Source: a virus (Duplodnaviria; Heunggongvirae; Uroviricota; Caudoviricetes). From it: a DNA stretch of 64,000 bases. Numbering within the stretch: position 1 is the stretch's first letter; every line of letters starts with the position of its first letter. The translations under genes and the position numbers were made by a program. Positions 1 to 64,000 of the stretch are shown in pieces. The DNA lies in the IMG/VR virus record IMGVR_UViG_3300022746_000001; one strand, written 5' to 3'. Under the pieces are notes generated by a model, which ran no database searches, was not told the DNA's origin, and was given only the letters and a program-made list of their open reading frames with translations.

Positions 1-239
1 TTTTTGTCGGTGATGCGGCCCAGATTAACCACCGGAACTTCGTCGTACCCCAGTGCTTTTGCGGCATCCCAACGGTGTTCACCGCCGATGATTTCAAGGG
101 CGCCGTCCGACTTCTCACGCACGACGATGGGTTTGAACATGCCGAAGCGCTTGACGCTTTCTTCGAGCTTGGATTGGTTCTCTGGCGACACGATGTTGGT
201 GTTCCAGGGGTTTGGACGCAGAGAGGCTGGATTCAGCAT
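1..239 (-). CDS. ParB-like nuclease/NTPase N-terminal domain protein (partial, C-terminus off window)
   Basis: minus-strand translation from ATG at 239: MLNPASLRPNPWNTNIVSPENQSKLEESVKRFGMFKPIVVREKSDGALEIIGGEHRWDAAKALGY; GGEHRW is the ParB/sulfiredoxin motif; absent from ORF track because it runs off the window. Confidence 0.6.
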   Translation of the reverse strand, partial: MLNPASLRPNPWNTNIVSPENQSKLEESVKRFGMFKPIVVREKSDGALEIIGGEHRWDAAKALGYDEVPVVNLGRITDK

Positions 240-299
240 CTCCACTTTGATTTTGCTTGCTTTGTGGTCAGCCACGGGATATTGCCTTATGGGGTGTTA

Positions 300-326
300 A
301 GTCACGACTGACTGAACTATAATCCT
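300..326 (+). promoter_or_regulatory. palindromic motif AGTCAC-GAC-TGACT followed by TATAAT, between divergent ParB-like and helicase genes
   Basis: read directly; member of repeated motif family. Confidence 0.5.
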
Positions 327-365
327 TATACAAAGACTTTGCAAGCCTTACAGAAGAGAAATTGG

Positions 366-1901
366 ATGACACAATCAGTAACCATCGCCTACAACGCAAC
401 CATTGCCAAATTGCATGAACCGACAAGACAAGCAAAACTGGCTGTGCAGCGGCTTGTTTCCTATCGCGTCGAAGGCGCAGAACACACCGGCGCGTTCAAA
501 ACCGGCAACTGGGATGGTCGCTCATCCTTCTTTGACTTCCGAAGCGGCACCTTTCCTGCTGGCTTCGTGAACTTTGTCGCCGCGCACCTCACCCGCGCCG
601 GCTACACCGTTCATCGCGTTCGAAAGCCCCTGCCCTTGCCACAAGGCCCAGAGAACCCAAAGGTCGATGAGTTTCCCGAAGACCCTCGCTACGACTATCA
701 GATGGAGGTAGTCAATCGGCTCTGCAAGCACGGCTCCATGATTGCGCAAGTAGCGACAGGTGGCGGTAAGTCTCGTATCGCGCGCCTGGCGTTCATGCGA
801 ATCAATCGCCCCACTCTGTTTCTGACAACGCGCGGCATTCTGATGTACCAAATGAAGGACACGTTCGAGACAGACCTTGGCGTGGCTTGCTCGGTGCTTG
901 GCGACGGTCAGTTTGGGCATGTCGGCCCCGACGGACGCCAGTACATTAAGAAAATGTCGGTGGGCATGGTGCAGACGCTGGTGTCGCGCCTTCAAGAGCC
1001 AAACCCCGACGATCCTGTGGACGTGCAAAACCGTCAGACCGCCATTCGCAACCAAACCATCGAGCTGCTTGGCAAATTCGAGTTCGTTATCGGCGAAGAG
1101 GCTCACGAAGCGTCGGGCAACAGCTATTACGAGATTCTGCGCCACTGCAAGAACGCTCACTACCGCTTGGCGCTAACTGCCACACCGTTCATGAAGGACG
1201 ACGAAGAGTCCAACATGCGTCTGATGGCTGCGTTCGGCCCTATCGGTATCAAGGTCACGGAGAAGATGTTGATCGACCGTGGCATCTTGGCGCGACCCAT
1301 CTTCAAATACCTGCCTCTGACCGTCAAACCCAACCACCTCATGCGCGGCGCCGGATGGCAAGCGGCGTACCGCCTTGGTATCGTTCAGAACGAGCAGCGT
1401 AACGGCATGATTATTGAAGAAGCCGCCCGCGCCGCGCGTTATGGCTTATCGACAATGATTCTCATCCAGCAAAAGAAGCATGGAGCGATTCTTGAGCAGG
1501 CGCTGAACGCGCGTGGTGTCAAAGCTCGGTTCATTGACGGTGACAGCGACCAAACAGAACGCAAACACGCGCTCAAGCAGCTCGCCAATCGTGAAATTGA
1601 TGTGCTGATAGGTTCGACAATTCTTGACGTTGGTGTAGACGTTCCTGCGGTCGGTATGGTGATCTTGGCCGGCGGCGGCAAAGCAGAGGTTGCCCTGCGT
1701 CAGCGTATCGGTCGCGGTCTGCGCGCCAAGAAGAAAGGCCCGAACATCGCCTTGATTGTGGACTTTGCCGATGACTTCAACATGCACCTGAAGTCTCATG
1801 CGCAGCAGCGCCACCAGATCGTGAAGGACACCGAGGGTTTCGGCGAGAATATCTTGAAGGCTGGCGCAGACTTTGACTACAAGGCTTTGGGGTTGATTTA
1901 A
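366..1901 (+). CDS. superfamily 2 DEAD/DEAH-type helicase
   Basis: VATGGGKS (Walker A), GEEAHEA (motif II), LTATPF (III), QRIGRGLR (VI); start moved to ATG 366 (track ORF begins at a TTG at 339). Confidence 0.8.
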   Translation: MTQSVTIAYNATIAKLHEPTRQAKLAVQRLVSYRVEGAEHTGAFKTGNWDGRSSFFDFRSGTFPAGFVNFVAAHLTRAGYTVHRVRKPLPLPQGPENPKVDEFPEDPRYDYQMEVVNRLCKHGSMIAQVATGGGKSRIARLAFMRINRPTLFLTTRGILMYQMKDTFETDLGVACSVLGDGQFGHVGPDGRQYIKKMSVGMVQTLVSRLQEPNPDDPVDVQNRQTAIRNQTIELLGKFEFVIGEEAHEASGNSYYEILRHCKNAHYRLALTATPFMKDDEESNMRLMAAFGPIGIKVTEKMLIDRGILARPIFKYLPLTVKPNHLMRGAGWQAAYRLGIVQNEQRNGMIIEEAARAARYGLSTMILIQQKKHGAILEQALNARGVKARFIDGDSDQTERKHALKQLANREIDVLIGSTILDVGVDVPAVGMVILAGGGKAEVALRQRIGRGLRAKKKGPNIALIVDFADDFNMHLKSHAQQRHQIVKDTEGFGENILKAGADFDYKALGLI

Positions 1902-2152
1902 TGTTGCAAAAACTGTGGCATGCCTTAGAATGTAAGTCATCAAAGACTTACTCCAAAGGTTCACACATGGGATATGCAATCGCTCTCAACCTTCTCATCA
2001 TCGCCTTCTTGAGTGGAGCGCTCTACCTCACAAGCAATCCGCTGGTGCTGTTCGGTCTGCTGCTCCTGAAAGAACTCCCTTATGGCTTGCTCGTACCGGA
2101 AGATGACGAGGAAGAAGGTAAACCTATGGGTTTCGTACACCCAGAAAAGTAA
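1901..2152 (+). CDS. small membrane protein (possible true start 1967)
   Basis: TAATG overlap with helicase stop; hydrophobic core AIALNLLIIAFLSGALYLTSNPLVLFGLLLL; acidic C-terminus. Confidence 0.4.
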   Translation: MLQKLWHALECKSSKTYSKGSHMGYAIALNLLIIAFLSGALYLTSNPLVLFGLLLLKELPYGLLVPEDDEEEGKPMGFVHPEK

Positions 2153-2261
2153 TACCTTTGAGTTGCAATCAAAACAAGTGCAACAAAAATCGTGCCAATT
2201 CTCAGAAAATAAGCGCGACGACCGTATAATCAAGCTCAGGATCATTTCTGAATACCTCCAT

Positions 2262-2288
2262 GCCCCGACACTCGGGGCTTTTTTTTGA
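2262..2288 (+). terminator. rho-independent terminator
   Basis: GCCCCGA-CACT-CGGGGC followed by T8. Confidence 0.7.
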
Positions 2289-2367
2289 ACTTTTTTGTTT
2301 GTATAAGGTTTGCGACAGTACAATACAACCATTCGCAATCATTTTGAAATTTTCACTGGAGAAAACC

Positions 2368-2646
2368 ATGCAAGAAGCTGAAGAAAAAGGCAAGCGCTAC
2401 GCTATCGTCGTCGAACAATCGGTACAGAACAAGCTGGCCGAGCTTGCCAAGCAGCACAAAATCTCTCAAGGCGCTGTTGTCGAAGAGTTGATGGGCTTGG
2501 TCAACACCGACGCACTGGCAAAAGCACTCGTTGCGCGCCGCGAACACAAGGTCTCAAACCGCAGCGGCAAGAGCGCAATCTTGAAGAAGCTCTCCAAGCT
2601 CAGTCCTGAGCAATTGGAAGCGCTGGCAGCTCAAATGAAGGTCTGA
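2368..2646 (+). CDS. ribbon-helix-helix-like DNA-binding protein (putative regulator)
   Basis: GGAGAAAACC RBS before ATG 2368; N-terminal beta strand KRYAIVVEQSV then helices, RHH-like. Confidence 0.5.
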   Translation: MQEAEEKGKRYAIVVEQSVQNKLAELAKQHKISQGAVVEELMGLVNTDALAKALVARREHKVSNRSGKSAILKKLSKLSPEQLEALAAQMKV

Positions 2647-2647
2647 C

Positions 2648-2812
2648 GTGACCTTAGAGACGTATGCGGGTGGGCCAGACGATCTGCCTACCTGCCCCAT
2701 CGACGGATGGCGGACTCAGACCATCGAGACCGACAAAGATGACGTGAACATCACGATCGAACTCTGTCCTCACTGTGGCAAGAAGTTTCGCTACATAGCG
2801 GAGGAAGAATGA
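2648..2812 (+). CDS. small zinc-ribbon protein (54 aa)
   Basis: GTG start 2 nt after upstream stop, ATGA overlap with next gene; CP...CPHCGKKF; below track size cutoff. Confidence 0.35.
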   Translation: MTLETYAGGPDDLPTCPIDGWRTQTIETDKDDVNITIELCPHCGKKFRYIAEEE

Positions 2813-3108
2813 ACACCCAAGACCAACCTAGCGCCCCCTCTTTTGAGTTTACGGGCGTTGCCAAGCGCAAGCTCGACGGCTTGCTGTCTGAAGGCTATGA
2901 GCTGAACGGCTACTGCTTTCAACAAACCTTAGAAGACGGAACCGTCAAGCGCGGAGCAATCACCGAGGGCGGAATGGTTCTTTGGTGGCACTCTGACCAC
3001 CCGCCTGTCAAGATTCCGTCTCGCATGACAGAAGACCCCTGCCCTGGCTGTCGCCCAGGCGTTGTCTGTCGCACCCCTCGCTGCGGACGACTCAAAACCC
3101 GCACCTAA
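2809..3108 (+). CDS. hypothetical Cys-rich protein
   Basis: ORF track; CPGCRPGVVCRTPRCG motif. Confidence 0.45.
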   Translation: MNTQDQPSAPSFEFTGVAKRKLDGLLSEGYELNGYCFQQTLEDGTVKRGAITEGGMVLWWHSDHPPVKIPSRMTEDPCPGCRPGVVCRTPRCGRLKTRT

Positions 3109-3126
3109 CACCCTCATAGCAGTGCC

Positions 3127-3369
3127 ATGACTGAAGCAGAAGACTGGGGCGAACTGTCCGAAGACGACATTCTGGAGCTTGTCGCGCCTACGCCCATACT
3201 GGTCGAACCCACAATTAACTACATCTGGGTGGCGCTCTACATAACGGAAGGTTGCAGCCTGCCCATGACCATGACTGGCTGCGACCGCAAACAAGTCATA
3301 AGTTGGGTGCGCGGCAGCTCCGCACTCGACCGAACCAAGCCAATTAAGCTGTACCGATTGGAATACTGA
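3127..3369 (+). CDS. hypothetical protein
   Basis: ORF track; same-strand operon context. Confidence 0.4.
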   Translation: MTEAEDWGELSEDDILELVAPTPILVEPTINYIWVALYITEGCSLPMTMTGCDRKQVISWVRGSSALDRTKPIKLYRLEY

Positions 3370-3578
3370 TGCCTGAACAACCACGCTATTGCTGCCACAA
3401 GTGTTTTCACAAAACAGGTGGCTTTCTTGACCGTATGCTGCTGTGCCCCGAGTGTGGCAACAAGCGCTGCCCCAAAGCGACCGATCACGATCTAGCCTGC
3501 ACGGACTCAAACGAGCCAGACCAGCCAGGCTCAATCTATGGTGGACGCCCCGTCGAGGGAGCAACCTCAGATGACTAA
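3369..3578 (+). CDS. hypothetical zinc-finger protein
   Basis: TGATG overlap with upstream; CCHKC...CPECGNKRC. Confidence 0.45.
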   Translation: MPEQPRYCCHKCFHKTGGFLDRMLLCPECGNKRCPKATDHDLACTDSNEPDQPGSIYGGRPVEGATSDD

Positions 3579-4053
3579 GAAGATCATCCTCAACGCCGCA
3601 GGCAAGGTCGAGCTAACCGTATGGCACAGCGGTTCAAACGTGTTCATCCAGCAGCCAGGCGCGGGACAGTCCTCGATGGACGTGCTGCTGCTGCCAGAAC
3701 TCATCAAGCAGCTTCAGAAAATCCAAAAAGAGACCATGCCGCTCCCACCCAGGAAGAACGACTGGAAAGAACTCGAAAAGACCTTCATGGACACCCAAGC
3801 GAGACTTCTGCAATGGGGACTGCAAGAGATACGGCTGCGAAGACAAGACCTGTCAAACCGAACAGAAGGCGGTCTGAAGATCGCGAAGCTGGCTGCAAAA
3901 TCACGACGCGAAGCCGCCGGCCTGACCGAAGCGGAAGCTGTGCTGTGGATGAAAGCTGCCCGTAAAGAGCTGGCAGACAGTCTCGTCAAAGAAGATGAGG
4001 CCCAAGCCACGATCAGCAGAGACGTTCCAGCCACAGACGAGGTGACATGGTGA
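3571..4053 (+). CDS. hypothetical protein
   Basis: GAGGGAG RBS before ATG 3571; ends ...DEVTW. Confidence 0.5.
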   Translation: MTKKIILNAAGKVELTVWHSGSNVFIQQPGAGQSSMDVLLLPELIKQLQKIQKETMPLPPRKNDWKELEKTFMDTQARLLQWGLQEIRLRRQDLSNRTEGGLKIAKLAAKSRREAAGLTEAEAVLWMKAARKELADSLVKEDEAQATISRDVPATDEVTW

Positions 4054-4211
4054 GCGACGCATGGAAACTCGGCAACCAAGCCGCATGGAGCTGGTGGGGA
4101 ACGCCACAACCACAAAACCCATTCACGGAAGGAACGCAAGAAGCAATCGACTGGGAAAAGGGTTTCGATATTGGCTGTGAAGACTATACGAACTGGTGGG
4201 AAAGCGAATGA
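4047..4211 (+). CDS. small Trp-rich protein (54 aa)
   Basis: ATGGTGA overlap with upstream stop; MVSDAWKLGNQAAWSWWG...NWWESE; below track cutoff. Confidence 0.35.
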   Translation: MVSDAWKLGNQAAWSWWGTPQPQNPFTEGTQEAIDWEKGFDIGCEDYTNWWESE

Positions 4212-4579
4212 GGGTTCTTGTCTGTGGCGGTCGCGATTACAGAGATTCTGCTTTCGTTAGTTTCGTTCTGGGCGTAATTCACGCAAAAAAATCAATCAAG
4301 CTGGTCATCCACGGTTGCGCACAAGGGGCAGACACCTTCGCAGAGCAATGGGCGTCTCAAATGAGCGATACGACAGCTTACGGTGTACCCGCAGACTGGA
4401 AGAAGCACGGTACGAGAGCTGGTCCCATCAGAAACAGGCTCATGCTGGAATTGGGCAAGCCAGATTTGGTCATTGCGTTCGAAGGCGGAGCTGGCACAAG
4501 GGACATGACGACTGCGGCGACAGCCGCTGGAGTGAAAGTCCTGTTTGCCGAGAAATTGCGACCACATTTCGAATCTTGA
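4208..4579 (+). CDS. DUF2493/SLOG-family Rossmann-fold protein (DprA/LOG-like)
   Basis: VLVCGGRDYRD...VIHGCAQGADTFAEQWA...GPIRNRLMLE...DLVIAFEGGAGTRDM matches SLOG/DUF2493 pattern. Confidence 0.6.
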   Translation: MRVLVCGGRDYRDSAFVSFVLGVIHAKKSIKLVIHGCAQGADTFAEQWASQMSDTTAYGVPADWKKHGTRAGPIRNRLMLELGKPDLVIAFEGGAGTRDMTTAATAAGVKVLFAEKLRPHFES

Positions 4580-4996
4580 GCCACTCAGCTCGAAATTTTT
4601 TGCTTGTATAAGGATAGACAATGTCCCCATCGGGTCATTTTTCTGTCGATCATGGGGATTTTGGTCAAAAATGTCCTCATCGGGGCATTTTCCATTGGGT
4701 CTTACGGATTCGGAGCCGGCTGTATAAGGACGTGAACTTAGGGTCTGCCTGGCTGTATAAGGGGCGCTAGGGGAGGTGGAAAACGAGGAAGGGGTCGCCT
4801 CCAAACCGAAGCACTTTTTCTAGGACTTCGGTATTATTTCTCCAATGTTTACTTTACGGTAAGCGCGTCATGCACTAACCACAAACAATAAACAAAACCT
4901 ATTGCAACCGCTGCACAATCAATTAAATCAATCATTGTTTAAACCTTGTTTGTTTGGTAAGTGGTGCAAGCTGTAACGCTTGCACCGTGTCACTCA

Positions 4997-5665
4997 TTAA
5001 GCATAGAACGCGATAACCGCGCGCGCTGCGTCATTCTCTCGCATTGTGATTGCATCATTGTTTTTTTGCTTGATAACGTTCGCAAGGTTCAACGCTTTGA
5101 GCATCATACGTGTGCTGCTTGCTTGAGTGCTTGCAGTTGATTCGCTGCAATTGTGCAAGCGTTTGAGCGTTTGCACTTGCTCTGTCTCGCTGTATTCGAT
5201 TGATTTACAAATGCTCATGCGTGATTCTTTGTTATTGATTGTTTGCAGCTTAACCAGATTAAACAAAATCGAGTTAGTGTAACCATCAAAACCAGAACGC
5301 GCATTGTTTGCAATTGCGTAAAGCGCTTTGCGTACTTTTTGCAGTGCATACACTGCGAGAAAATCATTTTTTGATTCTGTCTTCAATACTGCTATTTGAC
5401 GCGCAAGCGCTTGCAAATCAATTTTGAGCGCTTCGCACTTGCTCAGAATTACCGCTGCGTTTGCATCGTCAAAAAAACGATATTCTGCTGTGAGCGTGTC
5501 ACGCTGGTTATCATTGTCTGCGTTTTCAATTCTGCGTTTGATAGCTGCTAAAATTGCGGTTTGTGCTGCTGCTGCTGTGTCTGCTGCTGCTGTAGTTGCA
5601 ACCTTGCTTTGCTTTGCTTTTTTAGCTGCTGTAGTTGCTGCTGTGTTTGCGTTTGCTTTGCTCAT
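4997..5665 (-). CDS. hypothetical protein with Ala/Lys/Thr-rich histone-H1-like N-terminus
   Basis: AAAGGTGAAAAC RBS before ATG 5665; low-GC codon usage unlike neighbours. Confidence 0.5.
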   Translation of the reverse strand: MSKANANTAATTAAKKAKQSKVATTAAADTAAAAQTAILAAIKRRIENADNDNQRDTLTAEYRFFDDANAAVILSKCEALKIDLQALARQIAVLKTESKNDFLAVYALQKVRKALYAIANNARSGFDGYTNSILFNLVKLQTINNKESRMSICKSIEYSETEQVQTLKRLHNCSESTASTQASSTRMMLKALNLANVIKQKNNDAITMRENDAARAVIAFYA

Positions 5666-5859
5666 GTTTTCACCTTTAAAAGTTTGGTTTTTGAAACTCA
5701 ATCAAAATCAATTGAGTGAACGTAGTATAAACCAAAAAACAATCAAAAACCACGCAAGCACAAAAAAAAGTTGATTGTTTTTTTAAATCGCCATCATAGC
5801 TAAAAACAATCACACAAAATGCTTGTTTTGTGGTATACGTGAAAAACAATCAAGTCTCC

Positions 5860-6200
5860 TATAAGACAGGAGACAACTCTCCTAGGAGACAGGACATGGG
5901 TCTCCTATAAGACATAAGACAGGAGACAGGATGCGGACGATTCTCATTTAGGCGCCGATGCGGATGATCCGCATTTGCGATGCCGACTCCAGCTCCGACC
6001 CACGCACTGCCCTCTAACCTCCTAGGCAGCCCCAACCAGAGTCCATGCCGTACTCCATGCTCCTAGGCAAGTCCAACCAAAGCCCCTGCCGTACCCAATG
6101 GCGATGAGTACCAGTGTCCTACCCGTACCCAACCAGTGTTCGACCCGTTCCTAGGCGTCATCACGCTGCATAAAAGGGTGTGAAATCCATTCACACCCCC
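5860..6200. repeat. repeat-dense non-coding block: TCTCCT...AGGAGA palindromes, ATGCGGA-TG-ATCCGCAT palindrome, 33-bp imperfect direct repeats starting CCTAGGCA, CTGCCGTACCCAATGG copies
   Basis: read directly. Confidence 0.7.
6165..6198 (-). terminator. rho-independent terminator
   Basis: GGGTGTGAA-ATCCA-TTCACACCC then TTTTAT on minus strand. Confidence 0.5.
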
Positions 6201-6211
6201 TGCTCTATCCG

Positions 6212-6388
6212 TTAACGCTCGTCGTACAGGCGAGGTGTTCGGCGTACCGAGTGACCCTGACGCAGCATCTCTAGCTCCACGTCTTCTTGCATTTGGTCGT
6301 AGAAGTCTTCCTGGTCGTCGAATCGCTCGACAAATTGGAAGGTGTTGTTCTCTGTTGGCACAGGGTTAGTTTGAGCAATGCGTGACAT
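6212..6388 (-). CDS. small acidic protein (58 aa)
   Basis: AGGAG RBS 7 nt before ATG; MSRIAQTNPVPTENNTFQFVERFDDQEDFYDQMQEDVELEMLRQGHSVRRTPRLYDER; followed by hairpin terminator; below track cutoff. Confidence 0.45.
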   Translation of the reverse strand: MSRIAQTNPVPTENNTFQFVERFDDQEDFYDQMQEDVELEMLRQGHSVRRTPRLYDER

Positions 6389-6406
6389 GAGGTACTCCTG
6401 AAGCGG

Positions 6407-6661
6407 TTATTGCTTTGCGCTTGGTGTGGGGTACTGCATGCCGAACTCATCGGTTCGCTCGTCGTCTAGATCGCTATGCCCAAGAACATGCAAGCAATTG
6501 AGAATGGACGACATAGTGAATCCACCAGCGACATACAGACCGAACAACCACAGAGCGCCACCTCCATGTTGTTCAATTGCTTTGATGCAGGCGTATGCGA
6601 TTGCGGAACAGACCGTGATGGTCATTAAGGTGAGAACATAAACAGTTTGGCGATTGTTCAT
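6407..6661 (-). CDS. small membrane protein (2 TM)
   Basis: ORF track; hydrophobic segments. Confidence 0.5.
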   Translation of the reverse strand: MNNRQTVYVLTLMTITVCSAIAYACIKAIEQHGGGALWLFGLYVAGGFTMSSILNCLHVLGHSDLDDERTDEFGMQYPTPSAKQ

Positions 6662-6868
6662 GATTGTCTTTCATTTGTTGCACTCAAAATCGAGTAAATG
6701 AATTACATCATATAAAACAATCAAAAACCGCATGCCTAGATGATTGCCTGAAAGATCGCCTGCACTGGCCTAGGCGTCTTTTGGCCTACAGGTCAATGCT
6801 TACGGCCTAGGGGAATGTGTGGCCTGTGGCCTGAGAACCGAGCCTATCACTCGCTCGGTTTCTGTGGC

Positions 6869-7087
6869 CTACTCGTCGTCGAGATTCACGTAGTCAGGGG
6901 CATCCTGACGCTCAACCACGCGAATCGTCACACCTTCACAGACCGTTTCCAAGACGCTCTTGGTCGTTCTAACCAGCGCATCGAACGCTTCCTGCTCTAT
7001 GCGCTCGTCACGATTGTTCAAGGTCGCAAGCACTTGGAAGTCACCATCATCGCGGTCAAAGCCTATTGAAACGACTTCATGTGTCAT
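6869..7087 (-). CDS. hypothetical protein
   Basis: GGAG RBS, ATGA overlap with upstream gene. Confidence 0.5.
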   Translation of the reverse strand: MTHEVVSIGFDRDDGDFQVLATLNNRDERIEQEAFDALVRTTKSVLETVCEGVTIRVVERQDAPDYVNLDDE

Positions 7088-7335
7088 TGCGCACTCCAGT
7101 TCTTTTGATGCTCTTCCAACTTGATGGTCAGCGCGTAGATTGCTTCAAGCATTAGGGGAACAATATCAGCGCTTGCTTTCTTCGCTTTTTCCAAGCACTC
7201 AATTGCGTAATTAGGTGTGAAGAAGTAGATGGAGGATTCGTCAGCGTGATGCGAATCTTCGCCAAAACAATTGATAACCACACACAGGAGGTCTGCTTCG
7301 TCGTCGGTAAGGTTGCACTTGTCCAAGATGTTCAT
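7084..7335 (-). CDS. hypothetical protein
   Basis: ORF track; preceded by ACTCgattttGAGT palindrome element. Confidence 0.5.
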   Translation of the reverse strand: MNILDKCNLTDDEADLLCVVINCFGEDSHHADESSIYFFTPNYAIECLEKAKKASADIVPLMLEAIYALTIKLEEHQKNWSAQ

Positions 7336-7389
7336 GATGGTTTTGCGTTGTCACTCAAAATCGAGTGATTGAACTATAAGCGCAAAAAT

Positions 7390-8640
7390 CACTGCCTAAT
7401 CATGCTCGGTTCAATTCCCCTATAAGGTGTCCAATTCATGCTTTTCTCCTAGGGAGTTTCTTTTTAGGGGCAAACCTTATAGGGCAATGCCTAGGCAAAC
7501 TTATAGGAGTAGGCAAGCGAGCCTAGGCGAGCTTATACATTGGCAGAGCTTCCTAGAGTCTCCAATTGGCATTACCAGTGCCGCAGCCGTACCCAGTGGA
7601 TGAAAAGCCATCAAGGACATACCAGTCAGACAGCCGTACCCAATGGGTCAGTCCCTAGGGGTTTTGGATGCTTCGGACGCCGCGACTGGTCACGCTTTCT
7701 AGGCTTGGTCTCCTGTCTGCGAGTAGGCATGACGCCGATCCTGGGCTTTTGCCTAGGGACTTTGATGATGATCGTTTCTTTGGACATGCTCGAATTGTAG
7801 GGCGAAATTTCTTGTATAAGATTCGCCGCCGACTGCGTTAAATGATGAAGGGAATACTTCCCCCCAAACCTTATACATCTTTCCTAATTTTTCTTTTCCT
7901 ACTCTCTATCTACATACCTATACCTGAAGTTCTTCTTCCTAGCTTTTTATCATTCATTCTTCTATTCATCCTATGATTCATCCGTATGGTAGTTGTGGTC
8001 GTAGTCCTAGTCTTTATGCGGGTTCTTCGTTTCCGTGTCCGTCGTTTTGCTATTCATCTATCTATTCATCCTCTTAGCTGTTCCGATGTAGTTTGTGGTT
8101 GATTTTGTGCCTGTTCTTTTCTTAGCTGTTGTCGGTTCGGTTTGCTTTGGATTGTTTGTTCTTAGTTGTTTTGGGTGCCGAGTGTGTAAAGTTTGGGAAA
8201 GTTCTTCTTTACGTTTCTTGGGTTCTTTTTGGGGATGTGGGCAATTTCGGTCTGGCGTATATTTATATTTATTGCTTTTAAGGCTTATAGATTAAATGTC
8301 GCGGGATGGAAGAAAGCCTGACTCTGGCCTACGGGAGTTTGCTTACACTTTTCGGCCTCTGATTGTTCTCGGCCTCGTGTTTGATGCTTACGTGTTTTGG
8401 ACGGTCTCTTTAAACGACTTTTGAGCGCTTTTCCTGTGCTTGCTTAGTCGGTGGTATCAATGCTTGTTTGGCAGCGTTTTTGAGGTCGTTTTGAGTGCTT
8501 GGCCTATGGTCGTTTTTGCTTGCGTTTGTTTACATCAAAAAAGCTCAATTCCTGACAACTCAGGTGTCAGTTAGTGGTTGATGGGTCTTCCTCAAAAGTG
8601 GCGTTTTCCTGTTTAAAATCAATGACTTACGCCAAGGGGA
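7390..8640. repeat. non-coding region with CTTATA(G/C) iterons (7400-7860), CCTAGG-rich repeats, then T/G-rich direct repeats (7860-8640)
   Basis: read directly; no convincing ORFs. Confidence 0.65.
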
Positions 8641-8646
8641 CGAATT

Positions 8647-8682
8647 GTATACAAATAACCCCTAACTCGTAGGGGTTATTGA
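8647..8682. terminator. bidirectional hairpin terminator
   Basis: AACCCCTA-ACTCG-TAGGGGTT then TTTTT on plus; ATTTGTAT on minus. Confidence 0.5.
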
Positions 8683-8701
8683 GTGTTTTTGTACTCGATT
8701 T

Positions 8702-9154
8702 TTAGGCGATTTTTAGGTCGTTTTGAGACGCTGCCAAAGTCGGTGTTTTTTGGCTTTTTTGGAGCTTTTCTAGCTGCTGTTCACAGTAGATTCGGACACC
8801 GTCACGAGCAGCCTGCGGGCTGTGATTTTGAAGTGTGTTGTCGTGGATTTCTTGGATCATCTTCAGCTCCGAGACTTTCATGCCTGTCACGGTTTCGACG
8901 TTACGCTTGCCTAAGAAGTCTTTGGCGACATAGTCGATAGCTGATTCGTTGTAGCCTGCTTCGTCGATTGATTTCAGTTGGGTTTTGCTGAACAGCGAGC
9001 CTACCGCGCAGTTGTTGCCTGAAGCGTATAGGTACTCGCAACCTCCATCTTCCCCTTCTCTCTTAGGGCCAATCTTCTTCAAATTTGCCTGTTGAATGAT
9101 GTGTCGCAGGCTTTCTTCGCGTGTTCGGCATTCGACTCCGTTGATGATTTGCAT
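8702..9154 (-). CDS. hypothetical protein
   Basis: AAGGAG RBS before ATG 9154 (internal M of track ORF). Confidence 0.5.
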   Translation of the reverse strand: MQIINGVECRTREESLRHIIQQANLKKIGPKREGEDGGCEYLYASGNNCAVGSLFSKTQLKSIDEAGYNESAIDYVAKDFLGKRNVETVTGMKVSELKMIQEIHDNTLQNHSPQAARDGVRIYCEQQLEKLQKSQKTPTLAASQNDLKIA

Positions 9155-9177
9155 GATGGGTACTCCTTTGGTGTTAC

Positions 9178-9510
9178 TTAGTTGCCGATTGATTCGTAGT
9201 GCTGGATGAGGTGGTTGAGCCAAGCGTGTCTTGTCGCCTGAATCTTCTTCGGGTCGCGGAAGTTGCCATTTATCATGTAAAGGTCTTCCATACGACAGTG
9301 CTTATTGGCGACTAGCCAATCTTCGAGCGTAGTGTGGCCGTTGAGCAGTTCGGAGATGACATGCTTGGCTGCATAGATTCTGTCGTCATGGAGCGGGTGC
9401 CGAGCGAACAGTCGATTGATGGCGTGACAAACAAACTTTGGCTGATATGGTTGTCCGAAACCATTCCAAAGTTCGTATTTGGCTTCGCGGAAGATTTGAC
9501 TGAGTTTCAT
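9178..9510 (-). CDS. hypothetical protein (paralog of 17391-17729)
   Basis: MKLSQIFR...HAWLNHL...IGN resembles MKLSTIFR...HAWLESL...IGD. Confidence 0.55.
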   Translation of the reverse strand: MKLSQIFREAKYELWNGFGQPYQPKFVCHAINRLFARHPLHDDRIYAAKHVISELLNGHTTLEDWLVANKHCRMEDLYMINGNFRDPKKIQATRHAWLNHLIQHYESIGN

Positions 9511-9968
9511 TCTGCCGCCTCCGTCTTTGCCTTTTGCAGCCAAAAGATCATGGGCTTTGGGTCATACGTTGGCAGCTTCATGCCGTAGGCTATTCGAGTG
9601 AAGCAATGCCAGGGCGACTCCCCTTCATCAGAGCGTTCGGCATCACAGGGGACATTGCCTCGAACCTTATAGAGTGGGCAGGCTTCGCAGAAGACCTCGT
9701 CTCCATCTTCGTTTTCAGTGGTGGCGTCATCCGTATGGTGAAGAAGGCATAGGGCGCAGCTTTCGCTGTAGATGTAGAGATTAGGCGGATCGTATCGGTC
9801 GCCGTCCAAGTCAATTACCATTTGGTCAAGCATCGTGCATCGGTGTTTGGCGAGGTTTTCAGGCAGCAGGCCCAACCACTTCTGTAGGCTGTGGTCGATT
9901 GCGTCCTTTTTGCTTACCTTGCTTGCCTCAATCGGATAGAACTCCGCTTTCCATGTTTCTAAGCTCAT
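9507..9968 (-). CDS. hypothetical Cys-rich protein
   Basis: AAGGAG RBS; CALC...CEAC motifs. Confidence 0.55.
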   Translation of the reverse strand: MSLETWKAEFYPIEASKVSKKDAIDHSLQKWLGLLPENLAKHRCTMLDQMVIDLDGDRYDPPNLYIYSESCALCLLHHTDDATTENEDGDEVFCEACPLYKVRGNVPCDAERSDEGESPWHCFTRIAYGMKLPTYDPKPMIFWLQKAKTEAAE

Positions 9969-9991
9969 GGGGTACTCCTTTGGTATTGCTT

Positions 9992-10210
9992 TTACTCGTC
10001 TGCCGGCGGATTGACGGGGCTACCCATCCAATTCAGCTCTAGCCTGATGTAGTTGTTGAAGTGGGCGCGAACCTCGTCACCCTCCACCCCTGAGAAGAAC
10101 ATGCCTGCAACACCGCCATCCGACACTTCGAGCTTTTGCTGAATTGCGAGACAGGCGGCGTTGAGCGCGTCTTCGGCCAAGTCTTCGATTTCTTTTGCGG
10201 ACAATGTCAT
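9992..10210 (-). CDS. hypothetical protein
   Basis: AGGAG RBS. Confidence 0.45.
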   Translation of the reverse strand: MTLSAKEIEDLAEDALNAACLAIQQKLEVSDGGVAGMFFSGVEGDEVRAHFNNYIRLELNWMGSPVNPPADE

Positions 10211-10213
10211 TCG

Positions 10214-10414
10214 TTACTCCTGTATGTCTTTCACTGATGACTTAGTTTCGCAAGCGAGTGATGGACTTGCAATCGTTCCTATCACTACGCCTGGATATAT
10301 CCCATGACTCTCTGCATGGTGGCGCTTCATGGCGTCCGTGATGAATCCAGGCTGATTGACTTGGTCTGCCCATGATTTGCCATTTCGAATGGCGTTTGGA
10401 TCACACATTCCCAT
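10214..10414 (-). CDS. hypothetical protein
   Basis: GGAGG RBS before internal ATG; overlaps upstream gene stop. Confidence 0.4.
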   Translation of the reverse strand: MGMCDPNAIRNGKSWADQVNQPGFITDAMKRHHAESHGIYPGVVIGTIASPSLACETKSSVKDIQE

Positions 10415-10598
10415 GTCTGCCTCCGCTTGGTGGTAAAGGCACATCGCCTGTCTTCTCACAGTACGTCATGCACGCCTGTTCGCTTTCATGGCGCATGACA
10501 CTCAAATGCCCCTGCGGGTTGTAGCTTGACCACTGAGTTGGATGCGTCAGTGTTGGCAGCGTTTTACCAGCTCGTTCTTGGTGCCAAGTCGTCATCAT
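10401..10598 (-). CDS. hypothetical protein
   Basis: GAGGAGG RBS directly upstream; coupled to flanking genes. Confidence 0.4.
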   Translation of the reverse strand: MMTTWHQERAGKTLPTLTHPTQWSSYNPQGHLSVMRHESEQACMTYCEKTGDVPLPPSGGRHGNV

Positions 10599-10954
10599 CC
10601 CCTCCTCATGCGCGCCATTTCGGTCGCTTCTTCAGTGCTGAACACAGGCACGGCATTGCTCTTGTGGAGTGTGCCAATGCCGATCATCTTGGTTCCTGTG
10701 TAGCGTCGGCCAATCACAGGTTTAGTACCGCCTGTAGCGCCGGTGTCCAATGACTTGAACTCATGTCCTGTACTGCGCCCAGGCGGTGTCGTGAGCTTTG
10801 GCAGTGCGCTTGTAACATTGGCCTTGCATGTAACATCGCCAATGTTAGAACGTGAAAACTTTGGGACACTCGCCCATTTGCGTTGTAAAGCATCGAACGC
10901 TTCCATCGCCTCGCGTTCAGCTTTGGTTGGGTTGCGGCGCTTTTTCATGCTCAA
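10595..10954 (-). CDS. hypothetical protein
   Basis: GGAG RBS. Confidence 0.5.
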   Translation of the reverse strand: MSMKKRRNPTKAEREAMEAFDALQRKWASVPKFSRSNIGDVTCKANVTSALPKLTTPPGRSTGHEFKSLDTGATGGTKPVIGRRYTGTKMIGIGTLHKSNAVPVFSTEEATEMARMRRG

Positions 10955-11295
10955 TACTCCGAAGGCAGAAGCAGCACGGCGTCAATGAGGTAGAAACTCC
11001 AAACGCCTTCTGGACAATCGGTAAAGTCGATTTTCTTTTCCCAAGACGTGTTGCCGTTTCCATCTTCGACCACAATGGTCGCCTTACCGTCTTTGGAGAC
11101 CAGCTTCACTGCTGCGAACTCATGACCTTGAGGCATGACCTCGGTGCCGACAATATCCAGAAACCAGTACGCTCCAGCGTTCTGTGCAAAATACCGCACG
11201 CCATCGGTGTATGTCATGGCGGTGATATTGTGCTTCCACCACTGTTCGGTGCCTGTGAAGTGTGCGAGTCCAGATTTAAGTTCTTGGGTGTTCAT
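10951..11295 (-). CDS. hypothetical protein
   Basis: RBS AAAGGATGAGCA; palindromic motif upstream. Confidence 0.55.
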   Translation of the reverse strand: MNTQELKSGLAHFTGTEQWWKHNITAMTYTDGVRYFAQNAGAYWFLDIVGTEVMPQGHEFAAVKLVSKDGKATIVVEDGNGNTSWEKKIDFTDCPEGVWSFYLIDAVLLLPSEY

Positions 11296-11379
11296 TGCTC
11301 ATCCTTTTGGTTTGTTTGCTGACAATTCAATTGTGACCATCGACTTATGGACAAACCAGCGAATTGGTTGGCGACTTAA

Positions 11380-11577
11380 TCAACTCTGACGAAGTGTCCA
11401 CTCTGGGTAGTCGAGTCGTTGGCGGGTGTGGCCTTGCTTCACCAACTTCCAATCATCGAAGGAGTCACACTCAGCTTCTGAGAGCGGAATGCCGGCCTGC
11501 GCTAAGAATCCACCATAGTCACGGAGTTGATCGGCGCGTTCTTTAAGCGCCTGATTGATTGCGTCTGCGTAACTCAT
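11380..11577 (-). CDS. hypothetical protein
   Basis: GGAG RBS. Confidence 0.45.
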   Translation of the reverse strand: MSYADAINQALKERADQLRDYGGFLAQAGIPLSEAECDSFDDWKLVKQGHTRQRLDYPEWTLRQS

Positions 11578-11580
11578 GGC

Positions 11581-11931
11581 TTACTCCACAATGATGAAGT
11601 GTCCATCTGGGTAGTTGGACATGAAGAAGTTCTCACCCTGAAGCAGCCAGTTGCCATTCTCTTTCTTGGACAGACACAGGTTCTTCTCGCGTCCGGTGTA
11701 CCACTCGCTTTTGAGGCGCTTGGTCACTTGCTCCCTGACGTTCTCAAACGTGACGCCATGCTTATTCATGTAGAAGGGAGCGATCGCCTTAGCGAACTTC
11801 TCAGCCAACTCGTTGAACCGATTGTCCGTAAGGTAGCCCTCGTAGGGCACGATGAAATACTTTTGGTCTTCAGGCTTAATGCCGGTTCGCAGCAGCGTGG
11901 TCAATGCCTTTGGAAAGATGCGCTCAGTCAT
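11581..11931 (-). CDS. hypothetical protein
   Basis: GAGGAGAACGACA RBS. Confidence 0.55.
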   Translation of the reverse strand: MTERIFPKALTTLLRTGIKPEDQKYFIVPYEGYLTDNRFNELAEKFAKAIAPFYMNKHGVTFENVREQVTKRLKSEWYTGREKNLCLSKKENGNWLLQGENFFMSNYPDGHFIIVE

Positions 11932-12103
11932 TGTCGTTCTCCTCGTCGTCCGTTTCGATGAATCCTTCTGTCTCTGCCATGTCTGTCACCTCGTCCTCAC
12001 TCATGTAGTCAAGGCAGCGTTCGGCGAGAGTTTTAGGGTCAAGAGTCCCCTGCTCCATCATGTCGAGCAGCTTGCAAGTGTTGGGTCTGGCTTTGCGTGT
12101 CAT
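11924..12103 (-). CDS. small acidic protein (about 59 aa)
   Basis: GGAGATAGAGGT RBS; ATGA/TGA overlaps with neighbours; below track cutoff. Confidence 0.35.
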   Translation of the reverse strand: MTRKARPNTCKLLDMMEQGTLDPKTLAERCLDYMSEDEVTDMAETEGFIETDDEENDND

Positions 12104-12285
12104 ACCTCTATCTCCTCTTCCACAATGGTGACTTGCGCCGAAGTACCTTGGTTGTCCAATGTGCGCTCAAGGTGGCGCTTGAAGTCTTCCATCCACCCGT
12201 CAGGCGTATCCATCGGATGCGCGCAAAGTGGCATGTCCAGCAAGTCGATTCGGATGTGTTTCACTGTTATCTTTGACATAGTCAC
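12100..12285 (-). CDS. hypothetical protein
   Basis: GAGAGGTG RBS. Confidence 0.45.
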   Translation of the reverse strand: MTMSKITVKHIRIDLLDMPLCAHPMDTPDGWMEDFKRHLERTLDNQGTSAQVTIVEEEIEV

Positions 12286-12288
12286 CTC

Positions 12289-12498
12289 TCAAATAGGGTT
12301 AGCGCTGTCGAGCTTGGCGTAGATTGCTTGGAGGTCAGCGCGGTACGCTTCATCAGCCCTGCGTACAGAACCAGCCATAATTCCGTGAAGCCCTGCGTAA
12401 TCGTTGCCGGCAATGAATTGATCCAGCTCCGTGATACGGTTGGATAGCAAGACTTGCAGGATGCGAATCTCAAATGTCTGTAGGGAGACTTCGTTCAT
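12289..12498 (-). CDS. hypothetical protein
   Basis: internal ATG with GAAAGG RBS; track N-terminal extension covers promoter-like motif. Confidence 0.4.
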   Translation of the reverse strand: MNEVSLQTFEIRILQVLLSNRITELDQFIAGNDYAGLHGIMAGSVRRADEAYRADLQAIYAKLDSANPI

Positions 12499-12574
12499 CT
12501 TTCGCCTTTCGGTGCGTTGTTTCGATATATGTATTGTCACAACTGACTTATGGACAAACAACGCAAAACACAGG

Positions 12575-13279
12575 CTAGTACGCTTCTTCCGGCCACATCT
12601 CCTCAAGCGTTCTGTGGTTGATAGTTGGGATGGCTCTGCCTCTGGAAACCTTCACTCGAATCTGTAGCTCCTCACCCTCTTGCGCGTACTTAGTGAGCTT
12701 CTCCACCTTGTCTCGAATCTGGGTGAAGCAATCAGCCAAGTCATAGACTGAGGCGTCACGATAGCGGCGCTTGGCTCTCCAGTAGCCTTGCCTAATCCAC
12801 TGCTTGATTCGATCCGAGAGATAGACGTTGGCGGCTTTAAATTCGGCATACGACTCCTCTGGGTCGTACTCAAACTCGCTTCCAATCAGCCTCTTGGTTT
12901 CTACGGCGATTTCATGCAGGTCATGCTCCAGCGTCTCGTCAAGATGCCTGGGTCGGCCTTTTACTGGTTTCAGCCCCTCACCATCATTGAGCCAACGCTC
13001 ATAGATGAAGCGCGCCAAATCGGACGCCATGTTCCGAGCAGGTGTACCGTAATTGCCATTCGAGTAAAACCAGCCTGACTCCACTCGAATGTAGAGCATC
13101 GAACCGAACGCGAGGAACTCCTCCTCAAGCGTCCCTGCTGCGATGTTGAAATGCTCCATAGAGTCGTGCGCAACTCCAAGACCACTCATTGCGTCAAACT
13201 CAGGCTGTATCTTAGGAATCCAGCCCTCACTGCCGTTGTTGTCTATGCCGTAGGCGAAATCAAGCTGTACTAGACTCAT
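12575..13279 (-). CDS. hypothetical protein
   Basis: GGAGAAAGCCA RBS before ATG 13279. Confidence 0.55.
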   Translation of the reverse strand: MSLVQLDFAYGIDNNGSEGWIPKIQPEFDAMSGLGVAHDSMEHFNIAAGTLEEEFLAFGSMLYIRVESGWFYSNGNYGTPARNMASDLARFIYERWLNDGEGLKPVKGRPRHLDETLEHDLHEIAVETKRLIGSEFEYDPEESYAEFKAANVYLSDRIKQWIRQGYWRAKRRYRDASVYDLADCFTQIRDKVEKLTKYAQEGEELQIRVKVSRGRAIPTINHRTLEEMWPEEAY

Positions 13280-13676
13280 TGGCTTTCTCCGCTTCCAAAC
13301 GCTTGCGTCTTGCGGTGCGCGTCTGTTCTGCTGTTGCGGCGTCGAGACCTGTGGCACCGAGATACATCGCCAACTCTTTCCGACCTTCATAGATGGCGAC
13401 GTAGTCACCCTGAATCAGAAGCAGGCGCTGCGGTTCACCCTTGATGGCGCGTGGCAGCTCTGGGTTTTTCCGAGCGAAGTTGAGCGCGTCATTCCAAACA
13501 CAGTACGCATCCATGATGGACGTGTACTCGCCCATAGATAGGTTGCCCTCCAACGTCGAGTGGTCTTCGTCGTAGTGCTTCAGGAAGTAGCGGACAGAGT
13601 CGTCGGTGGCGTCGGCAACTGAATTGCCATACGACTGAACGAACGCCTCATCCGATGCGGTGATTTCTCTAGTCAT
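13260..13676 (-). CDS. hypothetical protein
   Basis: AAGAAGGG RBS. Confidence 0.5.
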   Translation of the reverse strand: MTREITASDEAFVQSYGNSVADATDDSVRYFLKHYDEDHSTLEGNLSMGEYTSIMDAYCVWNDALNFARKNPELPRAIKGEPQRLLLIQGDYVAIYEGRKELAMYLGATGLDAATAEQTRTARRKRLEAEKANESSTA

Positions 13677-13933
13677 TGGAATAGCCCTTCTTGGTTCTTA
13701 CCAGCTTGGTCGCCGTTCCTGGCGGCTTTGACCCAATCCGATGCTTCAGGTAGTTCGTCCTCTTCAAAGCTGTCCACGTATGCCGCGAGGCACTTGGGAC
13801 AAACCTTGGCGCGGAACTCTGGGTTGTCTAGTGGCGCGTAAATCATGTGAACGCCTTCATCGTGAGGCTCTTTGACTGCGCCGCAGATGGGTGTGCCTGC
13901 ATAAACGCCTGTCATGGTGAGGTGCATGGTCAT
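13673..13933 (-). CDS. small zinc-finger protein
   Basis: AGGAGG RBS; C...CPKC. Confidence 0.5.
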   Translation of the reverse strand: MTMHLTMTGVYAGTPICGAVKEPHDEGVHMIYAPLDNPEFRAKVCPKCLAAYVDSFEEDELPEASDWVKAARNGDQAGKNQEGLFQ

Positions 13934-14163
13934 ACAAGTGCCTCCTGTTGAAGTTGAACGGTGTTCGTGAAAAGGACTTCGTAGCTCCAGTGGCGGGGCT
14001 GCTGTCGGTTCCAGCGCTCGACTACTCTTGCCACAGCTTTCAGCATCTCCTTGACACTCATGTCGTTGATGCCTGGCACTTGAGTTGAATTGAACTCCTC
14101 CTCATAGGTCTGCCCTGTGCGAAGGTTGCGGCGTCGATACCGAAGGTTCAGAGGATTTGCCAT
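13930..14163 (-). CDS. hypothetical protein
   Basis: AGGAGAG RBS. Confidence 0.45.
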   Translation of the reverse strand: MANPLNLRYRRRNLRTGQTYEEEFNSTQVPGINDMSVKEMLKAVARVVERWNRQQPRHWSYEVLFTNTVQLQQEALV

Positions 14164-14453
14164 TTGGTCTCTCCTGTTTTGCGATACTGAAACTCAGTTG
14201 CGCCCGCTTCGTCGGTTGCCCAATCAAGCGCTTCGAAGGCGGCAAGCTCGTCAGCGATAGCTAAGTCGCCACATTTACCGCCATACAAAAGGTTGTCGTC
14301 GTCGTCCAAAATCTTGAACTCGTAAGGCAATGCGGCCGCCAGCTCGTCAAGCTCTTTGATGCGGGGGAATTTCGTACAGTTGTGGAAACTGCCCTCGTAC
14401 CTGCCTGTGAATTGCTTTTGGTGGTCGGGGTCATTTGTGATGATCCAATCCAT
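14148..14453 (-). CDS. hypothetical protein
   Basis: AAGGAG RBS; palindromic motif upstream. Confidence 0.5.
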   Translation of the reverse strand: MDWIITNDPDHQKQFTGRYEGSFHNCTKFPRIKELDELAAALPYEFKILDDDDNLLYGGKCGDLAIADELAAFEALDWATDEAGATEFQYRKTGETKWQIL

Positions 14454-14547
14454 TGCTCACTCCTTGCCTTGTTGTTTCGATAGTTCTATTGTCACGACCG
14501 AACATTGGATAAACAACGTCAGTCGTGACTTACCCTGCAAGATCGCC

Positions 14548-15240
14548 TTAACGAGCGTCGAGTTCGGCAACAATCGACGCCAGGGCTTCTTGGAGCTTCG
14601 CGATGTTGGCCGCAATCTTGGTGGATTTGGTCTTCACAGCCTTGAGGTCTGCAATCTGCTCCTCAACACGCTTGATGGCGCTGATGAGGGCTTCTTCGGT
14701 CATATTCTTCACATCGTTGCCGAAGATGTAGGACTTGGTTTCGAAGGCAGGTGCCAGTGTCGCGGTTGCGCAGGGGGATTTTGCGTAGTTGTCGTTCATG
14801 GTGTCTTCTCCTAAAGGTTGCAAAGTGCAAGGTTGGGGGTCGCCGAGAACTATCTCGACACACGGATTTGTTTTGGCAGGCTGATATACATTTGCCTTCT
14901 GCACGCCTCGCGGGGTTAGCGCGTAGCCTGCTTCGTTGAGTCGATCCAACTGATAGCCAAACTCAGCCCGATCGTTGCTAGTGGTGAACTGGTAGGGTGT
15001 GCCGAGCAGTCGGTTCCACATTTCAAGGTAAAGGAACGACCATTCAATACCTGAGAGAGCGCCAGCACTTGACTCGCCAAGTAGTAAGCGAATTGGATGG
15101 ATGTGTCTTCCAACCAAGCGCCTGAATTGTGAGAAGTTGCCTCGCTCGACTTCGTGTTTGGCTTTGAGTACGAACGCTTGATCGTTCTCCAAGCCCCACA
15201 CGTACTGAACGGTCATGTGGTCTAGTCTTTCGGGTGTCAT
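14548..15240 (-). CDS. hypothetical protein; possible second product from internal start at 14799 (coiled-coil C-terminal 83 aa)
   Basis: AAGGAG RBS at 5' end; strong AGGAGAAGACACC RBS + in-frame ATG at 14799. Confidence 0.45.
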   Translation of the reverse strand: MTPERLDHMTVQYVWGLENDQAFVLKAKHEVERGNFSQFRRLVGRHIHPIRLLLGESSAGALSGIEWSFLYLEMWNRLLGTPYQFTTSNDRAEFGYQLDRLNEAGYALTPRGVQKANVYQPAKTNPCVEIVLGDPQPCTLQPLGEDTMNDNYAKSPCATATLAPAFETKSYIFGNDVKNMTEEALISAIKRVEEQIADLKAVKTKSTKIAANIAKLQEALASIVAELDAR

Positions 15241-15341
15241 TTCATGGGTACTCCTTTACCGCTTTGCTTGCTGAAGTCTTTATTGTGCAGAGCGAGTACA
15301 GGACAAACCAGCGTTCCAGCCAGTTGCCCTGTAATGTCGCC

Positions 15342-16061
15342 TTAGTCTTCGGAGTCCTCGTCTTCATCGTCGTGGATGAAGGTAATCACCGCCTCGATGA
15401 CTTCACCCAGGCTGTTGCGGCGGAAGTAGCAGTTGTAGCTGCCATCGCCGTAACCCGAACTAGACGCTACGCCAAACTCGACAACGCCAAAGCTCTTGTC
15501 ATCCAGCGTGAGGTCGCACACCCTGCCATAGAAGTCTTCAAACGAAGAGTCCTGCGAGTCTCGTCGTGATCGGCTGTCATCTTTGTCCGAGACTGCCGCT
15601 GCGTACTTGAACACGTCAAAGAAGCCTGCTTGACCTGAGTCCACACCAACATCAATGTCGGACAGTTCCCAGTTGAAGTTCAGAGTCTCGGCGTGGTCGA
15701 ACTCCTTTTCGAAGCCTTGAGCAACGATGTGAATGTAGGCAACGCGACCGATGTACTTGGCGGATTCTGCATCATATCGAGCAATGTCAGAGGCGTGCAT
15801 TGCCGCCCACACTTCATCACCCCTCGCTTTCGCCTGCTCCATCTTGTCAACGTGTTCCTGGCGCCACTTGGCGCTCATCTCCATGTCGAGCGAGTCCTTG
15901 TGATAGCCGACGTGAGCATCCCAAGTGCCATTGCGAACATTGTCTAAGGTGCCTGCGCACCACGTATCCATGCTGTAGCAGGGGTCGGTGACACGCAGAG
16001 CATTGGACGTGACGTTGAATGTCTCAACTGCGGAGACTGAATCAATATTGGCTACTTTCAT
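15342..16061 (-). CDS. hypothetical acidic protein
   Basis: starts 2 nt after upstream stop; C-terminal DDEDEDSED. Confidence 0.55.
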   Translation of the reverse strand: MKVANIDSVSAVETFNVTSNALRVTDPCYSMDTWCAGTLDNVRNGTWDAHVGYHKDSLDMEMSAKWRQEHVDKMEQAKARGDEVWAAMHASDIARYDAESAKYIGRVAYIHIVAQGFEKEFDHAETLNFNWELSDIDVGVDSGQAGFFDVFKYAAAVSDKDDSRSRRDSQDSSFEDFYGRVCDLTLDDKSFGVVEFGVASSSGYGDGSYNCYFRRNSLGEVIEAVITFIHDDEDEDSED

Positions 16062-16063
16062 AC

Positions 16064-16480
16064 TTACCACCATGAATCGTAGGCAACAGCGCCACCATCA
16101 GCGATGACTGCGCGAGACTTGGCGACAAAGTCCAAGATGCACTGTTGATCGTCGGCGTCCAAGATTTCTTCGCTACCGAAGAAGAAGCCGGAGGTGGGTT
16201 CGAGGTTATCTCCCGCTTTCGCGTCACGCTCCAAAGCATCGAGGTCGTCAAGCGTCAGGCGAACCGTGTTGCAGTTGAATTTTTCGTCCCTGCCACCCTT
16301 ATCGGTATACAGGCGAGCCATCCAACCATGCAGGTTGTTGAACTTGCGCCAGTAGGCAAAGTCGGTGTCCACACCCTCGTTAGCTTTGCCGTCAGTGAAT
16401 AGCTTTTCTTGAAAGTCCACCTGATCGTCGTCATTCAAGATGCCTGCTTTCATAGCGTAGGCGTACATATCGAGTCCCAT
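16064..16480 (-). CDS. hypothetical acidic protein
   Basis: GGAGAG RBS; ends DSWW. Confidence 0.55.
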   Translation of the reverse strand: MGLDMYAYAMKAGILNDDDQVDFQEKLFTDGKANEGVDTDFAYWRKFNNLHGWMARLYTDKGGRDEKFNCNTVRLTLDDLDALERDAKAGDNLEPTSGFFFGSEEILDADDQQCILDFVAKSRAVIADGGAVAYDSWW

Positions 16481-16744
16481 ATTTGCTCTCCGTTTGCTGT
16501 CAAAATCGACAATTGAAGTATTTCAAGCCAGTCTAGGACTAGCAAGTCACTTGTGACTTATCCCTACTATATCGCCTGTTTCCTTGTTTGAACGGGGACG
16601 AAGCGATTAGAGCGTGCCTCCGGTGCGGTTGATACCGAGGTAGCACCTTGTCATGGAAACACAAGGCCAACGTGTTTAAAGTGGTCGCAAACCAGCGCCT
16701 GCTGGCTCGTGTATGTGCGTTTGTATAGCGTCAGGAACCACAGA

Positions 16745-16774
16745 ACAAAAAAGGAGAGACGCACAGGTCTCTCC
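16745..16774 (-). terminator. strong rho-independent terminator
   Basis: GGAGAGAC-GCACAG-GTCTCTCC then TTTTTTGTT on minus strand. Confidence 0.7.
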
Positions 16775-16808
16775 AAAGGGGTCTTTCGACCCTGAGCAAA
16801 ATCTTCAA

Positions 16809-17195
16809 TTACCAGGCGTCGTCGCCATAAGCAGCTACAGGCTTGTCGTTCTCGGCCAGCTTCTTAGCATGAGCTTCCTGAGCAGCGCGATTCTTAGCCA
16901 TAGTCCTGAGTTCGTATTCTTTCTCGATGACGGGGTTCAGCGACCCTGGGGAAACCTTCCAACGTGTCGGTAGTTCCGAATAATTGTCGGGGTTCACCTC
17001 TTGTCCACTAATGGTCTTCGGGTTCACGCGCTTGATGCGGATGTATCGCTTGTCACCCTTAGCGTCCAAAAACCACGCAATGCGCCCTGTGAACAAAGCC
17101 CCTGCCGAACGCTTCTTGAGAACTGCCATACACTCATCACGCATCGCCTGAAGCGTCTCGGTACTAAGTGTTTCCAGCTTACTCAAATCCATCAC
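16809..17195 (-). CDS. hypothetical protein
   Basis: AGGAGAGTGAGTG RBS; ends DDAW; followed by strong terminator. Confidence 0.55.
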   Translation of the reverse strand: MMDLSKLETLSTETLQAMRDECMAVLKKRSAGALFTGRIAWFLDAKGDKRYIRIKRVNPKTISGQEVNPDNYSELPTRWKVSPGSLNPVIEKEYELRTMAKNRAAQEAHAKKLAENDKPVAAYGDDAW

Positions 17196-17203
17196 TCACT
17201 CTC

Positions 17204-17389
17204 CTATTCAATGACCCGCATAACGCGCAGCCAGGTTTTAAAATCGTTTTGCTTCCACTGCCCTGTCTTGATCCACTCATAGACCTTCTCTACCGGAATG
17301 CTGGCGATTTGGTCGTCCGTGATAAGCCCTTTGTGCTTGATGTGGCTTGCTTTGATATGAATGATGGCGCCCTGAACGTGTTCACTCAT
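17204..17389 (-). CDS. small hypothetical protein (61 aa)
   Basis: internal ATG after upstream stop (TGATATGA). Confidence 0.35.
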   Translation of the reverse strand: MSEHVQGAIIHIKASHIKHKGLITDDQIASIPVEKVYEWIKTGQWKQNDFKTWLRVMRVIE

Positions 17390-17390
17390 A

Positions 17391-17729
17391 TCAATCCCCA
17401 ATAGCCGCGAACTCAGTCTCCAAAGACTCAAGCCATGCGTGACGGTAGTCTTGGAGCTTCTTCTTGTGCTCCGGTGTGTAGTTGCGAAACTCAAACTCCG
17501 TGATGTGTCCATTGCGCAACAACCAACCCTCCACACTGAACGCGCCCTCAATGCGCGTCTCGATGATGTTCCTGGAACGCTCGGCGTCAGCCTCTTCAAT
17601 CACGTTGTCGAAATTCAACAGCGCCTTGATGTTGTCGCAGATGTAGGGTGAACCTTCCAAGTCAAACTTGGTGCTGCCACCTGCCTGCATACGCTCACGA
17701 GTGAGGCGAAAAATTGTGCTTAACTTCAT
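17391..17729 (-). CDS. hypothetical protein (paralog of 9178-9510)
   Basis: AGGAG RBS; shared N- and C-terminal motifs with 9178-9510. Confidence 0.55.
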   Translation of the reverse strand: MKLSTIFRLTRERMQAGGSTKFDLEGSPYICDNIKALLNFDNVIEEADAERSRNIIETRIEGAFSVEGWLLRNGHITEFEFRNYTPEHKKKLQDYRHAWLESLETEFAAIGD

Positions 17730-17829
17730 TTACTGCTCCTGTGTTGCTTACCACTCACCGGAAGGTTCCATTTAGTGAAACCTTTTGGTGAGTGAAGGGG
17801 CAAAAGCCCCTTCGCTTTCTCACCCATGA

Positions 17830-18594
17830 TTAAGCTGCCAACTTTGCCTTCACAACTTGAAGGATGATGCTGTCTTCGTTAGCTGCCATGCGCCCCTTCT
17901 CGCGCTTGGTGATGTTCAAGAGTGGGAACAGCATGAACATTTGGTTAGCCTGAGACGCTGCGGTGCCTGGGCTGTAGGGCTTACCGAGCAAGTTGGTTTG
18001 CAGGTTGCCATTCTTGCCAGAGGTCAGTTCACCGTCCTTGAGCAACACTTCGAAGGAGCGCTTCATGACTTCATTCATTTCGCCGGCAGACTTGCCGCTA
18101 TTGAGCCAAGTCATGAGCATGATTGCTTTGTCCTTGACCTTGTCAGCGATAACGTCACGAGCGTTCATGTTGGCGATGAACTCGTCGGCCAACTTCTCTT
18201 GTTCTTCAGCAGACAGTTCCTCAGCGCGTTCGAGCGAGAACTGGAGCAGCGACTTGTTGCCACCGATCAGAGCAAGCAAGCGATCGCCTGGCTTGTGAGT
18301 GATTGATGTAACGCGAGGCTCCTTCGGTGCTTTCGGCTCCTTAGCCTTCTTTTCTTTCTTAGCCTTCACAGGTGCGACTTCAGTGTCGGCAGGTTCCGCT
18401 GCACTGGTCTCTGCCACAGCAGCTTCGAGTTCAGTGTCGGGGACTTCCACAATCTCAGCGTCTTGAGCGTGAAGGTCAGCCAGCAAGTCATCTACAAGGC
18501 TTGCTTCCAATGCTGCTGCATCGGCTGCGGAGGGTTGAGTTCCGACCATATCGAATTGAATGTCGGCGGGTTTGGTGGCTTTACGTTTGGTCAT
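17830..18594 (-). CDS. hypothetical protein with acidic N-terminus and KAKKEKKAKEPKAPKEP linker
   Basis: GAAGGAG RBS before ATG 18594. Confidence 0.55.
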   Translation of the reverse strand: MTKRKATKPADIQFDMVGTQPSAADAAALEASLVDDLLADLHAQDAEIVEVPDTELEAAVAETSAAEPADTEVAPVKAKKEKKAKEPKAPKEPRVTSITHKPGDRLLALIGGNKSLLQFSLERAEELSAEEQEKLADEFIANMNARDVIADKVKDKAIMLMTWLNSGKSAGEMNEVMKRSFEVLLKDGELTSGKNGNLQTNLLGKPYSPGTAASQANQMFMLFPLLNITKREKGRMAANEDSIILQVVKAKLAA

Positions 18595-19057
18595 AAGTGA
18601 CTCCTTCAAAAGTTGAATTAAGTGGAACGGCATCGCATTTGCGATAAACAGAATGTAATCAGCGAACATTGGGGTCACAAGCGTTTTGCTTGGGGACTTT
18701 TTACATTGCCTTCGTGATTGCTTTCCGTCTAATCGTTTACTGCAATGATTGAATTTTGAAGTGCCGATATAGGACAAACAAGCGAAAACGCAGGCTATCC
18801 ATTAGGGAACATGAGCCAGTTGGAACTGACTAAAACGCACACGCACACGCGCGCGAAATACACACGAGATATTGGAGAGTCAATGCGTTTCCCAGGCGAT
18901 ATGGCTGGAAATATTTTTCGCCCGAGGAGTCAATGGCGCACAGGAAAACCGCCTACATTGGCGGTTTCCTACGGTGATGCTCGGGTCAATGGAGAAATAG
19001 ACCCCAAATAACCATACCAGCCTGTCTGCCGTACCAAATGGGCGGCAAACTTGCCAA

Positions 19058-19504
19058 CTACCAAGCTCCGAAGTCGTCGGTCAAGCCTTCAATCTTCACG
19101 TCAGCAGGTTTGTTTGGATCAGGTGGTGGCGGTGGTGTGTAAATGTTGTCCACCTCAAAGAACTTGCCATCATCATCGCGATCACAGTCTGTCCAAGTGA
19201 GTAAGAAATCCTCATAGCAGTCGATGGCGTTTTGTTCGTGCGCGAACGTCTGTCCGCTCATGTTGGGGTCTACGCGCAATTGACCGTCGCTGCCATAGTT
19301 CCACACGTTGATGGAGAACAGCGGCCAAGTGTCGCGAAAGGATGATTTCTCAATGCTCGACAACTTGCCTAACCAAACGAGCCGAGCCTTTACGACGCCA
19401 TTGTCGAAGTTGCGAATCAGGCGGTAGTCCTCGTCTTCGCTTTTCAACTTCCACTCAGCGAGTGACATTGGACGACCTGTGCGGTCATAGTAAAAAGATG
19501 CCAT
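19058..19504 (-). CDS. hypothetical protein
   Basis: AGGAAGG RBS; ends DDFGAW. Confidence 0.55.
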   Translation of the reverse strand: MASFYYDRTGRPMSLAEWKLKSEDEDYRLIRNFDNGVVKARLVWLGKLSSIEKSSFRDTWPLFSINVWNYGSDGQLRVDPNMSGQTFAHEQNAIDCYEDFLLTWTDCDRDDDGKFFEVDNIYTPPPPPDPNKPADVKIEGLTDDFGAW

Positions 19505-19515
19505 ACATTTCCTTC

Positions 19516-20004
19516 CTAAACTTCAAGCTCCGGCATCCGGTATTCAAACCACGCCGGCACATCACGGTTAGTCCATTTACAAATCTCTGCCTTAGAACCA
19601 ATGTAGTAGCGACGATAGGCCAACACTGGGTCAATGTCGCGGTACTGATCTGGCATCGCCTGGGCAAATGGTGTCTGTCCAACGACAGGTATTCCTCGTG
19701 GCAGAGCATGTAGCTCGCCGAAGACGTAATACTCCGTCTTGTGTTTGCGGCCGTAGCGCGCCGTGTATTCGCAGCACATGGCCTTCGCATGTGCCAGAAG
19801 CCATGCGTAATTGTGCGCAGAGTTTCCAGCCCAGAGAGTGCATGGATGATGCTCATGGGTGGAGCGATACGTAGCGAGGCTGCCATATCGGTGATGAACG
19901 GTTGCCATGATCTGCGCAGACTCCACGATCATCTTGACGACATGGCGGTCGCAAAGCATTTCAGCGGCTGTCGCTGGATTGGAGTCAAGAACGAAGATGT
20001 TCAC
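19516..20004 (-). CDS. hypothetical His/Cys/Trp-rich protein
   Basis: GTG start overlapping upstream stop; no family recognised. Confidence 0.5.
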   Translation of the reverse strand: MNIFVLDSNPATAAEMLCDRHVVKMIVESAQIMATVHHRYGSLATYRSTHEHHPCTLWAGNSAHNYAWLLAHAKAMCCEYTARYGRKHKTEYYVFGELHALPRGIPVVGQTPFAQAMPDQYRDIDPVLAYRRYYIGSKAEICKWTNRDVPAWFEYRMPELEV

Positions 20005-20162
20005 AGGGAGACCTCCGAAAGCACCTCGTCGCCAAGCGTGAGTTGTACCGTATGGCGATCAACGTAAAGTGGCCCATCCATGCCGCCTGTGTACTCGCTT
20101 GTGGTCTTCACATCGAGGCGCAAGTTCTCGCGCAGGAAAGCAATCAGTTCTTCTTGGCTCAT
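20001..20162 (-). CDS. small hypothetical protein (53 aa)
   Basis: GGAG RBS 5 nt before ATG; ATGA and GTGA overlaps with neighbours. Confidence 0.35.
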   Translation of the reverse strand: MSQEELIAFLRENLRLDVKTTSEYTGGMDGPLYVDRHTVQLTLGDEVLSEVSL

Positions 20163-20524
20163 AACGACTCCACAATGTCGAAGCAGGAGTGGTAGATCAA
20201 GAAGCAGTTAATCTCGGGGTTGTCCACCTCGACGACATAGGTCTTCTCTGGAGCCGTCATGGATTGGGTGTCCACGAATGTAATTTTCATTCGTAGGCTT
20301 TTCATGTGCGCCAGACCGAGCGTCTTGCCAAAGCAAATTTCTAAGCCTTCGTCATTGAGGACAACAGTGTCTCCAACTTTAGGCACTGGATGTGACTTCA
20401 TTACTTCTTCCTTCAAATCGTTTGCGGCTGGCTGAATATCGCAGACATGAATCCACTGAAAGCCAGGCATGAAGCCGCGCTCGTCTAATGACAGAAGGCG
20501 CTTGCCGCAGGTGTTGCAATTCAC
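20159..20524 (-). CDS. hypothetical zinc-finger protein
   Basis: N-terminal CNTCG. Confidence 0.5.
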   Translation of the reverse strand: MNCNTCGKRLLSLDERGFMPGFQWIHVCDIQPAANDLKEEVMKSHPVPKVGDTVVLNDEGLEICFGKTLGLAHMKSLRMKITFVDTQSMTAPEKTYVVEVDNPEINCFLIYHSCFDIVESL

Positions 20525-20715
20525 TGCACAATCTCCGCGCTGCCCACCACGTTGCCGTTGGTGTCGCGTAATTGTGGAAAGCTGACATAGCCTTGAGCCA
20601 GCATCTTCACGACAGGCGTCAAGATGCGAGAGACTTCGGCTGCGGCGTCGGACTTGTCGCCAACAGCACCGAAAAAGGCGTCGTTGTCGCAGTCAATCTC
20701 CAGAATGAATTTCAT
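20521..20715 (-). CDS. hypothetical protein
   Basis: internal ATG (MKFILEID) with GGAG RBS. Confidence 0.4.
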   Translation of the reverse strand: MKFILEIDCDNDAFFGAVGDKSDAAAEVSRILTPVVKMLAQGYVSFPQLRDTNGNVVGSAEIVQ

Positions 20716-20912
20716 AGAAAAGCTCCATGTGTTTAGTTGCTGATGACTTAGTGTAGAAACCAGCAACAGGGGTAGCAATACATGCCTACGAAGTCTCCAA
20801 GCACAAAGCAATGCGCCATTAAAGTGACACTATGGTGCTTAGTGCATCTTTAATGGCGCATTACAAGCGCGTTCTAAGCGCTTGCCTGATGTGTCATTAC
20901 TGACTTATGCGG

Positions 20913-21281
20913 TCAAACGCGAGTGTTGGGGTCTTCTTCGCTTTTCTCTACAGGGAAAGGTTCGCCTGCAAAGATAGCTTTCATGTATGCCTGAATCTCT
21001 TCTTCGGTAGGCTCTTCCGCTTGCACATCAATCAAGCGAACACCGCAGGCTTTGCCAGTGATGCCAGCAAAGAAAGAGACCGCGAAGAACAGGACGACCT
21101 TCACGATAGCGTCCCAAAGCGGTCTCACAAACGTGTAAAACAGGATGAAAGGCAGATGAAAGATTGGCGAGAATACGCCGACCACGAGCGACTGCAAGTA
21201 GTTGGGGTTACGCTGAACGCGCAGATTGGCTGGTTCTGGCAACCAAGTGGGGGCGAATGTGTACTTGAATCGTTTAATCAT
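20913..21281 (-). CDS. membrane protein
   Basis: AAGGAG RBS; hydrophobic helices. Confidence 0.5.
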   Translation of the reverse strand: MIKRFKYTFAPTWLPEPANLRVQRNPNYLQSLVVGVFSPIFHLPFILFYTFVRPLWDAIVKVVLFFAVSFFAGITGKACGVRLIDVQAEEPTEEEIQAYMKAIFAGEPFPVEKSEEDPNTRV

Positions 21282-21284
21282 GGG

Positions 21285-21851
21285 TTACTCCTTTGTAGTG
21301 TGGTGATCGACAGTCGTGTGTCCACGACCATCCATGTAAGCTCTAACATCGTCCAATGAGTACGGTGTCAGGTTGTTCGTGTCGCAGCCCACGTCCATGA
21401 GCCGCATACCTTCGTAGGGATGTTTTAACGTGCCATGCGAGTGACCGTGAAGCATCCAAGAGCCGTAGTGCGCTTTGTTCCAAGTCAGCATCGGGTAGTG
21501 GCACATCACGATGCGGTCGTAACCTCCATCGCTGCGCTGCACCTTCAACTCCTTCAGGTCTTGAATAGAAGCGAAGTGTTGCGTCACCAGTGCCGACTGC
21601 CTGGCTTTGTCGTGGTTGCCCTTGATCCAGTGTTTGACGCCATTCAGACGCTTGAGGATGTTGTGGGTGTACTCGGCGTTCTTGAAAGACAGATCGCCCA
21701 AGTGAAAGATGGTGTCTTTCTTGCCTACTACCTCATTCCAACGCTCGACAATGGCTTCGTCAACTTCAGCGGCAGTCTCAAAGCCACGATTGACGTGCTT
21801 GATGATGCCTTCATGACCGAAGTGAGTGTCGGACGTAAAAAAGTAATTCAT
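21285..21851 (-). CDS. calcineurin-like metallophosphoesterase
   Basis: SDTHFGH, GDL, GNHD, GHSHG motifs; GGGGGAG RBS. Confidence 0.7.
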   Translation of the reverse strand: MNYFFTSDTHFGHEGIIKHVNRGFETAAEVDEAIVERWNEVVGKKDTIFHLGDLSFKNAEYTHNILKRLNGVKHWIKGNHDKARQSALVTQHFASIQDLKELKVQRSDGGYDRIVMCHYPMLTWNKAHYGSWMLHGHSHGTLKHPYEGMRLMDVGCDTNNLTPYSLDDVRAYMDGRGHTTVDHHTTKE

Positions 21852-22213
21852 TAGAAACTCCCCCAATTGCCTTCGTACTTTTGTCTCATTACTGCGCGAG
21901 TGAGCGGATAGCTCTCCACAACAACAGGTTCTCCACCGTCGTCCACGTCAACCTTGGCAACCTTCTCAAGTCGAAATGGAACGCAGCGAATGCCTGTATC
22001 AGTTCCAAACTCTTCCGCATCGAGGTGGTAGCGAAAGCCTAAGAAGTCGAACGTGAGGTGGTGATAGAAGCCATTGGTGCTATGACTGACGTAATCAACC
22101 GTGTTCCGCATTACCGCATCGGCAATCGTTTCGATGGCGGCGATGTGCAGACTATTGGCGCATTCGATTACGGACAGATCGTCCGGCCACTCAAGCGACT
22201 GGAGGCGAATCAT
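21851..22213 (-). CDS. hypothetical protein
   Basis: TAATG overlaps at both ends; ends GNWGSF. Confidence 0.45.
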   Translation of the reverse strand: MIRLQSLEWPDDLSVIECANSLHIAAIETIADAVMRNTVDYVSHSTNGFYHHLTFDFLGFRYHLDAEEFGTDTGIRCVPFRLEKVAKVDVDDGGEPVVVESYPLTRAVMRQKYEGNWGSF

Positions 22214-22473
22214 TAGTCCACTCTCTCGTCGTCGATGTAGATGGCGCAACTGCCAGCGCCAGCAATGCAGACCTTGTAGTCGTTCAATCCGAAGATGCCT
22301 GACACCATGAAAATGACGTGCAGAGCGCCGACTACAGCAAGAGCCTTAATCACAGCACTTGCGTACTTTGTACGGCCAATTTTCCTATCACCAGCGTTGT
22401 GATGATTCCCAGAATGGCGATGACAATCAGTAGCTCGATGAGGGTGAAACCCCGTTGTTTGGCTTTCATACAT
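22213..22473 (-). pseudogene. type IV pilin/pseudopilin-like gene interrupted by a frameshift
   Basis: AGGAG RBS + ATG (22469) gives prepilin N-terminus MKAKQRGFTLIELLIVIAILGII that stops after 38 codons; the long frame carries a pilin-like C-terminus with Cys pair CIAGAGSC but a nonsense-looking N-terminus. Confidence 0.45.
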
Positions 22474-22478
22474 GCTCC

Positions 22479-22835
22479 TTAGTCCGCTAAAGTTTCTGGC
22501 ACTTCAACTTCGACACCGAACGCCAAGAACACACGTTGAATCATCCAGCTTGCAATTAGCTTGGAACCATTTGAGAGCGTGTAGCCTATCGGGTTGAAAG
22601 GCTCGATTTGCATAGACTTGCAAAGCTGAAGCCAATTAGCTTCAACAATCGGCCCTGCGACAGACCAATCGTTTGCGTAGTCGGGGATGGGAAACGGTTG
22701 GTCGCCCATGAAAGCGTCTACCGTCTCAAGATAGTGGAGACCGTCTTCAGTGAGCGTTAAGCCCTCTGCTTTAGCCACAGCGTAGTTCAACGCTGCACCA
22801 GTCAGGCGTGAGGTCAATACCTTCTTCATTGTCAT
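22479..22835 (-). CDS. hypothetical protein
   Basis: AAAGGA RBS. Confidence 0.5.
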   Translation of the reverse strand: MTMKKVLTSRLTGAALNYAVAKAEGLTLTEDGLHYLETVDAFMGDQPFPIPDYANDWSVAGPIVEANWLQLCKSMQIEPFNPIGYTLSNGSKLIASWMIQRVFLAFGVEVEVPETLAD

Positions 22836-23374
22836 ACCAGTCCTTTCGGTTTATAAAAGCCACGAGCAACGCCTTTGAAGAAGCAGTTCATCATGACGGA
22901 AGTGTCGTAATCAGCCGAGTGAGCAGCGCCTTCGTCGTAGCTGACGCCAAGCGAGAAGCAAAGCTCACCGAGTTTGGGGAACTTGCCGTTAGGTGTAGCC
23001 CAACGAGCGTTCTCCATCGTGCAAAATATGTTCAGCTCAGGCAGCGTGAGACCAGCGTCCAGCAGCTCTGAAGCGATGAATGGGGCATCGAACCCTGCGT
23101 TATGAATCACAACGAGGTCAGACGACGCCAAAATGCGGTGTACGTCAGATGCTATGTCTGCGAACTTGGCGCACCCTGCAACGTCGGTATAGACGATGCC
23201 GTGAGCGTCAGAAGCGCCTGGGTCGATAGAGCGTTCAGGGTCAACCCGTTTGACGAACTCCTCGATGGGCTTTTTGGTATCACTGTCAAAGCTCAGGAGC
23301 GCAATCTCAATGATGCGGTGGCCTTTAGACAAGTCCAAGCCTGTGGTTTCAAGGTCAAGACCCGTAATTCGCAT
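22832..23374 (-). CDS. DnaQ-like 3'-5' exonuclease (DEDDh)
   Basis: GLDLETTGLD (exo I), HNAGFD (exo II), HSADYD (exo III); AAGGAGG RBS. Confidence 0.7.
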   Translation of the reverse strand: MRITGLDLETTGLDLSKGHRIIEIALLSFDSDTKKPIEEFVKRVDPERSIDPGASDAHGIVYTDVAGCAKFADIASDVHRILASSDLVVIHNAGFDAPFIASELLDAGLTLPELNIFCTMENARWATPNGKFPKLGELCFSLGVSYDEGAAHSADYDTSVMMNCFFKGVARGFYKPKGLV

Positions 23375-23570
23375 TGACTGCCTCCTTTTTAAATTCACGC
23401 AAGCGGTAGCCATCTTTAGGTTCGACGTGCCAGTAGTGAGCGCAACCGCCCTCTTCCACTGGCGCGGTCACGAAAAACGACTGACGGAACTCATTTGGTA
23501 TGGCGCGGTGGCGATAGCAGGTCTCTGCTTGCTCGCACCCTTTACCGTCGCACATGGATATATCTGGCAT
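23355..23570 (-). CDS. hypothetical Cys-containing protein
   Basis: AAAGGAG RBS. Confidence 0.45.
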   Translation of the reverse strand: MPDISMCDGKGCEQAETCYRHRAIPNEFRQSFFVTAPVEEGGCAHYWHVEPKDGYRLREFKKEAVNANYGS

Positions 23571-23663
23571 ATCTGCTCCTTTGAAAACTTACTCTTGCAG
23601 TTAGCCTGTATGTCACTACTGACTAACTGCAATGGTAAGCACTCAGCTCAGGACAAACAAGCG

Positions 23664-24446
23664 TTATCGCTGGATATTGAGCATCTTCCCTGACGATGAC
23701 CCATCGAGAATCACCGTACCGCCTCGTTCCGCGAACTTCATGAGGACTTGGTTGTACTCGTGCTGGAGAAAGCCAGGTGTCAGCGTCAGTGCCGTTTGTT
23801 GCGTAGCTTTAGCGTTGGCTTCAGCGACCGCCACGTTCAGCTTTGCAGCCTCAAGCTCTTTCTCTTTCGCCACGACGTTGCGAATGGATTGCTCGATGGT
23901 TTCGTCCGTCTTAACTTGGCGAACGACGACTCGGGTGACTTTGAATGCGCCAGGGTCTGATGCGTCCAGCTTCTTCTGAATCGCCGCCTGAGATAGACCA
24001 GCCAGCTTCTCGCGTTGGGTGTGGATGACCAAGCTATCCATTGTGGAGACAGCGTCCGCGATTTCACTCTCGGAGATGCTTTTGACCAAGATATACATGG
24101 GCCACCAGATGCCTTTGCCATTATTCAAGGACTGACCCGTGCGCTTGACCGACAGATCACGAATGGCGTTGGGGTCAACCGTGTAGTAGACCGTCATGTC
24201 CAACTCTGCCAAAGACAGGTTGTCGTGCGCTTTGGGCTTCAGGTTGTCCAGCGTGACTGGAATCTCTTTAGCCGAATACTCATCGACATGGCCGAACATG
24301 GCGGTGTAGAAGCCAGGCGACTCGATCTTCTTGTTGACCTCGCCATTGAAGTCGGTGCGAACACCGATATTGCCTGTCTCAATGCGGCCGCAAGCGGTCA
24401 ACATTGTGGCAAAGCAGATTACGAAAAGGGTAAATAGTCGTTTCAT
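23664..24446 (-). CDS. SPFH/band-7 (stomatin/prohibitin-like) lipoprotein
   Basis: signal peptide + lipobox LTAC; SPFH-like core; Ala/Glu-rich coiled coil AKEKELEAAKLNVAVAEANAKA. Confidence 0.55.
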   Translation of the reverse strand: MKRLFTLFVICFATMLTACGRIETGNIGVRTDFNGEVNKKIESPGFYTAMFGHVDEYSAKEIPVTLDNLKPKAHDNLSLAELDMTVYYTVDPNAIRDLSVKRTGQSLNNGKGIWWPMYILVKSISESEIADAVSTMDSLVIHTQREKLAGLSQAAIQKKLDASDPGAFKVTRVVVRQVKTDETIEQSIRNVVAKEKELEAAKLNVAVAEANAKATQQTALTLTPGFLQHEYNQVLMKFAERGGTVILDGSSSGKMLNIQR

Positions 24447-24455
24447 GGACTCTCC

Positions 24456-24656
24456 TTAAATTGCGTGTTCGACCGTGAACAGGAACGAGAAAGCCACCAC
24501 GGTCACGACAATGGCTACCAAGATCAGGAACATCCAATTGCCTACCTTACGAGCGACGGCGATCGCTTGCTTGGGGTTCTTCTTGGAGTACCAAATGAGG
24601 AACAACGAACCGAAGAAAATCGGCAAGATGAAAAAGAAGATGACTCGGAAGATCAT
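24456..24656 (-). CDS. small 2-TM membrane protein (NfeD-like partner of SPFH?)
   Basis: hydrophobic; immediately downstream of SPFH gene. Confidence 0.4.
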   Translation of the reverse strand: MIFRVIFFFILPIFFGSLFLIWYSKKNPKQAIAVARKVGNWMFLILVAIVVTVVAFSFLFTVEHAI

Positions 24657-25843
24657 TGGAACTCCGTTGTCTCGCCTTTGCGCAGCAAGTAAGCGTCCGA
24701 AACGCTCTTTGCAATCTTGCGGCCGTACTGAGGGTGTTGAGCCTCAGATGCCGACTTCACTACAACGCCTTCGCGAATCTGGCTGATATAGTTGCGCGTG
24801 ATGGTTGGCTGCACGAGTGTGTTGCCATTGGTGTGTTCGAGGACGACCTCTTTACTGTAGGGGCCGACAAAAAGAACAGGTACGATTGGCACATCCATCT
24901 CTGTAGCGGCCGCGCAGAACTCGTCCCAATGGAACCACTGCTCATTGCCTCGTGTGCCGCAGACAGCGTCAAACATCCGAAAGCCAAGCTGTTCGCGGTC
25001 ATAGGTCAGGTCTTGGACGCCAGCGCCACTGAGCGTCAGTCCATAGACTTCGCCCACCATGAAGTGCGGCTTGTTGACTTCGTTGGCGGCGTCACCGAAG
25101 TATTTCAGCGCCTTCTCAAACAGGTCATGCTTCTTGGCGCACTGGATGTAGAGGTTGGTTTCGTCAGTAAAGTCCAGAACGAAGCCTTGACGACCCATGC
25201 CTTTGCTGGAGATGGTCACACGCCCTTTGTAGTAGCGCTCATTCGCCATTGATTCAGGCACGACACCGATCTGCATGAGCGTTCCATGAATCTTCTCGGT
25301 GATGACAACTGTCTCGCCATCTTCGAACAGTTCAGGGCGCTTCTTCAGGTTCTCGAAGTCGTAGCCGAGCGTTGCTGCCAAATCGACACCAGCGATCTTG
25401 CCAGCCATGTGCGATGGGATGTGCGGCTCCCACTTTGTAATACCTAAAGCCTCAGAAGCATCTTCACCTTCGGCCAAAAGCGCCATGCCCTGATTGCCTT
25501 CATGCTCTTGCGCGACTACCATGATGGAAGTGTCGTTGTAGGGCGTGCCAGGAACCATCAAGCCTTGCGAGACGATGCCACGCAGCTTGATAGCCTTCAC
25601 ACGGTTGCCCACGCTGCCGGCGAGACCACCCTTGCCACGAGTCGAGTCCCACAGTCCCATTTCTTCGAGCAGCCACTGAGGTACGAGCGCTTGCTCAGGG
25701 ATGTAGACGCCAAGATCGCCGTCTTTGAACTGGCCCTTCTTGACGATTGATTGATAGTCGCCAACCCGAGCTATCTCGATGGCGTCTGCGTTCGGATGCG
25801 GTTCGATTTTGACGCGAACCACTTCACAGGCAAATGTACTCAT
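24653..25843 (-). CDS. putative ATP-dependent RNA ligase with N-terminal tRNA-binding OB domain
   Basis: N-terminal EPHPNADAIEIARVGD resembles CsaA/EMAP tRNA-binding fold; candidate nucleotidyltransferase lysine in VITEKIHGT. Confidence 0.5.
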   Translation of the reverse strand: MSTFACEVVRVKIEPHPNADAIEIARVGDYQSIVKKGQFKDGDLGVYIPEQALVPQWLLEEMGLWDSTRGKGGLAGSVGNRVKAIKLRGIVSQGLMVPGTPYNDTSIMVVAQEHEGNQGMALLAEGEDASEALGITKWEPHIPSHMAGKIAGVDLAATLGYDFENLKKRPELFEDGETVVITEKIHGTLMQIGVVPESMANERYYKGRVTISSKGMGRQGFVLDFTDETNLYIQCAKKHDLFEKALKYFGDAANEVNKPHFMVGEVYGLTLSGAGVQDLTYDREQLGFRMFDAVCGTRGNEQWFHWDEFCAAATEMDVPIVPVLFVGPYSKEVVLEHTNGNTLVQPTITRNYISQIREGVVVKSASEAQHPQYGRKIAKSVSDAYLLRKGETTEFQ

Positions 25844-25989
25844 TGCTTTTTACCTTCCAACTGTTGTTTCTTTTGCTCTAGCTCTTTCATGTGAGCGTCC
25901 AGCTCCTTCCACTTCTTCTCAGTGTGGAGCTGGTGAGCGCGACTGCCAGGCATCAGGGCGATGCCCTGATAGATGATTGCGCCTCTCAT
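25840..25989 (-). CDS. small Lys-rich coiled-coil protein (49 aa)
   Basis: ATGA overlaps with both neighbours; weak RBS. Confidence 0.3.
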   Translation of the reverse strand: MRGAIIYQGIALMPGSRAHQLHTEKKWKELDAHMKELEQKKQQLEGKKQ

Positions 25990-26273
25990 GCTGCTGCGGC
26001 GACAAGCGGCACTACAGATGCTGCAAACATCACCGACTGAGGGCGACCGCTTTCACCCTTGCGAGTGCCAGAACGGTGCATGAGCTTCTTCTTCTCCAGC
26101 GTCGTGTAGCGCGCCGTTACGGATGAATAAGCGAGTGTTGGGAAGTGCGAACGCACCTCGTCGGAAATGCAGCCTCGAACGCCGTAGCTTGCGATGACCT
26201 TCAGGACTTCCGTCTCTAAATGGTTCGTATCTACGGATTTCAGGGCAGCCATTGATGTTGCAACTGAGGGCAT
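25986..26273 (-). CDS. putative winged-helix DNA-binding protein
   Basis: wHTH-like segment LKVIASYGVRGCISDEVRSHF...YTTLEKKKLM. Confidence 0.45.
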   Translation of the reverse strand: MPSVATSMAALKSVDTNHLETEVLKVIASYGVRGCISDEVRSHFPTLAYSSVTARYTTLEKKKLMHRSGTRKGESGRPQSVMFAASVVPLVAAAA

Positions 26274-26302
26274 GGTTTTACCTTTCTGTCAGTGGTGACT
26301 TA

Positions 26303-27223
26303 TTAAATATGGCAATCAACGACTGTCAGGAGCGTGTCGTCAGAGAGACTGGCGATCATTTCGCCAACTTTCGCTGCCCACTCAATGTCAGTCATGTTGT
26401 CTGTGGACATTCCCCACCAGCCCATTTCGCCCTTCTCAAACCATTCACCGCCTTTCAGGACGGCAAAAGTATTGACGGCGGTAGTGTGAGCATCGTTCAT
26501 GAACTGCTCTCGGCTGACGAGGAATTTCGAGGGCGCAGTGAATGGGCCGAAGTGACGGCTGAAATCAATCACCGGAGGCTGGCTGTTGTAGACCTCGCGA
26601 GCCTTATCCCAGTCAGTTTGACCTTCGGCGTTCTTGCAGCTTTCACGAACCTCTTCCCAAGTGCGGAAGGCGCGATCTGCAAACAGTTCGTGAGCTTTGT
26701 CCCAGGCTTCACCAGCGCGGTCAGCAGCTTCTTGACGCATCCCATCAAAGTCGATTGCGCCCTTACGAGCCGAATCACAGACGCCAGCTTGAGCAGGTTT
26801 GCCGCGATCCATCCAGGGACGATCACCGTTCGTGCCGACTGCGCCTTCTTTGAGCTTCAAGAAGCCAGACCAGCGACCGCCGACTACATACCAGTCCCAT
26901 TTGCGGTTGGGGTTTGTGCGGTCGACCGCTTTGATGAGGACACCATCTTTAACAATGGCGTAACCGTATTTGTGGGGACATTCGTCGCCCACCTTCTCGA
27001 CCTTCGATTCATCGTCCACGATCTTGTCTTCAAGGCCGTAGTGGCCAAGAGCTTCTTCGATGGATTCGGGGTCTTCTTTGTCGTCAATGCGAGCCTGAAT
27101 CTCCTCAGTTACATCCTCATCCACGACATACTGGTCGTTGCTGCCAGTACATTCAAACTCATGAAATGGGGCGAGTTGTCCATCAACGTCATCCCCGATA
27201 ACCAAAACGGTAAAGTGGCTCAT
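26303..27223 (-). CDS. hypothetical Trp-rich protein
   Basis: ORF track; palindromic motifs upstream. Confidence 0.55.
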   Translation of the reverse strand: MSHFTVLVIGDDVDGQLAPFHEFECTGSNDQYVVDEDVTEEIQARIDDKEDPESIEEALGHYGLEDKIVDDESKVEKVGDECPHKYGYAIVKDGVLIKAVDRTNPNRKWDWYVVGGRWSGFLKLKEGAVGTNGDRPWMDRGKPAQAGVCDSARKGAIDFDGMRQEAADRAGEAWDKAHELFADRAFRTWEEVRESCKNAEGQTDWDKAREVYNSQPPVIDFSRHFGPFTAPSKFLVSREQFMNDAHTTAVNTFAVLKGGEWFEKGEMGWWGMSTDNMTDIEWAAKVGEMIASLSDDTLLTVVDCHI

Positions 27224-27307
27224 ATCTACTCCTTGTGTCAGTCATTAGCGACTGATTGAATTATTCAAAACGAACAGTGGGCTATCAACCGATAGCGCAG
27301 GGAACCG

Positions 27308-27472
27308 TCACTTCCCGCAAAGGTCTCCTGCTAGACGCTGACACTCGGCGCGAAAGTAGTCCAGCCACAGCAGACCATGTGCAGAGCCTTCGTAATATGG
27401 ACACTCCTCAATAGCGCCGTTACGAGCAGCCACCTCGGTGGCGTGTTTTTGAATTTGGAGAATGTCTAACAT
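27308..27472 (-). CDS. small Cys-containing protein (54 aa)
   Basis: short ORF between two copies of the palindromic motif; weak RBS. Confidence 0.25.
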   Translation of the reverse strand: MLDILQIQKHATEVAARNGAIEECPYYEGSAHGLLWLDYFRAECQRLAGDLCGK

Positions 27473-27538
27473 ACGAAACAATGCCTATTTTGAGAATCAC
27501 TAAGTCAGTGGTGACTTTGATTATAGTGGTCGAAGGCG

Positions 27539-27766
27539 TTAGTTCGCGTTCAGGAACCACCAAATCAAGCCAGAGATGGCGAACAGAACGGCGGTAATCT
27601 CCACGACAAACAAGTCTTTGTCACGGATACCGAAGCCTACAGCCGCCCACATGGATGAACCTGCGGCGCTGAAGACGATGTTGATGGGGTAGATGTTGAA
27701 GGCTGTCAGAAACATGCCGATGATGCACAAAATGGTGCCAATTCGTTTGAGAAAGGCGTACATCAT
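27539..27766 (-). CDS. small membrane protein
   Basis: 2-3 hydrophobic helices. Confidence 0.5.
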   Translation of the reverse strand: MMYAFLKRIGTILCIIGMFLTAFNIYPINIVFSAAGSSMWAAVGFGIRDKDLFVVEITAVLFAISGLIWWFLNAN

Positions 27767-27978
27767 TCGGGTGGCATCCTCACTTGAACGTCCAACGTCA
27801 AGGTTTTAGCGAAGTCGTCATCCACATAGCCTTTAAGCAGTGCGCAACGAGTGCAGCGTGGATACCCTCCCCTGCCTGGAGTTGTGTACCAGTTGCCTGG
27901 GCGATCGTCAGAGCAGCTTGTTCGTCCATGTTCAGGCACCTGTTTCAGCAGCTCATGAAAGAAGGCTTTATTCACCAT
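27763..27978 (-). CDS. hypothetical protein
   Basis: GGAGG RBS. Confidence 0.45.
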   Translation of the reverse strand: MVNKAFFHELLKQVPEHGRTSCSDDRPGNWYTTPGRGGYPRCTRCALLKGYVDDDFAKTLTLDVQVRMPPE

Positions 27979-28355
27979 AAGTCCTCCGAGAACAGCTCTG
28001 GGCCTTGATAGCCGCCAGGATTGCGATTGAGCTGTCCGGTCTGCTCGGCGATCAGAAACGCCTGCTTGCGGTTCAAAAACGTGCCGTTCGCATCCAGAAA
28101 GCCTTGAACGTCTGGGCCGTAGACGCCACCGATCATGCGAATCACGTCATGGTGACGGTTCGGCGCCGGCAGCGAGAACACCTTGTTGGCGTACTTGATG
28201 GCGACGTGCGTGATCTTCTGAGGGTTCTCCAGCGCTTCTTGTACTGGGTCTGGCTTCACCTTCTTGCCCCAAATGCGCTCATGACCTTCCTTGAAGGCTT
28301 CTGTAGTCACTTTGGTGGCGATCAGGTCGCCGGTAATATCGTTCTCTGCAATCAT
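27972..28355 (-). CDS. hypothetical protein (possible small HD-domain phosphohydrolase)
   Basis: AAGGAG RBS; H...HHD pattern; ends EDLW. Confidence 0.45.
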   Translation of the reverse strand: MIAENDITGDLIATKVTTEAFKEGHERIWGKKVKPDPVQEALENPQKITHVAIKYANKVFSLPAPNRHHDVIRMIGGVYGPDVQGFLDANGTFLNRKQAFLIAEQTGQLNRNPGGYQGPELFSEDLW

Positions 28356-28564
28356 GCGTTCTCCTTTACGTTGTTCTCGGTCTCCACGTCATCGACGAAC
28401 ACATACTCCTCACCCACTTCTGCGCGGTGCTGTTCCAATTCGTTTAGGTAGGTATTGAGTTCGTCGTAAAGATACTCAGGCAAACTGTCGTACATGGCTT
28501 CAGTCTTGCCGTCGTCCCATGTGAAAGCGACTTTGACTTGGCAGATGCGTTTTATGTCTGTCAT
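28352..28564 (-). CDS. hypothetical protein
   Basis: AAGGAG RBS before internal ATG (MTDIK). Confidence 0.45.
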   Translation of the reverse strand: MTDIKRICQVKVAFTWDDGKTEAMYDSLPEYLYDELNTYLNELEQHRAEVGEEYVFVDDVETENNVKENA

Positions 28565-28725
28565 TTCCACTCCTTTGGATTCCACAGTGGCGCTACCACT
28601 TGAAAGAATTGCAGAACCGATCGGAACACCAGTTTGATGGCGTCGATCACGAAGTCACCCATCGCAGCGGCGAGAAGTATAAGGGTGGCGAAAATTGAGT
28701 AAAAAAGTTGGCGCGGGATTTTCAT
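28561..28725 (-). CDS. small membrane peptide (54 aa)
   Basis: ATGA overlap with downstream gene; hydrophobic; no clear RBS. Confidence 0.3.
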   Translation of the reverse strand: MKIPRQLFYSIFATLILLAAAMGDFVIDAIKLVFRSVLQFFQVVAPLWNPKEWK

Positions 28726-28734
28726 TTTCTGGGT

Positions 28735-28992
28735 TTACCAAGTTTGAAGGTCTTCCATCACCTCGACGGCTGCCGGCTTGGGTCGTGCTTCGCACAGAGC
28801 TTGAGCCTCACCGATAAGGTGAATGAAGTCCTTGTCGTGGACGAGACCCGAAACAGCCATAAACAAAACGTCAACGCCTGTTGAGAACTGCTGCGGTGTG
28901 ATCTTTTCTTGGGAAACTGCGAGAGTCAGCCAAGTCAATGTCTCAATTGCCTTGCGGTCGATTTCTTCTTGAAGGGTGGGCAACTGAGACAT
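28735..28992 (-). CDS. hypothetical protein
   Basis: GAGGAG RBS; ends LQTW. Confidence 0.45.
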   Translation of the reverse strand: MSQLPTLQEEIDRKAIETLTWLTLAVSQEKITPQQFSTGVDVLFMAVSGLVHDKDFIHLIGEAQALCEARPKPAAVEVMEDLQTW

Positions 28993-29071
28993 AAACTCCT
29001 CGCATATTTGCTGTCGATAATTGATTGTAGAAACAGAATCACGGGCAAGCTAGTCACCCGTGACTGATTCC

Positions 29072-29704
29072 CTAGTGGATAGTTAAAGTCCCCTGAGCTT
29101 TCAATGATTCGTAGTTAGCGAGAACATTGGACTTCGAGCGTGTGACCGCCGAGTGCAGAGCTGAGACACGATCATCCAAGTTGGTCATGTGGCGAGGCAT
29201 GTAAAAGTGAGAACACTTCACACTCTCGTCCACCGACAAGCCAAAGATCAACGAGTTCAGATGCTCGATGTACGCCTCATTCATTGCGGCTTTACCCTCT
29301 GCTTTCACGAGGGCGATGCCTGGCTGAACGAGTAAGATGACTCCAAAACGCTTGTTGGTCGTCTCAAAGCACTTGTTGACGTAGGCTTTGACACGATCTT
29401 GGCAGTTATCGGGGACTCGGTCTCCGATAGCGTCACCAAGAAGGTAGCCAGCCATATCAATCGGCGTTCTATCAGTCACAAACTCTGTGCCAGATATGGC
29501 GCCGTACTTTTGGTCGATGCGCTCAAGAATTTCTTCCTGAATGCCCAAGCGAGTCTCGAAGTCGTACAGTGCGGCGGGGTCGTACCCAAGTTCGCGCCAG
29601 ATGGCACTTACCGAGGTCTCGAAAAAGGGAATGCCATGCCTGTCAGCGTAAGCCTTTGCAAGCGTTGACTTCCCTGTTCGGTGGGCGCCACACAAACCGA
29701 TCAT
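29072..29704 (-). CDS. P-loop NTPase, putative nucleotide/nucleoside kinase
   Basis: Walker A GAHRTGKST at N-terminus. Confidence 0.55.
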   Translation of the reverse strand: MIGLCGAHRTGKSTLAKAYADRHGIPFFETSVSAIWRELGYDPAALYDFETRLGIQEEILERIDQKYGAISGTEFVTDRTPIDMAGYLLGDAIGDRVPDNCQDRVKAYVNKCFETTNKRFGVILLVQPGIALVKAEGKAAMNEAYIEHLNSLIFGLSVDESVKCSHFYMPRHMTNLDDRVSALHSAVTRSKSNVLANYESLKAQGTLTIH

Positions 29705-30318
29705 TCAGTCTTGCCTTCCAAGACAGCACGTTCGGCGTCGAGGTCACGGTTCAAGGTGCCTTCGGCATTAAAGGTTTGACCCTTGTTGCGCAGCTCCAGC
29801 TTCTTGATGTTCTTCTCGCGCTCAACATCCTCGTCGGTGCCGGCAGCATCGTGACCCAGAGCCTGATACCAGCTAATGTCGCCACCGATTTCTTCACCCC
29901 AACCTACCGTGTCGAATGGTTTGCCCTGAAGTTGGTCACGAACCAATTCCAACGCTTCACCTGCTTCTGTGAAGATGCCAATTGCTGAGTGCAGTAAACG
30001 CAGGTTGATGTTCTTAGGATCAACGGTACGTGCGTCTTCGGGGAGCGCGTTGTATTGCTCCTTGTCGTTCTTGTCAGCCAAGTGATCGCTCAACTCGTAG
30101 GTCAACTGGGCGAAGCCACCAATGTCGCTTGCCAGCTTACGAACCAGTTCACCGTCCAACGGCTTGCCGTAAAAGATGGTGCGCTTCACTTGGTTGAGGA
30201 GTTCAGCCATCTGAATCGCGCCTGAGAGAACGATATGCAGGCCGACCTCGCCGAAGTTCAGTTCAGAAGGCTTGCTTTCAGTCAGCAAGGCGCGTTGTTG
30301 GTACTCTTTGAAGTTCAT
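29701..30318 (-). CDS. MazG-like nucleotide pyrophosphohydrolase (tentative)
   Basis: all-alpha; N-terminal EYQQRALLT and GGDISWYQALG segments. Confidence 0.4.
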   Translation of the reverse strand: MNFKEYQQRALLTESKPSELNFGEVGLHIVLSGAIQMAELLNQVKRTIFYGKPLDGELVRKLASDIGGFAQLTYELSDHLADKNDKEQYNALPEDARTVDPKNINLRLLHSAIGIFTEAGEALELVRDQLQGKPFDTVGWGEEIGGDISWYQALGHDAAGTDEDVEREKNIKKLELRNKGQTFNAEGTLNRDLDAERAVLEGKTE

Positions 30319-30330
30319 GAATGTTCTTTC

Positions 30331-30555
30331 TTAGGGGTTGATGATTGCGCTCAACTTGGCGCGAACACTCACGGCGTTCGCAGCTTCGTCTTTGGCATTC
30401 TTTGCCGCAGACAGGGCATCATTCGCGATTGCGGTTTGACGCTCTGCTTCGGCGGTTTGCGCGGTTGCTACGGTCTCCAAGTCAGTGATGGCTTGGGCGA
30501 AAACGCTCATAACGTCAGAGACGGTGCGTTTGGGGTTCAAAATGTTGGACAACAT
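30331..30555 (-). CDS. hypothetical protein
   Basis: ORF track; Ala-rich. Confidence 0.4.
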   Translation of the reverse strand: MLSNILNPKRTVSDVMSVFAQAITDLETVATAQTAEAERQTAIANDALSAAKNAKDEAANAVSVRAKLSAIINP

Positions 30556-30583
30556 GGTGCTGCTTCTTTCTTTCAGTTATGAC

Positions 30584-31423
30584 TTATGACTTTACCGTCA
30601 AGGTCGTGGGGAAAAGCGTAGCCTCGACGATCTTCCGGTACTGTTGCCAGCCCCTGAAGTTGCCAGACCATTGATCGGCTCCGATTGGAGACGCTTGATG
30701 CTCGATAGGCGACGCATGAAGCGGAACGCTACCGACGAGGCGATCGTAGAGAGCAATGTCCTTTTCGATCGTTGGATTCTCACCGTCATGAGTGAGGTAG
30801 GAGACACGAGCGCATCGTGCGGCAGAAGCCTTGAGTAAGGTCTCAATGTCCAATTGCTCTCGCTCTTGATCTTGGACGTAAGGCAGATGCCAAACACCAT
30901 GCTTGAGCGCTTTGGGCGTTGATTGCTCCATTGCGGTCTTCATCACAATGGCAAGCGCTTGAATCTCTGGCTGCGCATCAGGATGTGCGCGCAAGGCAAA
31001 GAAGTTATCCCACTCTGTAGCCGTCACAATCACGCTAATGAATTGAAACGGTTCCAAGATGCGGTTCGCAACTTGCTTGTGCAGTCCGTGCTTCTCCATG
31101 AACTCAGCAGTCGCGGCAGCTTCACGCGCAGCTTGTTGCCAAGCTCGCATCATGGTCTCAAGCTCTTGCCCCTGCATTTCTGCACTCGCCTGCATTCCTG
31201 GCTGATTCTTGCCCCAGTGAACTGGCATCGCAGGGTTAGTGCGAACCTGCTCAATCATCTTGGCAACAGGAATGGCGCGTGACGAGCTGGCGTTACGGCT
31301 AAACACCCGATGCGTCATGAACTCAGCATGGATGAAGCGCGGATAGCGCAACTGAAGTGTGGTCAGACGAACGCCACCAGGGGAAATGGAGTCTTCAATG
31401 ACTCGTGCGGAGATTCCACTCAT
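30584..31423 (-). CDS. thyX: flavin-dependent thymidylate synthase ThyX
   Basis: ThyX signature RHRVFSRNASSSR (RHRX7S). Confidence 0.85.
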   Translation of the reverse strand: MSGISARVIEDSISPGGVRLTTLQLRYPRFIHAEFMTHRVFSRNASSSRAIPVAKMIEQVRTNPAMPVHWGKNQPGMQASAEMQGQELETMMRAWQQAAREAAATAEFMEKHGLHKQVANRILEPFQFISVIVTATEWDNFFALRAHPDAQPEIQALAIVMKTAMEQSTPKALKHGVWHLPYVQDQEREQLDIETLLKASAARCARVSYLTHDGENPTIEKDIALYDRLVGSVPLHASPIEHQASPIGADQWSGNFRGWQQYRKIVEATLFPTTLTVKS

Positions 31424-31905
31424 TAGTTGGCTCGCATAGCTCGGGTCATGGGGCCGCCAGGTGCCTTCACAGACGCCTTGATCGGTGTGACTTTCTTCGC
31501 CTTGACCAGCTTGAGACGGGTCGAGGAGATGAACATGCTCTCTGCCGGAGTTTTCTTCGTGGCGTTCTCAGGCTTAGTCACGTCAAAGTAAACGCAGCCG
31601 TTCATGAAGATGGACTTCATGCTTGCGACACCTTTAAAGCCACTCAAGATGCACTCCACCTCGTCACCGAGACTGATGGACACAGGTTGAGGCTCTTTAG
31701 CGAGTTCGCTGATGCCTTTGCCTTTGACCTTCAAGGTGGCAGCGTCAAAGTTCACTTGTTCGGGGAACTTCTCAGAGCCTTTAGTAACCTTTGGGGTCAC
31801 GGTGTACTGGACGTTGCCGCTAAACAGCTCGATGCGGGCAGTGGCAGTGCCTTCGTAACCTGATTGCAGGTCTGTGACGATTGAGCCTAATTTAATGTCT
31901 TCCAT
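31423..31905 (-). CDS. hypothetical protein
   Basis: ORF track; ATGG overlap with thyX. Confidence 0.5.
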   Translation of the reverse strand: MEDIKLGSIVTDLQSGYEGTATARIELFSGNVQYTVTPKVTKGSEKFPEQVNFDAATLKVKGKGISELAKEPQPVSISLGDEVECILSGFKGVASMKSIFMNGCVYFDVTKPENATKKTPAESMFISSTRLKLVKAKKVTPIKASVKAPGGPMTRAMRAN

Positions 31906-31914
31906 GAAAACTCC

Positions 31915-32163
31915 TTAGTTCGATTGAGGCGTGCGGTTGAACGCGCTCGGAAAAACAATCAGCTTGATGAAGCCAATCAGCACAAGCATCCCAGTCATGT
32001 CCCAGAAGCCCATGTTGAGATACACGGCTGGAACAAAACTGAAGTAGATTGGGCCGAGCCAACTCCAGAGAAAGCTAAGAGGCATGGCAATGAAAATCGC
32101 CATGAGTGCGGAAATGATCCAACCGACGATCGGCAGAATCGTGAGCTTTGCTAGTCCTTGCAT
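31915..32163 (-). CDS. membrane protein (3 TM)
   Basis: hydrophobic. Confidence 0.5.
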   Translation of the reverse strand: MQGLAKLTILPIVGWIISALMAIFIAMPLSFLWSWLGPIYFSFVPAVYLNMGFWDMTGMLVLIGFIKLIVFPSAFNRTPQSN

Positions 32164-32172
32164 GAGAACTCC

Positions 32173-32661
32173 TTATTTACGACCGTAGGACGAGTAGCTC
32201 GTACTGCGGCTTGGGGTGCTTGAATGGCTGTAACCTGTGGTTGCAGGCTTGTACGCAGGCACGGGAGCCGGTGCTGGCTTTGGTGTAGCGACAGGGGCTG
32301 GTGCAGGCGTGGGGACTGGCGCTGGCTTCGGTGCTTCATGGACAATCGTCTTGTTGATGACTGTCTTATTGACCACCGTCTCATGGCGAGTAGCGCTGCC
32401 GCCACCGCTGTTGCCAGAACTACCAATCATGTGACCGATCATTCCACCGATCAGCATGTTTTGCAGGGTGTTGTCGTGCTGCTGTGGCGCTTGCTGGACA
32501 ATCACCTGTTGAGGCTGCGGAGCTACCGCAGGTTGTTGTTGGGCCATCTGCTGCTGTTGCTGTTGCAACTGAACCGGAGATGGGCCAGCGTCGTTCTCAT
32601 GACCGCCACAAGCTGTCAAAGCCATCATGAGAGCTGCCAATGTGGTGTACTTAAATGGCAT
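32173..32661 (-). CDS. lipoprotein with Gln-rich, glycine-zipper and Pro/Ala-rich regions
   Basis: signal peptide + lipobox LTAC; GGMIGHMIGSSGNSGGG; PAPVPTPAPAPVATPKPAPAP. Confidence 0.55.
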   Translation of the reverse strand: MPFKYTTLAALMMALTACGGHENDAGPSPVQLQQQQQQMAQQQPAVAPQPQQVIVQQAPQQHDNTLQNMLIGGMIGHMIGSSGNSGGGSATRHETVVNKTVINKTIVHEAPKPAPVPTPAPAPVATPKPAPAPVPAYKPATTGYSHSSTPSRSTSYSSYGRK

Positions 32662-33056
32662 TACTCAAACGTCGCATAGGAGTTAATTACGAACATTGAT
32701 TCCAACATTCGACGAATCGGTTGCTTGTGATCGTGGCGACGAATCATCACAGTCGAGCCATCAAAGAAGTTGGCTGCTGCATAGGCGCGACCTGCCAGCT
32801 TTGTGGGCTTGTCATCTGGGTGGCTGATGGCTGTCGAGATTTCGATCACGTCTTTGCGCACGACGCGATAGGCGATCGTGGTGCCGTGACCGTGAATGTC
32901 AGCTTGGTAGCCATGACCAGGGGTCAAGCGTCGGATGGGAACGAACACGAAGCGAATGTCTTGCTCGATGGCGTTCGCGACGGTCTCCTTCATAGCCAGG
33001 CGTTCTTCAGCAACTTTCTGTTGCCGCTGAAGTGCCTTCTCTTGTTCAGGGTGCAT
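32661..33056 (-). CDS. hypothetical protein
   Basis: ORF track; first gene downstream of palindromic motif at 33080. Confidence 0.5.
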   Translation of the reverse strand: MHPEQEKALQRQQKVAEERLAMKETVANAIEQDIRFVFVPIRRLTPGHGYQADIHGHGTTIAYRVVRKDVIEISTAISHPDDKPTKLAGRAYAAANFFDGSTVMIRRHDHKQPIRRMLESMFVINSYATFE

Positions 33057-33140
33057 AGATTTCTCCGGTAGTTAAGTCACTAATGACTTTGAGATTATAG
33101 AGAGCGAAAACTTATAGAAGACGGCAATGCGTCAAGTCCC

Positions 33141-33169
33141 CAAATGAAAACACCTGCTAAATGCAGGTG
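33141..33169 (-). terminator. rho-independent terminator at 3' end of tRNA array
   Basis: stem CACCTGC/GCAGGTG with T-runs on both sides. Confidence 0.55.
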
Positions 33170-33175
33170 CTGTTT

Positions 33176-33263
33176 TGGCGGAAGCGGTGAGATTCGAACT
33201 CACGGAACCTTGCGGTTCGACTGGGTTCAAGCCAGTTGCCATAGACCACTCGACCACACTTCC
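33176..33263 (-). tRNA. tRNA-Ser (anticodon UGA), CCA encoded
   Basis: long variable arm; anticodon loop CTTGAAC; T-arm GGTTCGAATCTC. Confidence 0.8.
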
Positions 33264-33270
33264 TAAATCT

Positions 33271-33355
33271 TGGTGCCCAGAGTCGGACTCGAACCGACAC
33301 GCCTCGCGGCGACGGCTTCTGAGGCCGTTGCGTCTACCAATTTCACCACCTGGGC
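33271..33355 (-). tRNA. tRNA-Leu (anticodon CAG), CCA encoded
   Basis: anticodon loop CTCAGAA; long variable arm; T-loop GTTCGAGTC. Confidence 0.8.
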
Positions 33356-33356
33356 T

Positions 33357-33432
<76 letters not shown>

Positions 33433-33535
33433 ATCATGAATGAAGGCTTTCGTCCAGCTCGGGATAGGTCGGTAGTTAGCCGTTTCAGTTTCACCCGTCC
33501 CCTGGGAATCGAACCCAGAAGCCTTCATTCATGAT
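33433..33535 (-). other. about 100-nt element with 15-bp terminal inverted repeats containing a tRNA T-arm-like hairpin (tRNA-like fragment / structured RNA / miniature insertion)
   Basis: ATCATGAATGAAGGC ... GCCTTCATTCATGAT flank CTGGGTTCGATTCCCAG (minus strand) and tandem TGAAAC repeats; no complete cloverleaf found. Confidence 0.35.
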
Positions 33536-33610
33536 GGTGCCGCCTTGAGGAATTGAACCCCAGACCTTCTGCTTACAAGGCAGCTGCTCTACCAACTGAG
33601 CTAAGGCGGC
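33535..33610 (-). tRNA. tRNA-Thr (anticodon UGU), CCA encoded
   Basis: GCCGCCTTAGCTCAGTTGGTAGAGC; anticodon loop CTTGTAA; 7-bp acceptor stem. Confidence 0.75.
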
Positions 33611-33614
33611 TTAA

Positions 33615-33691
33615 TGGTCGGAGATGCAGGATTCGAACCTGCGACCCTCTGCTCCCAAAGCAGATGCGCTACCAGACTGCGCTAATCTCCG
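33615..33691 (-). tRNA. tRNA-Pro (anticodon UGG), CCA encoded
   Basis: CGGAGATTAGCGCAGTCTGGTAGCGC; anticodon loop TTTGGGA. Confidence 0.8.
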
Positions 33692-33695
33692 ATAC

Positions 33696-33770
33696 TGGTA
33701 CTCGGTGCGGGAATCGAACCCGCCTTACCGCCGTGAAAGGGCGGTGTCCTAACCGATAGACGAACCGAGC
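33696..33770 (-). tRNA. tRNA-Glu (anticodon UUC), CCA encoded
   Basis: anticodon stem-loop CCGCC-CTTTCAC-GGCGG; T-arm GCGGGTTCGATTCCCGC. Confidence 0.75.
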
Positions 33771-33861
33771 GTTCCATCAAGTCTGTTCTCTCGTGGGTCA
33801 AGCTACTCCTTTGCCGTCAAGAGGCTTGTTTCACCATTCCTCTTAGAGAGGACAGACTTCA

Positions 33862-33937
33862 TGGCTCCCCAGGGTGGGTTCGAACCACCGACACATGGAT
33901 TAACAGTCCATTGCTCTACCAACTGAGCTACTAGGGA
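33862..33937 (-). tRNA. tRNA-Asn (anticodon GUU), CCA encoded
   Basis: TCCCTAGTAGCTCAGTTGGTAGAGC; anticodon loop CTGTTAA. Confidence 0.8.
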
Positions 33938-34034
33938 ATGACGGTGCGTATGGAGTTGTACCCCAGACGTTTGTCGGCTTTTATAGTCCCCACACCTTTA
34001 GGACTACCGTGTCTCTGTTCTTCTTGCAAGAAAC

Positions 34035-34111
34035 TGGTTGCGGGGGCAGGACTCGAACCTGCGACCTCTGGATTATGAGTCCAGCGCTCTAACCTACTGA
34101 GCTACCCCGCT
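34035..34111 (-). tRNA. tRNA-Met (anticodon CAU; elongator or Ile2-type), CCA encoded
   Basis: anticodon loop CTCATAA; A1xA72 unpaired; no GGG/CCC initiator anticodon stem. Confidence 0.7.
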
Positions 34112-34170
34112 TCAATCTTTCAATGTATGAATCTTATATAAGTTTTCGCGGGTTTGCAAGTCACCACTGA

Positions 34171-34341
34171 CTTATTTTAAAGATCGCCTGATTATTTCTT
34201 CTTGAAAGCTGCCTCATGCTCAGAATAGCGTTCCAATGACTCGCGCAATGTTGTGAACATCGCGATAGCTTGGCGCTCTCTTTGAGCTTCTAAGACGGGG
34301 TCAATCACGTCCTCTTCAGTGTCGGTTTGGTTCTCAGTCAT
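34171..34341 (-). CDS. small acidic protein (56 aa)
   Basis: GGAG RBS 5 nt before ATG; MTENQTDTEEDVIDPVLEAQRERQAIAMFTTLRESLERYSEHEAAFKEEIIRRSLK; below track cutoff. Confidence 0.4.
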
Positions 34342-34351
34342 GGTTACTCCT

Positions 34352-34380
34352 AATGTGAAACTACCGCCCGAAGGCGGTAG
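34352..34380 (-). terminator. rho-independent terminator after RNR gene
   Basis: perfect hairpin CTACCGCC-CGAA-GGCGGTAG then TTTCACATT on minus strand. Confidence 0.55.
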
Positions 34381-34391
34381 CTGGTTGGTGG

Positions 34392-36860
34392 TTAGGCTTT
34401 GTCTTCAGTGAAGTCGATTGGACAGCCACCTGCCCCGCAATCAACGTGTTCAAAGCCAATGTCTTCCTTGACCTCTTCGCTGTCCTTAATGGCGGCGACG
34501 ATCATTTCAAACTCGTGCTTTGTCACGGGTTGCTCAGGCTGGTATTCGTAGGCTGTGGTGTCAGCTTGTGGCATCACCGAGCAGCAGCGAATAGTGGACT
34601 GACCTTCGAACAGAGTGCGCTTGAACTCCTCAAACGACACAGTCTTAGGGTCGTACTTCAGCGTGTAAGACACTTGGTTGCCACGCTCTTCGAGAGGCGT
34701 CACACCGTCTTCTTCCACACCAGTGATCCAATACTTTTCCATCAAGCGCAGGAACTGGTATTGCTCTTCCGGTGTAGCTTCTGCGGCCGTCACGAGTTTG
34801 TCACCCATGCCCAACTTGCAGATTTCAGGGATGGTTGGGAAGCCAACGATGGTCGTGCCGCTGTAGGTCTTGAGCTTCTTCACTGGGTAGCCAAGTTCAC
34901 GGTACTGGTCAATCAATGGATCGTCATTACGGAACTGCACCCAACGCAGGTACTCACGCATTGAAGGCAAGTGAGCGCCTTCTGTCAGACCGAACAGCTT
35001 GGACGTTGTGCCGGCAGGCTTCATGGTCGTGTTGGTGTGAGGTACAGCGACGCCCAAAGCCTCTGAGTAGCTCTTGGCTTCGCTCTGTACGGCGCGCTTG
35101 AAGCGGCTCAGAGTCAGCCAGAAGTCCAGCGACTTAGCTTCGTCAACAATGTCCTTCCAACCATAGCCAAAACGTGCCCAGGCGTACTCGTGCAAGCCGG
35201 TCATGCCAACGCCGATACGGTTTGTGCGGCGCACTTCTTTACCGTACAGACTGTCCATTAGGTTGGTACGAATCAGGGCGCGTGTCGCGGTGCGGAAGGA
35301 GTCTTCAGCATCGTCGTCCCACTCCTCGTTCGTCACTTGATCCAAGCCTGTCGCAGAGCGTTCGCCAGCATGGTACGGAACCACGTCAGCAATCACGCAA
35401 TAGCCACCCAAAGCACCCAGAACGATTTCGCCACAGGGGTTGGTGATAACCTTATAGGGCGAATTGAGCCATGCTTTAGCCAGTGTTGCGGTCAGTTCGA
35501 GGGTTTCGGTATCGAGCTTGTAACGCTCCGACTCCGCGAAGTTACCATCCAGAAGCACTTCCGTACCCTCGTCGCTCCATGTCAATTTATCAACGCTGAT
35601 GATGCCTGGCTCGCCAGTTTGATCGTGGTAAGCAGCGTCACACAGGGCATTGAACACGGCGAAGGCATGCTCTTGCTCCGCATCTTGCATTGGGTCATGG
35701 CTGTGTACGCCACGCATGGCATTATCGACGTGACGCCAGAACTCAGAGTCCACAGTCACGCTATTGTTAGACGACCACAGGAAGCCACCGCGCTTGACTT
35801 GAACAAAGTCCAGCACGTTCTTGTCACGCCAAGTCTTTGTCGCCATACGAGCTGCGCGACGAGCGCCACCCACCAGCACACATTCGGCGATGTAGTGGTC
35901 AGCGTACATGGCGGCGCGCCAGGGAGCCATACCAGCGTCACGCAGTTTGCCGACATTACTCAGAGCAGTCATCATTGGGCCAGGGCCGGACGCAGGACGA
36001 TTCTGCATACCGCCGATCGGTGCGCCGCGAGGACGAACCTTGCTGAAGTCCAAAATCAAAACGGTGTCGCGCTTGTCACCACGGAAGGCGGCATACTCCA
36101 TCTTCTCGATAGCTTTCGCCCAACCTTCGCGGCTGTCTGGCACCTCGAAGATTTCCATTTCACGACCGGCGTACAGATGCTTGGCAGTACGTAAGTCCAA
36201 AGCGTTAATTTCGCCAGACTGACAATCCTTGTGCATCATGTCGATGGTGCAGACAGTCACAGGCAAGTTGTTCAAATCAGCCTTAATCATGGCGTTGTCA
36301 TAGCTGCGGCCGACACCCGAACCATTGAGCAAGAGATAGAAGGTCAGGAAGGTCGTGGCTGCTGTCGAACAGTTGGTGAAGACTTCCATGTTGCGAACCG
36401 CTTGGGTCTCGTCACCATGTTGCAGGTGGCGACCCGACATGAGAATGGACGCTTGGCGCAGGTGGTGGTGCATCTTCTCGTACTCAGCAGTGCGTTGGCG
36501 AGCCAGCTCCGCAAGTTGCGTACCTTCGATCTGAGGATGCAGTGTGGCGTTGCCGTAAGCGACACGAGCTGCAACGTCTGCCCAAGTCTCAACTTCAATG
36601 TGGCCTGTAACGGTCAACTCAATCTTGACAATCAGTTCATCGCCATAAGCAACGTGATAGCCCTGAATGACGATGTTGTTGGACTTGCACCACTCGTCTA
36701 CTTCATGGTCTAGCGCCATGTCATCGCGGCGCGGCAGCTCAATCACCTTCGTGTAGCTCTCCACCTGGCGTACTACTTTACGGTTAATTGTGCGATCCGC
36801 TACGGCGTCACCAATACCTTTGGCGTATTCCCGTGCGGGCGTGTTGATACTTTCGTGCAT
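34392..36860 (-). CDS. ribonucleotide reductase, large monomeric type (class II-like)
   Basis: active-site NPCGEI; 822 aa; C-terminal Cys pair CGAGGCPI. Confidence 0.8.
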   Translation of the reverse strand: MHESINTPAREYAKGIGDAVADRTINRKVVRQVESYTKVIELPRRDDMALDHEVDEWCKSNNIVIQGYHVAYGDELIVKIELTVTGHIEVETWADVAARVAYGNATLHPQIEGTQLAELARQRTAEYEKMHHHLRQASILMSGRHLQHGDETQAVRNMEVFTNCSTAATTFLTFYLLLNGSGVGRSYDNAMIKADLNNLPVTVCTIDMMHKDCQSGEINALDLRTAKHLYAGREMEIFEVPDSREGWAKAIEKMEYAAFRGDKRDTVLILDFSKVRPRGAPIGGMQNRPASGPGPMMTALSNVGKLRDAGMAPWRAAMYADHYIAECVLVGGARRAARMATKTWRDKNVLDFVQVKRGGFLWSSNNSVTVDSEFWRHVDNAMRGVHSHDPMQDAEQEHAFAVFNALCDAAYHDQTGEPGIISVDKLTWSDEGTEVLLDGNFAESERYKLDTETLELTATLAKAWLNSPYKVITNPCGEIVLGALGGYCVIADVVPYHAGERSATGLDQVTNEEWDDDAEDSFRTATRALIRTNLMDSLYGKEVRRTNRIGVGMTGLHEYAWARFGYGWKDIVDEAKSLDFWLTLSRFKRAVQSEAKSYSEALGVAVPHTNTTMKPAGTTSKLFGLTEGAHLPSMREYLRWVQFRNDDPLIDQYRELGYPVKKLKTYSGTTIVGFPTIPEICKLGMGDKLVTAAEATPEEQYQFLRLMEKYWITGVEEDGVTPLEERGNQVSYTLKYDPKTVSFEEFKRTLFEGQSTIRCCSVMPQADTTAYEYQPEQPVTKHEFEMIVAAIKDSEEVKEDIGFEHVDCGAGGCPIDFTEDKA

Positions 36861-36937
36861 AAAACTCCTTGTTGTGTTGTTAATTTGGGGGACGGTGATT
36901 CTATTGCAGTCACGAGTGACTTACCATATAAGGACGA

Positions 36938-37417
36938 CTACCAAGTGTCCGATTCGGTAGTTGGGGTATCTGGACTGCGCGGCACTTCTGACTCCAGTGG
37001 CGCGCTGTCAGTTGGAATGAGGCTCATGAGTTGCATGTCGTCGGTCTTGATGCGGGTGTAGCTGAATACGCCACCTCGTCTGTATAAGGTTTCGTTCTTA
37101 CAGCGAATTTGGACTTGATCTGTCTGTCCGCAAGAGACGCAATACTGCTTGGTCATGCGCTCCAAGTTCTCTTGCTCGTCAACCTTGATGCTCGAACAGC
37201 CCTCACATTCCGGTACGTCTTTTCGGAGCGTATGAGTGATCTTGAGGCGCGCAGATTCCGGAAACTTGGACTGCATCGCTTCAAGGCTGCTTACTTCGAA
37301 GAAGAACTTCTTGTTGCAAAGGCGATTGGGCGTCACCTCTTCCGTCTCGTACTTAATTGTTTCGTAGTCCACAAGCGCGTTGTAGCGCTGCGACATGCCT
37401 ACAGAATGAAACGCCAT
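36938..37417 (-). CDS. hypothetical zinc-finger protein
   Basis: CEGC...CVSCGQ; ends ESDTW. Confidence 0.5.
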   Translation of the reverse strand: MAFHSVGMSQRYNALVDYETIKYETEEVTPNRLCNKKFFFEVSSLEAMQSKFPESARLKITHTLRKDVPECEGCSSIKVDEQENLERMTKQYCVSCGQTDQVQIRCKNETLYRRGGVFSYTRIKTDDMQLMSLIPTDSAPLESEVPRSPDTPTTESDTW

Positions 37418-37418
37418 A

Positions 37419-37979
37419 TCAGGCAGCCGCCTTGAACAGCGCCATCACAGAACGGAACTCGGTGGACTTCAGGCCAGCTTTGATTGCAAAGCAGGCATCT
37501 GCCAAGTGTTCGTTGTCATTGAGGAGTTTGGTTTCACCTTTGACTTTGCGTGTAAGCCATTTGGCTTCAGGAAACTCTTTGACTGCCGCTTCGATCATCT
37601 CCGACTTCTCTGCGGTCTTGTAGCCAGTGGCGGCCAGCTTCACCTCAGAAGGCGTCACTTGAATGATTGGAATTGGGCAAGCAGCCAAGACACCGACGCA
37701 GATGCCATACGACGCCATTGCTCGTGCGCTTTGTGAGCCTACAGGAACTTCAACGAACGCGAAGGCTGCGCTCTTGCACTCTTCCATCATGCCGTCGTAA
37801 AGCAACTTGGCGCGGCGTAGGTCGTCGGAGTTTTTGCGCACCGTCTTTTGCTTCGCCGCATTGTCCTCGGACTCTACAAGTCTCATGCTGTCCACCTTGA
37901 AGGTGAGCGAGTTCGCGTCCAGGGTTGCACTGACGATGCCAAAGTTACGCAGTGATGGGTCGATGCCTATGATTTTCAT
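37419..37979 (-). CDS. RuvC-like Holliday junction resolvase
   Basis: IIGIDPSLRNFGIV (first catalytic Asp), FVEVP, C-terminal acidic residues; RNase H-like fold. Confidence 0.65.
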   Translation of the reverse strand: MKIIGIDPSLRNFGIVSATLDANSLTFKVDSMRLVESEDNAAKQKTVRKNSDDLRRAKLLYDGMMEECKSAAFAFVEVPVGSQSARAMASYGICVGVLAACPIPIIQVTPSEVKLAATGYKTAEKSEMIEAAVKEFPEAKWLTRKVKGETKLLNDNEHLADACFAIKAGLKSTEFRSVMALFKAAA

Positions 37980-38236
37980 TACCAGCTTTCTGTTTCTGTT
38001 GAGGGTTTATCTGTCGTTGGGACAGATACGATTTCAGGGGTCTCTGCGCTTGTTGGCGGTTCGATGTGTATTTGCATCAAGTCTCCTTTGCGGTTGATAA
38101 GCGCGTTCTGGAGCTTGGTGACTTCTGGCACTTCCATGTACGCCTCCACCATTACTCGCACCAAGCCAGGGTTCGTTGAATTGCCTGATGCGAGGTACTC
38201 GTAACTGGCGAGACTGAAGTGACCCTTGATTACCAC
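37979..38236 (-). CDS. hypothetical protein
   Basis: GTG start overlapping upstream TGGTAA; ends TESW. Confidence 0.45.
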   Translation of the reverse strand: MVIKGHFSLASYEYLASGNSTNPGLVRVMVEAYMEVPEVTKLQNALINRKGDLMQIHIEPPTSAETPEIVSVPTTDKPSTETESW

Positions 38237-38676
38237 GAGCCAAACCCCAAGTCTTCGTACTTGTCGTAGCGGTCTTCCAGGGCGGCGCGCTCTGCTTTGT
38301 CTGCAATCTGGCGACGCGCTTCTGCGATGGTGGAGTCAAGACCGGCGGTCGTCTCTTTCAGGAACTCTCTGAATCCCATCAAGCTGCGCTCTGCTTCGTC
38401 TTGCGCCATCTCCATCTCTTTGTAGTCGGCGGTCATGATTGGCTTGAAGACGCAAATCATCTTGCCTCGCTTGCCCATGTAGACGCGCACAGGGCGAAAG
38501 TCTTCAGAGCCAACGTGAGGCGCCTTCGAGTAGCCCTTCTCCTTGAGAACGGTCAGCGTCAAAGGCTCCATCAGCATGAAGGTCTCGTGGGTCGCCTGCA
38601 TTGCTTTGGTGATTGCTTCAACCAGCGGCGCCATCACGTCTTCCGTGATTTGTTCCTTCTGGGTCTTCTCTTCCAT
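38230..38676 (-). CDS. hypothetical protein
   Basis: AGGAG RBS before internal ATG; track N-terminal extension overlaps palindromic motif; ends DLGFGSW. Confidence 0.5.
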   Translation of the reverse strand: MEEKTQKEQITEDVMAPLVEAITKAMQATHETFMLMEPLTLTVLKEKGYSKAPHVGSEDFRPVRVYMGKRGKMICVFKPIMTADYKEMEMAQDEAERSLMGFREFLKETTAGLDSTIAEARRQIADKAERAALEDRYDKYEDLGFGSW

Positions 38677-38713
38677 TACTGCTCCTGCTTGTGTTTCGGT
38701 TTGGTCATTGATT

Positions 38714-38740
38714 GTAGTCACGGGTGACTTATTCTCTCAG
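38714..38740 (-). promoter_or_regulatory. palindromic motif ATAAGTCAC-CCG-TGACTACAAT upstream of 38230-38676
   Basis: read directly; about 30 nt upstream of RBS. Confidence 0.5.
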
Positions 38741-38766
38741 GCGAGACGTAATCACCCTATGAACTA

Positions 38767-40713
38767 TCAAGCGCGTGTGGCGCCAGACAGCGTACCGAAG
38801 CCGCTTTCCTTCTTGACCGTGATGACGTTGTCGATCCAGTCAGCGAGACTGTTGTGGCTGATAACCATGACAGTGCCGCGCTCCTTCGCTTTGTCGTTCA
38901 AGACCGTCATGAGGCGTTCAAGACCCGATTCGTCCAGAGCGTGATCGACCTCGTCTGCCACAAAGATGTTGATAGGCTTGGTAGCGCGAGACGCCACCAT
39001 GTCTTGCAGTGCCATCGCAGTCGCCAGACGAACCTTGCGCTTCTCACCGCCAGACAAGCCGCTGAATGACTCGGCGCCTTTGTCGTTGACCACTTCGATA
39101 TTGAACTTCTCCTTCAGCTCACCCTTCGCGCTCTTTGCCAGAGTGTTCCAGACTGCGTGAATGTTGCCGTCCGCAAGTGCAGACAGGTAATGAGAAGTCC
39201 TATCATTTAGATATGGCGTCACGGTGTCGAGAATGTGTGCGCGAACCCCTGCCGGCCCGAAGACCTTCACTGCCGAGTCCAGCAGCTCATATTCCTCTTC
39301 GAGAGCAACCTTCTCAGCGGTAGCCTTTGTCAGAATGGCATCATTCTGTTCGATCTTGGCTTTTTGCAGCTCGATGATCTTCGTAAAGGGGTTGGGCGCC
39401 TCAAGGTACGACTTCGCTTTCGATTTAATGTCCTCAATGTCGCGCGTCTTTGCGGTGACTTGCTTCTTATACGCTTCAACGGTTGACAGGACAGCGTTCA
39501 ATTCGCTGCGTCGTCGAGCCATTTCGGTCGTGTCAGTCATTGACGCTTTGAACTCAGTGGCGCGCTTCTGCGCTTCTTCAGCGTCGGTCTTGGCTTTCTT
39601 GTAGACAGTGGCAGCGCTGCGCAGCTCTGCTTCCGCCTTCGCTACATCTTCGGTACGCAGCTTCTTCGCTGCCTCAATGTCGTGTTCGCAGTAGTCTTTG
39701 CCGCACTCACCGCATGGCTTGCCCACCTTGTCGTCAACCGTTCGCAGCGCCTCGACTGCGTCGGCATGTTTGCGCTTGGCGGTAGCGGCGGCAGACTGCG
39801 CCAGTGTGAAGGTTCGATCAAATGCGGCAGCGGCGTTCTTGAACTCTTCCAGCGCGTTAGACTCCGCTCGAAGCGAGGAGAACTTGGTGTCGATGACTGC
39901 CAGCTCCGCAAGCACATCAGTCTCCTTCAGCGAGGCGATTTCGTCATTGAGCGTGTCAATCTCTGCCTTGATGGGCACAACCTTAGACAACTCTGCTTTC
40001 GCCAATGGCTTGCGGTTGTCTTCGTGGTGTTTGAATCCAACTTCTGAGCCTTCAAGGTCGTCCTGAAGAACCTTTTTGTTGTTGGCGGCCATGTCGATGC
40101 GCGACTGAGCCACGGTCATTTCACCAGCCTTCAGATTGAACTTCTCACGCGCCTTGAGGTGAGCTTTGGCAAGCACTTCAACGCCGGCAGCTTCCTCGAT
40201 CATCAGCTTGAGCTGCTTGTCGGTCATTGCTGGCAGATCGGGCATCTTCTCCTGACCTGCGTAGACGGCTGCGGTGAAGACTTCGAGGCTACATCCGACC
40301 ACCTTGTCGATCACCTCTTGAGTCTCACGCTCGGTGCCTTTATGAAGTTCGATCGGCGCTTCGCCTGGGTTCTTACTCTTTTGCAGAACGATGGCTTGAT
40401 TCTTATACGTGGCGTGTTTGCGGTAGCGAGTGATTCGATACTCGTCTGCGCCATCGGAGAGCGTCACCTCGACAAAACAGTCCTTCTTCGCCGTCTTGTT
40501 GACGACAGCATCGCTGGCAACGCCTCGCGCTGTGACGCCGTAGAGCGCCCAACAGATCGCGTCAGCTACTGATGACTTACCGGCACCATTGGACTCAGCC
40601 GAGCTATCGTCTTTGTTCTCGCCCTGCACCAGCAGCAAGCCGCGCTCCGACAATTCAATCTCGAACTTCGAGAGGGTCAGAAAGTTTTCCCCTGATACGC
40701 TTACGATATTCAT
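38767..40713 (-). CDS. sbcC: SbcC/Rad50-like recombination ATPase (T4 gp46-like)
   Basis: Walker A GENGAGKSS, coiled coil with CGECGKDYC zinc hook, signature LSGGEKRKV, Walker B IFVADEVD; AGGAGAAGA RBS; TAATG overlap with sbcD. Confidence 0.85.
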   Translation of the reverse strand: MNIVSVSGENFLTLSKFEIELSERGLLLVQGENKDDSSAESNGAGKSSVADAICWALYGVTARGVASDAVVNKTAKKDCFVEVTLSDGADEYRITRYRKHATYKNQAIVLQKSKNPGEAPIELHKGTERETQEVIDKVVGCSLEVFTAAVYAGQEKMPDLPAMTDKQLKLMIEEAAGVEVLAKAHLKAREKFNLKAGEMTVAQSRIDMAANNKKVLQDDLEGSEVGFKHHEDNRKPLAKAELSKVVPIKAEIDTLNDEIASLKETDVLAELAVIDTKFSSLRAESNALEEFKNAAAAFDRTFTLAQSAAATAKRKHADAVEALRTVDDKVGKPCGECGKDYCEHDIEAAKKLRTEDVAKAEAELRSAATVYKKAKTDAEEAQKRATEFKASMTDTTEMARRRSELNAVLSTVEAYKKQVTAKTRDIEDIKSKAKSYLEAPNPFTKIIELQKAKIEQNDAILTKATAEKVALEEEYELLDSAVKVFGPAGVRAHILDTVTPYLNDRTSHYLSALADGNIHAVWNTLAKSAKGELKEKFNIEVVNDKGAESFSGLSGGEKRKVRLATAMALQDMVASRATKPINIFVADEVDHALDESGLERLMTVLNDKAKERGTVMVISHNSLADWIDNVITVKKESGFGTLSGATRA

Positions 40714-41768
40714 TATTCTTCTCCTCGAACTTCGGTCAATATGGAATGGCACAGCGCGTTCAACTTGGCTGTGTTGTCAAAGTCTGCGCCGTTGATGTAA
40801 TCCGAAACACTTACTTCAATGGATGCACCAGCTTTGACTGTGGATGCGGTACGTGTGACGCCAGTGGCGGGTTGCGCAACGATGGTTACGCCACGAGCGC
40901 CGCTGTCGGTGAGAAACTTGCGCAGCGCTTCCAAGTCAGCAGACTTGCCGCTGTAGGTCTTTGCTCTTACGTAGTTGCCATCAACGATCAGTGGAATGTC
41001 TTCAGGTGCAGTCGCGGCGTCAATCTCAACAAAGCTCGGCGCATGTGAGGCATGCCACTTCACTTCGCTGTCTGAGACGACCAAGAAGCCAGCTTTGCTG
41101 CCAACGTCAGACCATGTTTGATGCGTCAGAGCGCCGATGCTGTAGACGCCATCGCCCAAGTCGCGGTGATGGTGGTAGTGACCAGCGAAGACACGGCGAA
41201 AGCCCAGACCAGCCAAGAACTCTTTGCTCAGACCGTGATTGGGCAGACCTTTGATGACGCCGTCGATACCTGCGTGGATGATTAGGTCAACGTCCTTGCT
41301 GTCAGTAACGCTAGAGACGCGCGTCAAGGCATCTTTCAGGTCAGCGACTTGAGGTATCCAGGGAACCATCACCACATCATCACTGGCAGTTGCGCCATCG
41401 TCGATTGAGTTGATGACTTTGCAGCCGACTTCTTGCAGCGCGGTAATGGCGCTACCGATGCTTGTCGCTTCTTTGCCCTCAAGGTCGTGGTTGCCTGAGA
41501 GGATCACAATCTTGAAGCCCATGTCGATCAGCTTCTTGTAGACCTCCAGTGTGGGGTTCAGCACGGACGGAGCAACACTGCCGCGCACATGGAACAAGTC
41601 ACCAGCGTGGTAAATGGTGTCGCCCCCTGCTCTTCCCACTTCGCTTGCGCAGCGAATCGTCTCGTCCAAGATTTGACGCAGCCGACTGTTGACGCCAGAC
41701 GGCAGCGTGGTCGAGAAGGAAGACCAGTTGTGGTTGTGTGTATCTGAGATTAAGCCAAATGGTTTCAT
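40713..41768 (-). CDS. sbcD: SbcD/Mre11-like nuclease (T4 gp47-like)
   Basis: calcineurin-like motifs ISDTHNHNW, HAGDLFH, GNHD, GHYHH. Confidence 0.85.
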   Translation of the reverse strand: MKPFGLISDTHNHNWSSFSTTLPSGVNSRLRQILDETIRCASEVGRAGGDTIYHAGDLFHVRGSVAPSVLNPTLEVYKKLIDMGFKIVILSGNHDLEGKEATSIGSAITALQEVGCKVINSIDDGATASDDVVMVPWIPQVADLKDALTRVSSVTDSKDVDLIIHAGIDGVIKGLPNHGLSKEFLAGLGFRRVFAGHYHHHRDLGDGVYSIGALTHQTWSDVGSKAGFLVVSDSEVKWHASHAPSFVEIDAATAPEDIPLIVDGNYVRAKTYSGKSADLEALRKFLTDSGARGVTIVAQPATGVTRTASTVKAGASIEVSVSDYINGADFDNTAKLNALCHSILTEVRGEE

Positions 41769-41789
41769 ATTTCTCCAGTCAGTTGTGAC

Positions 41790-42203
41790 TTATGCCTTAC
41801 GGTAAAAAATGTGCTTGCCAAGCACAGCGGTCTTAACCAAGTCATGACGCCACACTGGACGCGCATCTTTGGTGTGATAAAAAGTTGCTCCACCATGAGT
41901 GAAGTCGCCGATCTTGCCAGCTAGAACGACCTCTGAAATTCGCACTGCTTTTTTCCATGCGTAGTCATCTTGAGGCAGACCGTTATCTTTCAGATAGAAG
42001 CGGCCATCTTTCTGCTTAACCATCTTCGTTGTCCAAGAGAATTGACGCTTGGCTGTCACAGTCTTGCAGACTTCACTTGGCTTGCCGGCGCGGTTCATTG
42101 TGACTTGCGCGACAGCGTACTGCCCTGGAATCATTTCAGAGCGCGCCTCATGGTAGACGTTCAGTGCGAGGCATAACAGTGCGGATTCGAGAATCATTTT
42201 CAC
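41790..42203 (-). CDS. SleB/CwlJ-family cell wall hydrolase (Hydrolase_2)
   Basis: ALNVYHEARSE...QFSW matches SleB catalytic-domain signature. Confidence 0.65.
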   Translation of the reverse strand: MKMILESALLCLALNVYHEARSEMIPGQYAVAQVTMNRAGKPSEVCKTVTAKRQFSWTTKMVKQKDGRFYLKDNGLPQDDYAWKKAVRISEVVLAGKIGDFTHGGATFYHTKDARPVWRHDLVKTAVLGKHIFYRKA

Positions 42204-42256
42204 CTTTCAGTTATTAGCTTGATGGTATCGAGCGAGGTTTGGAGTAGCTACGCTTT

Positions 42257-42619
42257 TCATCGGAGACGCATAGCGGAATCAACAACTTCCCTGCGCATCG
42301 AGGGAGTGACCCTGAACTTGTTCAGCGGCAAACAGCGCTGCAAAATGTTCTGGGGATTCGTGAATGAATCGGGGCCAAAAAAGTCCTCGACGTTGGTTAG
42401 GTAGAACAGCTTCTTCTTCCCGTCCTTCACGACGACACCAGCGGCTATGTAGCCTTTGGTGATCGTCTCCTCAAGGGCAAGGCGTTCTATGCACCAAGCG
42501 TTGCGCTTGCGATAGATGTGGCTCATCCGACGATGAGCCAAGTACAACCCCCTGCCGTCCTCTAACTCGTACCAGCCGCCGCAGTGTTTGAAATTTACTT
42601 TGTGCGGCTGGATTTTCAT
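42257..42619 (-). CDS. hypothetical protein
   Basis: ORF track. Confidence 0.5.
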   Translation of the reverse strand: MKIQPHKVNFKHCGGWYELEDGRGLYLAHRRMSHIYRKRNAWCIERLALEETITKGYIAAGVVVKDGKKKLFYLTNVEDFFGPDSFTNPQNILQRCLPLNKFRVTPSMRREVVDSAMRLR

Positions 42620-42966
42620 TACTCAACTCTCCTTAGACCGACCACCGTGAAAATCTTTGACGGATTGACAATGTGCGGCCCATAAATTTTCAAAATCGTC
42701 TTGTAGAGGCTCTCTGACGGATTCTCGGACTTAGTCGCAAGCTCCGTGTGATTCTGAGAGGCGTACAAGACACACATTTCACTCAAGGTTCCTGAATCGA
42801 CGTAGGTGACTTTCGCCATGCCGATCACAGCCTTCTTTTTCTCATCCATGAGAAGAACATCTTCACCTTCAGGCAGCTTGCTTAACTTGCGCCCCATGCG
42901 AAAGGTGTTGAACTCTCCATCAATGCCGACAACCGGCGGGATGAAACCAATAACTTGGATTTCCAT
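42619..42966 (-). CDS. hypothetical protein
   Basis: AGGGAG RBS before internal ATG. Confidence 0.5.
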   Translation of the reverse strand: MEIQVIGFIPPVVGIDGEFNTFRMGRKLSKLPEGEDVLLMDEKKKAVIGMAKVTYVDSGTLSEMCVLYASQNHTELATKSENPSESLYKTILKIYGPHIVNPSKIFTVVGLRRVE

Positions 42967-43023
42967 ATAGCTCCCTATAAGTTTTGTTTGCGAGAACAAA
43001 AGTATAGGGAGCCAGTTCTTACC

Positions 43024-44031
43024 TTACGTTGGCAAAAGTTTCAGCAGTTCCGAGTGCGTACCTTCTTTGGTGATCTTCTCTGCCAGGGCTTTCACGAAGT
43101 ATTGCTTACCGTCGATCCAAGTCACGCGCGGTTTGCTGTACGTAATCATCTTGTGGGCGATCAGGTACTCAAGCAGGCTGAACGTGGTATCAAACTGTGC
43201 AGCGCCAAGCTCGTCAAAGCTCATGCGAACCGAACACTCTTGGAATGGTTTGGTCATCTTGGACTTCACGCATTGGATAGAAATGTTCTGTCCCACGAAG
43301 GTCTTTTCGCCGTCTTGTTGCTCCATGATCTTTTGACGACCCAAAGCCAGACGTGCGGTTGCGTAGAACTCCATCGCTTTACCGCCTGGGGTGGTGCGAG
43401 GGTCGCCGTAGACAACGCCAGGCTTCAAACGCATTTGGTTCAGGTACAGGAACGTCGCGTTGTATTCTTCGCAGTGCTGCGCCATCGCTTTGAGTGTTGT
43501 CGAAGTCACGCGAGCCAAAGCCGTTGTGTCGTTCATGGTGTACTCGTCAATCTCCTTCTCAGCTTGCGACTTTGGCAACGCTGCGGCGATGGAGTCAAAC
43601 ACGAACAAGATGGGCGCTTCGTCTGGAATGGCTTTGGACTCACGAATGAGTTTGCAAGCCTTCGCAGCTTTGACGTTACCTTCTTCCCATGTCTTTGGTT
43701 TGAAGTACAGCCAGTGTGGGCGCTCAGACTTCAGTCCGAAACCTTCAGCGAGGCTCACGTCGAACGAGCGCTCCCAGTCGATGAAGCCGGCAACGCCACC
43801 CATTTGTTGAGCGCGAACCATCCACATCGTTGCCAGTGCGGTCTTACCTGTTGAGGATTCACCGAACATTTCAACCATGCGGCCGAACGGCAAGCCACCG
43901 TCATAGCGACCCGACATGATGTGGTTCAGCGGAGGGTAGCCAGTGTCGATGAAGTTTGTAACTTGTTGGCCGTCTGCATTGGCGCCCAACTCTTTGTCCA
44001 TTGCGGAAAGGAGGTCTGTTAAGGCTGACAT
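43024..44031 (-). CDS. RecA/UvsX-family recombinase
   Basis: N-terminal FIDTGYPPLN...GGLPFGRMVEMFGESSTGKTALA (RecA-like Walker A); 335 aa. Confidence 0.75.
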   Translation of the reverse strand: MSALTDLLSAMDKELGANADGQQVTNFIDTGYPPLNHIMSGRYDGGLPFGRMVEMFGESSTGKTALATMWMVRAQQMGGVAGFIDWERSFDVSLAEGFGLKSERPHWLYFKPKTWEEGNVKAAKACKLIRESKAIPDEAPILFVFDSIAAALPKSQAEKEIDEYTMNDTTALARVTSTTLKAMAQHCEEYNATFLYLNQMRLKPGVVYGDPRTTPGGKAMEFYATARLALGRQKIMEQQDGEKTFVGQNISIQCVKSKMTKPFQECSVRMSFDELGAAQFDTTFSLLEYLIAHKMITYSKPRVTWIDGKQYFVKALAEKITKEGTHSELLKLLPT

Positions 44032-44040
44032 TTGTTTCTT

Positions 44041-44940
44041 TCAGTTTGCGAACGGTCTTACGAACACGTCCATGTTTTTTAAGATGCTGTTGAAGGCAAG
44101 CTCTTCGCAGATGGCGGTGAACTTCTCTTGATTGAAGCTATCCGTGCGAATCTCCATGTCTTCTTTGTTCGGCTTGGCAACCTTCATGAGTTGCATCATT
44201 CGCAGATTGCGGCCAAAGATTTGACGCCCTTCTGCGCTTGCAAGTCGAATGTGCGCCTTCTTCTTTGGTACGAATGCGCCACTGTCGCACTGCACCCAGA
44301 AGTTGCGAACGCTACCGAACTCTGCCAAGAACTCAGGTGCGCCCTTCTCACCGATACCGCCGACGCCTGGAACATCGTCAGAGCCATCGCCCTGAAGACA
44401 CTTACCTTCGAGGAAGGCTAGTGGTGTCTTGTATCCAGTCTTATCGTAGAAGTTGCCAGCGTTGATGATCTTGGCGTCATTGCGGTGGTCACGCCAACCT
44501 ACGTTTGGTCGAACCAATTGCAACCAGTCTTCGTCGCCTGTAATGAGCTGAATCTCGTTCTCAGGGTTCTTAGACAGAGTAGCCACCATGTAGCCAGCCA
44601 TGTCGTCAGCTTCTTGGTTTACCGCGCGCATTTGGCGAACACCTAACGCCGCAAGTGCGTCTTTGATGTACGGAGTTTGCTCGGTATAAGCCTTCTTGAT
44701 CGCTGCTTTCTTGGGGTCGTTGTCTCGCGTACTCTTGTACGTTGGAAGCAAGTCAAAACGCCACTGAGCGCGGCCGTCCCAAAGCACAAGAATGGAGTGG
44801 TCACGGTAGGTCTGTCGGAGGTCACGCATTGTCTTCAGAAAGCCAAAGACTGCCTGAGTCTGCATGTCGCCTGACGTGAGCTTGGTTGCGTAGTGAGCAG
44901 CCCAACCGATGCTGTTGCCGTCGATGATTAGGGTCTTCAT
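44041..44940 (-). CDS. 5'-3' exonuclease / flap endonuclease (FEN, RNase H-like)
   Basis: N-terminal LIIDGNSIGWAAHYA and acidic clusters typical of Pol I 5'-3' exo family. Confidence 0.8.
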   Translation of the reverse strand: MKTLIIDGNSIGWAAHYATKLTSGDMQTQAVFGFLKTMRDLRQTYRDHSILVLWDGRAQWRFDLLPTYKSTRDNDPKKAAIKKAYTEQTPYIKDALAALGVRQMRAVNQEADDMAGYMVATLSKNPENEIQLITGDEDWLQLVRPNVGWRDHRNDAKIINAGNFYDKTGYKTPLAFLEGKCLQGDGSDDVPGVGGIGEKGAPEFLAEFGSVRNFWVQCDSGAFVPKKKAHIRLASAEGRQIFGRNLRMMQLMKVAKPNKEDMEIRTDSFNQEKFTAICEELAFNSILKNMDVFVRPFAN

Positions 44941-44998
44941 AATGAAGAAGGCCAGCCAACCAAACCCGAAGGCTTGGTTGAGCTGACCCTCACTCCCT

Positions 44999-45808
44999 TT
45001 AGCTCAAGTCGCTCAACAGGTCGTCGAGTTCCTCATCCAGCTTTGGAGAGGGAGCTGCTGCTGGCGCTGGAGCGCGCGCGGCAGTCTCAATCACTTCTTC
45101 AGCTTCTTGAGCGATAGTGCGAGGCACATCGGGGTTACGACCAGCGGGAGCTGGCAAGAGACCAGCCACCGAAGCGATTGCGCCGAGAGCTTTACGCTTT
45201 TGCTCGTCGCTTTCCTGATGCACGTACTCATCCAGGTTTGCCAGCTTGCCGTAAACAGCGGCGGGGACTGGGTGCTTCTTGGGGCTGACTTGAACCGAAT
45301 ACTTCGTGTTCAAACCCTTGCCTTCGCGAGTGATCGTGAGAACTTGTGCGCCCTCTGGATCAAAGATGGAGGCAGCCCATTCTTCAACTGCTTCAACCAA
45401 CTGTCCGAAAACAGTAGTACGCACTTCGAGAATTTGGGGAGTGGTCGGGTCTTCCGAGTCGAGAGCCAGCACGTTGAGCAAGAAGCTACGGCCTGCTTTG
45501 GCCTTCTTGAGCAATTCGGTCGTTTCGTCGTCCGAAGAGGCGTGCATTGCACGGTTCAAACTGTCGCAGATCGGGCAAGGTTTGCCGTAGATCGCTTCAT
45601 TACATGGGTACACAGCTTGAATTTCATCCGCTGCGTTCTTGATGTAATGCTGGCCGAAGTCGTGATACCAAACGTGTTCTTCACCCTTGCGCCAGCCTGG
45701 GAGCAGAACATAACGATTAGCGCCAGGAGCGGGCTTGATCGTCTTGTCTTTGGTTTTCAGAGCAGCTTTTTTAGCTTTCATGAGTTCGAGGAGTTTCGAG
45801 GTATCCAT
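44999..45808 (-). CDS. gp32-like single-stranded DNA-binding protein
   Basis: His-X15-Cys-X9-Cys-X2-Cys zinc motif (YPCNEAIYGKPCPICD) like T4 gp32; acidic C-terminal tail DEELDDLLSDLS. Confidence 0.55.
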   Translation of the reverse strand: MDTSKLLELMKAKKAALKTKDKTIKPAPGANRYVLLPGWRKGEEHVWYHDFGQHYIKNAADEIQAVYPCNEAIYGKPCPICDSLNRAMHASSDDETTELLKKAKAGRSFLLNVLALDSEDPTTPQILEVRTTVFGQLVEAVEEWAASIFDPEGAQVLTITREGKGLNTKYSVQVSPKKHPVPAAVYGKLANLDEYVHQESDEQKRKALGAIASVAGLLPAPAGRNPDVPRTIAQEAEEVIETAARAPAPAAAPSPKLDEELDDLLSDLS

Positions 45809-45861
45809 TTGTAGTTTCCTTTGAGGTTGAGGTTAATGCGTCCCGAGAGTTACTTCGCGTC

Positions 45862-45892
45862 TGCATTTTCATTATATGTCAGGAGTGACTTA
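45862..45892 (-). promoter_or_regulatory. palindromic motif AATAAGTCAC-TC-CTGACATATAAT upstream of SSB gene
   Basis: read directly; includes a perfect TATAAT. Confidence 0.5.
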
Positions 45893-45914
45893 TTCAATCG
45901 CCCCGTACACACAA

Positions 45915-46721
45915 TCACTGAATGTTCCCTACGGCCGCTCGTGAAGCGCGGTCTTTTAGAGAACTAATGTTGTCCTTTTCGGCGAGAACACGGGCTGCAC
46001 CCTTGTATTCTTCGCGTCGGTCGGCACCGAGTTGGATCATCATGTCGCGGCGATCAGCCAGGGACGCCACCAACGACTTGTTGATGTTGGCAATGGTGTC
46101 AGCTTCGATGACGGCGTTCTTGGCTTGCAACCACTTGGGGTTCATCTTCACGGCGTTCTCAACCATCTTCTCAGTGGTCTTCTCGCCTGCTGCCGCCAGG
46201 GACTTACGAGCGTCGTCGTACAGCTTGGCCTCCAATACCTCGAACCGAGCCTTCAAACGAGCATGTTGGGCTTCTGCGTTCGCTGCCTGGGCACCGTAGA
46301 AGGCGCGCAGACCGGACTGTTCGATCATGCAGTTGTCCAGCGTGGCTTCGGTCAGCTTGGTTTCTTTGTTGAACTCCACCACGTCAATTGAATACTTTAG
46401 CTTTGCCGCAGCCGACGATTGTGGAACGTCTGCACTAATAGCTTCATCTTCAGCGGGTGCAGCCATGTCAATCTCTGGCTCTGGCTTTGGTTTCGCAATC
46501 GCTTTAGGCTTTTCGACCTTCACAGGTGCTGGCTCTGGCAGAGGCTCAGGTGCTGGCTCGGGTTCGGGTTCAGCGACAGGCTGTGGTTCGGGTTCGGGTG
46601 TAGGTTCCGCAGCTTTGGCTGGTACAGCAGCTTGCACGGGGAAGCTGGCGTTCTCACGCTCTAGCTCATCCATCAATGCGGCAAGCTCTGCGTCTTCTAC
46701 GGAAATCTCTGGGTTTGACAT
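45915..46721 (-). CDS. hypothetical protein with Pro/Glu-rich linker
   Basis: PEPEPQPVAEPEPEPAPEPLPEP repeat region. Confidence 0.5.
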   Translation of the reverse strand: MSNPEISVEDAELAALMDELERENASFPVQAAVPAKAAEPTPEPEPQPVAEPEPEPAPEPLPEPAPVKVEKPKAIAKPKPEPEIDMAAPAEDEAISADVPQSSAAAKLKYSIDVVEFNKETKLTEATLDNCMIEQSGLRAFYGAQAANAEAQHARLKARFEVLEAKLYDDARKSLAAAGEKTTEKMVENAVKMNPKWLQAKNAVIEADTIANINKSLVASLADRRDMMIQLGADRREEYKGAARVLAEKDNISSLKDRASRAAVGNIQ

Positions 46722-46805
46722 GGTTACTCCTTGTGTGTCATAAAACTCTGACGCTTGATATTAGCGTCTGAATCGCGGGGTTGTAAGTCACCTTTGACTT
46801 ATCTT

Positions 46806-49800
46806 TTAAGACAAAATCTCGGCGACTTTTCGGAATGCTTCATCCAAAATCAGTTGCTTGTCTGGGTCAAAGCCAATCTGCTGTGCGTTGAGGCCACAAA
46901 CAATGGTCGCGTCCAGCTTGGGGTCGTAGAACGCCTTACCAGCCACTTCTGCTGCCCCACCCTTCAGTCCTGGAACGAACTTCTTGATGGTTGACGAGCC
47001 AAGCGCCACGATGATCGGTGGCTTAATCAGCTCAATCTCACGGTCGATGTAAGCGGAACAGCCATTGATCTGCTCGTTGGTCAGGAACTTGTCTTGCTTC
47101 TTAGCTTTGACCAGTGTGGTGTAATAGCCTTCAGCTACGTTCAATCCTGCATTCTTGATTGCCAGCTTGACGTACTGAGCGGCGTCACCTTCCAGCAGCT
47201 TGTCTTTCTTCTCTTCTTGCCATGTTGGGCAGTCCGAGACAACCATGAAGCGGACGTTCGTCTTGCAGCGTACTGTTGGGTGAGGTTCGCCAGCTAAAGT
47301 GCAGCCTTCGCATTTCTTGTAATCCTGAACCACCTCGATGATCTTGGTGCGCAAAAAGCCAGCACTGAGGTCAGCCGATCGGTCAGCCTTCACCGTGTCG
47401 ATAATCAGTCCTGGCAGCAGTTCCATCTGCGCTTTGCGGCGACTGAAATGCAGGGGCGACAGCTCAGTCTTGTCGATGCTGGCGTAAGCGCCAATCAGCT
47501 TCAAGTTCTCCACCACCCGAGCGTTGACCTTTGAGCCAGGCTGCGAGGCGGCAAGCTCGAACTCTTGAGGCGTATCGAAACGACCCTTGACTGGGGCTGC
47601 CTCATCCATCTCCCACACGTCCTCGACCGTCCCATCGCGCTTCTTCTTGGTCTTGACGACGCCCCAGCTCCGGTTGCGTTCACGCAGCTCCACAATGCGT
47701 AGCGCGGTATTCTCGGAGACGCCCTTCACGGCAGAGAACGGTGCCAAGATCGTGCTGTTGTTGGGGATGGTATACCGATGTGTGGACAGGTTAATGTCTG
47801 GCGGCATGACTTCAATCTTGTACTCACGCGCGTCCGTCACCAGCCCAGGCAGCTTGTCTTCGGCCACGATCGACATACAGGCAGCGAAGTATTCAGCGGG
47901 GTAGCGGCAGCGAACCCACATCGTCCAGTAGCTGATGATGGAGTATTCAACGGCGTGCGAACGGTTGAAACCGTAGCCAGCGAACGCTTCGATCTTGTCA
48001 AAAATGCCACCAGCGGTGCGCTCGTCCATACCGACGTTCTTCAGACAACCGGCATTCCACTGCTCACGCATTTCAGCCATCTTGTCTTTGTCTTTCTTGC
48101 CCATCGCTTTACGCAAGTGGTCAGCTTCAGCTCGTGTGAAGCCTGCAAGATCAACGGCAACCTGCATGACCTGTTCCTGATAGACGATAACGCCATAGGT
48201 CTGACGCAGCGCTGGCTCCATACTTGGATGGTCGTAGTATGGGGAGCGAATACCTTGCTTAATGGCAACGTAGTCATCCATCAGACCGGAGTCCATTGGG
48301 CCTGGACGGTACAGCGCGGTTGCGGCAGTAATGTCTTCGAAGGTCAATGTGCCACCGACAGCCAAGTCGCGCAGCAGCTTCTTCATGCCTGGCGATTCGA
48401 ACTGAAACACGCCGGTAGTGTCGCCACGACCGAATGATTCCATAATGTCAGCTTCTTCAAGAGGCAGATCGAGGTAGTCAATCTCAACGCCATGACGGTC
48501 ATGGATGTATTGACGCGCAATCTCCAGTACGTCGAGCGTGGACAGACCCAAAATATCCATCTTGACCAAGCCCCAGTCTTCAACCACACGCTTGTCCCAA
48601 GACACTGTGGGCGTCGTATCGTCACCGCGCGTCTCCACAACGGCACGATTGACTAACGGCTCACCAGCGACCACTACGCCGGCAGCGTGTCGTCCAAAGG
48701 CTCGCATAGCACCCTCTAAGTGCAGCGCATGCTTCCAAATCCCTGGGCGCTCGTCTTTGAACTTGTCGATTTCAGGAACAGCTTTCGCTGCTTCTGACAG
48801 CGTGAACGATTGACCATGCTCTTTTGGAACGAGCTTAGTAGCGGTTAGCTCAATGCCATTGAGACCATATACGCGACCAGTGTCACGCAGCGCGGAGGCG
48901 CTCGCTAACGTCGAATAGTTTGAGATTCCTGCGACACGATCTGTACCGTATTTGGCTGACAGGTATTCGATAACCATGTGACGCTTGGAAGACATGAAGT
49001 CCAAGTCAGCGTCTGGCAAGTCAAGACGTTCAGGGTTAATGAAACGCTCGAACAGGAGGTTAAATCGAATCGGGTCAACGTCAGTGATGCCAATTAGGTA
49101 AGCGACCAATGAGCCGCCAACCGAACCGCGACCTGGCCCCACGATGATGCCGTTGTTCTTAGCCCAGACCACCAAGTCTTCCACGAGTAAGAAGTAGCCA
49201 GCGAAGCCCATCTTTTTCAGCACACCCAACTCGTATTGCAGGCGCTCTTGGTAGACCTTTATCTCCGTGCTGTCTGGCTTGTGACCGAGAACTTCGCGAC
49301 CAAAGCGGCGCTTCCATCCTTCGAGACACTTCTTACCGAGCGCCATGAACTCGTTGTCTGCCATCTTGGGCAGAGAGACGGGCAACTTTGAGAAGGTGTA
49401 GGCACATTCATTGACCAGTTCTTCGGCATTCTTTAAGCCCTCAACCCACAGGTTTGGAGCCGACACACCATCGAACGTGGCAATGCGCTTTGATGCGCCC
49501 TTGACGCGATCAACGATGTGCTTGGGTTCGTGAATGGAGAAGTCCTGCACGTATTGAATGGGACGGTACGACACATCCATCTTGCTGCTTGATGTGATAG
49601 CCGCCAGTACCTCAAGACTTTCGGCACAGTTATCGTCACGGTAGAAGATGGGGTATGTGACAAGTGGCAGACCGATGCCAGGCTGGTCATCGAGCAACAG
49701 CATGGCTTTTGCGTTCAGGGTATCGAACAGCGGCGTATTGATTGGCGTTAGCTCGATGTAGGTCTTGAACTTGTCAGCCAGCTTGCGAACGATCTCTGCG

Positions 49801-50261
49801 TGGTTTGCCATGTGAAAGACGTTATACATATCGCCAGTGCTGATCGACACGCCCTCAAGCTCAAGCACGTCCTCTAAGCCGACACGGGCGTGATAGTAGA
49901 AGTAGTCTTTGGAGTAACCCTTTGACAGCAGCTTAATGAGCGAGTGAATGCCAGCGTCATTCTGGACGTAGACCTTCAGCGCGTAACTGGGATTAGGCTT
50001 CTCTACTTCGCCCGAAGCCTTTGATGGTTTGCGGTAGGTTGGGTCTTGATAGACGCGAAGACGGCAGCCGATGATAGGCTTGATGCCTGCTTTCTTGCAG
50101 CGGTTGGTAAAGTCAACCATGCCATGCAGGGACATAGTGTCTACCAAAGCCACAGATTCGTAACCTTTCTCTTTAGCCTCAGAGACAAGGTGTTCAATCT
50201 GTAGCATGGACTCGCCAATACTAAAGTCGCTTCTGGCAGACAATGCGTGATTCAAATACAT
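46806..50261 (-). CDS. dnaE: DNA polymerase III alpha subunit (DnaE-type) with C-terminal degenerate family-4 UDG-like domain
   Basis: PHP domain N-terminus; GIIVGPGRGSVGGSLVAYLIGITDVDPIRFNLLFERFINPER; C-terminal about 190 aa aligns to family-4 UDG (CEGC, FMVVSDCPT, IVALGSS) with catalytic motifs altered. Confidence 0.85.
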   Translation of the reverse strand: MYLNHALSARSDFSIGESMLQIEHLVSEAKEKGYESVALVDTMSLHGMVDFTNRCKKAGIKPIIGCRLRVYQDPTYRKPSKASGEVEKPNPSYALKVYVQNDAGIHSLIKLLSKGYSKDYFYYHARVGLEDVLELEGVSISTGDMYNVFHMANHAEIVRKLADKFKTYIELTPINTPLFDTLNAKAMLLLDDQPGIGLPLVTYPIFYRDDNCAESLEVLAAITSSSKMDVSYRPIQYVQDFSIHEPKHIVDRVKGASKRIATFDGVSAPNLWVEGLKNAEELVNECAYTFSKLPVSLPKMADNEFMALGKKCLEGWKRRFGREVLGHKPDSTEIKVYQERLQYELGVLKKMGFAGYFLLVEDLVVWAKNNGIIVGPGRGSVGGSLVAYLIGITDVDPIRFNLLFERFINPERLDLPDADLDFMSSKRHMVIEYLSAKYGTDRVAGISNYSTLASASALRDTGRVYGLNGIELTATKLVPKEHGQSFTLSEAAKAVPEIDKFKDERPGIWKHALHLEGAMRAFGRHAAGVVVAGEPLVNRAVVETRGDDTTPTVSWDKRVVEDWGLVKMDILGLSTLDVLEIARQYIHDRHGVEIDYLDLPLEEADIMESFGRGDTTGVFQFESPGMKKLLRDLAVGGTLTFEDITAATALYRPGPMDSGLMDDYVAIKQGIRSPYYDHPSMEPALRQTYGVIVYQEQVMQVAVDLAGFTRAEADHLRKAMGKKDKDKMAEMREQWNAGCLKNVGMDERTAGGIFDKIEAFAGYGFNRSHAVEYSIISYWTMWVRCRYPAEYFAACMSIVAEDKLPGLVTDAREYKIEVMPPDINLSTHRYTIPNNSTILAPFSAVKGVSENTALRIVELRERNRSWGVVKTKKKRDGTVEDVWEMDEAAPVKGRFDTPQEFELAASQPGSKVNARVVENLKLIGAYASIDKTELSPLHFSRRKAQMELLPGLIIDTVKADRSADLSAGFLRTKIIEVVQDYKKCEGCTLAGEPHPTVRCKTNVRFMVVSDCPTWQEEKKDKLLEGDAAQYVKLAIKNAGLNVAEGYYTTLVKAKKQDKFLTNEQINGCSAYIDREIELIKPPIIVALGSSTIKKFVPGLKGGAAEVAGKAFYDPKLDATIVCGLNAQQIGFDPDKQLILDEAFRKVAEILS

Positions 50262-50284
50262 TCAATACCCTTCTTTTTTGTTGC

Positions 50285-50977
50285 TTATTCATTGTCTGCG
50301 GTGAGTGTTGGGTTCACAACATACATACCGTCTTTCTCCACGATGATTCCCAACGCGACAAACGCTGGCGTGACAATGATGTAATGCGAGGACGCAGTCC
50401 CCTTCTTCCATGACAGCGCGGTCATGAGCGCCATTTCGAGAGACTTCTTTGTGTAGCCGCCACTGAGCAGCTTCTCGCAGGTGACTGACAAGAAGCAGCG
50501 GCGCGCTTGTGATGCGTAGGGGTTGCGACCGTGTGACAGCTCTGTCTTGATGACTTCAAGCATTCCGTTCTTCGCAAGGCGATGCACTAAGGCGGCTGGC
50601 TTTTGGTTCAGATTGTCGATGATCGCCTGAACGTCAGTGCCGATGGTGAAGACTTGTTTCTCCACAATGGTTGCGCGGCGCTTCACTGGTACAGTGGGCT
50701 TCTTCAGTGAAGGCATGAATTTGATATTAGATGCCTTAGTGTTTTCTTCTGGCTGCGCGGCTTCGATCGTTACCTTGCGGGCGTTCTGATGGCGCTTGAG
50801 CAGATGGGAAATGTCAATGCTTTCACGGAGCGCTTGGAGTGTGTTCAAAGATGCGGCAGAACACGAATCGAAGGCGGGGCACGACTGGCAGATTTGCGAA
50901 TCGTGAGCGAATACGCTTGGTGCGGCGAAACATGCTGGTGCTAATGCGGGTGCGGTCAAACCTTGATACAACTCCAT
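50285..50977 (-). CDS. hypothetical protein
   Basis: ORF track; N-terminal CQSCPAFDSC. Confidence 0.5.
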   Translation of the reverse strand: MELYQGLTAPALAPACFAAPSVFAHDSQICQSCPAFDSCSAASLNTLQALRESIDISHLLKRHQNARKVTIEAAQPEENTKASNIKFMPSLKKPTVPVKRRATIVEKQVFTIGTDVQAIIDNLNQKPAALVHRLAKNGMLEVIKTELSHGRNPYASQARRCFLSVTCEKLLSGGYTKKSLEMALMTALSWKKGTASSHYIIVTPAFVALGIIVEKDGMYVVNPTLTADNE

Positions 50978-50989
50978 TTTTCTTTTTCC

Positions 50990-51643
50990 TTAGAAATGAT
51001 TTTCCATTGTGGTGTTCTCCAACTTACGCAGCTCGGCTAATGCACTGCGAACTTGCGCCTCTGTGACACCGCCCAACATCACGATGAATTGCCCTACATA
51101 GCGTGGCGATACATGGTTCATGAAGCGGCGCTCATAACCGAGACTTTTGGCGTACTGAATGTGCGCTTCGGCTTTTGCTAACTCTTCCAAGAACTCCTTC
51201 GGTGGCTCAATGACCCACTCCATAATCAAGAACGCCAGAGGTGAAAGTTGTTCACGAATCTGAGCCACGAACTCGCTACAGGCGTAGATTGCTTCAGGTG
51301 TCGCGTTGTCCTTCATCAGCACTTCTTCGAGATTGAAGTCTTCGCCGTTGGACTTGTTGTTCATCTCCTCGATGCTGACAACGCCATAGCGAAGACGCTC
51401 GTCAATCATCTTTTGCGCCCAAGAGTTAATCTTGTTGAAGGCAGCCATGTAGTAGTAAGTCGTGAATCGGTTGCCCAAACTCGCGTCGAACCCCTCGTAT
51501 GCCTTCAGGAAGACGAGAGACATTTCTTGGAACACATCGTCATAGTCCAAACCAATGCCTGCCGCCTGAAGTCGAGCGTAGCCCTTCTTCGAGACGGCGT
51601 GGACAAGACCTTTGTTCTCCTTGTAGAACTGGTCTACGTTCAT
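50990..51643 (-). CDS. sigma-70 family (ECF-like) RNA polymerase sigma factor
   Basis: region 2 DDVFQEMSLVFLKAYEGFDASLGNRFTTYYYMAAFNKI; C-terminal HTH VMLGGVTEAQVRSAL. Confidence 0.65.
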   Translation of the reverse strand: MNVDQFYKENKGLVHAVSKKGYARLQAAGIGLDYDDVFQEMSLVFLKAYEGFDASLGNRFTTYYYMAAFNKINSWAQKMIDERLRYGVVSIEEMNNKSNGEDFNLEEVLMKDNATPEAIYACSEFVAQIREQLSPLAFLIMEWVIEPPKEFLEELAKAEAHIQYAKSLGYERRFMNHVSPRYVGQFIVMLGGVTEAQVRSALAELRKLENTTMENHF

Positions 51644-51645
51644 GA

Positions 51646-52836
51646 TTAGCTTCCGAAGATGCGTTGAGCCAAGCCGTCTACAACTTCGCGGTCGATCTTG
51701 GACAACTTGTTGATGAACGACAGAGTCAAGCCCTGACGGAACGAACCGCGCTTGACGCCAATCTTGGCTGCGTAGATCAAAGTACGAGGCGAAATCACAT
51801 CGCTGATCTTTGCGCCGTCATACGCATCACGGACGAGACCTGCGAAGTCCACCAGCTTGTCGGCATCTTCTTTGGTCAAGCCAACTTGATTCTGGAGAAT
51901 CTGCGACTCGGAAGCCTTCTTCATGTACTGCTTGTGGATCACCATGCCGAAGCGGTCATAGTTCGCAGAGTTCTGAAGGTTTGTGCCTTGATACAGACCC
52001 GTCTCGTCGCCCGAACCGTTGGTGTTGCCAGTAGCGCAGAAGCGGAAGTTCGGGTGAGGCTTGATAAGACGATTCTCAGCATCGGCTTCTTTAATCATCA
52101 GTGACTTACCTTCGAGGACAGCCTGATAGACCGATAAGACAGAAGGCAACGCGAAGTCGTATTCGTCAGCGACATACATCCAACCATTTTGCATAGCGAG
52201 TGGAAGTGGGCCAAGTTCGAAGACGGTTTGACCGCCCTTCACCGTCCACTGCCCAACGATGTGTGATTCTTCCGTGTTGACTGTGTGCTGGACGCGAATC
52301 GTGGGTCGGTTAGTACGCGCGCCGATTTGTTCATACAGCTCAGTCTTGCCAGAACCTTTGTGACCCCACACGTAAGACGGAATGTTCAACTCAAGTGCCA
52401 GGATGACGTTTTTCAATTCGTCAATGTCGTACACGTAGTTGTCCGAAGGTGTCGGAACCATGTCGCTGAACTCGCCAGCGGCAAGTACGGAAATTGGAAT
52501 GGCTTCGCCCTTAGAACTCAATGCAGACTTGAGTTTGCCGAGATTGAAGGTTTCGTGAAATGCTTTTTTCATCACACCATTTCGGGGAGCAAGAGCGGCC
52601 ACATTCGTGCCAGCCATCTCCACTTTGGTGGTTGCTGCCGCTGCGGGTGCTGCGGTAGGATTTGTCGCGGCATGTTCCGCGATCTTCTTCTGCGCCAGTT
52701 GAGACAGCAGAGGTGCGTCTGGATAATCCATCGCATACTGCTCAACAGTCATTTCTGGGTGTGCATCCTTCAAGTGCAACTTGATGGCGTGAACATGCGC
52801 TCCACAGATGGCACATGCGATCTTTTCGTCTGACAT
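51646..52836 (-). CDS. cobS: CobS-like AAA+ ATPase (MoxR family)
   Basis: Walker A VWGHKGSGKTE; paired with downstream vWA protein as in phage CobS/CobT pairs. Confidence 0.7.
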   Translation of the reverse strand: MSDEKIACAICGAHVHAIKLHLKDAHPEMTVEQYAMDYPDAPLLSQLAQKKIAEHAATNPTAAPAAAATTKVEMAGTNVAALAPRNGVMKKAFHETFNLGKLKSALSSKGEAIPISVLAAGEFSDMVPTPSDNYVYDIDELKNVILALELNIPSYVWGHKGSGKTELYEQIGARTNRPTIRVQHTVNTEESHIVGQWTVKGGQTVFELGPLPLAMQNGWMYVADEYDFALPSVLSVYQAVLEGKSLMIKEADAENRLIKPHPNFRFCATGNTNGSGDETGLYQGTNLQNSANYDRFGMVIHKQYMKKASESQILQNQVGLTKEDADKLVDFAGLVRDAYDGAKISDVISPRTLIYAAKIGVKRGSFRQGLTLSFINKLSKIDREVVDGLAQRIFGS

Positions 52837-52911
52837 AGGTCTCTCCTTAAAACGTCAAAATTGACAAAACTAAATTTCTCGAACAGTTCAAATGTTAATA
52901 CCTAAATTGCG

Positions 52912-52945
52912 GGGATGCAAGTCACTTGTGACTTACCCTGCAACA
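52912..52945 (-). promoter_or_regulatory. palindromic motif GTAAGTCAC-AA-GTGACTTGCAT upstream of CobS-like gene
   Basis: read directly. Confidence 0.5.
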
Positions 52946-52953
52946 TTGCCAAG

Positions 52954-55089
52954 TTACGCTGCAAGCAAAAGCTGGCGCAACTCTTTAATCACAACGCTTG
53001 GCAACTGCTCCACGTTGTTCAACACAAGACTCTTTGGATAGAACTCGCGAACGGCCTCCGATTGAATGCCGATGCCGATGATCTTTACGCCTGAGTTGGC
53101 AATGTCACGCACCTTCTCGCGCAAGTGGCGACGCAGGTCGGCAGAGTTGCCGGCAGCCGCTGGATAACCGTCCGACAGCACCAGCATGATCTTGCCCTCT
53201 TCGCGACGCGCCATTAGACGACGAGCGGCCACCTCGATAGATTCGCCATCGACGTTACTGCGAAGGATGTTTGTGTTGGGAAGCCAACCGAAGCGCTCCT
53301 TCACGTCTGTAGTCATGCGTTCCTCGTAACCCTTGAGAATCGGCATGTAGATGCCTTCCATACGAGAGAAGCCACGACCCATCTTGCTCTGCTGCTCACG
53401 CATATCCTTCTGAGCGCCGCCAATGTCCTTCGTGGTGAAACAGATTACTTCATTCTTAATGCTCAAACGCTCCAACACGGCTGCCAGCGCATACGCAGCC
53501 TGACAAGCGGTGTGAACCTTCTCACCAGCCATCGAGCCAGAGGCGTCAACGACGAGTTCGACTGCCACATCCTTGCTGGTTGATTCCTGCTTGCGGCTAA
53601 AGACACGGTTATCGTTCACTGCCAGGCGAGACAGGTTTGGTGCGTGGAGACGACCGGAGCGGTGTCCGTGTGATCGGGTGGCGAGAGAACGTGCAGCGAT
53701 GGCGCGCTCAAGGTCTTTCTGCAATGGCGCGACCATGTGTTCCGTCTTCTCTATCAGCTTCTTGGTCATGGCTGCGTTGTAGCCGGAGCCGATTGGTAGC
53801 TTCTCCACAACGTCATAATCTTTCGTGAAGATCAGGTAATCGGCATTCTCCGCAACCGCGCTGGTGGCGTCGCTGATGACTTTGCTCATAGCTTCGTCGT
53901 AGCCGTTAGCACTCTCCTTGTCGAGCGCTTCCCATACTGGCGCAGAGTCGCCAAGCTCAACATCTTCTTCGTCTGAGGCGGTCGCACTTGGGGACGATTC
54001 GTCATCTACAGGGTCGGGTTCAGAAGGCTCCTCTTCCTCTTGCTCTGCGATCTCAGGCTCTGGCTCCGATTCGTCTTCTGATTCTTCAGGTGCTGGCTCT
54101 GGCTCTGATTCGTCTTCAGATTCTTTTTCTTCTGGCTCTTTCTCAGGTTCAGACTTCTCAGGCTTGGACTCTTTTTCTTTCTCGTCTTCTTTCTCGCCAG
54201 GCGCCTCTTCTTCTTTTTCTTCTTTCTCTTTTTCGCCCTTGCCCTTGCCTTTACCCTTTGAAGGAGTCTTTTCTTCTTCGCTTTTTTCTTCTGGCTCTTT
54301 CTCAGGTTTGGTCTTGCCGCTGCCAGAAGACTTGTCTTTTTTGCCAGAGGTTGTCTTGGTGCCGATACCGCCCGACTTGCTAGAACCACCCTTCTCGCTC
54401 TTCTCCTCACCCTTGTCGCCACCTGACGAGCCTTCGCTCATGCGCTTACCAATCTCGGCAGCCAGCTCAAAACATTCTTCGGTAGAGGCGGCAGCTTCGA
54501 TCTTCGGGGCCAAGTCTTTAATGCGTTCATACACAGGGGCGACCGTTGTCCAGTGGTCTTTCATGAACTCTTGGAAGACCATCTGACCCGACATAGCGCG
54601 AATCATTGGAACCATTAGCGATTCGATAACGCCGTTCACGTCACCGGCAGCAGCTTTCTCTTGCAAGCGTGGCTTGACGAACTTGTCCAGGTAGAACTGT
54701 CCAGTAACAGACAGGTTGTGCGCAGAGCCTTGAAAGCGCTTTGCCATGCACTTCTCGATGCGAGGGTCTTCAAGTGCATTAAGCAAGTAACCGATGCGCT
54801 TACCTTGCGCCATCGCCTTGCTCATGACGGTGAACTCGGTAAAGAGGATGTGAGCAACCTCGTGATCCAAGAAGCCTTGAATGGCGTTGCACAGGTCTTC
54901 ACCAGCGTTGTCTGGCAGATATGGCAAGTTGACAACCAGCGGCACACCGCGATGGTCGGCACGAACGTATGCGCTAACACCCTGTTGGGTGACTTTGATG
55001 CCCTTACCGGAGAGCATCTGTGTGATCTTCACGACGGACTCGCGAAGGATAAAAACTCGATCATTCTTCATTGTCGCTCCTTTAGTCAT
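52954..55089 (-). CDS. cobT: CobT-like von Willebrand factor A domain protein with long acidic/Lys-rich low-complexity region
   Basis: vWA MIDAS DASGSMAG; long low-complexity stretch KGKGKGEKEKEEKEEEAPGEKEDEKEKESKPEKSEPEKEPEEKESEDESEPEPAPEE. Confidence 0.7.
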   Translation of the reverse strand: MTKGATMKNDRVFILRESVVKITQMLSGKGIKVTQQGVSAYVRADHRGVPLVVNLPYLPDNAGEDLCNAIQGFLDHEVAHILFTEFTVMSKAMAQGKRIGYLLNALEDPRIEKCMAKRFQGSAHNLSVTGQFYLDKFVKPRLQEKAAAGDVNGVIESLMVPMIRAMSGQMVFQEFMKDHWTTVAPVYERIKDLAPKIEAAASTEECFELAAEIGKRMSEGSSGGDKGEEKSEKGGSSKSGGIGTKTTSGKKDKSSGSGKTKPEKEPEEKSEEEKTPSKGKGKGKGEKEKEEKEEEAPGEKEDEKEKESKPEKSEPEKEPEEKESEDESEPEPAPEESEDESEPEPEIAEQEEEEPSEPDPVDDESSPSATASDEEDVELGDSAPVWEALDKESANGYDEAMSKVISDATSAVAENADYLIFTKDYDVVEKLPIGSGYNAAMTKKLIEKTEHMVAPLQKDLERAIAARSLATRSHGHRSGRLHAPNLSRLAVNDNRVFSRKQESTSKDVAVELVVDASGSMAGEKVHTACQAAYALAAVLERLSIKNEVICFTTKDIGGAQKDMREQQSKMGRGFSRMEGIYMPILKGYEERMTTDVKERFGWLPNTNILRSNVDGESIEVAARRLMARREEGKIMLVLSDGYPAAAGNSADLRRHLREKVRDIANSGVKIIGIGIQSEAVREFYPKSLVLNNVEQLPSVVIKELRQLLLAA

Positions 55090-55171
55090 TAGTGACTGAC
55101 AGACGTAATGTAAGCAATGACTTCAGGAGGTGCAATGCTATTGACGAAATCCCCTGAGACGTTCCCAAGGT

Positions 55172-55195
55172 AAGAAAAAGGGGCCGAAGCCCCTT
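55172..55195 (-). terminator. rho-independent terminator
   Basis: AAGGGGC-CGAA-GCCCCTT then TTTCTTACC on minus strand. Confidence 0.5.
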
Positions 55196-55200
55196 GATAG

Positions 55201-55389
55201 TCAGGCAAAGATGATGGCTGACCGGCCTATGATTGTCGAAACGATATGTAGAGCGCCCAATGAGGGGTGGTCGCCAAACTGGATAACAGAGACGCCCAGG
55301 TCTATCGTGGACTGGATGGTCATGGATTCAAGAATTTCGGCACATTGCTCTAAAGACAACTCCTGAGATTTGGTTTCTTGCACTAGCAT
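55201..55389 (-). CDS. hypothetical protein
   Basis: strong AAGGAGAGG RBS. Confidence 0.45.
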   Translation of the reverse strand: MLVQETKSQELSLEQCAEILESMTIQSTIDLGVSVIQFGDHPSLGALHIVSTIIGRSAIIFA

Positions 55390-55569
55390 TACCTCTCCTT
55401 TTTGATGAGAACGCCCGTAATTATAGTCACTGACCGCTTAGTTATTGCTAACTGCAAAAAATAGAAATGTGTGATAAATTGCCAGTAAAACAAACTCACT
55501 ACTTATTTAACCCGCGTTTATAATTTAGAAGTCAGCTCGACGTTTGAGCTAAATTTTTGGGAGAAAGCT

Positions 55570-56016
55570 ATGGCTATCACTAAAGCTGTGCGAGTCACTC
55601 CACCGACCGCAAGTAAGCCGAAGAATGTTGCCGAATACATATCGTGGCAGATCAACCTGTGTGGCAAGAAGCAAATCGAAATCGCTGAAGAAGTCGGCTT
55701 TGATAAGCCGAACGTCATCACAATGATTAAGCAGGGAAAGACCAAGGTTCCGATCAACAAGATTGGAAAAATGGCGAAAGCACTCAATGTTGACCCCATC
55801 TTCTTCTTGAGGATGTGCATCAATGAGTACATGCCAGACATGATGGAAGCCATTACCGCCATCATAAACCAACCCGTTTTTACGGCCAATGAAATTGATT
55901 TCATTGAGGAAATGAGAGCTTCGAAGATAGTTAACCCGAAGCTGGAGACCAAAGATGATCGCGCCAGATTCAGGGAGTTCTTGAAGACACTGAAAAGCGA
56001 CAATGGCGGAAACTGA
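55570..56016 (+). CDS. XRE-family helix-turn-helix transcriptional regulator (repressor-like)
   Basis: HTH QIEIAEEVGFDKPNVITMIKQGKT; GGGAGAAAG RBS; AT-rich divergent promoter region upstream. Confidence 0.7.
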   Translation: MAITKAVRVTPPTASKPKNVAEYISWQINLCGKKQIEIAEEVGFDKPNVITMIKQGKTKVPINKIGKMAKALNVDPIFFLRMCINEYMPDMMEAITAIINQPVFTANEIDFIEEMRASKIVNPKLETKDDRARFREFLKTLKSDNGGN

Positions 56017-56050
56017 GCAAAGTTTCGTCACTACTGAATAAGGCACCTTC

Positions 56051-56076
56051 GGGTGCCTTTTTTTTCAACTAAGGAT
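56051..56076 (+). terminator. rho-independent terminator
   Basis: AGGCACC-TTCG-GGTGCCT followed by T8. Confidence 0.7.
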
Positions 56077-56122
56077 TTAGTGACTATCATATAAATTCAC
56101 TCGTGACTTATCAACAAGCCAA

Positions 56123-56380
56123 ATGATGATGCGTTTTATAAAGATTGCCGAAGTCGAACAGATTTCAGGATTCAAGAAATCCAAGATTTATTCCATGATC
56201 CAACAGGGCGAGTTTCCTCAACCCGTCAAGATCGGTCGCTCGTCTAATTGGCTACTCTCGGAGCTTGAGGGATGGATAGCCTTGCGCGCCATGCAGCGAA
56301 CCACTCCCACGGTTGAATGGAGTAGTTACAGTTCCCAGAGCGCAGGTCATCCAGATAGTCAGCCCACCCCTGCACCATGA
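56123..56380 (+). CDS. alpA: AlpA-family excisionase-like DNA-binding protein
   Basis: MRFIKIAEVEQISGFKKSKIYSMIQQGEFPQPVKIGRSSNWLLSELEGWI matches AlpA pattern; 3' end overlaps integrase by about 137 nt. Confidence 0.65.
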   Translation: MMMRFIKIAEVEQISGFKKSKIYSMIQQGEFPQPVKIGRSSNWLLSELEGWIALRAMQRTTPTVEWSSYSSQSAGHPDSQPTPAP

Positions 56381-57518
56381 TGCAGCGCTCTTGCCAATAC
56401 TCAGCGCGGTTGTAGGCGCGTTCAACCTTACTCTCCAGCTCGTGCGCTAATTGCTTTTCGACAACTTTGGAATCGAAGCCGCCCTCTTCCAACAAGGTCT
56501 TGGCAGTAGTTCTAAAGCCGTGTGTGGAGTGAATTTCTTTGTAGCCCAGGCGATGCAAGTTCTTCATGAAGGTGGTGTCGCCATAGACGCCACCTCGCGG
56601 ACTTGGGAATACAAGACCTTCCGAGCCTGTGACTGTTTTCAGGTTTTCAAGCATTTCAACTGCTTGCTTGGACAGAGGGCACAGAAAGTCTTTTCTTGCT
56701 TTCATCTGATGCGCCGGTAATGTCCAAGTCGCATTCGGAAGATCAAACTGTTCCCATGATGCGTATCGTAAGTTTTGCGGACGAACGAAGACCAACGCAT
56801 TCAGGCGCAACGCAATCACAGGCAATGTCTGCTCGTCGTTGTCCAGCTTTCGCAATAACTCCCCAAGTTGTTCAGGGACAATGAGTGCAGGAAAGTGACG
56901 CTCTTTATGCTGCGCAAATCCATCGCGCTTTACTCTTGCAATTGGATTGCCTGGAAGTTCGCCGCGATCATAAGCGGCTTCAAATGCTCGATTTAGGAGT
57001 GATCGTACTCGGGTTAGCTTGTAATTCGCACCGCGCTTTTCTACTCTTTCAAGCAAGCTCCGAATGTCATCAGGTGTGATACCGATCGCCTCGCGTTTAC
57101 CGATGAACGGTAGAACGTCTCGCTTCATGGCAATCTCATAGTCGTCGTAGTGAGTGTCGCTCCAATCTTTCTTGTTGCGCTCCATCCACCCGTACAAAAG
57201 TTCCGAGACCGTTTGGTGCTTGGTCACGATCCTCTCGACACGACGAGCCTCGACAGGGTCTTTCCCCAACTGTACTTTTTCCCTAGCTTGCTGTGCCAGG
57301 GTACGAGCCGTACTTAGCGAGACTGCGGGATAGGTTCCGATGGAATAGGTCTTACGTTTTCCATACAGGGAGTAGTTCAAAGTCCAGCTTGCAGAGCCGT
57401 TGGGTCGAACGACTAGGTACAGGTTTTCGCCGTCCGCTATCTTCGTTACTCCACCCTTGTCTCTTGCTTGCTTGAGCCTTGATTCTAAAGACTTTTGGGA
57501 CAACTCATGTAACGCCAT
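56244..57518 (-). CDS. int: tyrosine integrase (P4-type, N-terminal arm-binding domain)
   Basis: GGAGG RBS before ATG 57518; catalytic-region HGFRTT...HEL...RAYNRAEY. Confidence 0.8.
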   Translation of the reverse strand: MALHELSQKSLESRLKQARDKGGVTKIADGENLYLVVRPNGSASWTLNYSLYGKRKTYSIGTYPAVSLSTARTLAQQAREKVQLGKDPVEARRVERIVTKHQTVSELLYGWMERNKKDWSDTHYDDYEIAMKRDVLPFIGKREAIGITPDDIRSLLERVEKRGANYKLTRVRSLLNRAFEAAYDRGELPGNPIARVKRDGFAQHKERHFPALIVPEQLGELLRKLDNDEQTLPVIALRLNALVFVRPQNLRYASWEQFDLPNATWTLPAHQMKARKDFLCPLSKQAVEMLENLKTVTGSEGLVFPSPRGGVYGDTTFMKNLHRLGYKEIHSTHGFRTTAKTLLEEGGFDSKVVEKQLAHELESKVERAYNRAEYWQERCIMVQGWADYLDDLRSGNCNYSIQPWEWFAAWRARLSIPQAPRVAN

Positions 57519-57519
57519 G

Positions 57520-57830
57520 TGGTAACGCCTCCAAACAAATGTGGTAACGGTCTTGAGTGTAGTGACCGATTTCTTAGTTACCACCGGCGTTACCACTTTA
57601 TTTTCTGGAAGTCAGGGGATTGGCATGGAGAGTGGTGGAAAAGAAAAACCCCCAGAACCTAGTGGTGGTGGGGGTTTCGCTTTTGCTGAACACTCTGGCG
57701 GAGGTCAGCGGACTACCAGTTTCAAGCAGGTGCCAAATATTTGGCGGAGACGGAGGGATTCGTACTTCTAGTCTCTATGAGGCTTTCGGGAGGATTCCAA
57801 ATTCGTTACCACCGCCGTTACCACTTGAGT
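57520..57830. repeat. candidate att region with direct GTTACCAC arm-type repeats
   Basis: GTTACCACCGGCGTTACCACTT and GTTACCACCGCCGTTACCACTTGAGTG plus further GTTACCAC/GTGGTAAC copies beside integrase start. Confidence 0.5.
57640..57676 (-). terminator. rho-independent terminator
   Basis: CCCCCA...TGGGGG stem then TTTTTCTTTTCC on minus strand. Confidence 0.55.
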
Positions 57831-58452
57831 GAGCCGGCGAATAAACCGTCCGAATCAACTCATCTACCACCGTGTCAATGTTGTCCTCATTGAACCACAA
57901 CAGGTTTACATCTGCCAGAGAGCGGCATTGCTCAAACCAGTGCGTCTCTTCGCCCATCATAACACTGAGGCGCTTCGAGTAGGTATCCAAGACTTTCTCA
58001 GCCCCTTCTGGATTTCCGATGCCGCCCACGATGAAGTCCTGGATCATGCGCTCCAAGAATCGTTTGGCAATTACGCTGTACGGATTGTTCACAAAAACGG
58101 AGACGATTCGAATCCCCTTTTGCAATCCATATTCGCGAACTTGGCGAAGACCTTCAGGCTCAACAACGACGACAACAGGCTTGCTTTTCGCAAACACTCG
58201 TTCCACTTCGCAAGCACTGACGCCGTACAGGTTTCCATTAAATTCAACCTGCTCAATGTATGCACCTTCGGCTGCATTCTTTTTAAATGCTTCAGGCGAC
58301 ACGAAGTAATATGATTGCCCATCTACTTCGCCTTTTCGCATGGGTCGAGTGGTCGTGGAAATTACGTTCTCAAAGCCTGCTTGTTTTAGCCTTGCTTCAA
58401 GTGTTGATTTGCCAGAGCATGATGGGCCGGTGAGGGTTAGGATTGTTTTCAT
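57775..58452 (-). CDS. guanylate kinase-like nucleoside monophosphate kinase
   Basis: LTGPSCSGKSTL, TTRPMRKGEVDGQSYYFVS. Confidence 0.7.
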   Translation of the reverse strand: MKTILTLTGPSCSGKSTLEARLKQAGFENVISTTTRPMRKGEVDGQSYYFVSPEAFKKNAAEGAYIEQVEFNGNLYGVSACEVERVFAKSKPVVVVVEPEGLRQVREYGLQKGIRIVSVFVNNPYSVIAKRFLERMIQDFIVGGIGNPEGAEKVLDTYSKRLSVMMGEETHWFEQCRSLADVNLLWFNEDNIDTVVDELIRTVYSPAHSSGNGGGNEFGILPKAS

Positions 58453-58910
58453 TCTGCAATCTCCTTGAATGTTGTGTAGTACGTGTTGATCTTCAAGGCG
58501 TTATTGCCGTTGTATATGATTGAACCTTGAGAGCCGAGATATGTATCCAAACTCCAACCTTCGCGTTGAAACATTTTGTCTGGGTCTTCTTTCAACAATT
58601 GGCGAATTTTTTCCTTGTTGTATGTCTCTATGCCTTTTGACTCCAGGTACTCCTTAGACAGCTCAAAAGTCACCGACTCCACAATTCGACGTTTACCTAT
58701 CTTGTCAAGACTGCGGACAACCATGTTTGCCTCTACATTTGAAAGGCCAGTTAGTGCTTCTGCAAAACTAGCCAGAGGCACTTCAAGTTCGACAAATTCA
58801 ATTCGACTTGCCTCATCTTGAATGGCTATTCTGATAAACGGGTTGTCGTCAGATCGAAAGCCGTATGGCCTGCTGATCGTTAGCTTTCCTTTAAGGGTTT
58901 GCTTGCTCAT
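58449..58910 (-). CDS. hypothetical protein
   Basis: AAAGGAGAAAG RBS. Confidence 0.5.
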   Translation of the reverse strand: MSKQTLKGKLTISRPYGFRSDDNPFIRIAIQDEASRIEFVELEVPLASFAEALTGLSNVEANMVVRSLDKIGKRRIVESVTFELSKEYLESKGIETYNKEKIRQLLKEDPDKMFQREGWSLDTYLGSQGSIIYNGNNALKINTYYTTFKEIAE

Positions 58911-59091
58911 TTACTTTCTCCTTTGGCGTTAGCTTTTTGGTAATGAGCATCAGGAAAGCCGTCATTACAAAAATGGGGACTTCCTCCCCGTTCTTGTCGA
59001 TGACTTGAACCAACCCACCTAACCCTGTTGGAGTTACTTTCTCTGTCCAGGGAAAGGTGTTTTGTAACGCCTTGAACTGCTCATCATTCAC
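58891..59091 (-). CDS. hypothetical protein
   Basis: ORF track. Confidence 0.4.
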   Translation of the reverse strand: MNDEQFKALQNTFPWTEKVTPTGLGGLVQVIDKNGEEVPIFVMTAFLMLITKKLTPKEKVNEQANP

Positions 59092-60453
59092 TTATGCTGC
59101 CTCCATCGCCGCTTCTTGCTGAGTGATGATTCGCGCTAAGTCATCGGCGACTGACTTGTCTTTGCGCTCCTCAACAAAGCGAGGCAGAAATAGTGAGTGA
59201 AGTGAATTACTTTCGGATGGGCGCATGATGCTGTTGGCGCGAACCGTGATGATCTTTCCACCGCCACTCCACTCGTCTCGCGCTTCGTGAATCTCCTTGC
59301 GCTTGCCGTCTGTGAATCCAGAGACCGACACTTGAAGTTCGCCGCATGAGGATTTGCAGATCATGGAACCGAAGGTGTCTGCGTTCTTGCCGTTACCAGC
59401 TTCAAAGCCGATAACCTCAAGCTCAACCTCAAACTCCAGCTTCAGCTTGACCTGCTCTTTACTTGTCCCATCACGCCAGATAGCGTGAGGGTTCTTGATG
59501 ATCGTGCCTTCCTTACCTTGCTTGAGAAGGTCGCGGTAGTGACCATAGGCATCGCTCAGTGAGTGATAAATGCGTGTCTCGATCAAAGCCACAACTTCAC
59601 CTTGCGTTGTCTTTAATTGACGGTTTAGCGAGGCCAAGCGTCTGATGTACGGCACTTCATACTTGCCCTTTGTAACTACCGCAGACAAGGGAATTTGGTC
59701 CCAAATGAGGAAGATGGGGCGCTCATTGGCTGCGAATGAACCGCCGCTCAAGATGCTGTTCAGAATGCCGTTACCAATCTCACGCGCACAAACCACGCCG
59801 TCACGCATCACTAACAGTTCGCCATGACTTTGAGTGTTGGGAGTTAAGCGGTCTGCAATCTCGATAGCCAGCTCTTCGAACGCCTCGATAGGGAATGGTG
59901 AACCTTGACGACTTGTAATTCGAACAATGCCGCCCTCTTCCAAATCGACGTTAGCAAACATACCATCCGCTTTCTCTTGCGAGAACACGCCGAGAGTCCA
60001 GTCAAACTCGTTGAGCTTGGCATCTTTGGGCAGTGTGCAGCGCATGTAAGGAAAGTCGGGGATGAGACCCTTCCAGACCTTGTTGCAGGTGGATTCGCTG
60101 AAGCCGGCGCGCATGTCTTTTGAAACGATGCGCCAAAGCAGCTCGGCCGATTCTTTGTTCAGCGCTGTCAACTCGCCACGAAGGTATTCGATAGCGTTGT
60201 TGCCAGTTACTTTGCGGCTGATTAAGTCGTCCAGGAGTTCGAACGTGCCTTCGTCAAACTCATTGTCGCAATGCTCACCAATCGTATCTGGACGCTTTGC
60301 AATGCCGTAGGTCTTGAACGGGTTGTAGGCGTACTCAAGCACCTTCTTGAGCATGTCGTCGTCCTTATGGGCCGACAGGTGTGCGATCTTGTCGTTCTTG
60401 CCAGACGTTTTGGCGACGTAATCAATTACGTCAAAGGCTTGGCTGGAGTTCAT
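59092..60453 (-). CDS. ATP-dependent DNA ligase
   Basis: motif I SQEKADGMF (KxDG), motif IV EGTIIKNP, motif VI LFLPRFVEERKDK. Confidence 0.8.
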   Translation of the reverse strand: MNSSQAFDVIDYVAKTSGKNDKIAHLSAHKDDDMLKKVLEYAYNPFKTYGIAKRPDTIGEHCDNEFDEGTFELLDDLISRKVTGNNAIEYLRGELTALNKESAELLWRIVSKDMRAGFSESTCNKVWKGLIPDFPYMRCTLPKDAKLNEFDWTLGVFSQEKADGMFANVDLEEGGIVRITSRQGSPFPIEAFEELAIEIADRLTPNTQSHGELLVMRDGVVCAREIGNGILNSILSGGSFAANERPIFLIWDQIPLSAVVTKGKYEVPYIRRLASLNRQLKTTQGEVVALIETRIYHSLSDAYGHYRDLLKQGKEGTIIKNPHAIWRDGTSKEQVKLKLEFEVELEVIGFEAGNGKNADTFGSMICKSSCGELQVSVSGFTDGKRKEIHEARDEWSGGGKIITVRANSIMRPSESNSLHSLFLPRFVEERKDKSVADDLARIITQQEAAMEAA

Positions 60454-60767
60454 GCAGCGCTCTTTTCTTTCTCGTCAGCCAGCGTCTTGTCGATAGACTG
60501 ATACAGGCCGTCGATATGAGGAACCAACTCCTCCGCTGCGGTCATGAACATGGCTTTAGCGTCTTCGGCTGTCTTGCCGCTTTCGTATGCGCCGGCAGCC
60601 ACTAGTTGAATCAAGCAAGTCATACAGCCAGAAACAACGGCGGGAAACTCGATGCCGTCGTCTTGCAGCTTGTCGGCGGTAATACCGAATTGCTTGATGG
60701 CGTCCATGATCTGACCCTGCATGTACGCAGTGATGATTACAGGCTGTTCGTTTTGTTGGTCACTCAT
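60450..60767 (-). CDS. hypothetical protein
   Basis: ORF track. Confidence 0.45.
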   Translation of the reverse strand: MSDQQNEQPVIITAYMQGQIMDAIKQFGITADKLQDDGIEFPAVVSGCMTCLIQLVAAGAYESGKTAEDAKAMFMTAAEELVPHIDGLYQSIDKTLADEKEKSAA

Positions 60768-60770
60768 GAC

Positions 60771-61382
60771 TTACTCCTTTGGGTGTGAATTTTTCATGTG
60801 CAGCTTGGCGATTTCCAAGAGGCTCATGCCAGGTTTTTGAACTACGGGTTCGGGTGTCTCGACAGGTTCGGGTGTCGCAGCTTGCGCTTGCGTTTCCTTG
60901 ATTGCCGCATTGATTGCTGCGGCGTAACCATCTTCTTCATTAGAAGTTGATTGTATTGATTTCGCTGCTATTTTCGGTTGGGGAGTTGAAGCTGCCGTAG
61001 GCGATGTTGTCCCGTGCGCTGGCTTCTTCACAGGTGGGCGTTGTGCTGCGTAGGCTTCGCGTTGTGCTTGCGCTTGTTTGTCCAGTTCTTCAAGCATGAG
61101 CCTGCGATCAACGTAGTACATGGCTTTGCCAGCAAGCTGCTCTTGCTCACGCATCGGCATTGCGGGGCATGACTTACCCTTGATAGCGGTTTCACATACC
61201 GTATAGGCAGACAAGCTGCGGTCACGCTCGAATGCCGCGATCTTATTCAGACACACTGCGTAGCCTGCGCGAAAGCCAGCTTCTTTGCAGCCCACCGTGT
61301 AGGTGTTGGTTCCACTCATTGATTGCGCTGCGGGATAGATGGGTTGTCTCGCCAGTACCGCTTCGTTGATTGCATCACTCAT
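60771..61382 (-). CDS. hypothetical protein
   Basis: AGGAGAAAGT RBS before internal ATG. Confidence 0.5.
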   Translation of the reverse strand: MSDAINEAVLARQPIYPAAQSMSGTNTYTVGCKEAGFRAGYAVCLNKIAAFERDRSLSAYTVCETAIKGKSCPAMPMREQEQLAGKAMYYVDRRLMLEELDKQAQAQREAYAAQRPPVKKPAHGTTSPTAASTPQPKIAAKSIQSTSNEEDGYAAAINAAIKETQAQAATPEPVETPEPVVQKPGMSLLEIAKLHMKNSHPKE

Positions 61383-61390
61383 ACTTTCTC

Positions 61391-61666
61391 CTACCATGTG
61401 CCCCACTCAGGGCGTTCGATTAAAAACTGTTTTTGGGCCGCGACATTACTCAGCACTGACGTAAGTCTACTGCGCGCATTAAGGAGTTTGGTTGCTTCCT
61501 GCGAAGTCTCCAGCATCTTGAGTGCAGCTTTCCCAATTGCTTGGCTCTCTTCAGTGTTTTTCACTAGAGCCTCCGCGACTTCATCAATCCAGACGCTAGT
61601 TAGTTCTGTGCCCACGATCTTGTGAAACGTGGCTAATTGATCGGCGGTAAAGCTAATGGAAGGCAT
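61391..61666 (-). CDS. hypothetical protein
   Basis: TAATG overlap with upstream gene; ends PEWGTW. Confidence 0.45.
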   Translation of the reverse strand: MPSISFTADQLATFHKIVGTELTSVWIDEVAEALVKNTEESQAIGKAALKMLETSQEATKLLNARSRLTSVLSNVAAQKQFLIERPEWGTW

Positions 61667-62121
61667 TACCAGCTACCCCACTCTTCGCCGCGCTCCGGTT
61701 CAGGTTCTGGCTCCTCGCTGATAATGTCCGCTTCTGTTACGTCATCTGCCGGTAGCAGAATTTCAAACAGACCTAGCGCCTCCCAAATTTCGTCAGTTGA
61801 GCCGTAGTGGTTCTGAATTGCGCGTCCTAGATCGCCGTTCTCTACCGACAGCTCAGATACGCCAAGACCATGCAGCCCATACGACGATGATGTAATGTTG
61901 TAGCCACGATTGACTTTGCTTGAGACTGTCCGATCTGCCACCTGCTGCGCTTTTCTCAGAACGGGAAAACCCTCAACGGACTTTTGTCCGACTGAACCAT
62001 TTGCGCCCCACCGTTTAACCACAACATACTTGCCTTGTTCAGAGTTCCAAAACTCCACTAACTCGTAGAATTTTGTACCTCCCTCGTGAGCCAAGAATTT
62101 TGACTCGATATGAATTTTCAT
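61666..62121 (-). CDS. WGR-domain-like protein (tentative)
   Basis: GAGAGGAGAG RBS; KFYELVEFWNSEQGKYVVVKRWGANGSVGQ; acidic tail ending EEWGSW. Confidence 0.45.
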   Translation of the reverse strand: MKIHIESKFLAHEGGTKFYELVEFWNSEQGKYVVVKRWGANGSVGQKSVEGFPVLRKAQQVADRTVSSKVNRGYNITSSSYGLHGLGVSELSVENGDLGRAIQNHYGSTDEIWEALGLFEILLPADDVTEADIISEEPEPEPERGEEWGSW

Positions 62122-62193
62122 AGCTCTCCTCTCAAACTGATATTTCAATTCAAACTATAGAGTTCAAATCGCGGGGTAAACAGACTGGCTCAC

Positions 62194-63282
62194 TTATTCC
62201 CCGCTGTATTGAATCTTTAGCCTGGCCGCAACGCTTGGGGAAATCGCTTGGGCCTTCCAGTAGGCTTGACGCACGACGCTTGCCGGCACTTCGTTCGGGT
62301 CTTTACCCTTCGGCAAAATGGCAACCTTGGCGATTAGTCCGATCTTCTTAATCTCCAGAGCTGCATCTACGGCGTCGCAGATTGCTCGGGACTCACCGTC
62401 CCACATCAGCGTAACCACCTTCAGCCCCTTTTCCTTGAGCTGTAAAAGTTTTGCCATCTGACTGACTTCGTCACCGGAAGACAGATGCTTGCCAAATGTG
62501 CCAACAGGAATGACATTGCGCAACGCCATCTCCTGATCGAACGCGATCTTGACTGCCGCCACGTCGAACACGCCCTCATTCAGCACGATGCTTTCTGCGC
62601 CAACTGCGTTGTGTCCGTTGTAGAGGTATGCGCCTGTCGAGGCGTAGCCAGGCGGGAAGAGGTACTTCTGTTTGGCTGTGCCGCTAATGTCGCGACCTTG
62701 GAAACTGACTAGCTTTCCTTCGAGGTCAAAGATGGGGATGATGACCCGACCCGAGTAGTCTTGGACGATCTTGTCGCCATCAACACCCAAGTAGGAAAAC
62801 CCGCCGTTCTTGCAGAAGCGCAGGTGGAAGTAATCTGCGATCGCGCCAGTGATGCCACGATTGTCGAGATACTTGAGGTTGCGCCCTTGATGTGGCAGCG
62901 CGATGGATTCGGGTATTACCAACTCTGAAGCCATTTGTACTGGCGCAGATTTCTTGCGAGGTGGTTGCCAGCCAAATTCAGCCGCGACTGCCTTCACATG
63001 CTCAACCGCTTCTCTATCTGAGATTCGTCCGAGCGATGCCTTGATAAACTTCCAGCGATTGAATTTGGTTTCGCAATCGCCTGAGAAGCAGTTGCCCAAG
63101 CCGTTGTCGGCGTTGAGGTAGACCTTCCACTTTGAGTTGCCACAGCAGGGGCACTCTTTCACATTTAACTGAACGCCTCTCGAACCACGGGTAACTCGGT
63201 AGTCAATCCCCTGGCGGTCGAGCCAGCCTTCCATGTCAATCTGTTCTAGAGCCTCCTGAAGTTCGTCACTGCGGGTACTCAT
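62194..63282 (-). CDS. DnaG-like DNA primase (zinc ribbon + TOPRIM)
   Basis: CPCCGNSKWKVYLNADNGLGNCFSGDC zinc finger; TOPRIM SIVLNEGVFD...DGE; ATGA overlap with upstream small ORF. Confidence 0.8.
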   Translation of the reverse strand: MSTRSDELQEALEQIDMEGWLDRQGIDYRVTRGSRGVQLNVKECPCCGNSKWKVYLNADNGLGNCFSGDCETKFNRWKFIKASLGRISDREAVEHVKAVAAEFGWQPPRKKSAPVQMASELVIPESIALPHQGRNLKYLDNRGITGAIADYFHLRFCKNGGFSYLGVDGDKIVQDYSGRVIIPIFDLEGKLVSFQGRDISGTAKQKYLFPPGYASTGAYLYNGHNAVGAESIVLNEGVFDVAAVKIAFDQEMALRNVIPVGTFGKHLSSGDEVSQMAKLLQLKEKGLKVVTLMWDGESRAICDAVDAALEIKKIGLIAKVAILPKGKDPNEVPASVVRQAYWKAQAISPSVAARLKIQYSGE

Positions 63283-63416
63283 TTGGCAAGCTCTTGCTGG
63301 ATGAGCGCCCATGCCGCTGATGCTTCTCGAACAGCCTGTGCGTAATTGAATTGCGCATCCACTATCGCTCTTGCGCGAGCCAGCACAAATGCCTTAATAA
63401 ATTCAGCCTTGTGCAT
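63279..63416 (-). CDS. small hypothetical protein (45 aa) coupled between helicase and primase
   Basis: TAATG overlap with helicase stop and ATGA overlap with primase start. Confidence 0.3.
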   Translation of the reverse strand: MHKAEFIKAFVLARARAIVDAQFNYAQAVREASAAWALIQQELAK

Positions 63417-64000
63417 TACTCGACCCTCAACACCGATTCCATAAACTTCATCTTGGCAAGGTTCTGCTTAATAAAGAGCGTGAAGCCTGATTCTTGGTTT
63501 CGTGATGCGGCAAAATACAAACGTGCTTCACCTTTGCTGCGCTCCTCATCCGTGATGTTGATGGAAATCATCAAGTCAACGGTACGCACCTTGTTAAAGT
63601 CTTCAGCAACGTGTTCCGCTTTCGCGACTGTCGCCTTGTAACCCTCACGGTTTGTTTGTGTCGCGGTGAGCATCGCAACATCCTCTTCGGATGCAATGGC
63701 GCGAAGGTCAACGTAGACGCTCTTGGAGTTTTCAATCGGGTCGTTGTAGCGAAAGTTGGGCGCCATAATGTCAGCGTAGTCCACAACCACTAAGTCGAAC
63801 TTCATGCCTTGCGCGGCGTAGCGATGAATCAGTCCGCGCAGCATGTTTGGAGAGAACGTACCGCTTGGGAACTCATGAATCTTCAGGGCGCCGGCCTTCG
63901 CTGCGAGAGCCTCAATCTTGGCTTTTACGTCATGAATATGGCTGCCGAGCTGTTTGACTTCCGTGTCCGACAATGAGGCGTCAAGACGCTCTGCAATAAT
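63416..64000 (-). CDS. DnaB-like replicative helicase, C-terminal RecA-like domain (partial, N-terminus off window)
   Basis: FDLVVVDYADIM, MLTATQTNREG, RTVDLMISIN...ARLYFAASRNQESG; reading frame stays open to window edge. Confidence 0.75.
   Translation of the reverse strand: MIAERLDASLSDTEVKQLGSHIHDVKAKIEALAAKAGALKIHEFPSGTFSPNMLRGLIHRYAAQGMKFDLVVVDYADIMAPNFRYNDPIENSKSVYVDLRAIASEEDVAMLTATQTNREGYKATVAKAEHVAEDFNKVRTVDLMISINITDEERSKGEARLYFAASRNQESGFTLFIKQNLAKMKFMESVLRVE

Follow-up and report, generated by a model that had tools for sequence, protein, structure and literature searches.

SPFH proteins, a group that includes stomatin, prohibitin, flotillin as well as HflK/C, are known to build membrane cages, and the function of these cages is still debated. 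The generic architecture of the group has been described as TM-SPFH1-SPFH2-CC1-CC2-CT (PMC12624060). In bacteria, SPFH proteins have been tied to membrane-stress tolerance (PMC10434171) and, when they work with NfeD, to the stabilisation of unfolded proteins (PMC13086221).

Virus-encoded SPFH proteins have been noted many times, without explanation. The presence of an SPFH domain in a Vi01-like phage was noted in 2011 (PMC3220722), and SPFH lipoproteins, annotated in Vi01-like phages since that year (PHROG 200), are already known. In the Vi01-like phage Sajous1, the SPFH homologue gp200 was detected at low level by mass spectrometry, with 3 retrievals (PMC10892097). A genome paper terms the role of phage SPFH proteins unclear (PMC13239085), and our literature search found no functional study of them. 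The direct homologues of the locus described here, which lies in a 64,000-nucleotide stretch of phage DNA (the window), are orf126 ('lipoprotein') and orf127A (hypothetical) of Kuttervirus CBA120, the 'SPFH domain/Band 7' protein of PhiSH19/Vi01-like phages, and QRE00104 (SPFH) with QRE00103 (a small two-helix membrane protein, hereafter the hairpin) of Burkholderia phage BCSR5. The CBA120, Vi01-like and BCSR5 homologues share with the window 42-49% full-length identity, the same lipobox and an upstream hairpin of 64-69 aa. In the published records examined, this small protein is either labelled 'hypothetical protein' or left unannotated (Bue1), with no link drawn to the SPFH gene, and it seems to have gone unnoticed.

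The features of the window locus are the following:

24662..24665, minus strand: GGAG ribosome-binding site of the hairpin gene, 5 nt upstream of its ATG (read from the sequence)
24456..24656, minus strand: hairpin gene, 66 aa, the upstream gene of the pair (ORF list and the collection's own gene calls)
24452..24455, minus strand: GGAG ribosome-binding site of the SPFH gene, within the 9-nt spacer after the hairpin stop, TAA GGAGAGTCC ATG (read from the sequence)
23664..24446, minus strand: SPFH (Band 7) lipoprotein gene, 260 aa (ORF, Pfam Band_7, PHROG 200, AF2, Foldseek)
24390..24446, minus strand: lipoprotein signal peptide with lipobox LTAC, residues 1-19, Cys19 being the putative lipidated first mature residue (sequence and conservation)
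23829..24383, minus strand: SPFH1/SPFH2 alpha/beta core, residues 22-206 by Pfam (Pfam, AF2, Foldseek)
23784..23903, minus strand: CC1, a long Ala/Glu/Lys-rich helix, residues 182-221 (AF2; aligns to the stomatin coiled-coil region)
23676..23777, minus strand: CC2 helix 224-240 and C-terminal strands 244-246 and 255-257 (AF2, profile alignment)

Transcription of the minus strand puts the 66-aa gene first, which reverses the order given in the original prediction, where it followed the lipoprotein gene. Its ATG overlaps the stop codon of the upstream RNA-ligase gene (ATGA, 24653-24656), and its own stop lies 9 nt from the SPFH ATG, with the GGAG Shine-Dalgarno inside this interval. These signals, the ATGA overlap, the short spacer and the two GGAG sites, are best explained by a bicistronic arrangement in which the hairpin and SPFH genes would form a translationally coupled membrane module. 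A promoter and terminator scan around the pair gave nothing above shuffled expectation. The base composition of the pair (0.52-0.54) is that of the window as a whole (average 0.518), and there is therefore no sign of recent acquisition. The pair is flanked by RNA ligase and exonuclease genes, and the proposed phage origin of the DNA is borne out by PHROG matches to DNA polymerase, ribonucleotide reductase, SbcC, ligase, primase, a UvsX-like recombinase and RNA ligase. The window phage, of ~112 kb, belongs to a lineage distinct from the Kuttervirus/Vi01-like and BCSR5 carriers, and a nucleotide search of GenBank phages with it returned no match.

The lipoprotein was described in the original prediction as a 260-aa protein with lipobox LTAC, an SPFH-type core and an Ala/Glu-rich coiled coil, and all of these elements were recovered. 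The protein begins with MKRLFTLFVICFATMLTAC followed by GRIETG, and its signal peptide comprises a basic n-region (MKR), the hydrophobic core LFTLFVICFATM and the lipobox L16-T17-A18-C19, as in a bacterial lipoprotein processed by signal peptidase II. Cys19 is kept in at least 90% of the aligned homologues. A strict lipobox, defined as [LVI][ASTVI][GAS]C within ~35 residues of the N-terminus after a basic n-region and a hydrophobic h-region, is found in 80 of 90 homologues, and four more carry near-variants judged by eye. Pfam Band_7 (PF01145) matches residues 22-206, profile positions 3-172 of 176, with E=2.3e-11 and 44.5 bits against a cut-off of 23.6, and it is present in all 90 homologues; PHROG 200 'lipoprotein' matches with E=1.3e-32. 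In the AF2 model (pLDDT 85), SPFH1/SPFH2 is followed by CC1 (helix 182-221, ETIEQSIRNVVAKEKELEAAKLNVAVAEANAKATQQTALT), CC2 and a C-terminal strand, and the lipobox would provide the N-terminal membrane attachment in place of a TM helix. Foldseek aligns this model, over 230-280 columns (E=3e-13 to 3e-9), with the full-length chains of several cage protomers, namely erlin1/2, stomatin, prohibitin, HflK/C and QmcA. The region of CC2 and the C-terminal strands contains a conserved motif, T-V-I-L-D-G-S, and according to the model it would correspond to the cap-forming end of SPFH cages; the profile alignment sets 'kgtvil' against stomatin 'NSTIVF'.

In the sequence-profile alignment, human stomatin (residues 155-256) is matched by SPFH2, the coiled coil and the C-terminal strand, and stomatin is the only significant PDB sequence match. 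An hhalign comparison of the family with E. coli QmcA aligned only a 43-column SPFH2 motif (probability 1.9%). The family is too distant from the characterised bacterial members to be placed in a classical subgroup. When the whole window was translated in six frames and searched with the profile, a single SPFH gene was found, and therefore a homo-oligomer is expected; related loci likewise contain one SPFH gene. We regard this architecture as very probable.

The second protein had been predicted as a 66-aa membrane protein with two helices, and this is what was obtained: two hydrophobic segments in the Kyte-Doolittle profile and AF2 helices at 2-26 and 28-65 (pLDDT 88). It is laid out as M-x-x-R, TM1, the basic loop KKNPKQAIAVARK, TM2 and the acidic tail EHAI. 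Among 30 hairpin orthologues, the mean net charge is +0.9 in the N-tail, +3.5 in the loop and -0.6 in the C-tail; Lys or Arg occurs within the first 6 residues in 27 and an acidic residue within the last 7 in 22, and the tail after TM2 has 0-5 residues. Such charge counts suggest a topology with the basic loop in the cytoplasm and both ends in the periplasm. The window hairpin matched none of the Pfam, PHROG, NCBIfam or PADLOC families, and its orthologous partners match only PHROG 11680 (no known function). As a sequence query, the 66-aa protein found only an identical copy of itself, and for this reason the orthologues were collected by synteny. Where SPFH identity is below 65%, hairpin identity is 0.29-0.31 versus 0.275 for shuffled controls. 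The hairpin sequence is therefore almost unconstrained, which is odd for a specific binding partner. A mirror-tree test of hairpin against SPFH protein gave a Mantel r=0.27 (p=5e-4), an uninformative value, since shared phylogeny alone would yield such a correlation and hairpin identity is near the shuffled baseline. The features of a class II holin were lacking: the hairpin has no charged C-terminal tail, its neighbours in the window are RNA ligase and exonuclease genes rather than endolysin or spanin genes, and the search of holin families gave no significant hit for the hairpin partners. Known defence and exclusion families were also set aside: PADLOC matches neither protein, and the partner lacks an annotated PHROG.

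The pairing itself goes well beyond what chance would give. In 22 of 23 IMG/VR loci, the ORF directly upstream of the SPFH gene encodes a 45-95-aa protein with two TM segments, while an ORF of this type precedes 8 of the 184 other gene starts of these loci (4%); the binomial P is ~2e-29, for loci that are not fully independent. The hairpin is also found upstream of the SPFH gene in CBA120 (orf127A), BCSR5, Bue1 and three further phage-like contigs, so that co-occurrence in other phages, which had been proposed as a check, is confirmed. Its length at the IMG/VR, CBA120, BCSR5 and bacterial loci is 55-70 aa. In bacterial genome contigs, 8 of 9 short-form lipoproteins are accompanied by the hairpin, and the ninth by a frameshifted remnant. 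The hairpin is a genuine conserved partner of the short-form SPFH lipoprotein. Among the long-form relatives, only 3 of 66 score with a hairpin, just one of them convincing; the hairpin accompanies only the short-form clade, and the longer chromosomal relatives stand alone. This SPFH family therefore has no general need of the hairpin, since its long-form members function without it. The pair also occurs in Litorimonas and Acidiferrobacteraceae MAG contigs, where its context is a housekeeping one, and its presence in such ordinary chromosomal surroundings counts against a purely phage-versus-phage function.

The subfamily comprises 262 clusters among 1.84 billion representatives, and its carriers include Kuttervirus, Nezavisimistyvirus, BCSR5, ~110-kb contigs and jumbo-phage contigs. 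Such a sporadic spread over phage lineages with no relation to each other would be compatible with a conflict or exclusion gene too. In Pasteurella, the prophage protein PM0222 is HflK/C-like and is found in OMVs. The tblastn hits of the SPFH protein included no Pasteurella or Mannheimia phage, and PM0222 thus probably belongs to a different SPFH lineage.

To account for these observations, we propose that the hairpin resides in the host inner membrane, where the positive-inside rule would place its basic loop in the cytoplasm and its short ends at the periplasmic face. The second product would be a stomatin-type SPFH protein that is secreted, lipidated at its N-terminus and equipped with every element of the cage architecture (SPFH1, SPFH2, CC1, CC2 and C-terminal strand), and it would most likely form a homo-oligomeric dome at the periplasmic side of the inner membrane. 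Acyl chains, and not a transmembrane helix, would hold this dome, and within the corralled patch, or along its rim, the co-made hairpins may provide the part that spans the membrane. Encoded among early/middle DNA-metabolism genes of large virulent phages, the module would most likely have an auxiliary envelope function, in which it organises or stabilises the inner membrane of the infected cell until programmed lysis, rather than being a phage-specific weapon. The module would be self-contained, given that a few bacterial chromosomes also have this pair. The different parts of this proposal do not deserve the same confidence. That a cage forms and is in physical contact with its partner is slightly favoured; the membrane-maintenance role is put forward tentatively, with chances below even. 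For the proposal as a whole, a periplasm-facing, lipid-anchored SPFH cage with a membrane hairpin as an auxiliary envelope module, we consider the chances to be balanced.

Several other explanations deserve attention; the original prediction itself had suggested superinfection exclusion, membrane remodelling or protease regulation as possible roles. The one that survives best, although we consider it unlikely, is superinfection exclusion, in which the lipid-anchored cage and hairpin would alter the envelope and stop the DNA of later phages, a role analogous to that of T4 Imm/Sp or T5 Llp. It would fit an accessory module of patchy occurrence in unrelated large phages, placed among early/middle-type DNA-metabolism genes and not in a lysis or structural block, and a hairpin partner that evolves fast, like conflict genes. 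Moreover, the CBA120 pair adjoins a gene annotated 'superinfection exclusion', an annotation given without stated basis. However, the chromosomal pairs in housekeeping contexts speak against exclusion, as does the fact that neither PHROG nor PADLOC gave a match to a known protein of exclusion or defence. Nor did the literature search turn up any experiment connecting SPFH proteins with exclusion, the sole paper with both terms only listing neighbouring annotations.

A bolder form of the cage proposal, to which we give a rather low probability, is that of a 'split' SPFH machine. The lipid-anchored subunits would form the periplasmic dome while the coupled hairpins supply in trans the TM fence that is normally present in cis, and phages would use it to seal or protect a patch of inner membrane. 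If true, such a machine could block the entry of competitors' DNA, or protect the membrane against pore-forming effectors of abortive infection or against holins that act too early.

It is also conceivable, but improbable, that the two proteins share only an operon and end up in separate membranes, with the lipoprotein sorted by Lol to the outer membrane and the hairpin acting independently, for example as a holin/antiholin-like lysis-timing factor. In this sense, the E. coli '+2 rule' for inner- versus outer-membrane sorting of lipoproteins (PMC4623201) predicts outer-membrane sorting when Asp is missing at +2, and this would part the lipoprotein from its inner-membrane hairpin. Asp is absent at +2 after the Cys among the 80 lipobox homologues; this residue is Gly in 57 of them and G, Y, F or W in 72. 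Gly, Phe, Trp, Tyr and Pro at +2 were reportedly recognised by Seydel and colleagues in 1999 as alternative inner-membrane retention residues. Lysis-related signals are also found in some relatives, namely an Ackermannviridae 'Rz-like spanin' gene 0.5-2.4 kb upstream and a weak Phage_holin_3_3 hit (E=0.03) in 1 of 24 partners. Nevertheless, adjacency is kept across phage and bacterial contexts without nearby lysis genes, RNA ligase and exonuclease being the flanking genes in the window, and the hairpin does not have the charged C-terminal tail typical of holins. A flexible linker after the lipoprotein Cys aids Lol trafficking (PMC11784454), whereas in the model of the SPFH lipoprotein the first strand begins at the putative lipidated Cys and there is consequently no tether. 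Furthermore, some relatives of the same family have an N-in signal anchor instead of a lipobox (P0055, P0085-87 and many long-form loci), which fixes their SPFH domain on the periplasmic side and means that an inner-membrane location occurs in the family. The missing tether and these TM-anchored paralogues together suggest an inner-membrane location for the window protein.

Even less probable is that the phage cage mimics HflK/C, capturing or modulating host FtsH from the periplasm and thereby altering the turnover of membrane or regulatory proteins. Phage genome papers offer this explanation more often than any other (proposed in PMC10269572 and PMC8540360), and several homologues are named 'regulator of protease activity HflC' by JGI. 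The fold does match that of HflK/C in the FtsH complex (7wi3, 9cz2), and the protein is predicted to face the periplasm as HflK/C does. On the contrary, identity to HflK/C is 13-17%, stomatin is the sole significant PDB sequence match, there is no TM helix for packing against FtsH, and the carriers are large phages of virulent type, in which no lysogeny decision is evident. Nor does the window encode the two paralogous SPFH subunits of HflK/HflC proper, since it has one SPFH gene only.

Finally, the original prediction had called the hairpin 'NfeD-like' and likened the locus to bacterial SPFH-NfeD operons, with profile searches against Band_7 and NfeD as the check. The Band_7 profile was matched; the NfeD profile was not. 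What stands from this likeness is that the SPFH gene shares its operon with the gene of a small membrane protein, a feature common to NfeD systems that does not define the NfeD family; membership in that family does not stand. NfeD-first gene order occurs in PH1510/PH1511 and yuaF-floT. The idea of a degenerate SPFH-NfeD operon, whose hairpin would be an NfeD that kept its TM part and acts like YbbJ or YuaF, agrees with that order, with the stomatin-type SPFH gene and with two N-terminal-like TM helices as in short NfeD proteins, but is very improbable given that PF01957 had no hit at E<=1 in the window hairpin or in any of 24 orthologous partners, that hhalign against E. coli YbbJ gave a probability of 0.13%, that no longer homologue carrying an NfeD domain was found, and that the OB-fold domain which defines NfeD cannot be present in an all-helical model ending 0-5 residues after the second helix.

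As regards its significance, the analysis defines a compact, discrete subfamily in which an SPFH protein, predicted to be lipid-anchored, is joined to a minimal, non-NfeD two-helix partner. A self-contained module of two genes is convenient for experiments, and it is available in culturable phages, namely CBA120, other Kuttervirus and BCSR5. It could reveal the contribution of a TM partner to an SPFH cage, and why large virulent phages go to the expense of having one. A modest gain for annotation is that unnamed small ORFs, some of which are uncalled as in Bue1, can be linked to the SPFH gene. Caution is also advised with the 'HflC/lysogeny' inference that appears in some phage-safety assessments.

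Compared with the known systems, the closest in gene content are the operons QmcA-YbbJ (PDB 8z5g), PH1511-PH1510 and FloA/FloT-NfeD, which likewise encode a stomatin-type SPFH protein and a small membrane protein. The full cage-protomer architecture, predicted for the window, is common to both, whereas the phage partner has no OB-fold, NfeD or ClpP domain, and the QmcA-YbbJ cage protrudes into the cytoplasm (PMC13086221) while the phage protein is predicted to be lipid-anchored and periplasmic. HflK/HflC-FtsH resembles the window protein, as predicted, in its periplasm-facing SPFH dome at the inner membrane and in its overall fold. It differs in that two paralogues with TM helices form a hetero-oligomer around FtsH, whereas the phage protein is the product of a single gene and has a predicted lipid anchor. 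The flotillins FLOT1/2 offer a parallel for the anchoring proposed here: their SPFH cage sits on one leaflet through lipid modification and the hydrophobic SPFH1 face, without a TM helix (PMC12624060), although these proteins are eukaryotic, cytosolic and palmitoylated/myristoylated, their coiled coil is much longer, and no hairpin is encoded with them. In Bacillus subtilis, the SPFH protein YdjI/SamI is recruited by the non-NfeD membrane proteins YdjG/YdjH (SamG/SamH) of the same operon in connection with membrane stress (PMC8581546; bioRxiv 10.64898/2026.02.06.704340); there, unlike in the window, the SPFH protein resides in the cytosol, its partners are larger and of an unrelated kind, and the operon is part of the psp system. 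The long-form relatives of Burkholderiales, Rhodocyclales and Steroidobacterales (279-300 aa) are members of the same SPFH subfamily, with 39-45% identity, and are periplasmic, about half of them being lipoproteins. They depart from the window protein in a coiled coil ~11-15 residues longer and in standing alone in housekeeping contexts, without the hairpin that characterises the short-form pair.

The SPFH gene of the window and the small gene that precedes it are best interpreted as a self-contained two-component membrane module, in which the SPFH protein would form a lipid-anchored, periplasm-facing, homo-oligomeric dome and the hairpin, a 66-aa two-helix protein predicted for the inner membrane, would be co-translated with it. 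Both ORFs of the original prediction, which described an SPFH lipoprotein with an NfeD-like membrane partner, were found, each on the minus strand, among the following neighbours:

23355-23570, minus strand: 71-aa Cys-rich ORF (PHROG 20586, function not known)
23664..24446, minus strand: SPFH lipoprotein gene, 260 aa
24456..24656, minus strand: hairpin gene, 66 aa
24653-25843, minus strand: RNA ligase with a PHA02142-type N-terminal OB-fold domain (Pfam PF09414 and PF21189)

The 66-aa gene is upstream in the transcription order and the 260-aa gene second. The hairpin ATG overlaps the stop codon of the upstream RNA ligase (ATGA), the hairpin stop codon and the ATG of the SPFH gene are separated by GGAGAGTCC, and a GGAG site lies 5 nt ahead of each of the two genes. 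Judged from the sequence, the overlap, the short spacer and the GGAG sites are arranged as in an operon with translational coupling. In base composition the two genes agree with the rest of the window, in which no second SPFH gene was found. Immediately downstream of it, the 71-aa Cys-rich ORF, also gene-called in a near-identical contig, overlaps the start of a DnaQ-like exonuclease gene (22832-23413).

The membrane partner is conserved: a two-TM ORF of 55-70 aa lies directly upstream of the SPFH gene, on the same strand, in 22/23 assessable IMG/VR loci (SPFH identity from 35 to 82%), while two-TM ORFs precede 8/184 of the remaining gene starts there (binomial P ~2e-29, the loci being related). 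The only viral locus lacking it, L026, encodes an SPFH protein that is TM-anchored and has no lipobox. The upstream ORF is also present in three further phage-like contigs, in Burkholderia phage BCSR5, in Escherichia phage CBA120 (orf127A, annotated as "hypothetical") and in Erwinia phage vB_EamM-Bue1 (NC_048702.1; locus L003, 3807-4001), where the 64-aa hairpin ORF overlaps the lipoprotein start by one base and lacks annotation in the RefSeq record. The hairpin is thus a real partner of the SPFH gene. Two local peculiarities were seen: in BCSR5 (locus L001, 3897-3969) the two genes are separated by an inserted tRNA-Ala gene, which breaks the tight coupling seen elsewhere, and in Bue1 three unannotated ORFs fill the space from the "Rz-like spanin" gene to the lipoprotein.

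The 66-aa protein consists of two hydrophobic helices with a basic loop (KKNPKQAIAVARK) between them; the AF2 model places the helices at 2-26 and 28-65 and is free of beta structure. Pfam, PHROGs, NCBIfam and PADLOC gave no significant match, and the search for sequence homologues returned only an identical copy, encoded on a 112,395-bp metagenomic contig. A common layout is shared by 30 orthologues: Lys/Arg within the first six residues (27/30), a loop whose net charge averages +3.5, and an acidic residue among the last seven (22/30). According to the positive-inside rule, the loop would be cytoplasmic and both ends periplasmic. Layout aside, the sequence is almost unconstrained (identity 0.29-0.31 versus 0.275 for shuffled sequences, where SPFH identity is <65%).

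The 260-aa protein begins with a lipoprotein signal (MKRLFTLFVICFATMLTAC|GRIETG; lipobox LTAC) and matches Pfam Band_7 above the gathering threshold (E=2.3e-11), which bears out its prediction as an SPFH lipoprotein; it also matches PHROG 200 "lipoprotein" (E=1.3e-32). Its AlphaFold2 model, built on 41 homologues (mean pLDDT 85), comprises a beta-rich core whose first residue is the lipobox Cys (predicted to be lipidated), an Ala/Glu/Lys-rich helix of 40 residues (182-221), a second helix (224-240) and short C-terminal strands. In Foldseek the whole chain aligns with cryo-EM protomers of erlin1/2, stomatin, prohibitin, HflK/C, QmcA and flotillin (E from 3e-13 to 6e-8), and in the family profile residues 152-250 align to human stomatin, including its C-terminal "TIVF"-type strand (E=1.5e-3). 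The lipobox Cys is kept in at least 90% of the aligned homologues.

The family is small, with 262 clusters (E<=1e-3) among 1.84 billion representatives in an exhaustive HMMER search. The SPFH protein occurs in 177 GenBank phage records, mostly Kuttervirus at ~42% identity, the best match being BCSR5 (49%). Scanning a single genome for each bacterial species gave 187 relatives. Among the best 80 of these, the long-form proteins (279-300 aa, anchored as lipoproteins or by a TM helix) have a coiled coil ~11-15 residues longer and are encoded by chromosomal genes that stand alone, in Burkholderiales, Rhodocyclales, Steroidobacterales and others. The hairpin was scored at 3/66 of these long-form relatives, convincingly in one alone, and at 8/9 short-form lipoproteins; the partnership is specific to the short-form clade. 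The ninth short-form gene is preceded by a frameshifted remnant: on an Algimonas MAG contig (locus L048, 2886-3023) the hairpin ORF upstream of the lipoprotein is apparently frameshifted, either as a pseudogene or by assembly error. Since two short-form pairs lie amid genes of ordinary metabolism (Cys/Met PLP enzyme, NDUFS4, cytochrome c, Fur, sulfate permease), the pair is a unit that exists in cells too and not a phage invention.

The window, part of a large phage genome, has a GC content of 51.8%, with most ORFs on the minus strand in a crude greedy ORF map. Its PHROG matches include DNA polymerase, ribonucleotide reductase, SbcC-like nuclease, ATP-dependent ligase, primase, UvsX-like recombinase and helicase, and no nucleotide-level similarity to it was found among GenBank phages. 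Other features are:

33176-34111, minus strand: cluster of eight tRNA genes (Ser-TGA, Leu-CAG, Trp, Thr-TGT, Pro-TGG, Glu, Asn, Met)
51646-55089, minus strand: CobS-like AAA ATPase (PHROG 249 "porphyrin biosynthesis") adjoining a 711-aa CobT-like protein
56244-57596, minus strand: 450-aa protein (PHROG 1 "integrase", E=1e-51)

In transcription order the tRNA cluster directly follows the ribonucleotide reductase gene. The CobT-like protein matches PHROG 1576 and, more weakly, cobaltochelatase CobT; such neighbours are found in many large phages. The "integrase" lies within the replication-gene block of a phage that otherwise looks large and virulent-type; instead of serving lysogeny, it could be the recombinase of a homing or mobile element. 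A 112,962-bp contig from the isolate assembly of Massilia sp. TN1-12 (JBJCIU010000006; loci L036/L028) has, in the stretches examined, phage-like content (RNR, ThyX, RNase_T and the hairpin-SPFH pair) in the window's local order. The contig probably stems from a member of the window's phage group, either a phage co-assembled with the isolate or an extrachromosomal prophage, and suggests an Oxalobacteraceae host range for that group.

The favoured role is that the pair may organise or stabilise the infected cell's membrane, an auxiliary function of a host-like kind, because the same pair is found in housekeeping chromosomal contexts and because SPFH proteins of bacteria have been linked to tolerance of membrane stress (PMC10434171) and to protein stabilisation (PMC13086221). 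Superinfection exclusion by the pair is a rival to this role, as is an HflK/C-like effect on FtsH; genome papers have guessed at an HflK/C-like effect of phage SPFH proteins on lysogeny (PMC10269572, PMC8540360). Separate functions of lipoprotein and hairpin in different membranes are a further rival, and membrane location is the weakest structural point of the module. The +2 residue of the lipoprotein is never Asp (Gly in 57/80), so the E. coli rule predicts outer-membrane sorting (PMC4623201). On the other side, a flexible tether helps Lol trafficking (PMC11784454), and the absence of such a tether, together with TM-anchored paralogues in the family, argues for the inner membrane. A few relatives carry an N-in signal-anchor helix where others have the lipobox, which puts the SPFH domain on the non-cytoplasmic side and shows that inner-membrane location occurs within the family.

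A degenerate NfeD is the only rival that is excluded: PF01957 matched 0/24 syntenic hairpin orthologues, hhalign against E. coli YbbJ gave a probability of 0.13%, and the OB-fold that defines NfeD cannot fit, since the chain stops 0-5 residues past the second helix. The original prediction thus stands for the lipoprotein and its conserved membrane partner, and fails for the NfeD identity.

Direct homologues of the lipoprotein were already annotated in known phages. An SPFH domain was tabulated for a Vi01-like phage protein in 2011 (PMC3220722), some GenBank records use the name "SPFH domain band 7 family protein", and viral SPFH models, of phages as well as giant viruses, are numerous in BFVD. 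Mass spectrometry of the Vi01-like phage Sajous1 detected the SPFH protein at low level (3 retrievals; PMC10892097), and a genome paper noting a phage SPFH gene called the role unclear (PMC13239085). The literature search found no functional study of phage SPFH proteins and no mention of the hairpin partner. The pair adds a variant to the known SPFH operons, one with a predicted lipid anchor and, as partner, a minimal hairpin that is not NfeD. It is a clean system, and a tractable one, in which to ask how an SPFH cage and its transmembrane partner act in phage infection. Cage-forming SPFH proteins follow the plan TM-SPFH1-SPFH2-CC1-CC2-CT (PMC12624060); the 260-aa protein has the same plan, except that a predicted lipid anchor replaces the TM helix.

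Follow-up and report, generated by a model that had tools for sequence, protein, structure and literature searches.

Does a cluster of eight tRNA genes, together with an RNA ligase encoded nearby, equip a phage against host anticodon nucleases? A preliminary description of a 64,000-nucleotide stretch of phage DNA (hereafter the window) proposed such a module. The source phage, with a genome of ~105 to 112 kb, is uncultured, and its host probably belongs to the Burkholderiales. Phage tRNAs and RNA ligases have already been proposed in print as a counter to host tRNases: Iyer et al. 2021 (PMC7824862) have phage tRNAs supplemented by RNA ligases (RtcB, Rnl1, Rnl2) and by kinases and phosphoesterases against host tRNases, and van den Berg et al. 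2023 (PMC10264068) presented a tRNase-evasion model for phage tRNAs. For the phage studied here, array and ligase are probably two ordinary accessory features, each with its own transcription and inheritance, and not a dedicated module; the tRNAs would aid translation and the ligase would seal RNA-ended nicks.

ARAGORN identified exactly eight tRNAs (33176-34111), all on the minus strand and with the anticodons named in the preliminary description (Table 1); their Rfam tRNA scores were 51 to 72 bits, the gathering score being 29. Among the corresponding codons, CUG, CCA, and AAC are heavily used by the phage, and UCA, ACA, and GAA are at parity. The conserved core of the array in this clade is Met-Asn-Pro-Thr.

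Table 1. Coordinates of features in the window
Feature	Position	Strand	Evidence
Calcineurin-like phosphoesterase	21285-21866		
Rnl5-family ATP-dependent RNA ligase gene (396 aa)	24653-25843	-	TIGR02306, PHROG 968, NgrRnl sequence and fold matches
Ligase nucleotidyltransferase domain (aa 178-381), motifs I, III, IIIa, IV, V	24701-25312	-	PF09414 RNA_ligase, E 9e-18
Ligase N-terminal OB domain (aa 12-98)	25550-25810	-	PF21189 'PHA02142 OB-fold', E 8e-15; aligns to NgrRnl N-domain
Two small ORFs (95 aa, 49 aa), overlapping one another and the ligase start	25840-26273	-	Kept directly upstream of ligase in relatives
Palindromic element heading the ligase-containing unit	27503-27516	-	Palindrome scan
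Palindromic element between array and ligase	29052-29065	-	Palindrome scan
Palindromic element starting the next unit downstream of array	33075-33088	-	Palindrome scan
Intrinsic-terminator-like hairpin and T-run closing the tRNA operon, right after tRNA-Ser	33149-33171	-	Conserved downstream in L005/L006
tRNA-Ser (UGA), last gene of array	33176-33263	-	ARAGORN, Rfam
tRNA-Leu (CAG)	33271-33355	-	ARAGORN, Rfam
tRNA-Trp (CCA)	33357-33432	-	ARAGORN, Rfam
Element B, structured spacer RNA between tRNA-Thr and tRNA-Trp; T-arm mimic, 16-bp closing stem	33433-33534	-	MFE -42.6, z -4.65
tRNA-Thr (UGU), G27.A43 mismatch giving a 4-bp anticodon stem	33535-33610	-	ARAGORN, Rfam
tRNA-Pro (UGG)	33615-33691	-	ARAGORN, Rfam
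tRNA-Glu (UUC)	33696-33770	-	ARAGORN, Rfam
Element A, structured spacer RNA between tRNA-Asn and tRNA-Glu	33771-33861	-	MFE -31.6, z -3.6
tRNA-Asn (GUU)	33862-33937	-	ARAGORN, Rfam
Spacer between tRNA-Met and tRNA-Asn, not significantly structured	33938-34034	-	z -1.3
tRNA-Met (CAU), first gene of array, A1xA72 mismatch	34035-34111	-	ARAGORN, Rfam
Promoter-like block upstream of array: palindrome AGTCA-N4-TGACT, TTGCAA, then CTTATATAAGAT	34131-34172	-	Conserved in L005, L006, L007

Two covarying structured RNAs, Elements A and B, also lie inside the array. Element A occurs as nine distinct copies in seven phages, each starting 2 to 3 nt past a tRNA 3' end; both sides of its closing stem change in 8 of 16 pairs, a score reached by 0 of 500 shuffles. 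In one relative's orthologous copy of Element B (z -3.8), the core is invariant and two changes in the stem are compensatory. Both elements were found in this phage clade only, and no Rfam or sequence relationship to phage small RNAs was detected for either.

By family membership and motifs, the 396-aa ORF is a bona fide Rnl5 (DraRnl/NgrRnl-family) RNA ligase. It scored 199.8 bits against the TIGR02306 RNA_lig_DRB0094 equivalog (cutoff 151; aa 10-388 versus 8-341 of 341) and matched PHROG 968, RNA ligase, at 2.6e-41. Its best PDB match, both by sequence and by fold, was NgrRnl, with the fold match spanning its full length (E 1e-18, TM 0.70-0.72, about 400 columns). An Rnl1-type identity was ruled out by the Pfam scan, in which PF09511 was unmatched, and Rnl2 membership by a TIGR02307 score of 17.7 bits versus a cutoff of 197. 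Directly upstream, the same pair of ORFs (92-95 and 48-49 aa), with overlapping stops and starts, was found in seven relatives.

The two strings quoted in the preliminary description, EPHPNADAIEIARVGD and EKIHGT, are both present in this ORF, and the order it had read there, with the OB domain at the N-terminus and the nucleotidyltransferase core after it, is that of Rnl5 according to the PF21189, PF09414, and NgrRnl matches. The lysine in EKIHGT, put forward as the catalytic candidate, is the motif I lysine, K184 (codon 25292-25294). Motifs I, III, IV, and V are present, aligned to the NgrRnl K170, E312, and K326 regions; the catalytic residues K184, E265, E358, and K379 are all present and, like H186 and F291-D292, invariant across 25 homologs. 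The GITKWEP box contributes an invariant K137, which aligns to NgrRnl K121. The CsaA/EMAP-like tRNA-binding character ascribed to the N-domain held only as a resemblance. Likeness to tRNA-binding OB folds is real but distant: 9 of 25 relatives gave weak, sub-threshold PF01588 tRNA_bind matches, and the fold search turned up PheRS beta (E 2e-3). In NgrRnl, what this domain is documented to touch is the gamma-phosphate of ATP, a contact that serves adenylylation, and not tRNA (PMC7261155).

The palindrome (AGTCAGTGGTGACT, 34159-34172) and terminator described as framing the array are both present, but the motif is not special to it, occurring in 12 exact copies in the window versus 0.08 expected by chance. 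The upstream block did not pass the sigma-70 criteria of promoter prediction. The ligase is indeed nearby, but at a distance of 7.3 kb and about 17 ORFs instead of the roughly 8 kb first given, and this interval holds at least three copies of the palindromic element and one terminator; a relaxed copy at 26288 lies just upstream of the small-ORF pair. Because a terminator follows tRNA-Ser and palindromic elements lie at 33075, 29052, 27503, and 26288, array and ligase belong to separate transcription units.

Array and ligase were also gained and lost independently in relatives. The array is kept without Rnl5 in L090/L091 and L094, Rnl5 is present with no tRNA in range in L099, L130, and L009, the Rnl5 of L110 has lost aa ~99-305, and array content ranges from 5 to 9 tRNAs while the ligase persists. 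More broadly, 35 of 80 phage Rnl5 loci had a tRNA within 10 kb (20 of 40 after dereplication), as did 21 of 80 loci of the comparison anchor ThyX. A paired proximity test across phage lineages was not significant (8/27 versus 21%, p = 0.12), and the values for all full-flank loci were 21.6% versus 20.9%. In several unrelated phages (six loci), the ligase abuts or sits within a tRNA array.

These observations bear on the classical model, in which a host PrrC- or colicin-type nuclease breaks anticodon loops, leaving 2',3'-cyclic phosphate/5'-OH ends for the phage ligase to rejoin, and the array marks the attacked tRNAs. T4 Pnkp/Rnl1 versus PrrC is its precedent (cited in PMC7824862 and PMC10264068), and intact ligase motifs, tRNA-rich Rnl5 neighborhoods, and the distant tRNA-binding likeness of the N-domain are in its favor. 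However, an ATP-dependent ligase cannot join such ends without a kinase and a phosphatase, and no end-healing enzyme (Pnkp, RtcB) was found among ~65 ORFs scanned in the 64-kb window of the ~105-kb genome. The sole P-loop kinase-like protein in the window, an AAA_28 protein near the ligase, was rejected as an end-healing kinase, as it folds like deoxynucleoside/thymidylate (dTMP) kinases; it is also present in relatives without Rnl5. The calcineurin-like phosphoesterase may be a candidate 3'-end healing enzyme and, as 64 kb of the ~105-kb genome were examined, a healing enzyme could lie in the remainder. The ligase is furthermore not Rnl1-type, and characterized Rnl5 enzymes seal 3'-OH/5'-PO4 duplex nicks, with only feeble activity on single-stranded RNA (PMC4408790). 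With separate units, separability in both directions among relatives, no healing enzyme in the window, and a duplex nick sealer for a ligase, the proposed anti-anticodon-nuclease module was not upheld, and we regard the classical model as very improbable.

The missing healing enzyme would be accounted for if a host metal-dependent tRNase (Toprim OLD/PARIS-type or PIN VapC-type) nicked tRNA, often in the anticodon stem. Because such a tRNase leaves 3'-OH/5'-PO4 ends, no healing would be needed; Rnl5 would reseal single nicks directly, and phage tRNAs, notably the short-stemmed Thr-UGU, would replace unrepairable ones. P2-OLD cuts the tRNA-Thr(UGU) anticodon stem to give 5'-P/3'-OH ends, T4 Rnl2, which in its biochemistry is analogous to Rnl5, reseals singly nicked tRNA, and coliphage tRNA-Thr escape partly via U43A, which unpairs 27:43 (PMC12445682). 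In the window, tRNA-Thr(UGU), a member of the conserved core, is the only one of the eight unpaired at 27:43 (G.A), a trait recurring in 6 of 11 clade orthologs. Yet it keeps the CUG/CAG cleavage motif, whereas resistance in E. coli needed both changes (PMC12445682), and the mismatch may simply be inherited from a host tRNA-Thr. Independent loss of ligase and array and the lack of significant tight linkage across lineages likewise count against this coupling, which we consider improbable.

The ligase lies in a replication/repair block (DnaQ-like exonuclease, denV-like glycosylase, SbcCD, RecA, and Pol III alpha), of which the DnaQ-like exonuclease lies 1.2 kb downstream of the ligase and is kept by every relative. 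This setting would suit a purely DNA replication/repair ligase, sealing nicks with 3' ribonucleotides (gap-filling patches, primer remnants) beside the phage DNA ligase and without an RNA-repair role. DNA repair after irradiation is also the only in vivo Rnl5 phenotype: DraRnl knock-out sensitized Deinococcus to ionizing radiation and delayed genome reassembly, with nick-sealing activity required (PMC5397189). Such an exclusive role seems rather unlikely, given that the phage already has a separate ATP-dependent DNA ligase (59092-60453), that Rnl5 is lost in some relatives, and that neighbors in other lineages point to RNA. RNA-repair genes adjoin a minority of phage Rnl5 genes (Rnl1, three; Thg1-like, two; AAA_33/HAD_PNKP, one to two; Ro60, one), and in the window's own clade four relatives carry RtcB in the same region, where NAD-salvage genes also occur.

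Under the preferred reading of two independent accessory features, transcription of the tRNA operon would start from the conserved block upstream of it and stop at its own terminator, yielding a primary transcript of eight tRNAs and two structured spacer RNAs, presumably cut by host RNase P and 3'-processing enzymes; the tRNAs would top up translation of phage mRNA. By homology to NgrRnl and DraRnl, the ligase would react with ATP to form a K184-AMP adduct, its OB domain helping orient ATP, pass the AMP to a 5'-phosphate, and seal a 3'-OH/5'-PO4 duplex nick with an RNA 3'-OH strand; ends fit for ligation and base pairing around the nick would be required. It would likely serve as a generic sealer of RNA-ended nicks formed during infection, in phage DNA (ribonucleotide patches, primer remnants) or base-paired RNA. 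Against independence speak the tRNA-rich Rnl5 loci, the RNA-repair neighbors, RtcB in the clade, a healing enzyme that could lie outside the window, and the phosphoesterase candidate.

What the locus has in common with the models of Iyer et al. 2021 and van den Berg et al. 2023 is a large phage that carries tRNAs together with an RNA ligase. In the former's model healing enzymes are generally congruent with ATP-dependent ligases, whereas the window yielded none, and tRNAs and ligase are loosely linked here, without significance in the paired test. T4, with its Pnkp and Rnl1 heal-and-seal pathway against PrrC, is likewise a tRNA-cluster-bearing phage with an ATP-dependent RNA ligase; here there is no Rnl1-type ligase and no Pnkp in the window, and Rnl5 prefers duplex nicks over loop breaks. 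The species 1 and 2 RNAs of T4 are small stable RNAs embedded in a phage tRNA cluster. PAK_P3 sRNA2, another such RNA, lies between two phage tRNAs (PMC4933390). Elements A and B, structured sequences of ~90-100 nt set between the tRNA genes of one operon, resemble both in placement. T4 RNA ligase 2 and the kinetoplastid RNA-editing ligases (Rnl2 family) are related to the phage ligase in their nucleotidyltransferase domain (PF09414; E 6e-5 by profile, E 1e-8 by fold), and their nick-sealing chemistry would be expected to match; they possess a C-terminal domain and lack the N-terminal OB domain, the reverse of the phage ligase. Motif I of the phage enzyme, KIHGT, has an invariant His where NgrRnl has Asp172, which is the T4 Rnl2 spelling. 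Identity to NgrRnl is only about 22%, and the phage ligase is ~55 residues longer, with an insertion around aa 100-125. Closest are the Rnl5 enzymes DraRnl (Deinococcus radiodurans) and NgrRnl (Naegleria gruberi), with the same OB-then-nucleotidyltransferase order and no C-terminal appendage; the phage ligase keeps their residues in motifs I, III, IV, and V and their GITKWEP lysine, and a 2015 paper had already pointed out that DraRnl has homologs in phages (PMC4408790).

The 396-aa ORF of the window is an RNA ligase of the Rnl5 family. In Pfam, PF21189 (PHA02142 OB-fold) matched residues 12-98 (E 8e-15) and PF09414 (RNA_ligase) residues 178-381, which bears out the architecture of an OB domain joined to a nucleotidyltransferase core put forward in the preliminary description; the ORF is present as described there, with both quoted peptides. 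PHROG 968 ("RNA ligase") spanned the full length, and the NCBIfam equivalog model TIGR02306, built on Deinococcus DRB0094 (DraRnl), scored 199.8 bits (curated cutoff 151.15), aligning residues 10-388 to positions 8-341 of its 341. There is no C-terminal appendage: the protein stops 17 residues beyond K379 of motif V, and the match runs to the end of the TIGR02306 model. The only strong relatives of solved structure were the Rnl5 ligase structures of Naegleria gruberi (NgrRnl), to which the AlphaFold model (pLDDT 82) aligned over ~400 columns (E ~1e-18, TM 0.70-0.72), with the predicted beta-rich N-domain superposing within this full-length match; for T4 Rnl2, REL1, and Rnl3 enzymes the fold match was confined to the catalytic domain. 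Together with the motifs described below, these HMM and structure-based searches against RNA ligase families confirmed the earlier ligase assignment and narrowed it to Rnl5.

Conservation of catalytic residues was read from 25 homologs and their equivalents from the NgrRnl alignment. The lysine of EKIHGT, proposed earlier as catalytic, is the motif I lysine K184 (NgrRnl K170) and is invariant, as are E265 (motif III; NgrRnl E227), F291-D292 (motif IIIa), E358 (REGVVVK, motif IV; NgrRnl E312), K379 (NgrRnl K326), and K137 (GITKWEP; NgrRnl K121). The sole departure among catalytic positions lies in motif I, where an invariant His186 replaces Asp172 of NgrRnl; a histidine here is the T4 Rnl2 spelling of the motif. 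Two N-domain/linker residues of NgrRnl, Arg4 and Lys121, touch the ATP gamma-phosphate (PMC7261155), and the equivalent of Arg4 falls outside the aligned part of the window protein. The demonstrated role of the NgrRnl N-domain is lysine adenylylation (PMC7261155, PMC4408790). The "CsaA/EMAP-like" label once given to the N-domain of the window ligase stands as a distant likeness but nothing closer, with sub-threshold matches to PF01588 (tRNA_bind), the best at E 0.002, in 9 of 25 relatives and phenylalanyl-tRNA synthetase (PheRS) beta turning up at E 2e-3 in the fold search.

We know of no study of phage Rnl5 homologs so far, nor of an established physiological substrate for any Rnl5 ligase. 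The occurrence of DraRnl homologs in phages was noted previously (PMC4408790). NgrRnl and DraRnl seal duplex 3'-OH/5'-PO4 nicks in which RNA is the 3'-OH strand and are feeble on single-stranded RNA; breaks in stem-loops suit Rnl1 and Rnl4, not nick sealers (PMC4408790). The sole physiological evidence for Rnl5 is that deletion of DraRnl renders Deinococcus sensitive to ionizing radiation, a phenotype read as reflecting the sealing of ribonucleotide-patched DNA nicks (PMC5397189). Judged by family membership, the window ligase would likewise be expected to use ATP to seal duplex 3'-OH/5'-PO4 nicks when the 3'-OH strand is RNA.

Enzymes that heal RNA ends into a ligatable form (Pnkp, RtcB, 2H/HAD phosphatase, Hen1, RlaP, and AAA_33) were sought with Pfam, PHROGs, and NCBIfam, and none was found among the ~65 ORFs scanned in the 64-kb window, which leaves ~42 kb of the ~105-kb genome beyond the scan. 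An AAA_28 protein, the one P-loop candidate, was considered as a polynucleotide kinase and rejected because its fold is nucleoside/dTMP-kinase-like (pLDDT 89; deoxynucleoside and thymidylate kinases made up most of the top 50 fold matches, none of which was a polynucleotide kinase), its gene adjoins MazG and ThyX, and it is kept in relatives without Rnl5. The window also encodes a calcineurin-like phosphoesterase, which may conceivably heal 3' ends; PDB sequence searches with this protein and with the AAA_28 protein returned no informative match. The window adds a well-conserved phage clade that has Rnl5 but lacks an end-healing partner, so possible substrates are narrowed to breaks that are already 3'-OH/5'-PO4. 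Since recently described Toprim tRNases leave exactly such ends, the substrate question becomes directly testable.

ARAGORN recovered exactly the eight tRNAs named in the preliminary description, all scoring 51-72 bits in Rfam against a gathering score of 29. Over 54 window genes (14,090 codons, GC3 0.61), the array decodes the top Leu, Pro, and Asn codons of the phage (RSCU: CUG, 1.98; CCA, 1.37; AAC, 1.45) and also codons used at parity (UCA, 0.98; ACA, 0.91; GAA, 0.99). This usage agrees with a tRNA supply role, more so if the host is GC-rich, and fits compensation or evasion alike. The tRNA(CAU) is unlikely to be a lysidine tRNA-Ile2, as AUA is nearly absent from phage genes (RSCU 0.11). 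It has an A1xA72 mismatch atop the acceptor stem, kept in several relatives, and the copies in L005 and L006 also carry GGG/CCC in the anticodon stem; both features are initiator-like, but the D-stem 11:24 pair is of elongator type, so that initiator-like and elongator Met are both candidate identities. In close relatives the array always lies 3' of the ribonucleotide reductase gene and holds 6, 5, 5, and 9 tRNAs, with a constant Met-Asn-Pro-Thr core. The Pro-Thr gap of one relative (L007) has a tRNA-Tyr-like anticodon arm (CGGACTGTAAATCCG) and no ARAGORN call; the arm probably belongs to an unusual or degenerate tRNA-Tyr, at the site occupied by tRNA-Tyr in other relatives.

Two spacers within the array, elements A and B, are structured RNAs. 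Element A (~90 nt) was found in 9 distinct copies in 7 phages, each beginning 2-3 nt past a tRNA 3' end, and combines the conserved boxes YCTMWAAGAGG and CCCACSAG with a 16-bp closing stem. The stem covaries strongly: eight of its pairs differ at both positions, pairing holds in 89% of cells versus ≤42% in slid controls, and none of 500 shuffles attained the observed score. Element B, a 102-nt spacer between tRNA-Thr and tRNA-Trp with one orthologue, is likewise closed by a stem of 16 bp, in which the two copies differ by two compensatory changes, and has a nearly invariant core that includes a perfect T-arm mimic (CTGGGTTCGATTCCCAG). Both were considered as missed tRNAs and rejected, there being no ARAGORN or Rfam call and the 15-16 bp closing stems being too long. 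No Rfam family matched element A, which was seen only in the clade of this phage; even at permissive thresholds Rfam yielded nothing for the array spacers, and weak YrlA and tRNA-like matches all coincided with true tRNAs. Pattern scans of IMG/VR for both elements gave mostly chance matches outside the clade. A precedent for spacer RNAs in arrays is PAK_P3 sRNA2, which lies between two phage tRNAs (PMC4933390).

Coordinates of features in the window and at loci (L-numbers) on contigs of relatives or other phages
Feature	Location	Strand	Detail
Calcineurin-like phosphoesterase	21285-21866		
Rnl5-family RNA ligase	24653-25843	-	396 aa
306-aa protein	26303-27223	-	PHROG 10079
AAA_28 protein	29072-29704		
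tRNA array	33176-34111	-	Eight tRNAs
Element B	33433-33534	-	
tRNA-Thr(UGU)	33535-33610	-	
Element A	33771-33861	-	
tRNA(CAU)	34035-34111	-	
Pol III alpha-type replicase	46806-50261	-	
Sigma factor	50990-51643		
Tyrosine integrase	56244-57596	-	
AGTCA-N4-TGACT	300, 16545, 27503, 29052, 33075, 34159, 36908, 38716, 41777, 46786, 52920, 55084		Exact copies; 33075, 29052, and 27503 in array-ligase interval
GTCA-N4-TGAC	26288		Relaxed copy in array-ligase interval
Element A copies	L007 2227-2312; L011 787-873, 1037-1123; L093 7824-7911; L094 7944-8028; L090 7817-7949		Variants in L005, L006
Element B orthologue	L011 1291-1392		
tRNA(CAU) in relatives	L005 1702-1778; L006 1503-1578		
tRNA-Tyr-like sequence	L007 2400-2488		Pro-Thr gap
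RtcB near Rnl5	L008 1572-2792; L009 4028-5329; L101 ~15311-16522; L131 ~13547-14740		Accessory region
RtcB and Rnl5 fragments	L110 14213-15795		Three tRNAs between

Whether array and ligase form one unit was addressed through their transcriptional context. The preliminary description had set the array under one palindromic element with a terminator at its end, and both are present: the block 5' of the array, conserved in relatives, contains AGTCA-N4-TGACT, TTGCAA, and CTTATATAAGAT, and a hairpin with a T-run directly follows the array. The palindrome, however, is genome-wide, with 12 exact 14-nt copies in the window against 0.08 expected and 21 sites when relaxed to GTCA-N4-TGAC. All 12 are intergenic and upstream of a gene, some immediately 5' of the ribosome-binding site, and the element probably serves as an operator, as a promoter element specific to the phage, or as a hairpin of the 5'-UTR. 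A sigma factor is among the phage's own gene products. From the ligase start (25843) to the last tRNA (33176) there are 7.3 kb and ~17 ORFs, and the genes with which the ligase shares translational coupling are two small conserved ORFs (95 and 49 aa), neither of them RNA-related. Just 5' of the ligase unit lies a 306-aa protein that matched nothing in Pfam or NCBIfam and that, in relatives, accompanies or alternates with an Nmad5-domain protein; it was rejected as a ligase partner because it persists where the ligase is absent.

Across relatives, 80 ThyX-anchored loci of an extended group included, this stretch of the genome behaves as a variable accessory zone, its ligase and tRNAs being gained and lost independently of each other. 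Loci L090, L091, and L094, with 8, 7, and 3 tRNAs in range, have no Rnl5 between the 306-aa ORF and DnaQ; L099, L130, and L009 have Rnl5 and no tRNA in range. At L110, both RtcB, down to 42 codons, and the adjacent Rnl5, without its catalytic core, are fragments. RtcB genes occur in the accessory region of Rnl5 at four further loci (see table), two of which, L008 and L009, also carry NAD-salvage genes there (NAMPT with NMNAT-Nudix, or PRPP synthase).

Of 80 Rnl5 loci from diverse phages, 35 had at least one tRNA no more than 10 kb away (20 of 40 lineages once dereplicated), compared with 21 of 80 ThyX-anchored loci; the latter represent one phage group, not diverse phages, and were therefore used for presence/absence comparison instead. 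Several Rnl5 genes adjoin or sit within tRNA arrays. An initial per-kb profile, inflated by truncated, tRNA-dense contigs, gave about twofold more tRNAs close to Rnl5 (15% at 0-2 kb versus 6% at 4-10 kb), an enrichment that vanished in a stricter paired test of full-flank loci (8/27 versus 21%, p 0.12; over all 51 full-flank Rnl5 loci, 21.6% versus 20.9%), and so tight linkage is not claimed. The 149 same-strand neighbors of Rnl5 included no dominant partner and an RNA-repair minority (Rnl1, three; Thg1-like, two; AAA_33/HAD_PNKP, one or two; Ro60, one). Rnl5 genes thus tend to live in tRNA-rich accessory neighborhoods with an RNA-repair flavor, without demonstrable tight linkage. Given this paired result, the separate losses in relatives, and the terminator and at least three palindromic elements between them, there is no support for array and ligase forming the single module envisaged earlier.

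A variant of the module idea invokes different nucleases. Toprim (OLD/PARIS-like) or PIN tRNases would nick the stems of tRNAs, with ligatable ends as the outcome; the Rnl5 ligase could then reseal single stem nicks with no need of a healing enzyme, and a stem-shortened tRNA-Thr(UGU), with the core tRNAs Met, Asn, and Pro, would replace host tRNAs cut beyond repair. Stem-nick sealing is the one route by which Rnl5 could repair tRNA without healing enzymes. The Toprim nuclease P2-OLD cuts the anticodon stem of tRNA-Thr(UGU), leaving 5'-P/3'-OH ends; T4 Rnl2 reseals the single nick, and coliphage tRNA-Thr molecules escape by combining a motif change with U43A, which leaves 27:43 unpaired (PMC12445682). 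In the window, tRNA-Thr(UGU) has a G27.A43 mismatch and hence a 4-bp anticodon stem, the only one of the eight tRNAs unpaired at 27:43, a state common to 6 of 11 clade orthologues. The mismatch parallels U43A of OLD-resistant coliphage tRNA-Thr (PMC12445682), but the window tRNA keeps its CUG/CAG motif. If the variant were true, stem-nicked tRNA would be the first physiological substrate for phage Rnl5 enzymes; we nevertheless regard it as improbable that ligase and array are two arms of one defense against stem-nicking, metal-dependent tRNases.

Almost all window genes lie on the minus strand and, by Pfam, PHROGs, and NCBIfam, make up a phage replication and nucleotide-metabolism block. It encodes class II ribonucleotide reductase, ThyX, MazG-like pyrophosphatase, SbcCD, RecA, 5'-3' exonuclease, gp32-like SSB, denV-like glycosylase, Pol III alpha with a fused UDG domain, DnaQ-like exonuclease, ATP-dependent DNA ligase, primase, and helicase, besides the sigma factor and CobS/CobT-like proteins. 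The uracil-DNA-glycosylase-superfamily domain of the replicase is C-terminal (residues 999-1100). A tyrosine integrase with Arm-DNA-binding, central, and catalytic domains is encoded inside the replication module, flanked by the CobT-like gene and guanylate kinase, where local GC is lower (0.48-0.50); it could be a sign of a temperate lifestyle or of a mobile element inserted into the phage genome. Deposited phages matched at the DNA level over tRNA-sized stretches only and thus include no close relative in culture. Identical ligase and ThyX proteins were found on metagenomic contigs of 105-112 kb, and hundreds of relatives (55-86% identity) on contigs of ~100-110 kb. The nearest relatives from named isolates were a 113-kb Massilia sp. 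contig, a Herminiimonas contig, and a 107-kb Cupriavidus metallidurans contig, which point to Burkholderiales hosts, the only hint of host identity.

The concept of RNA ligases and healing enzymes backing up phage tRNAs against host tRNases has been published (PMC7824862), and so has a model in which phage tRNAs evade tRNases (PMC10264068). For this window, reading array and ligase as a module lacks support, and the literature already contains the idea behind that reading. In the T4 system, an Rnl1-type ligase is paired with Pnkp, a polynucleotide 5'-kinase/3'-phosphatase, whereas the ~65 scanned ORFs of the window lack such an enzyme and its ligase is a PF09414/TIGR02306 protein with no PF09511 match. 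The array and the ligase are both confirmed as observed features, and the window holds known kinds only: a tRNA operon and a ligase of a known family in a large phage.
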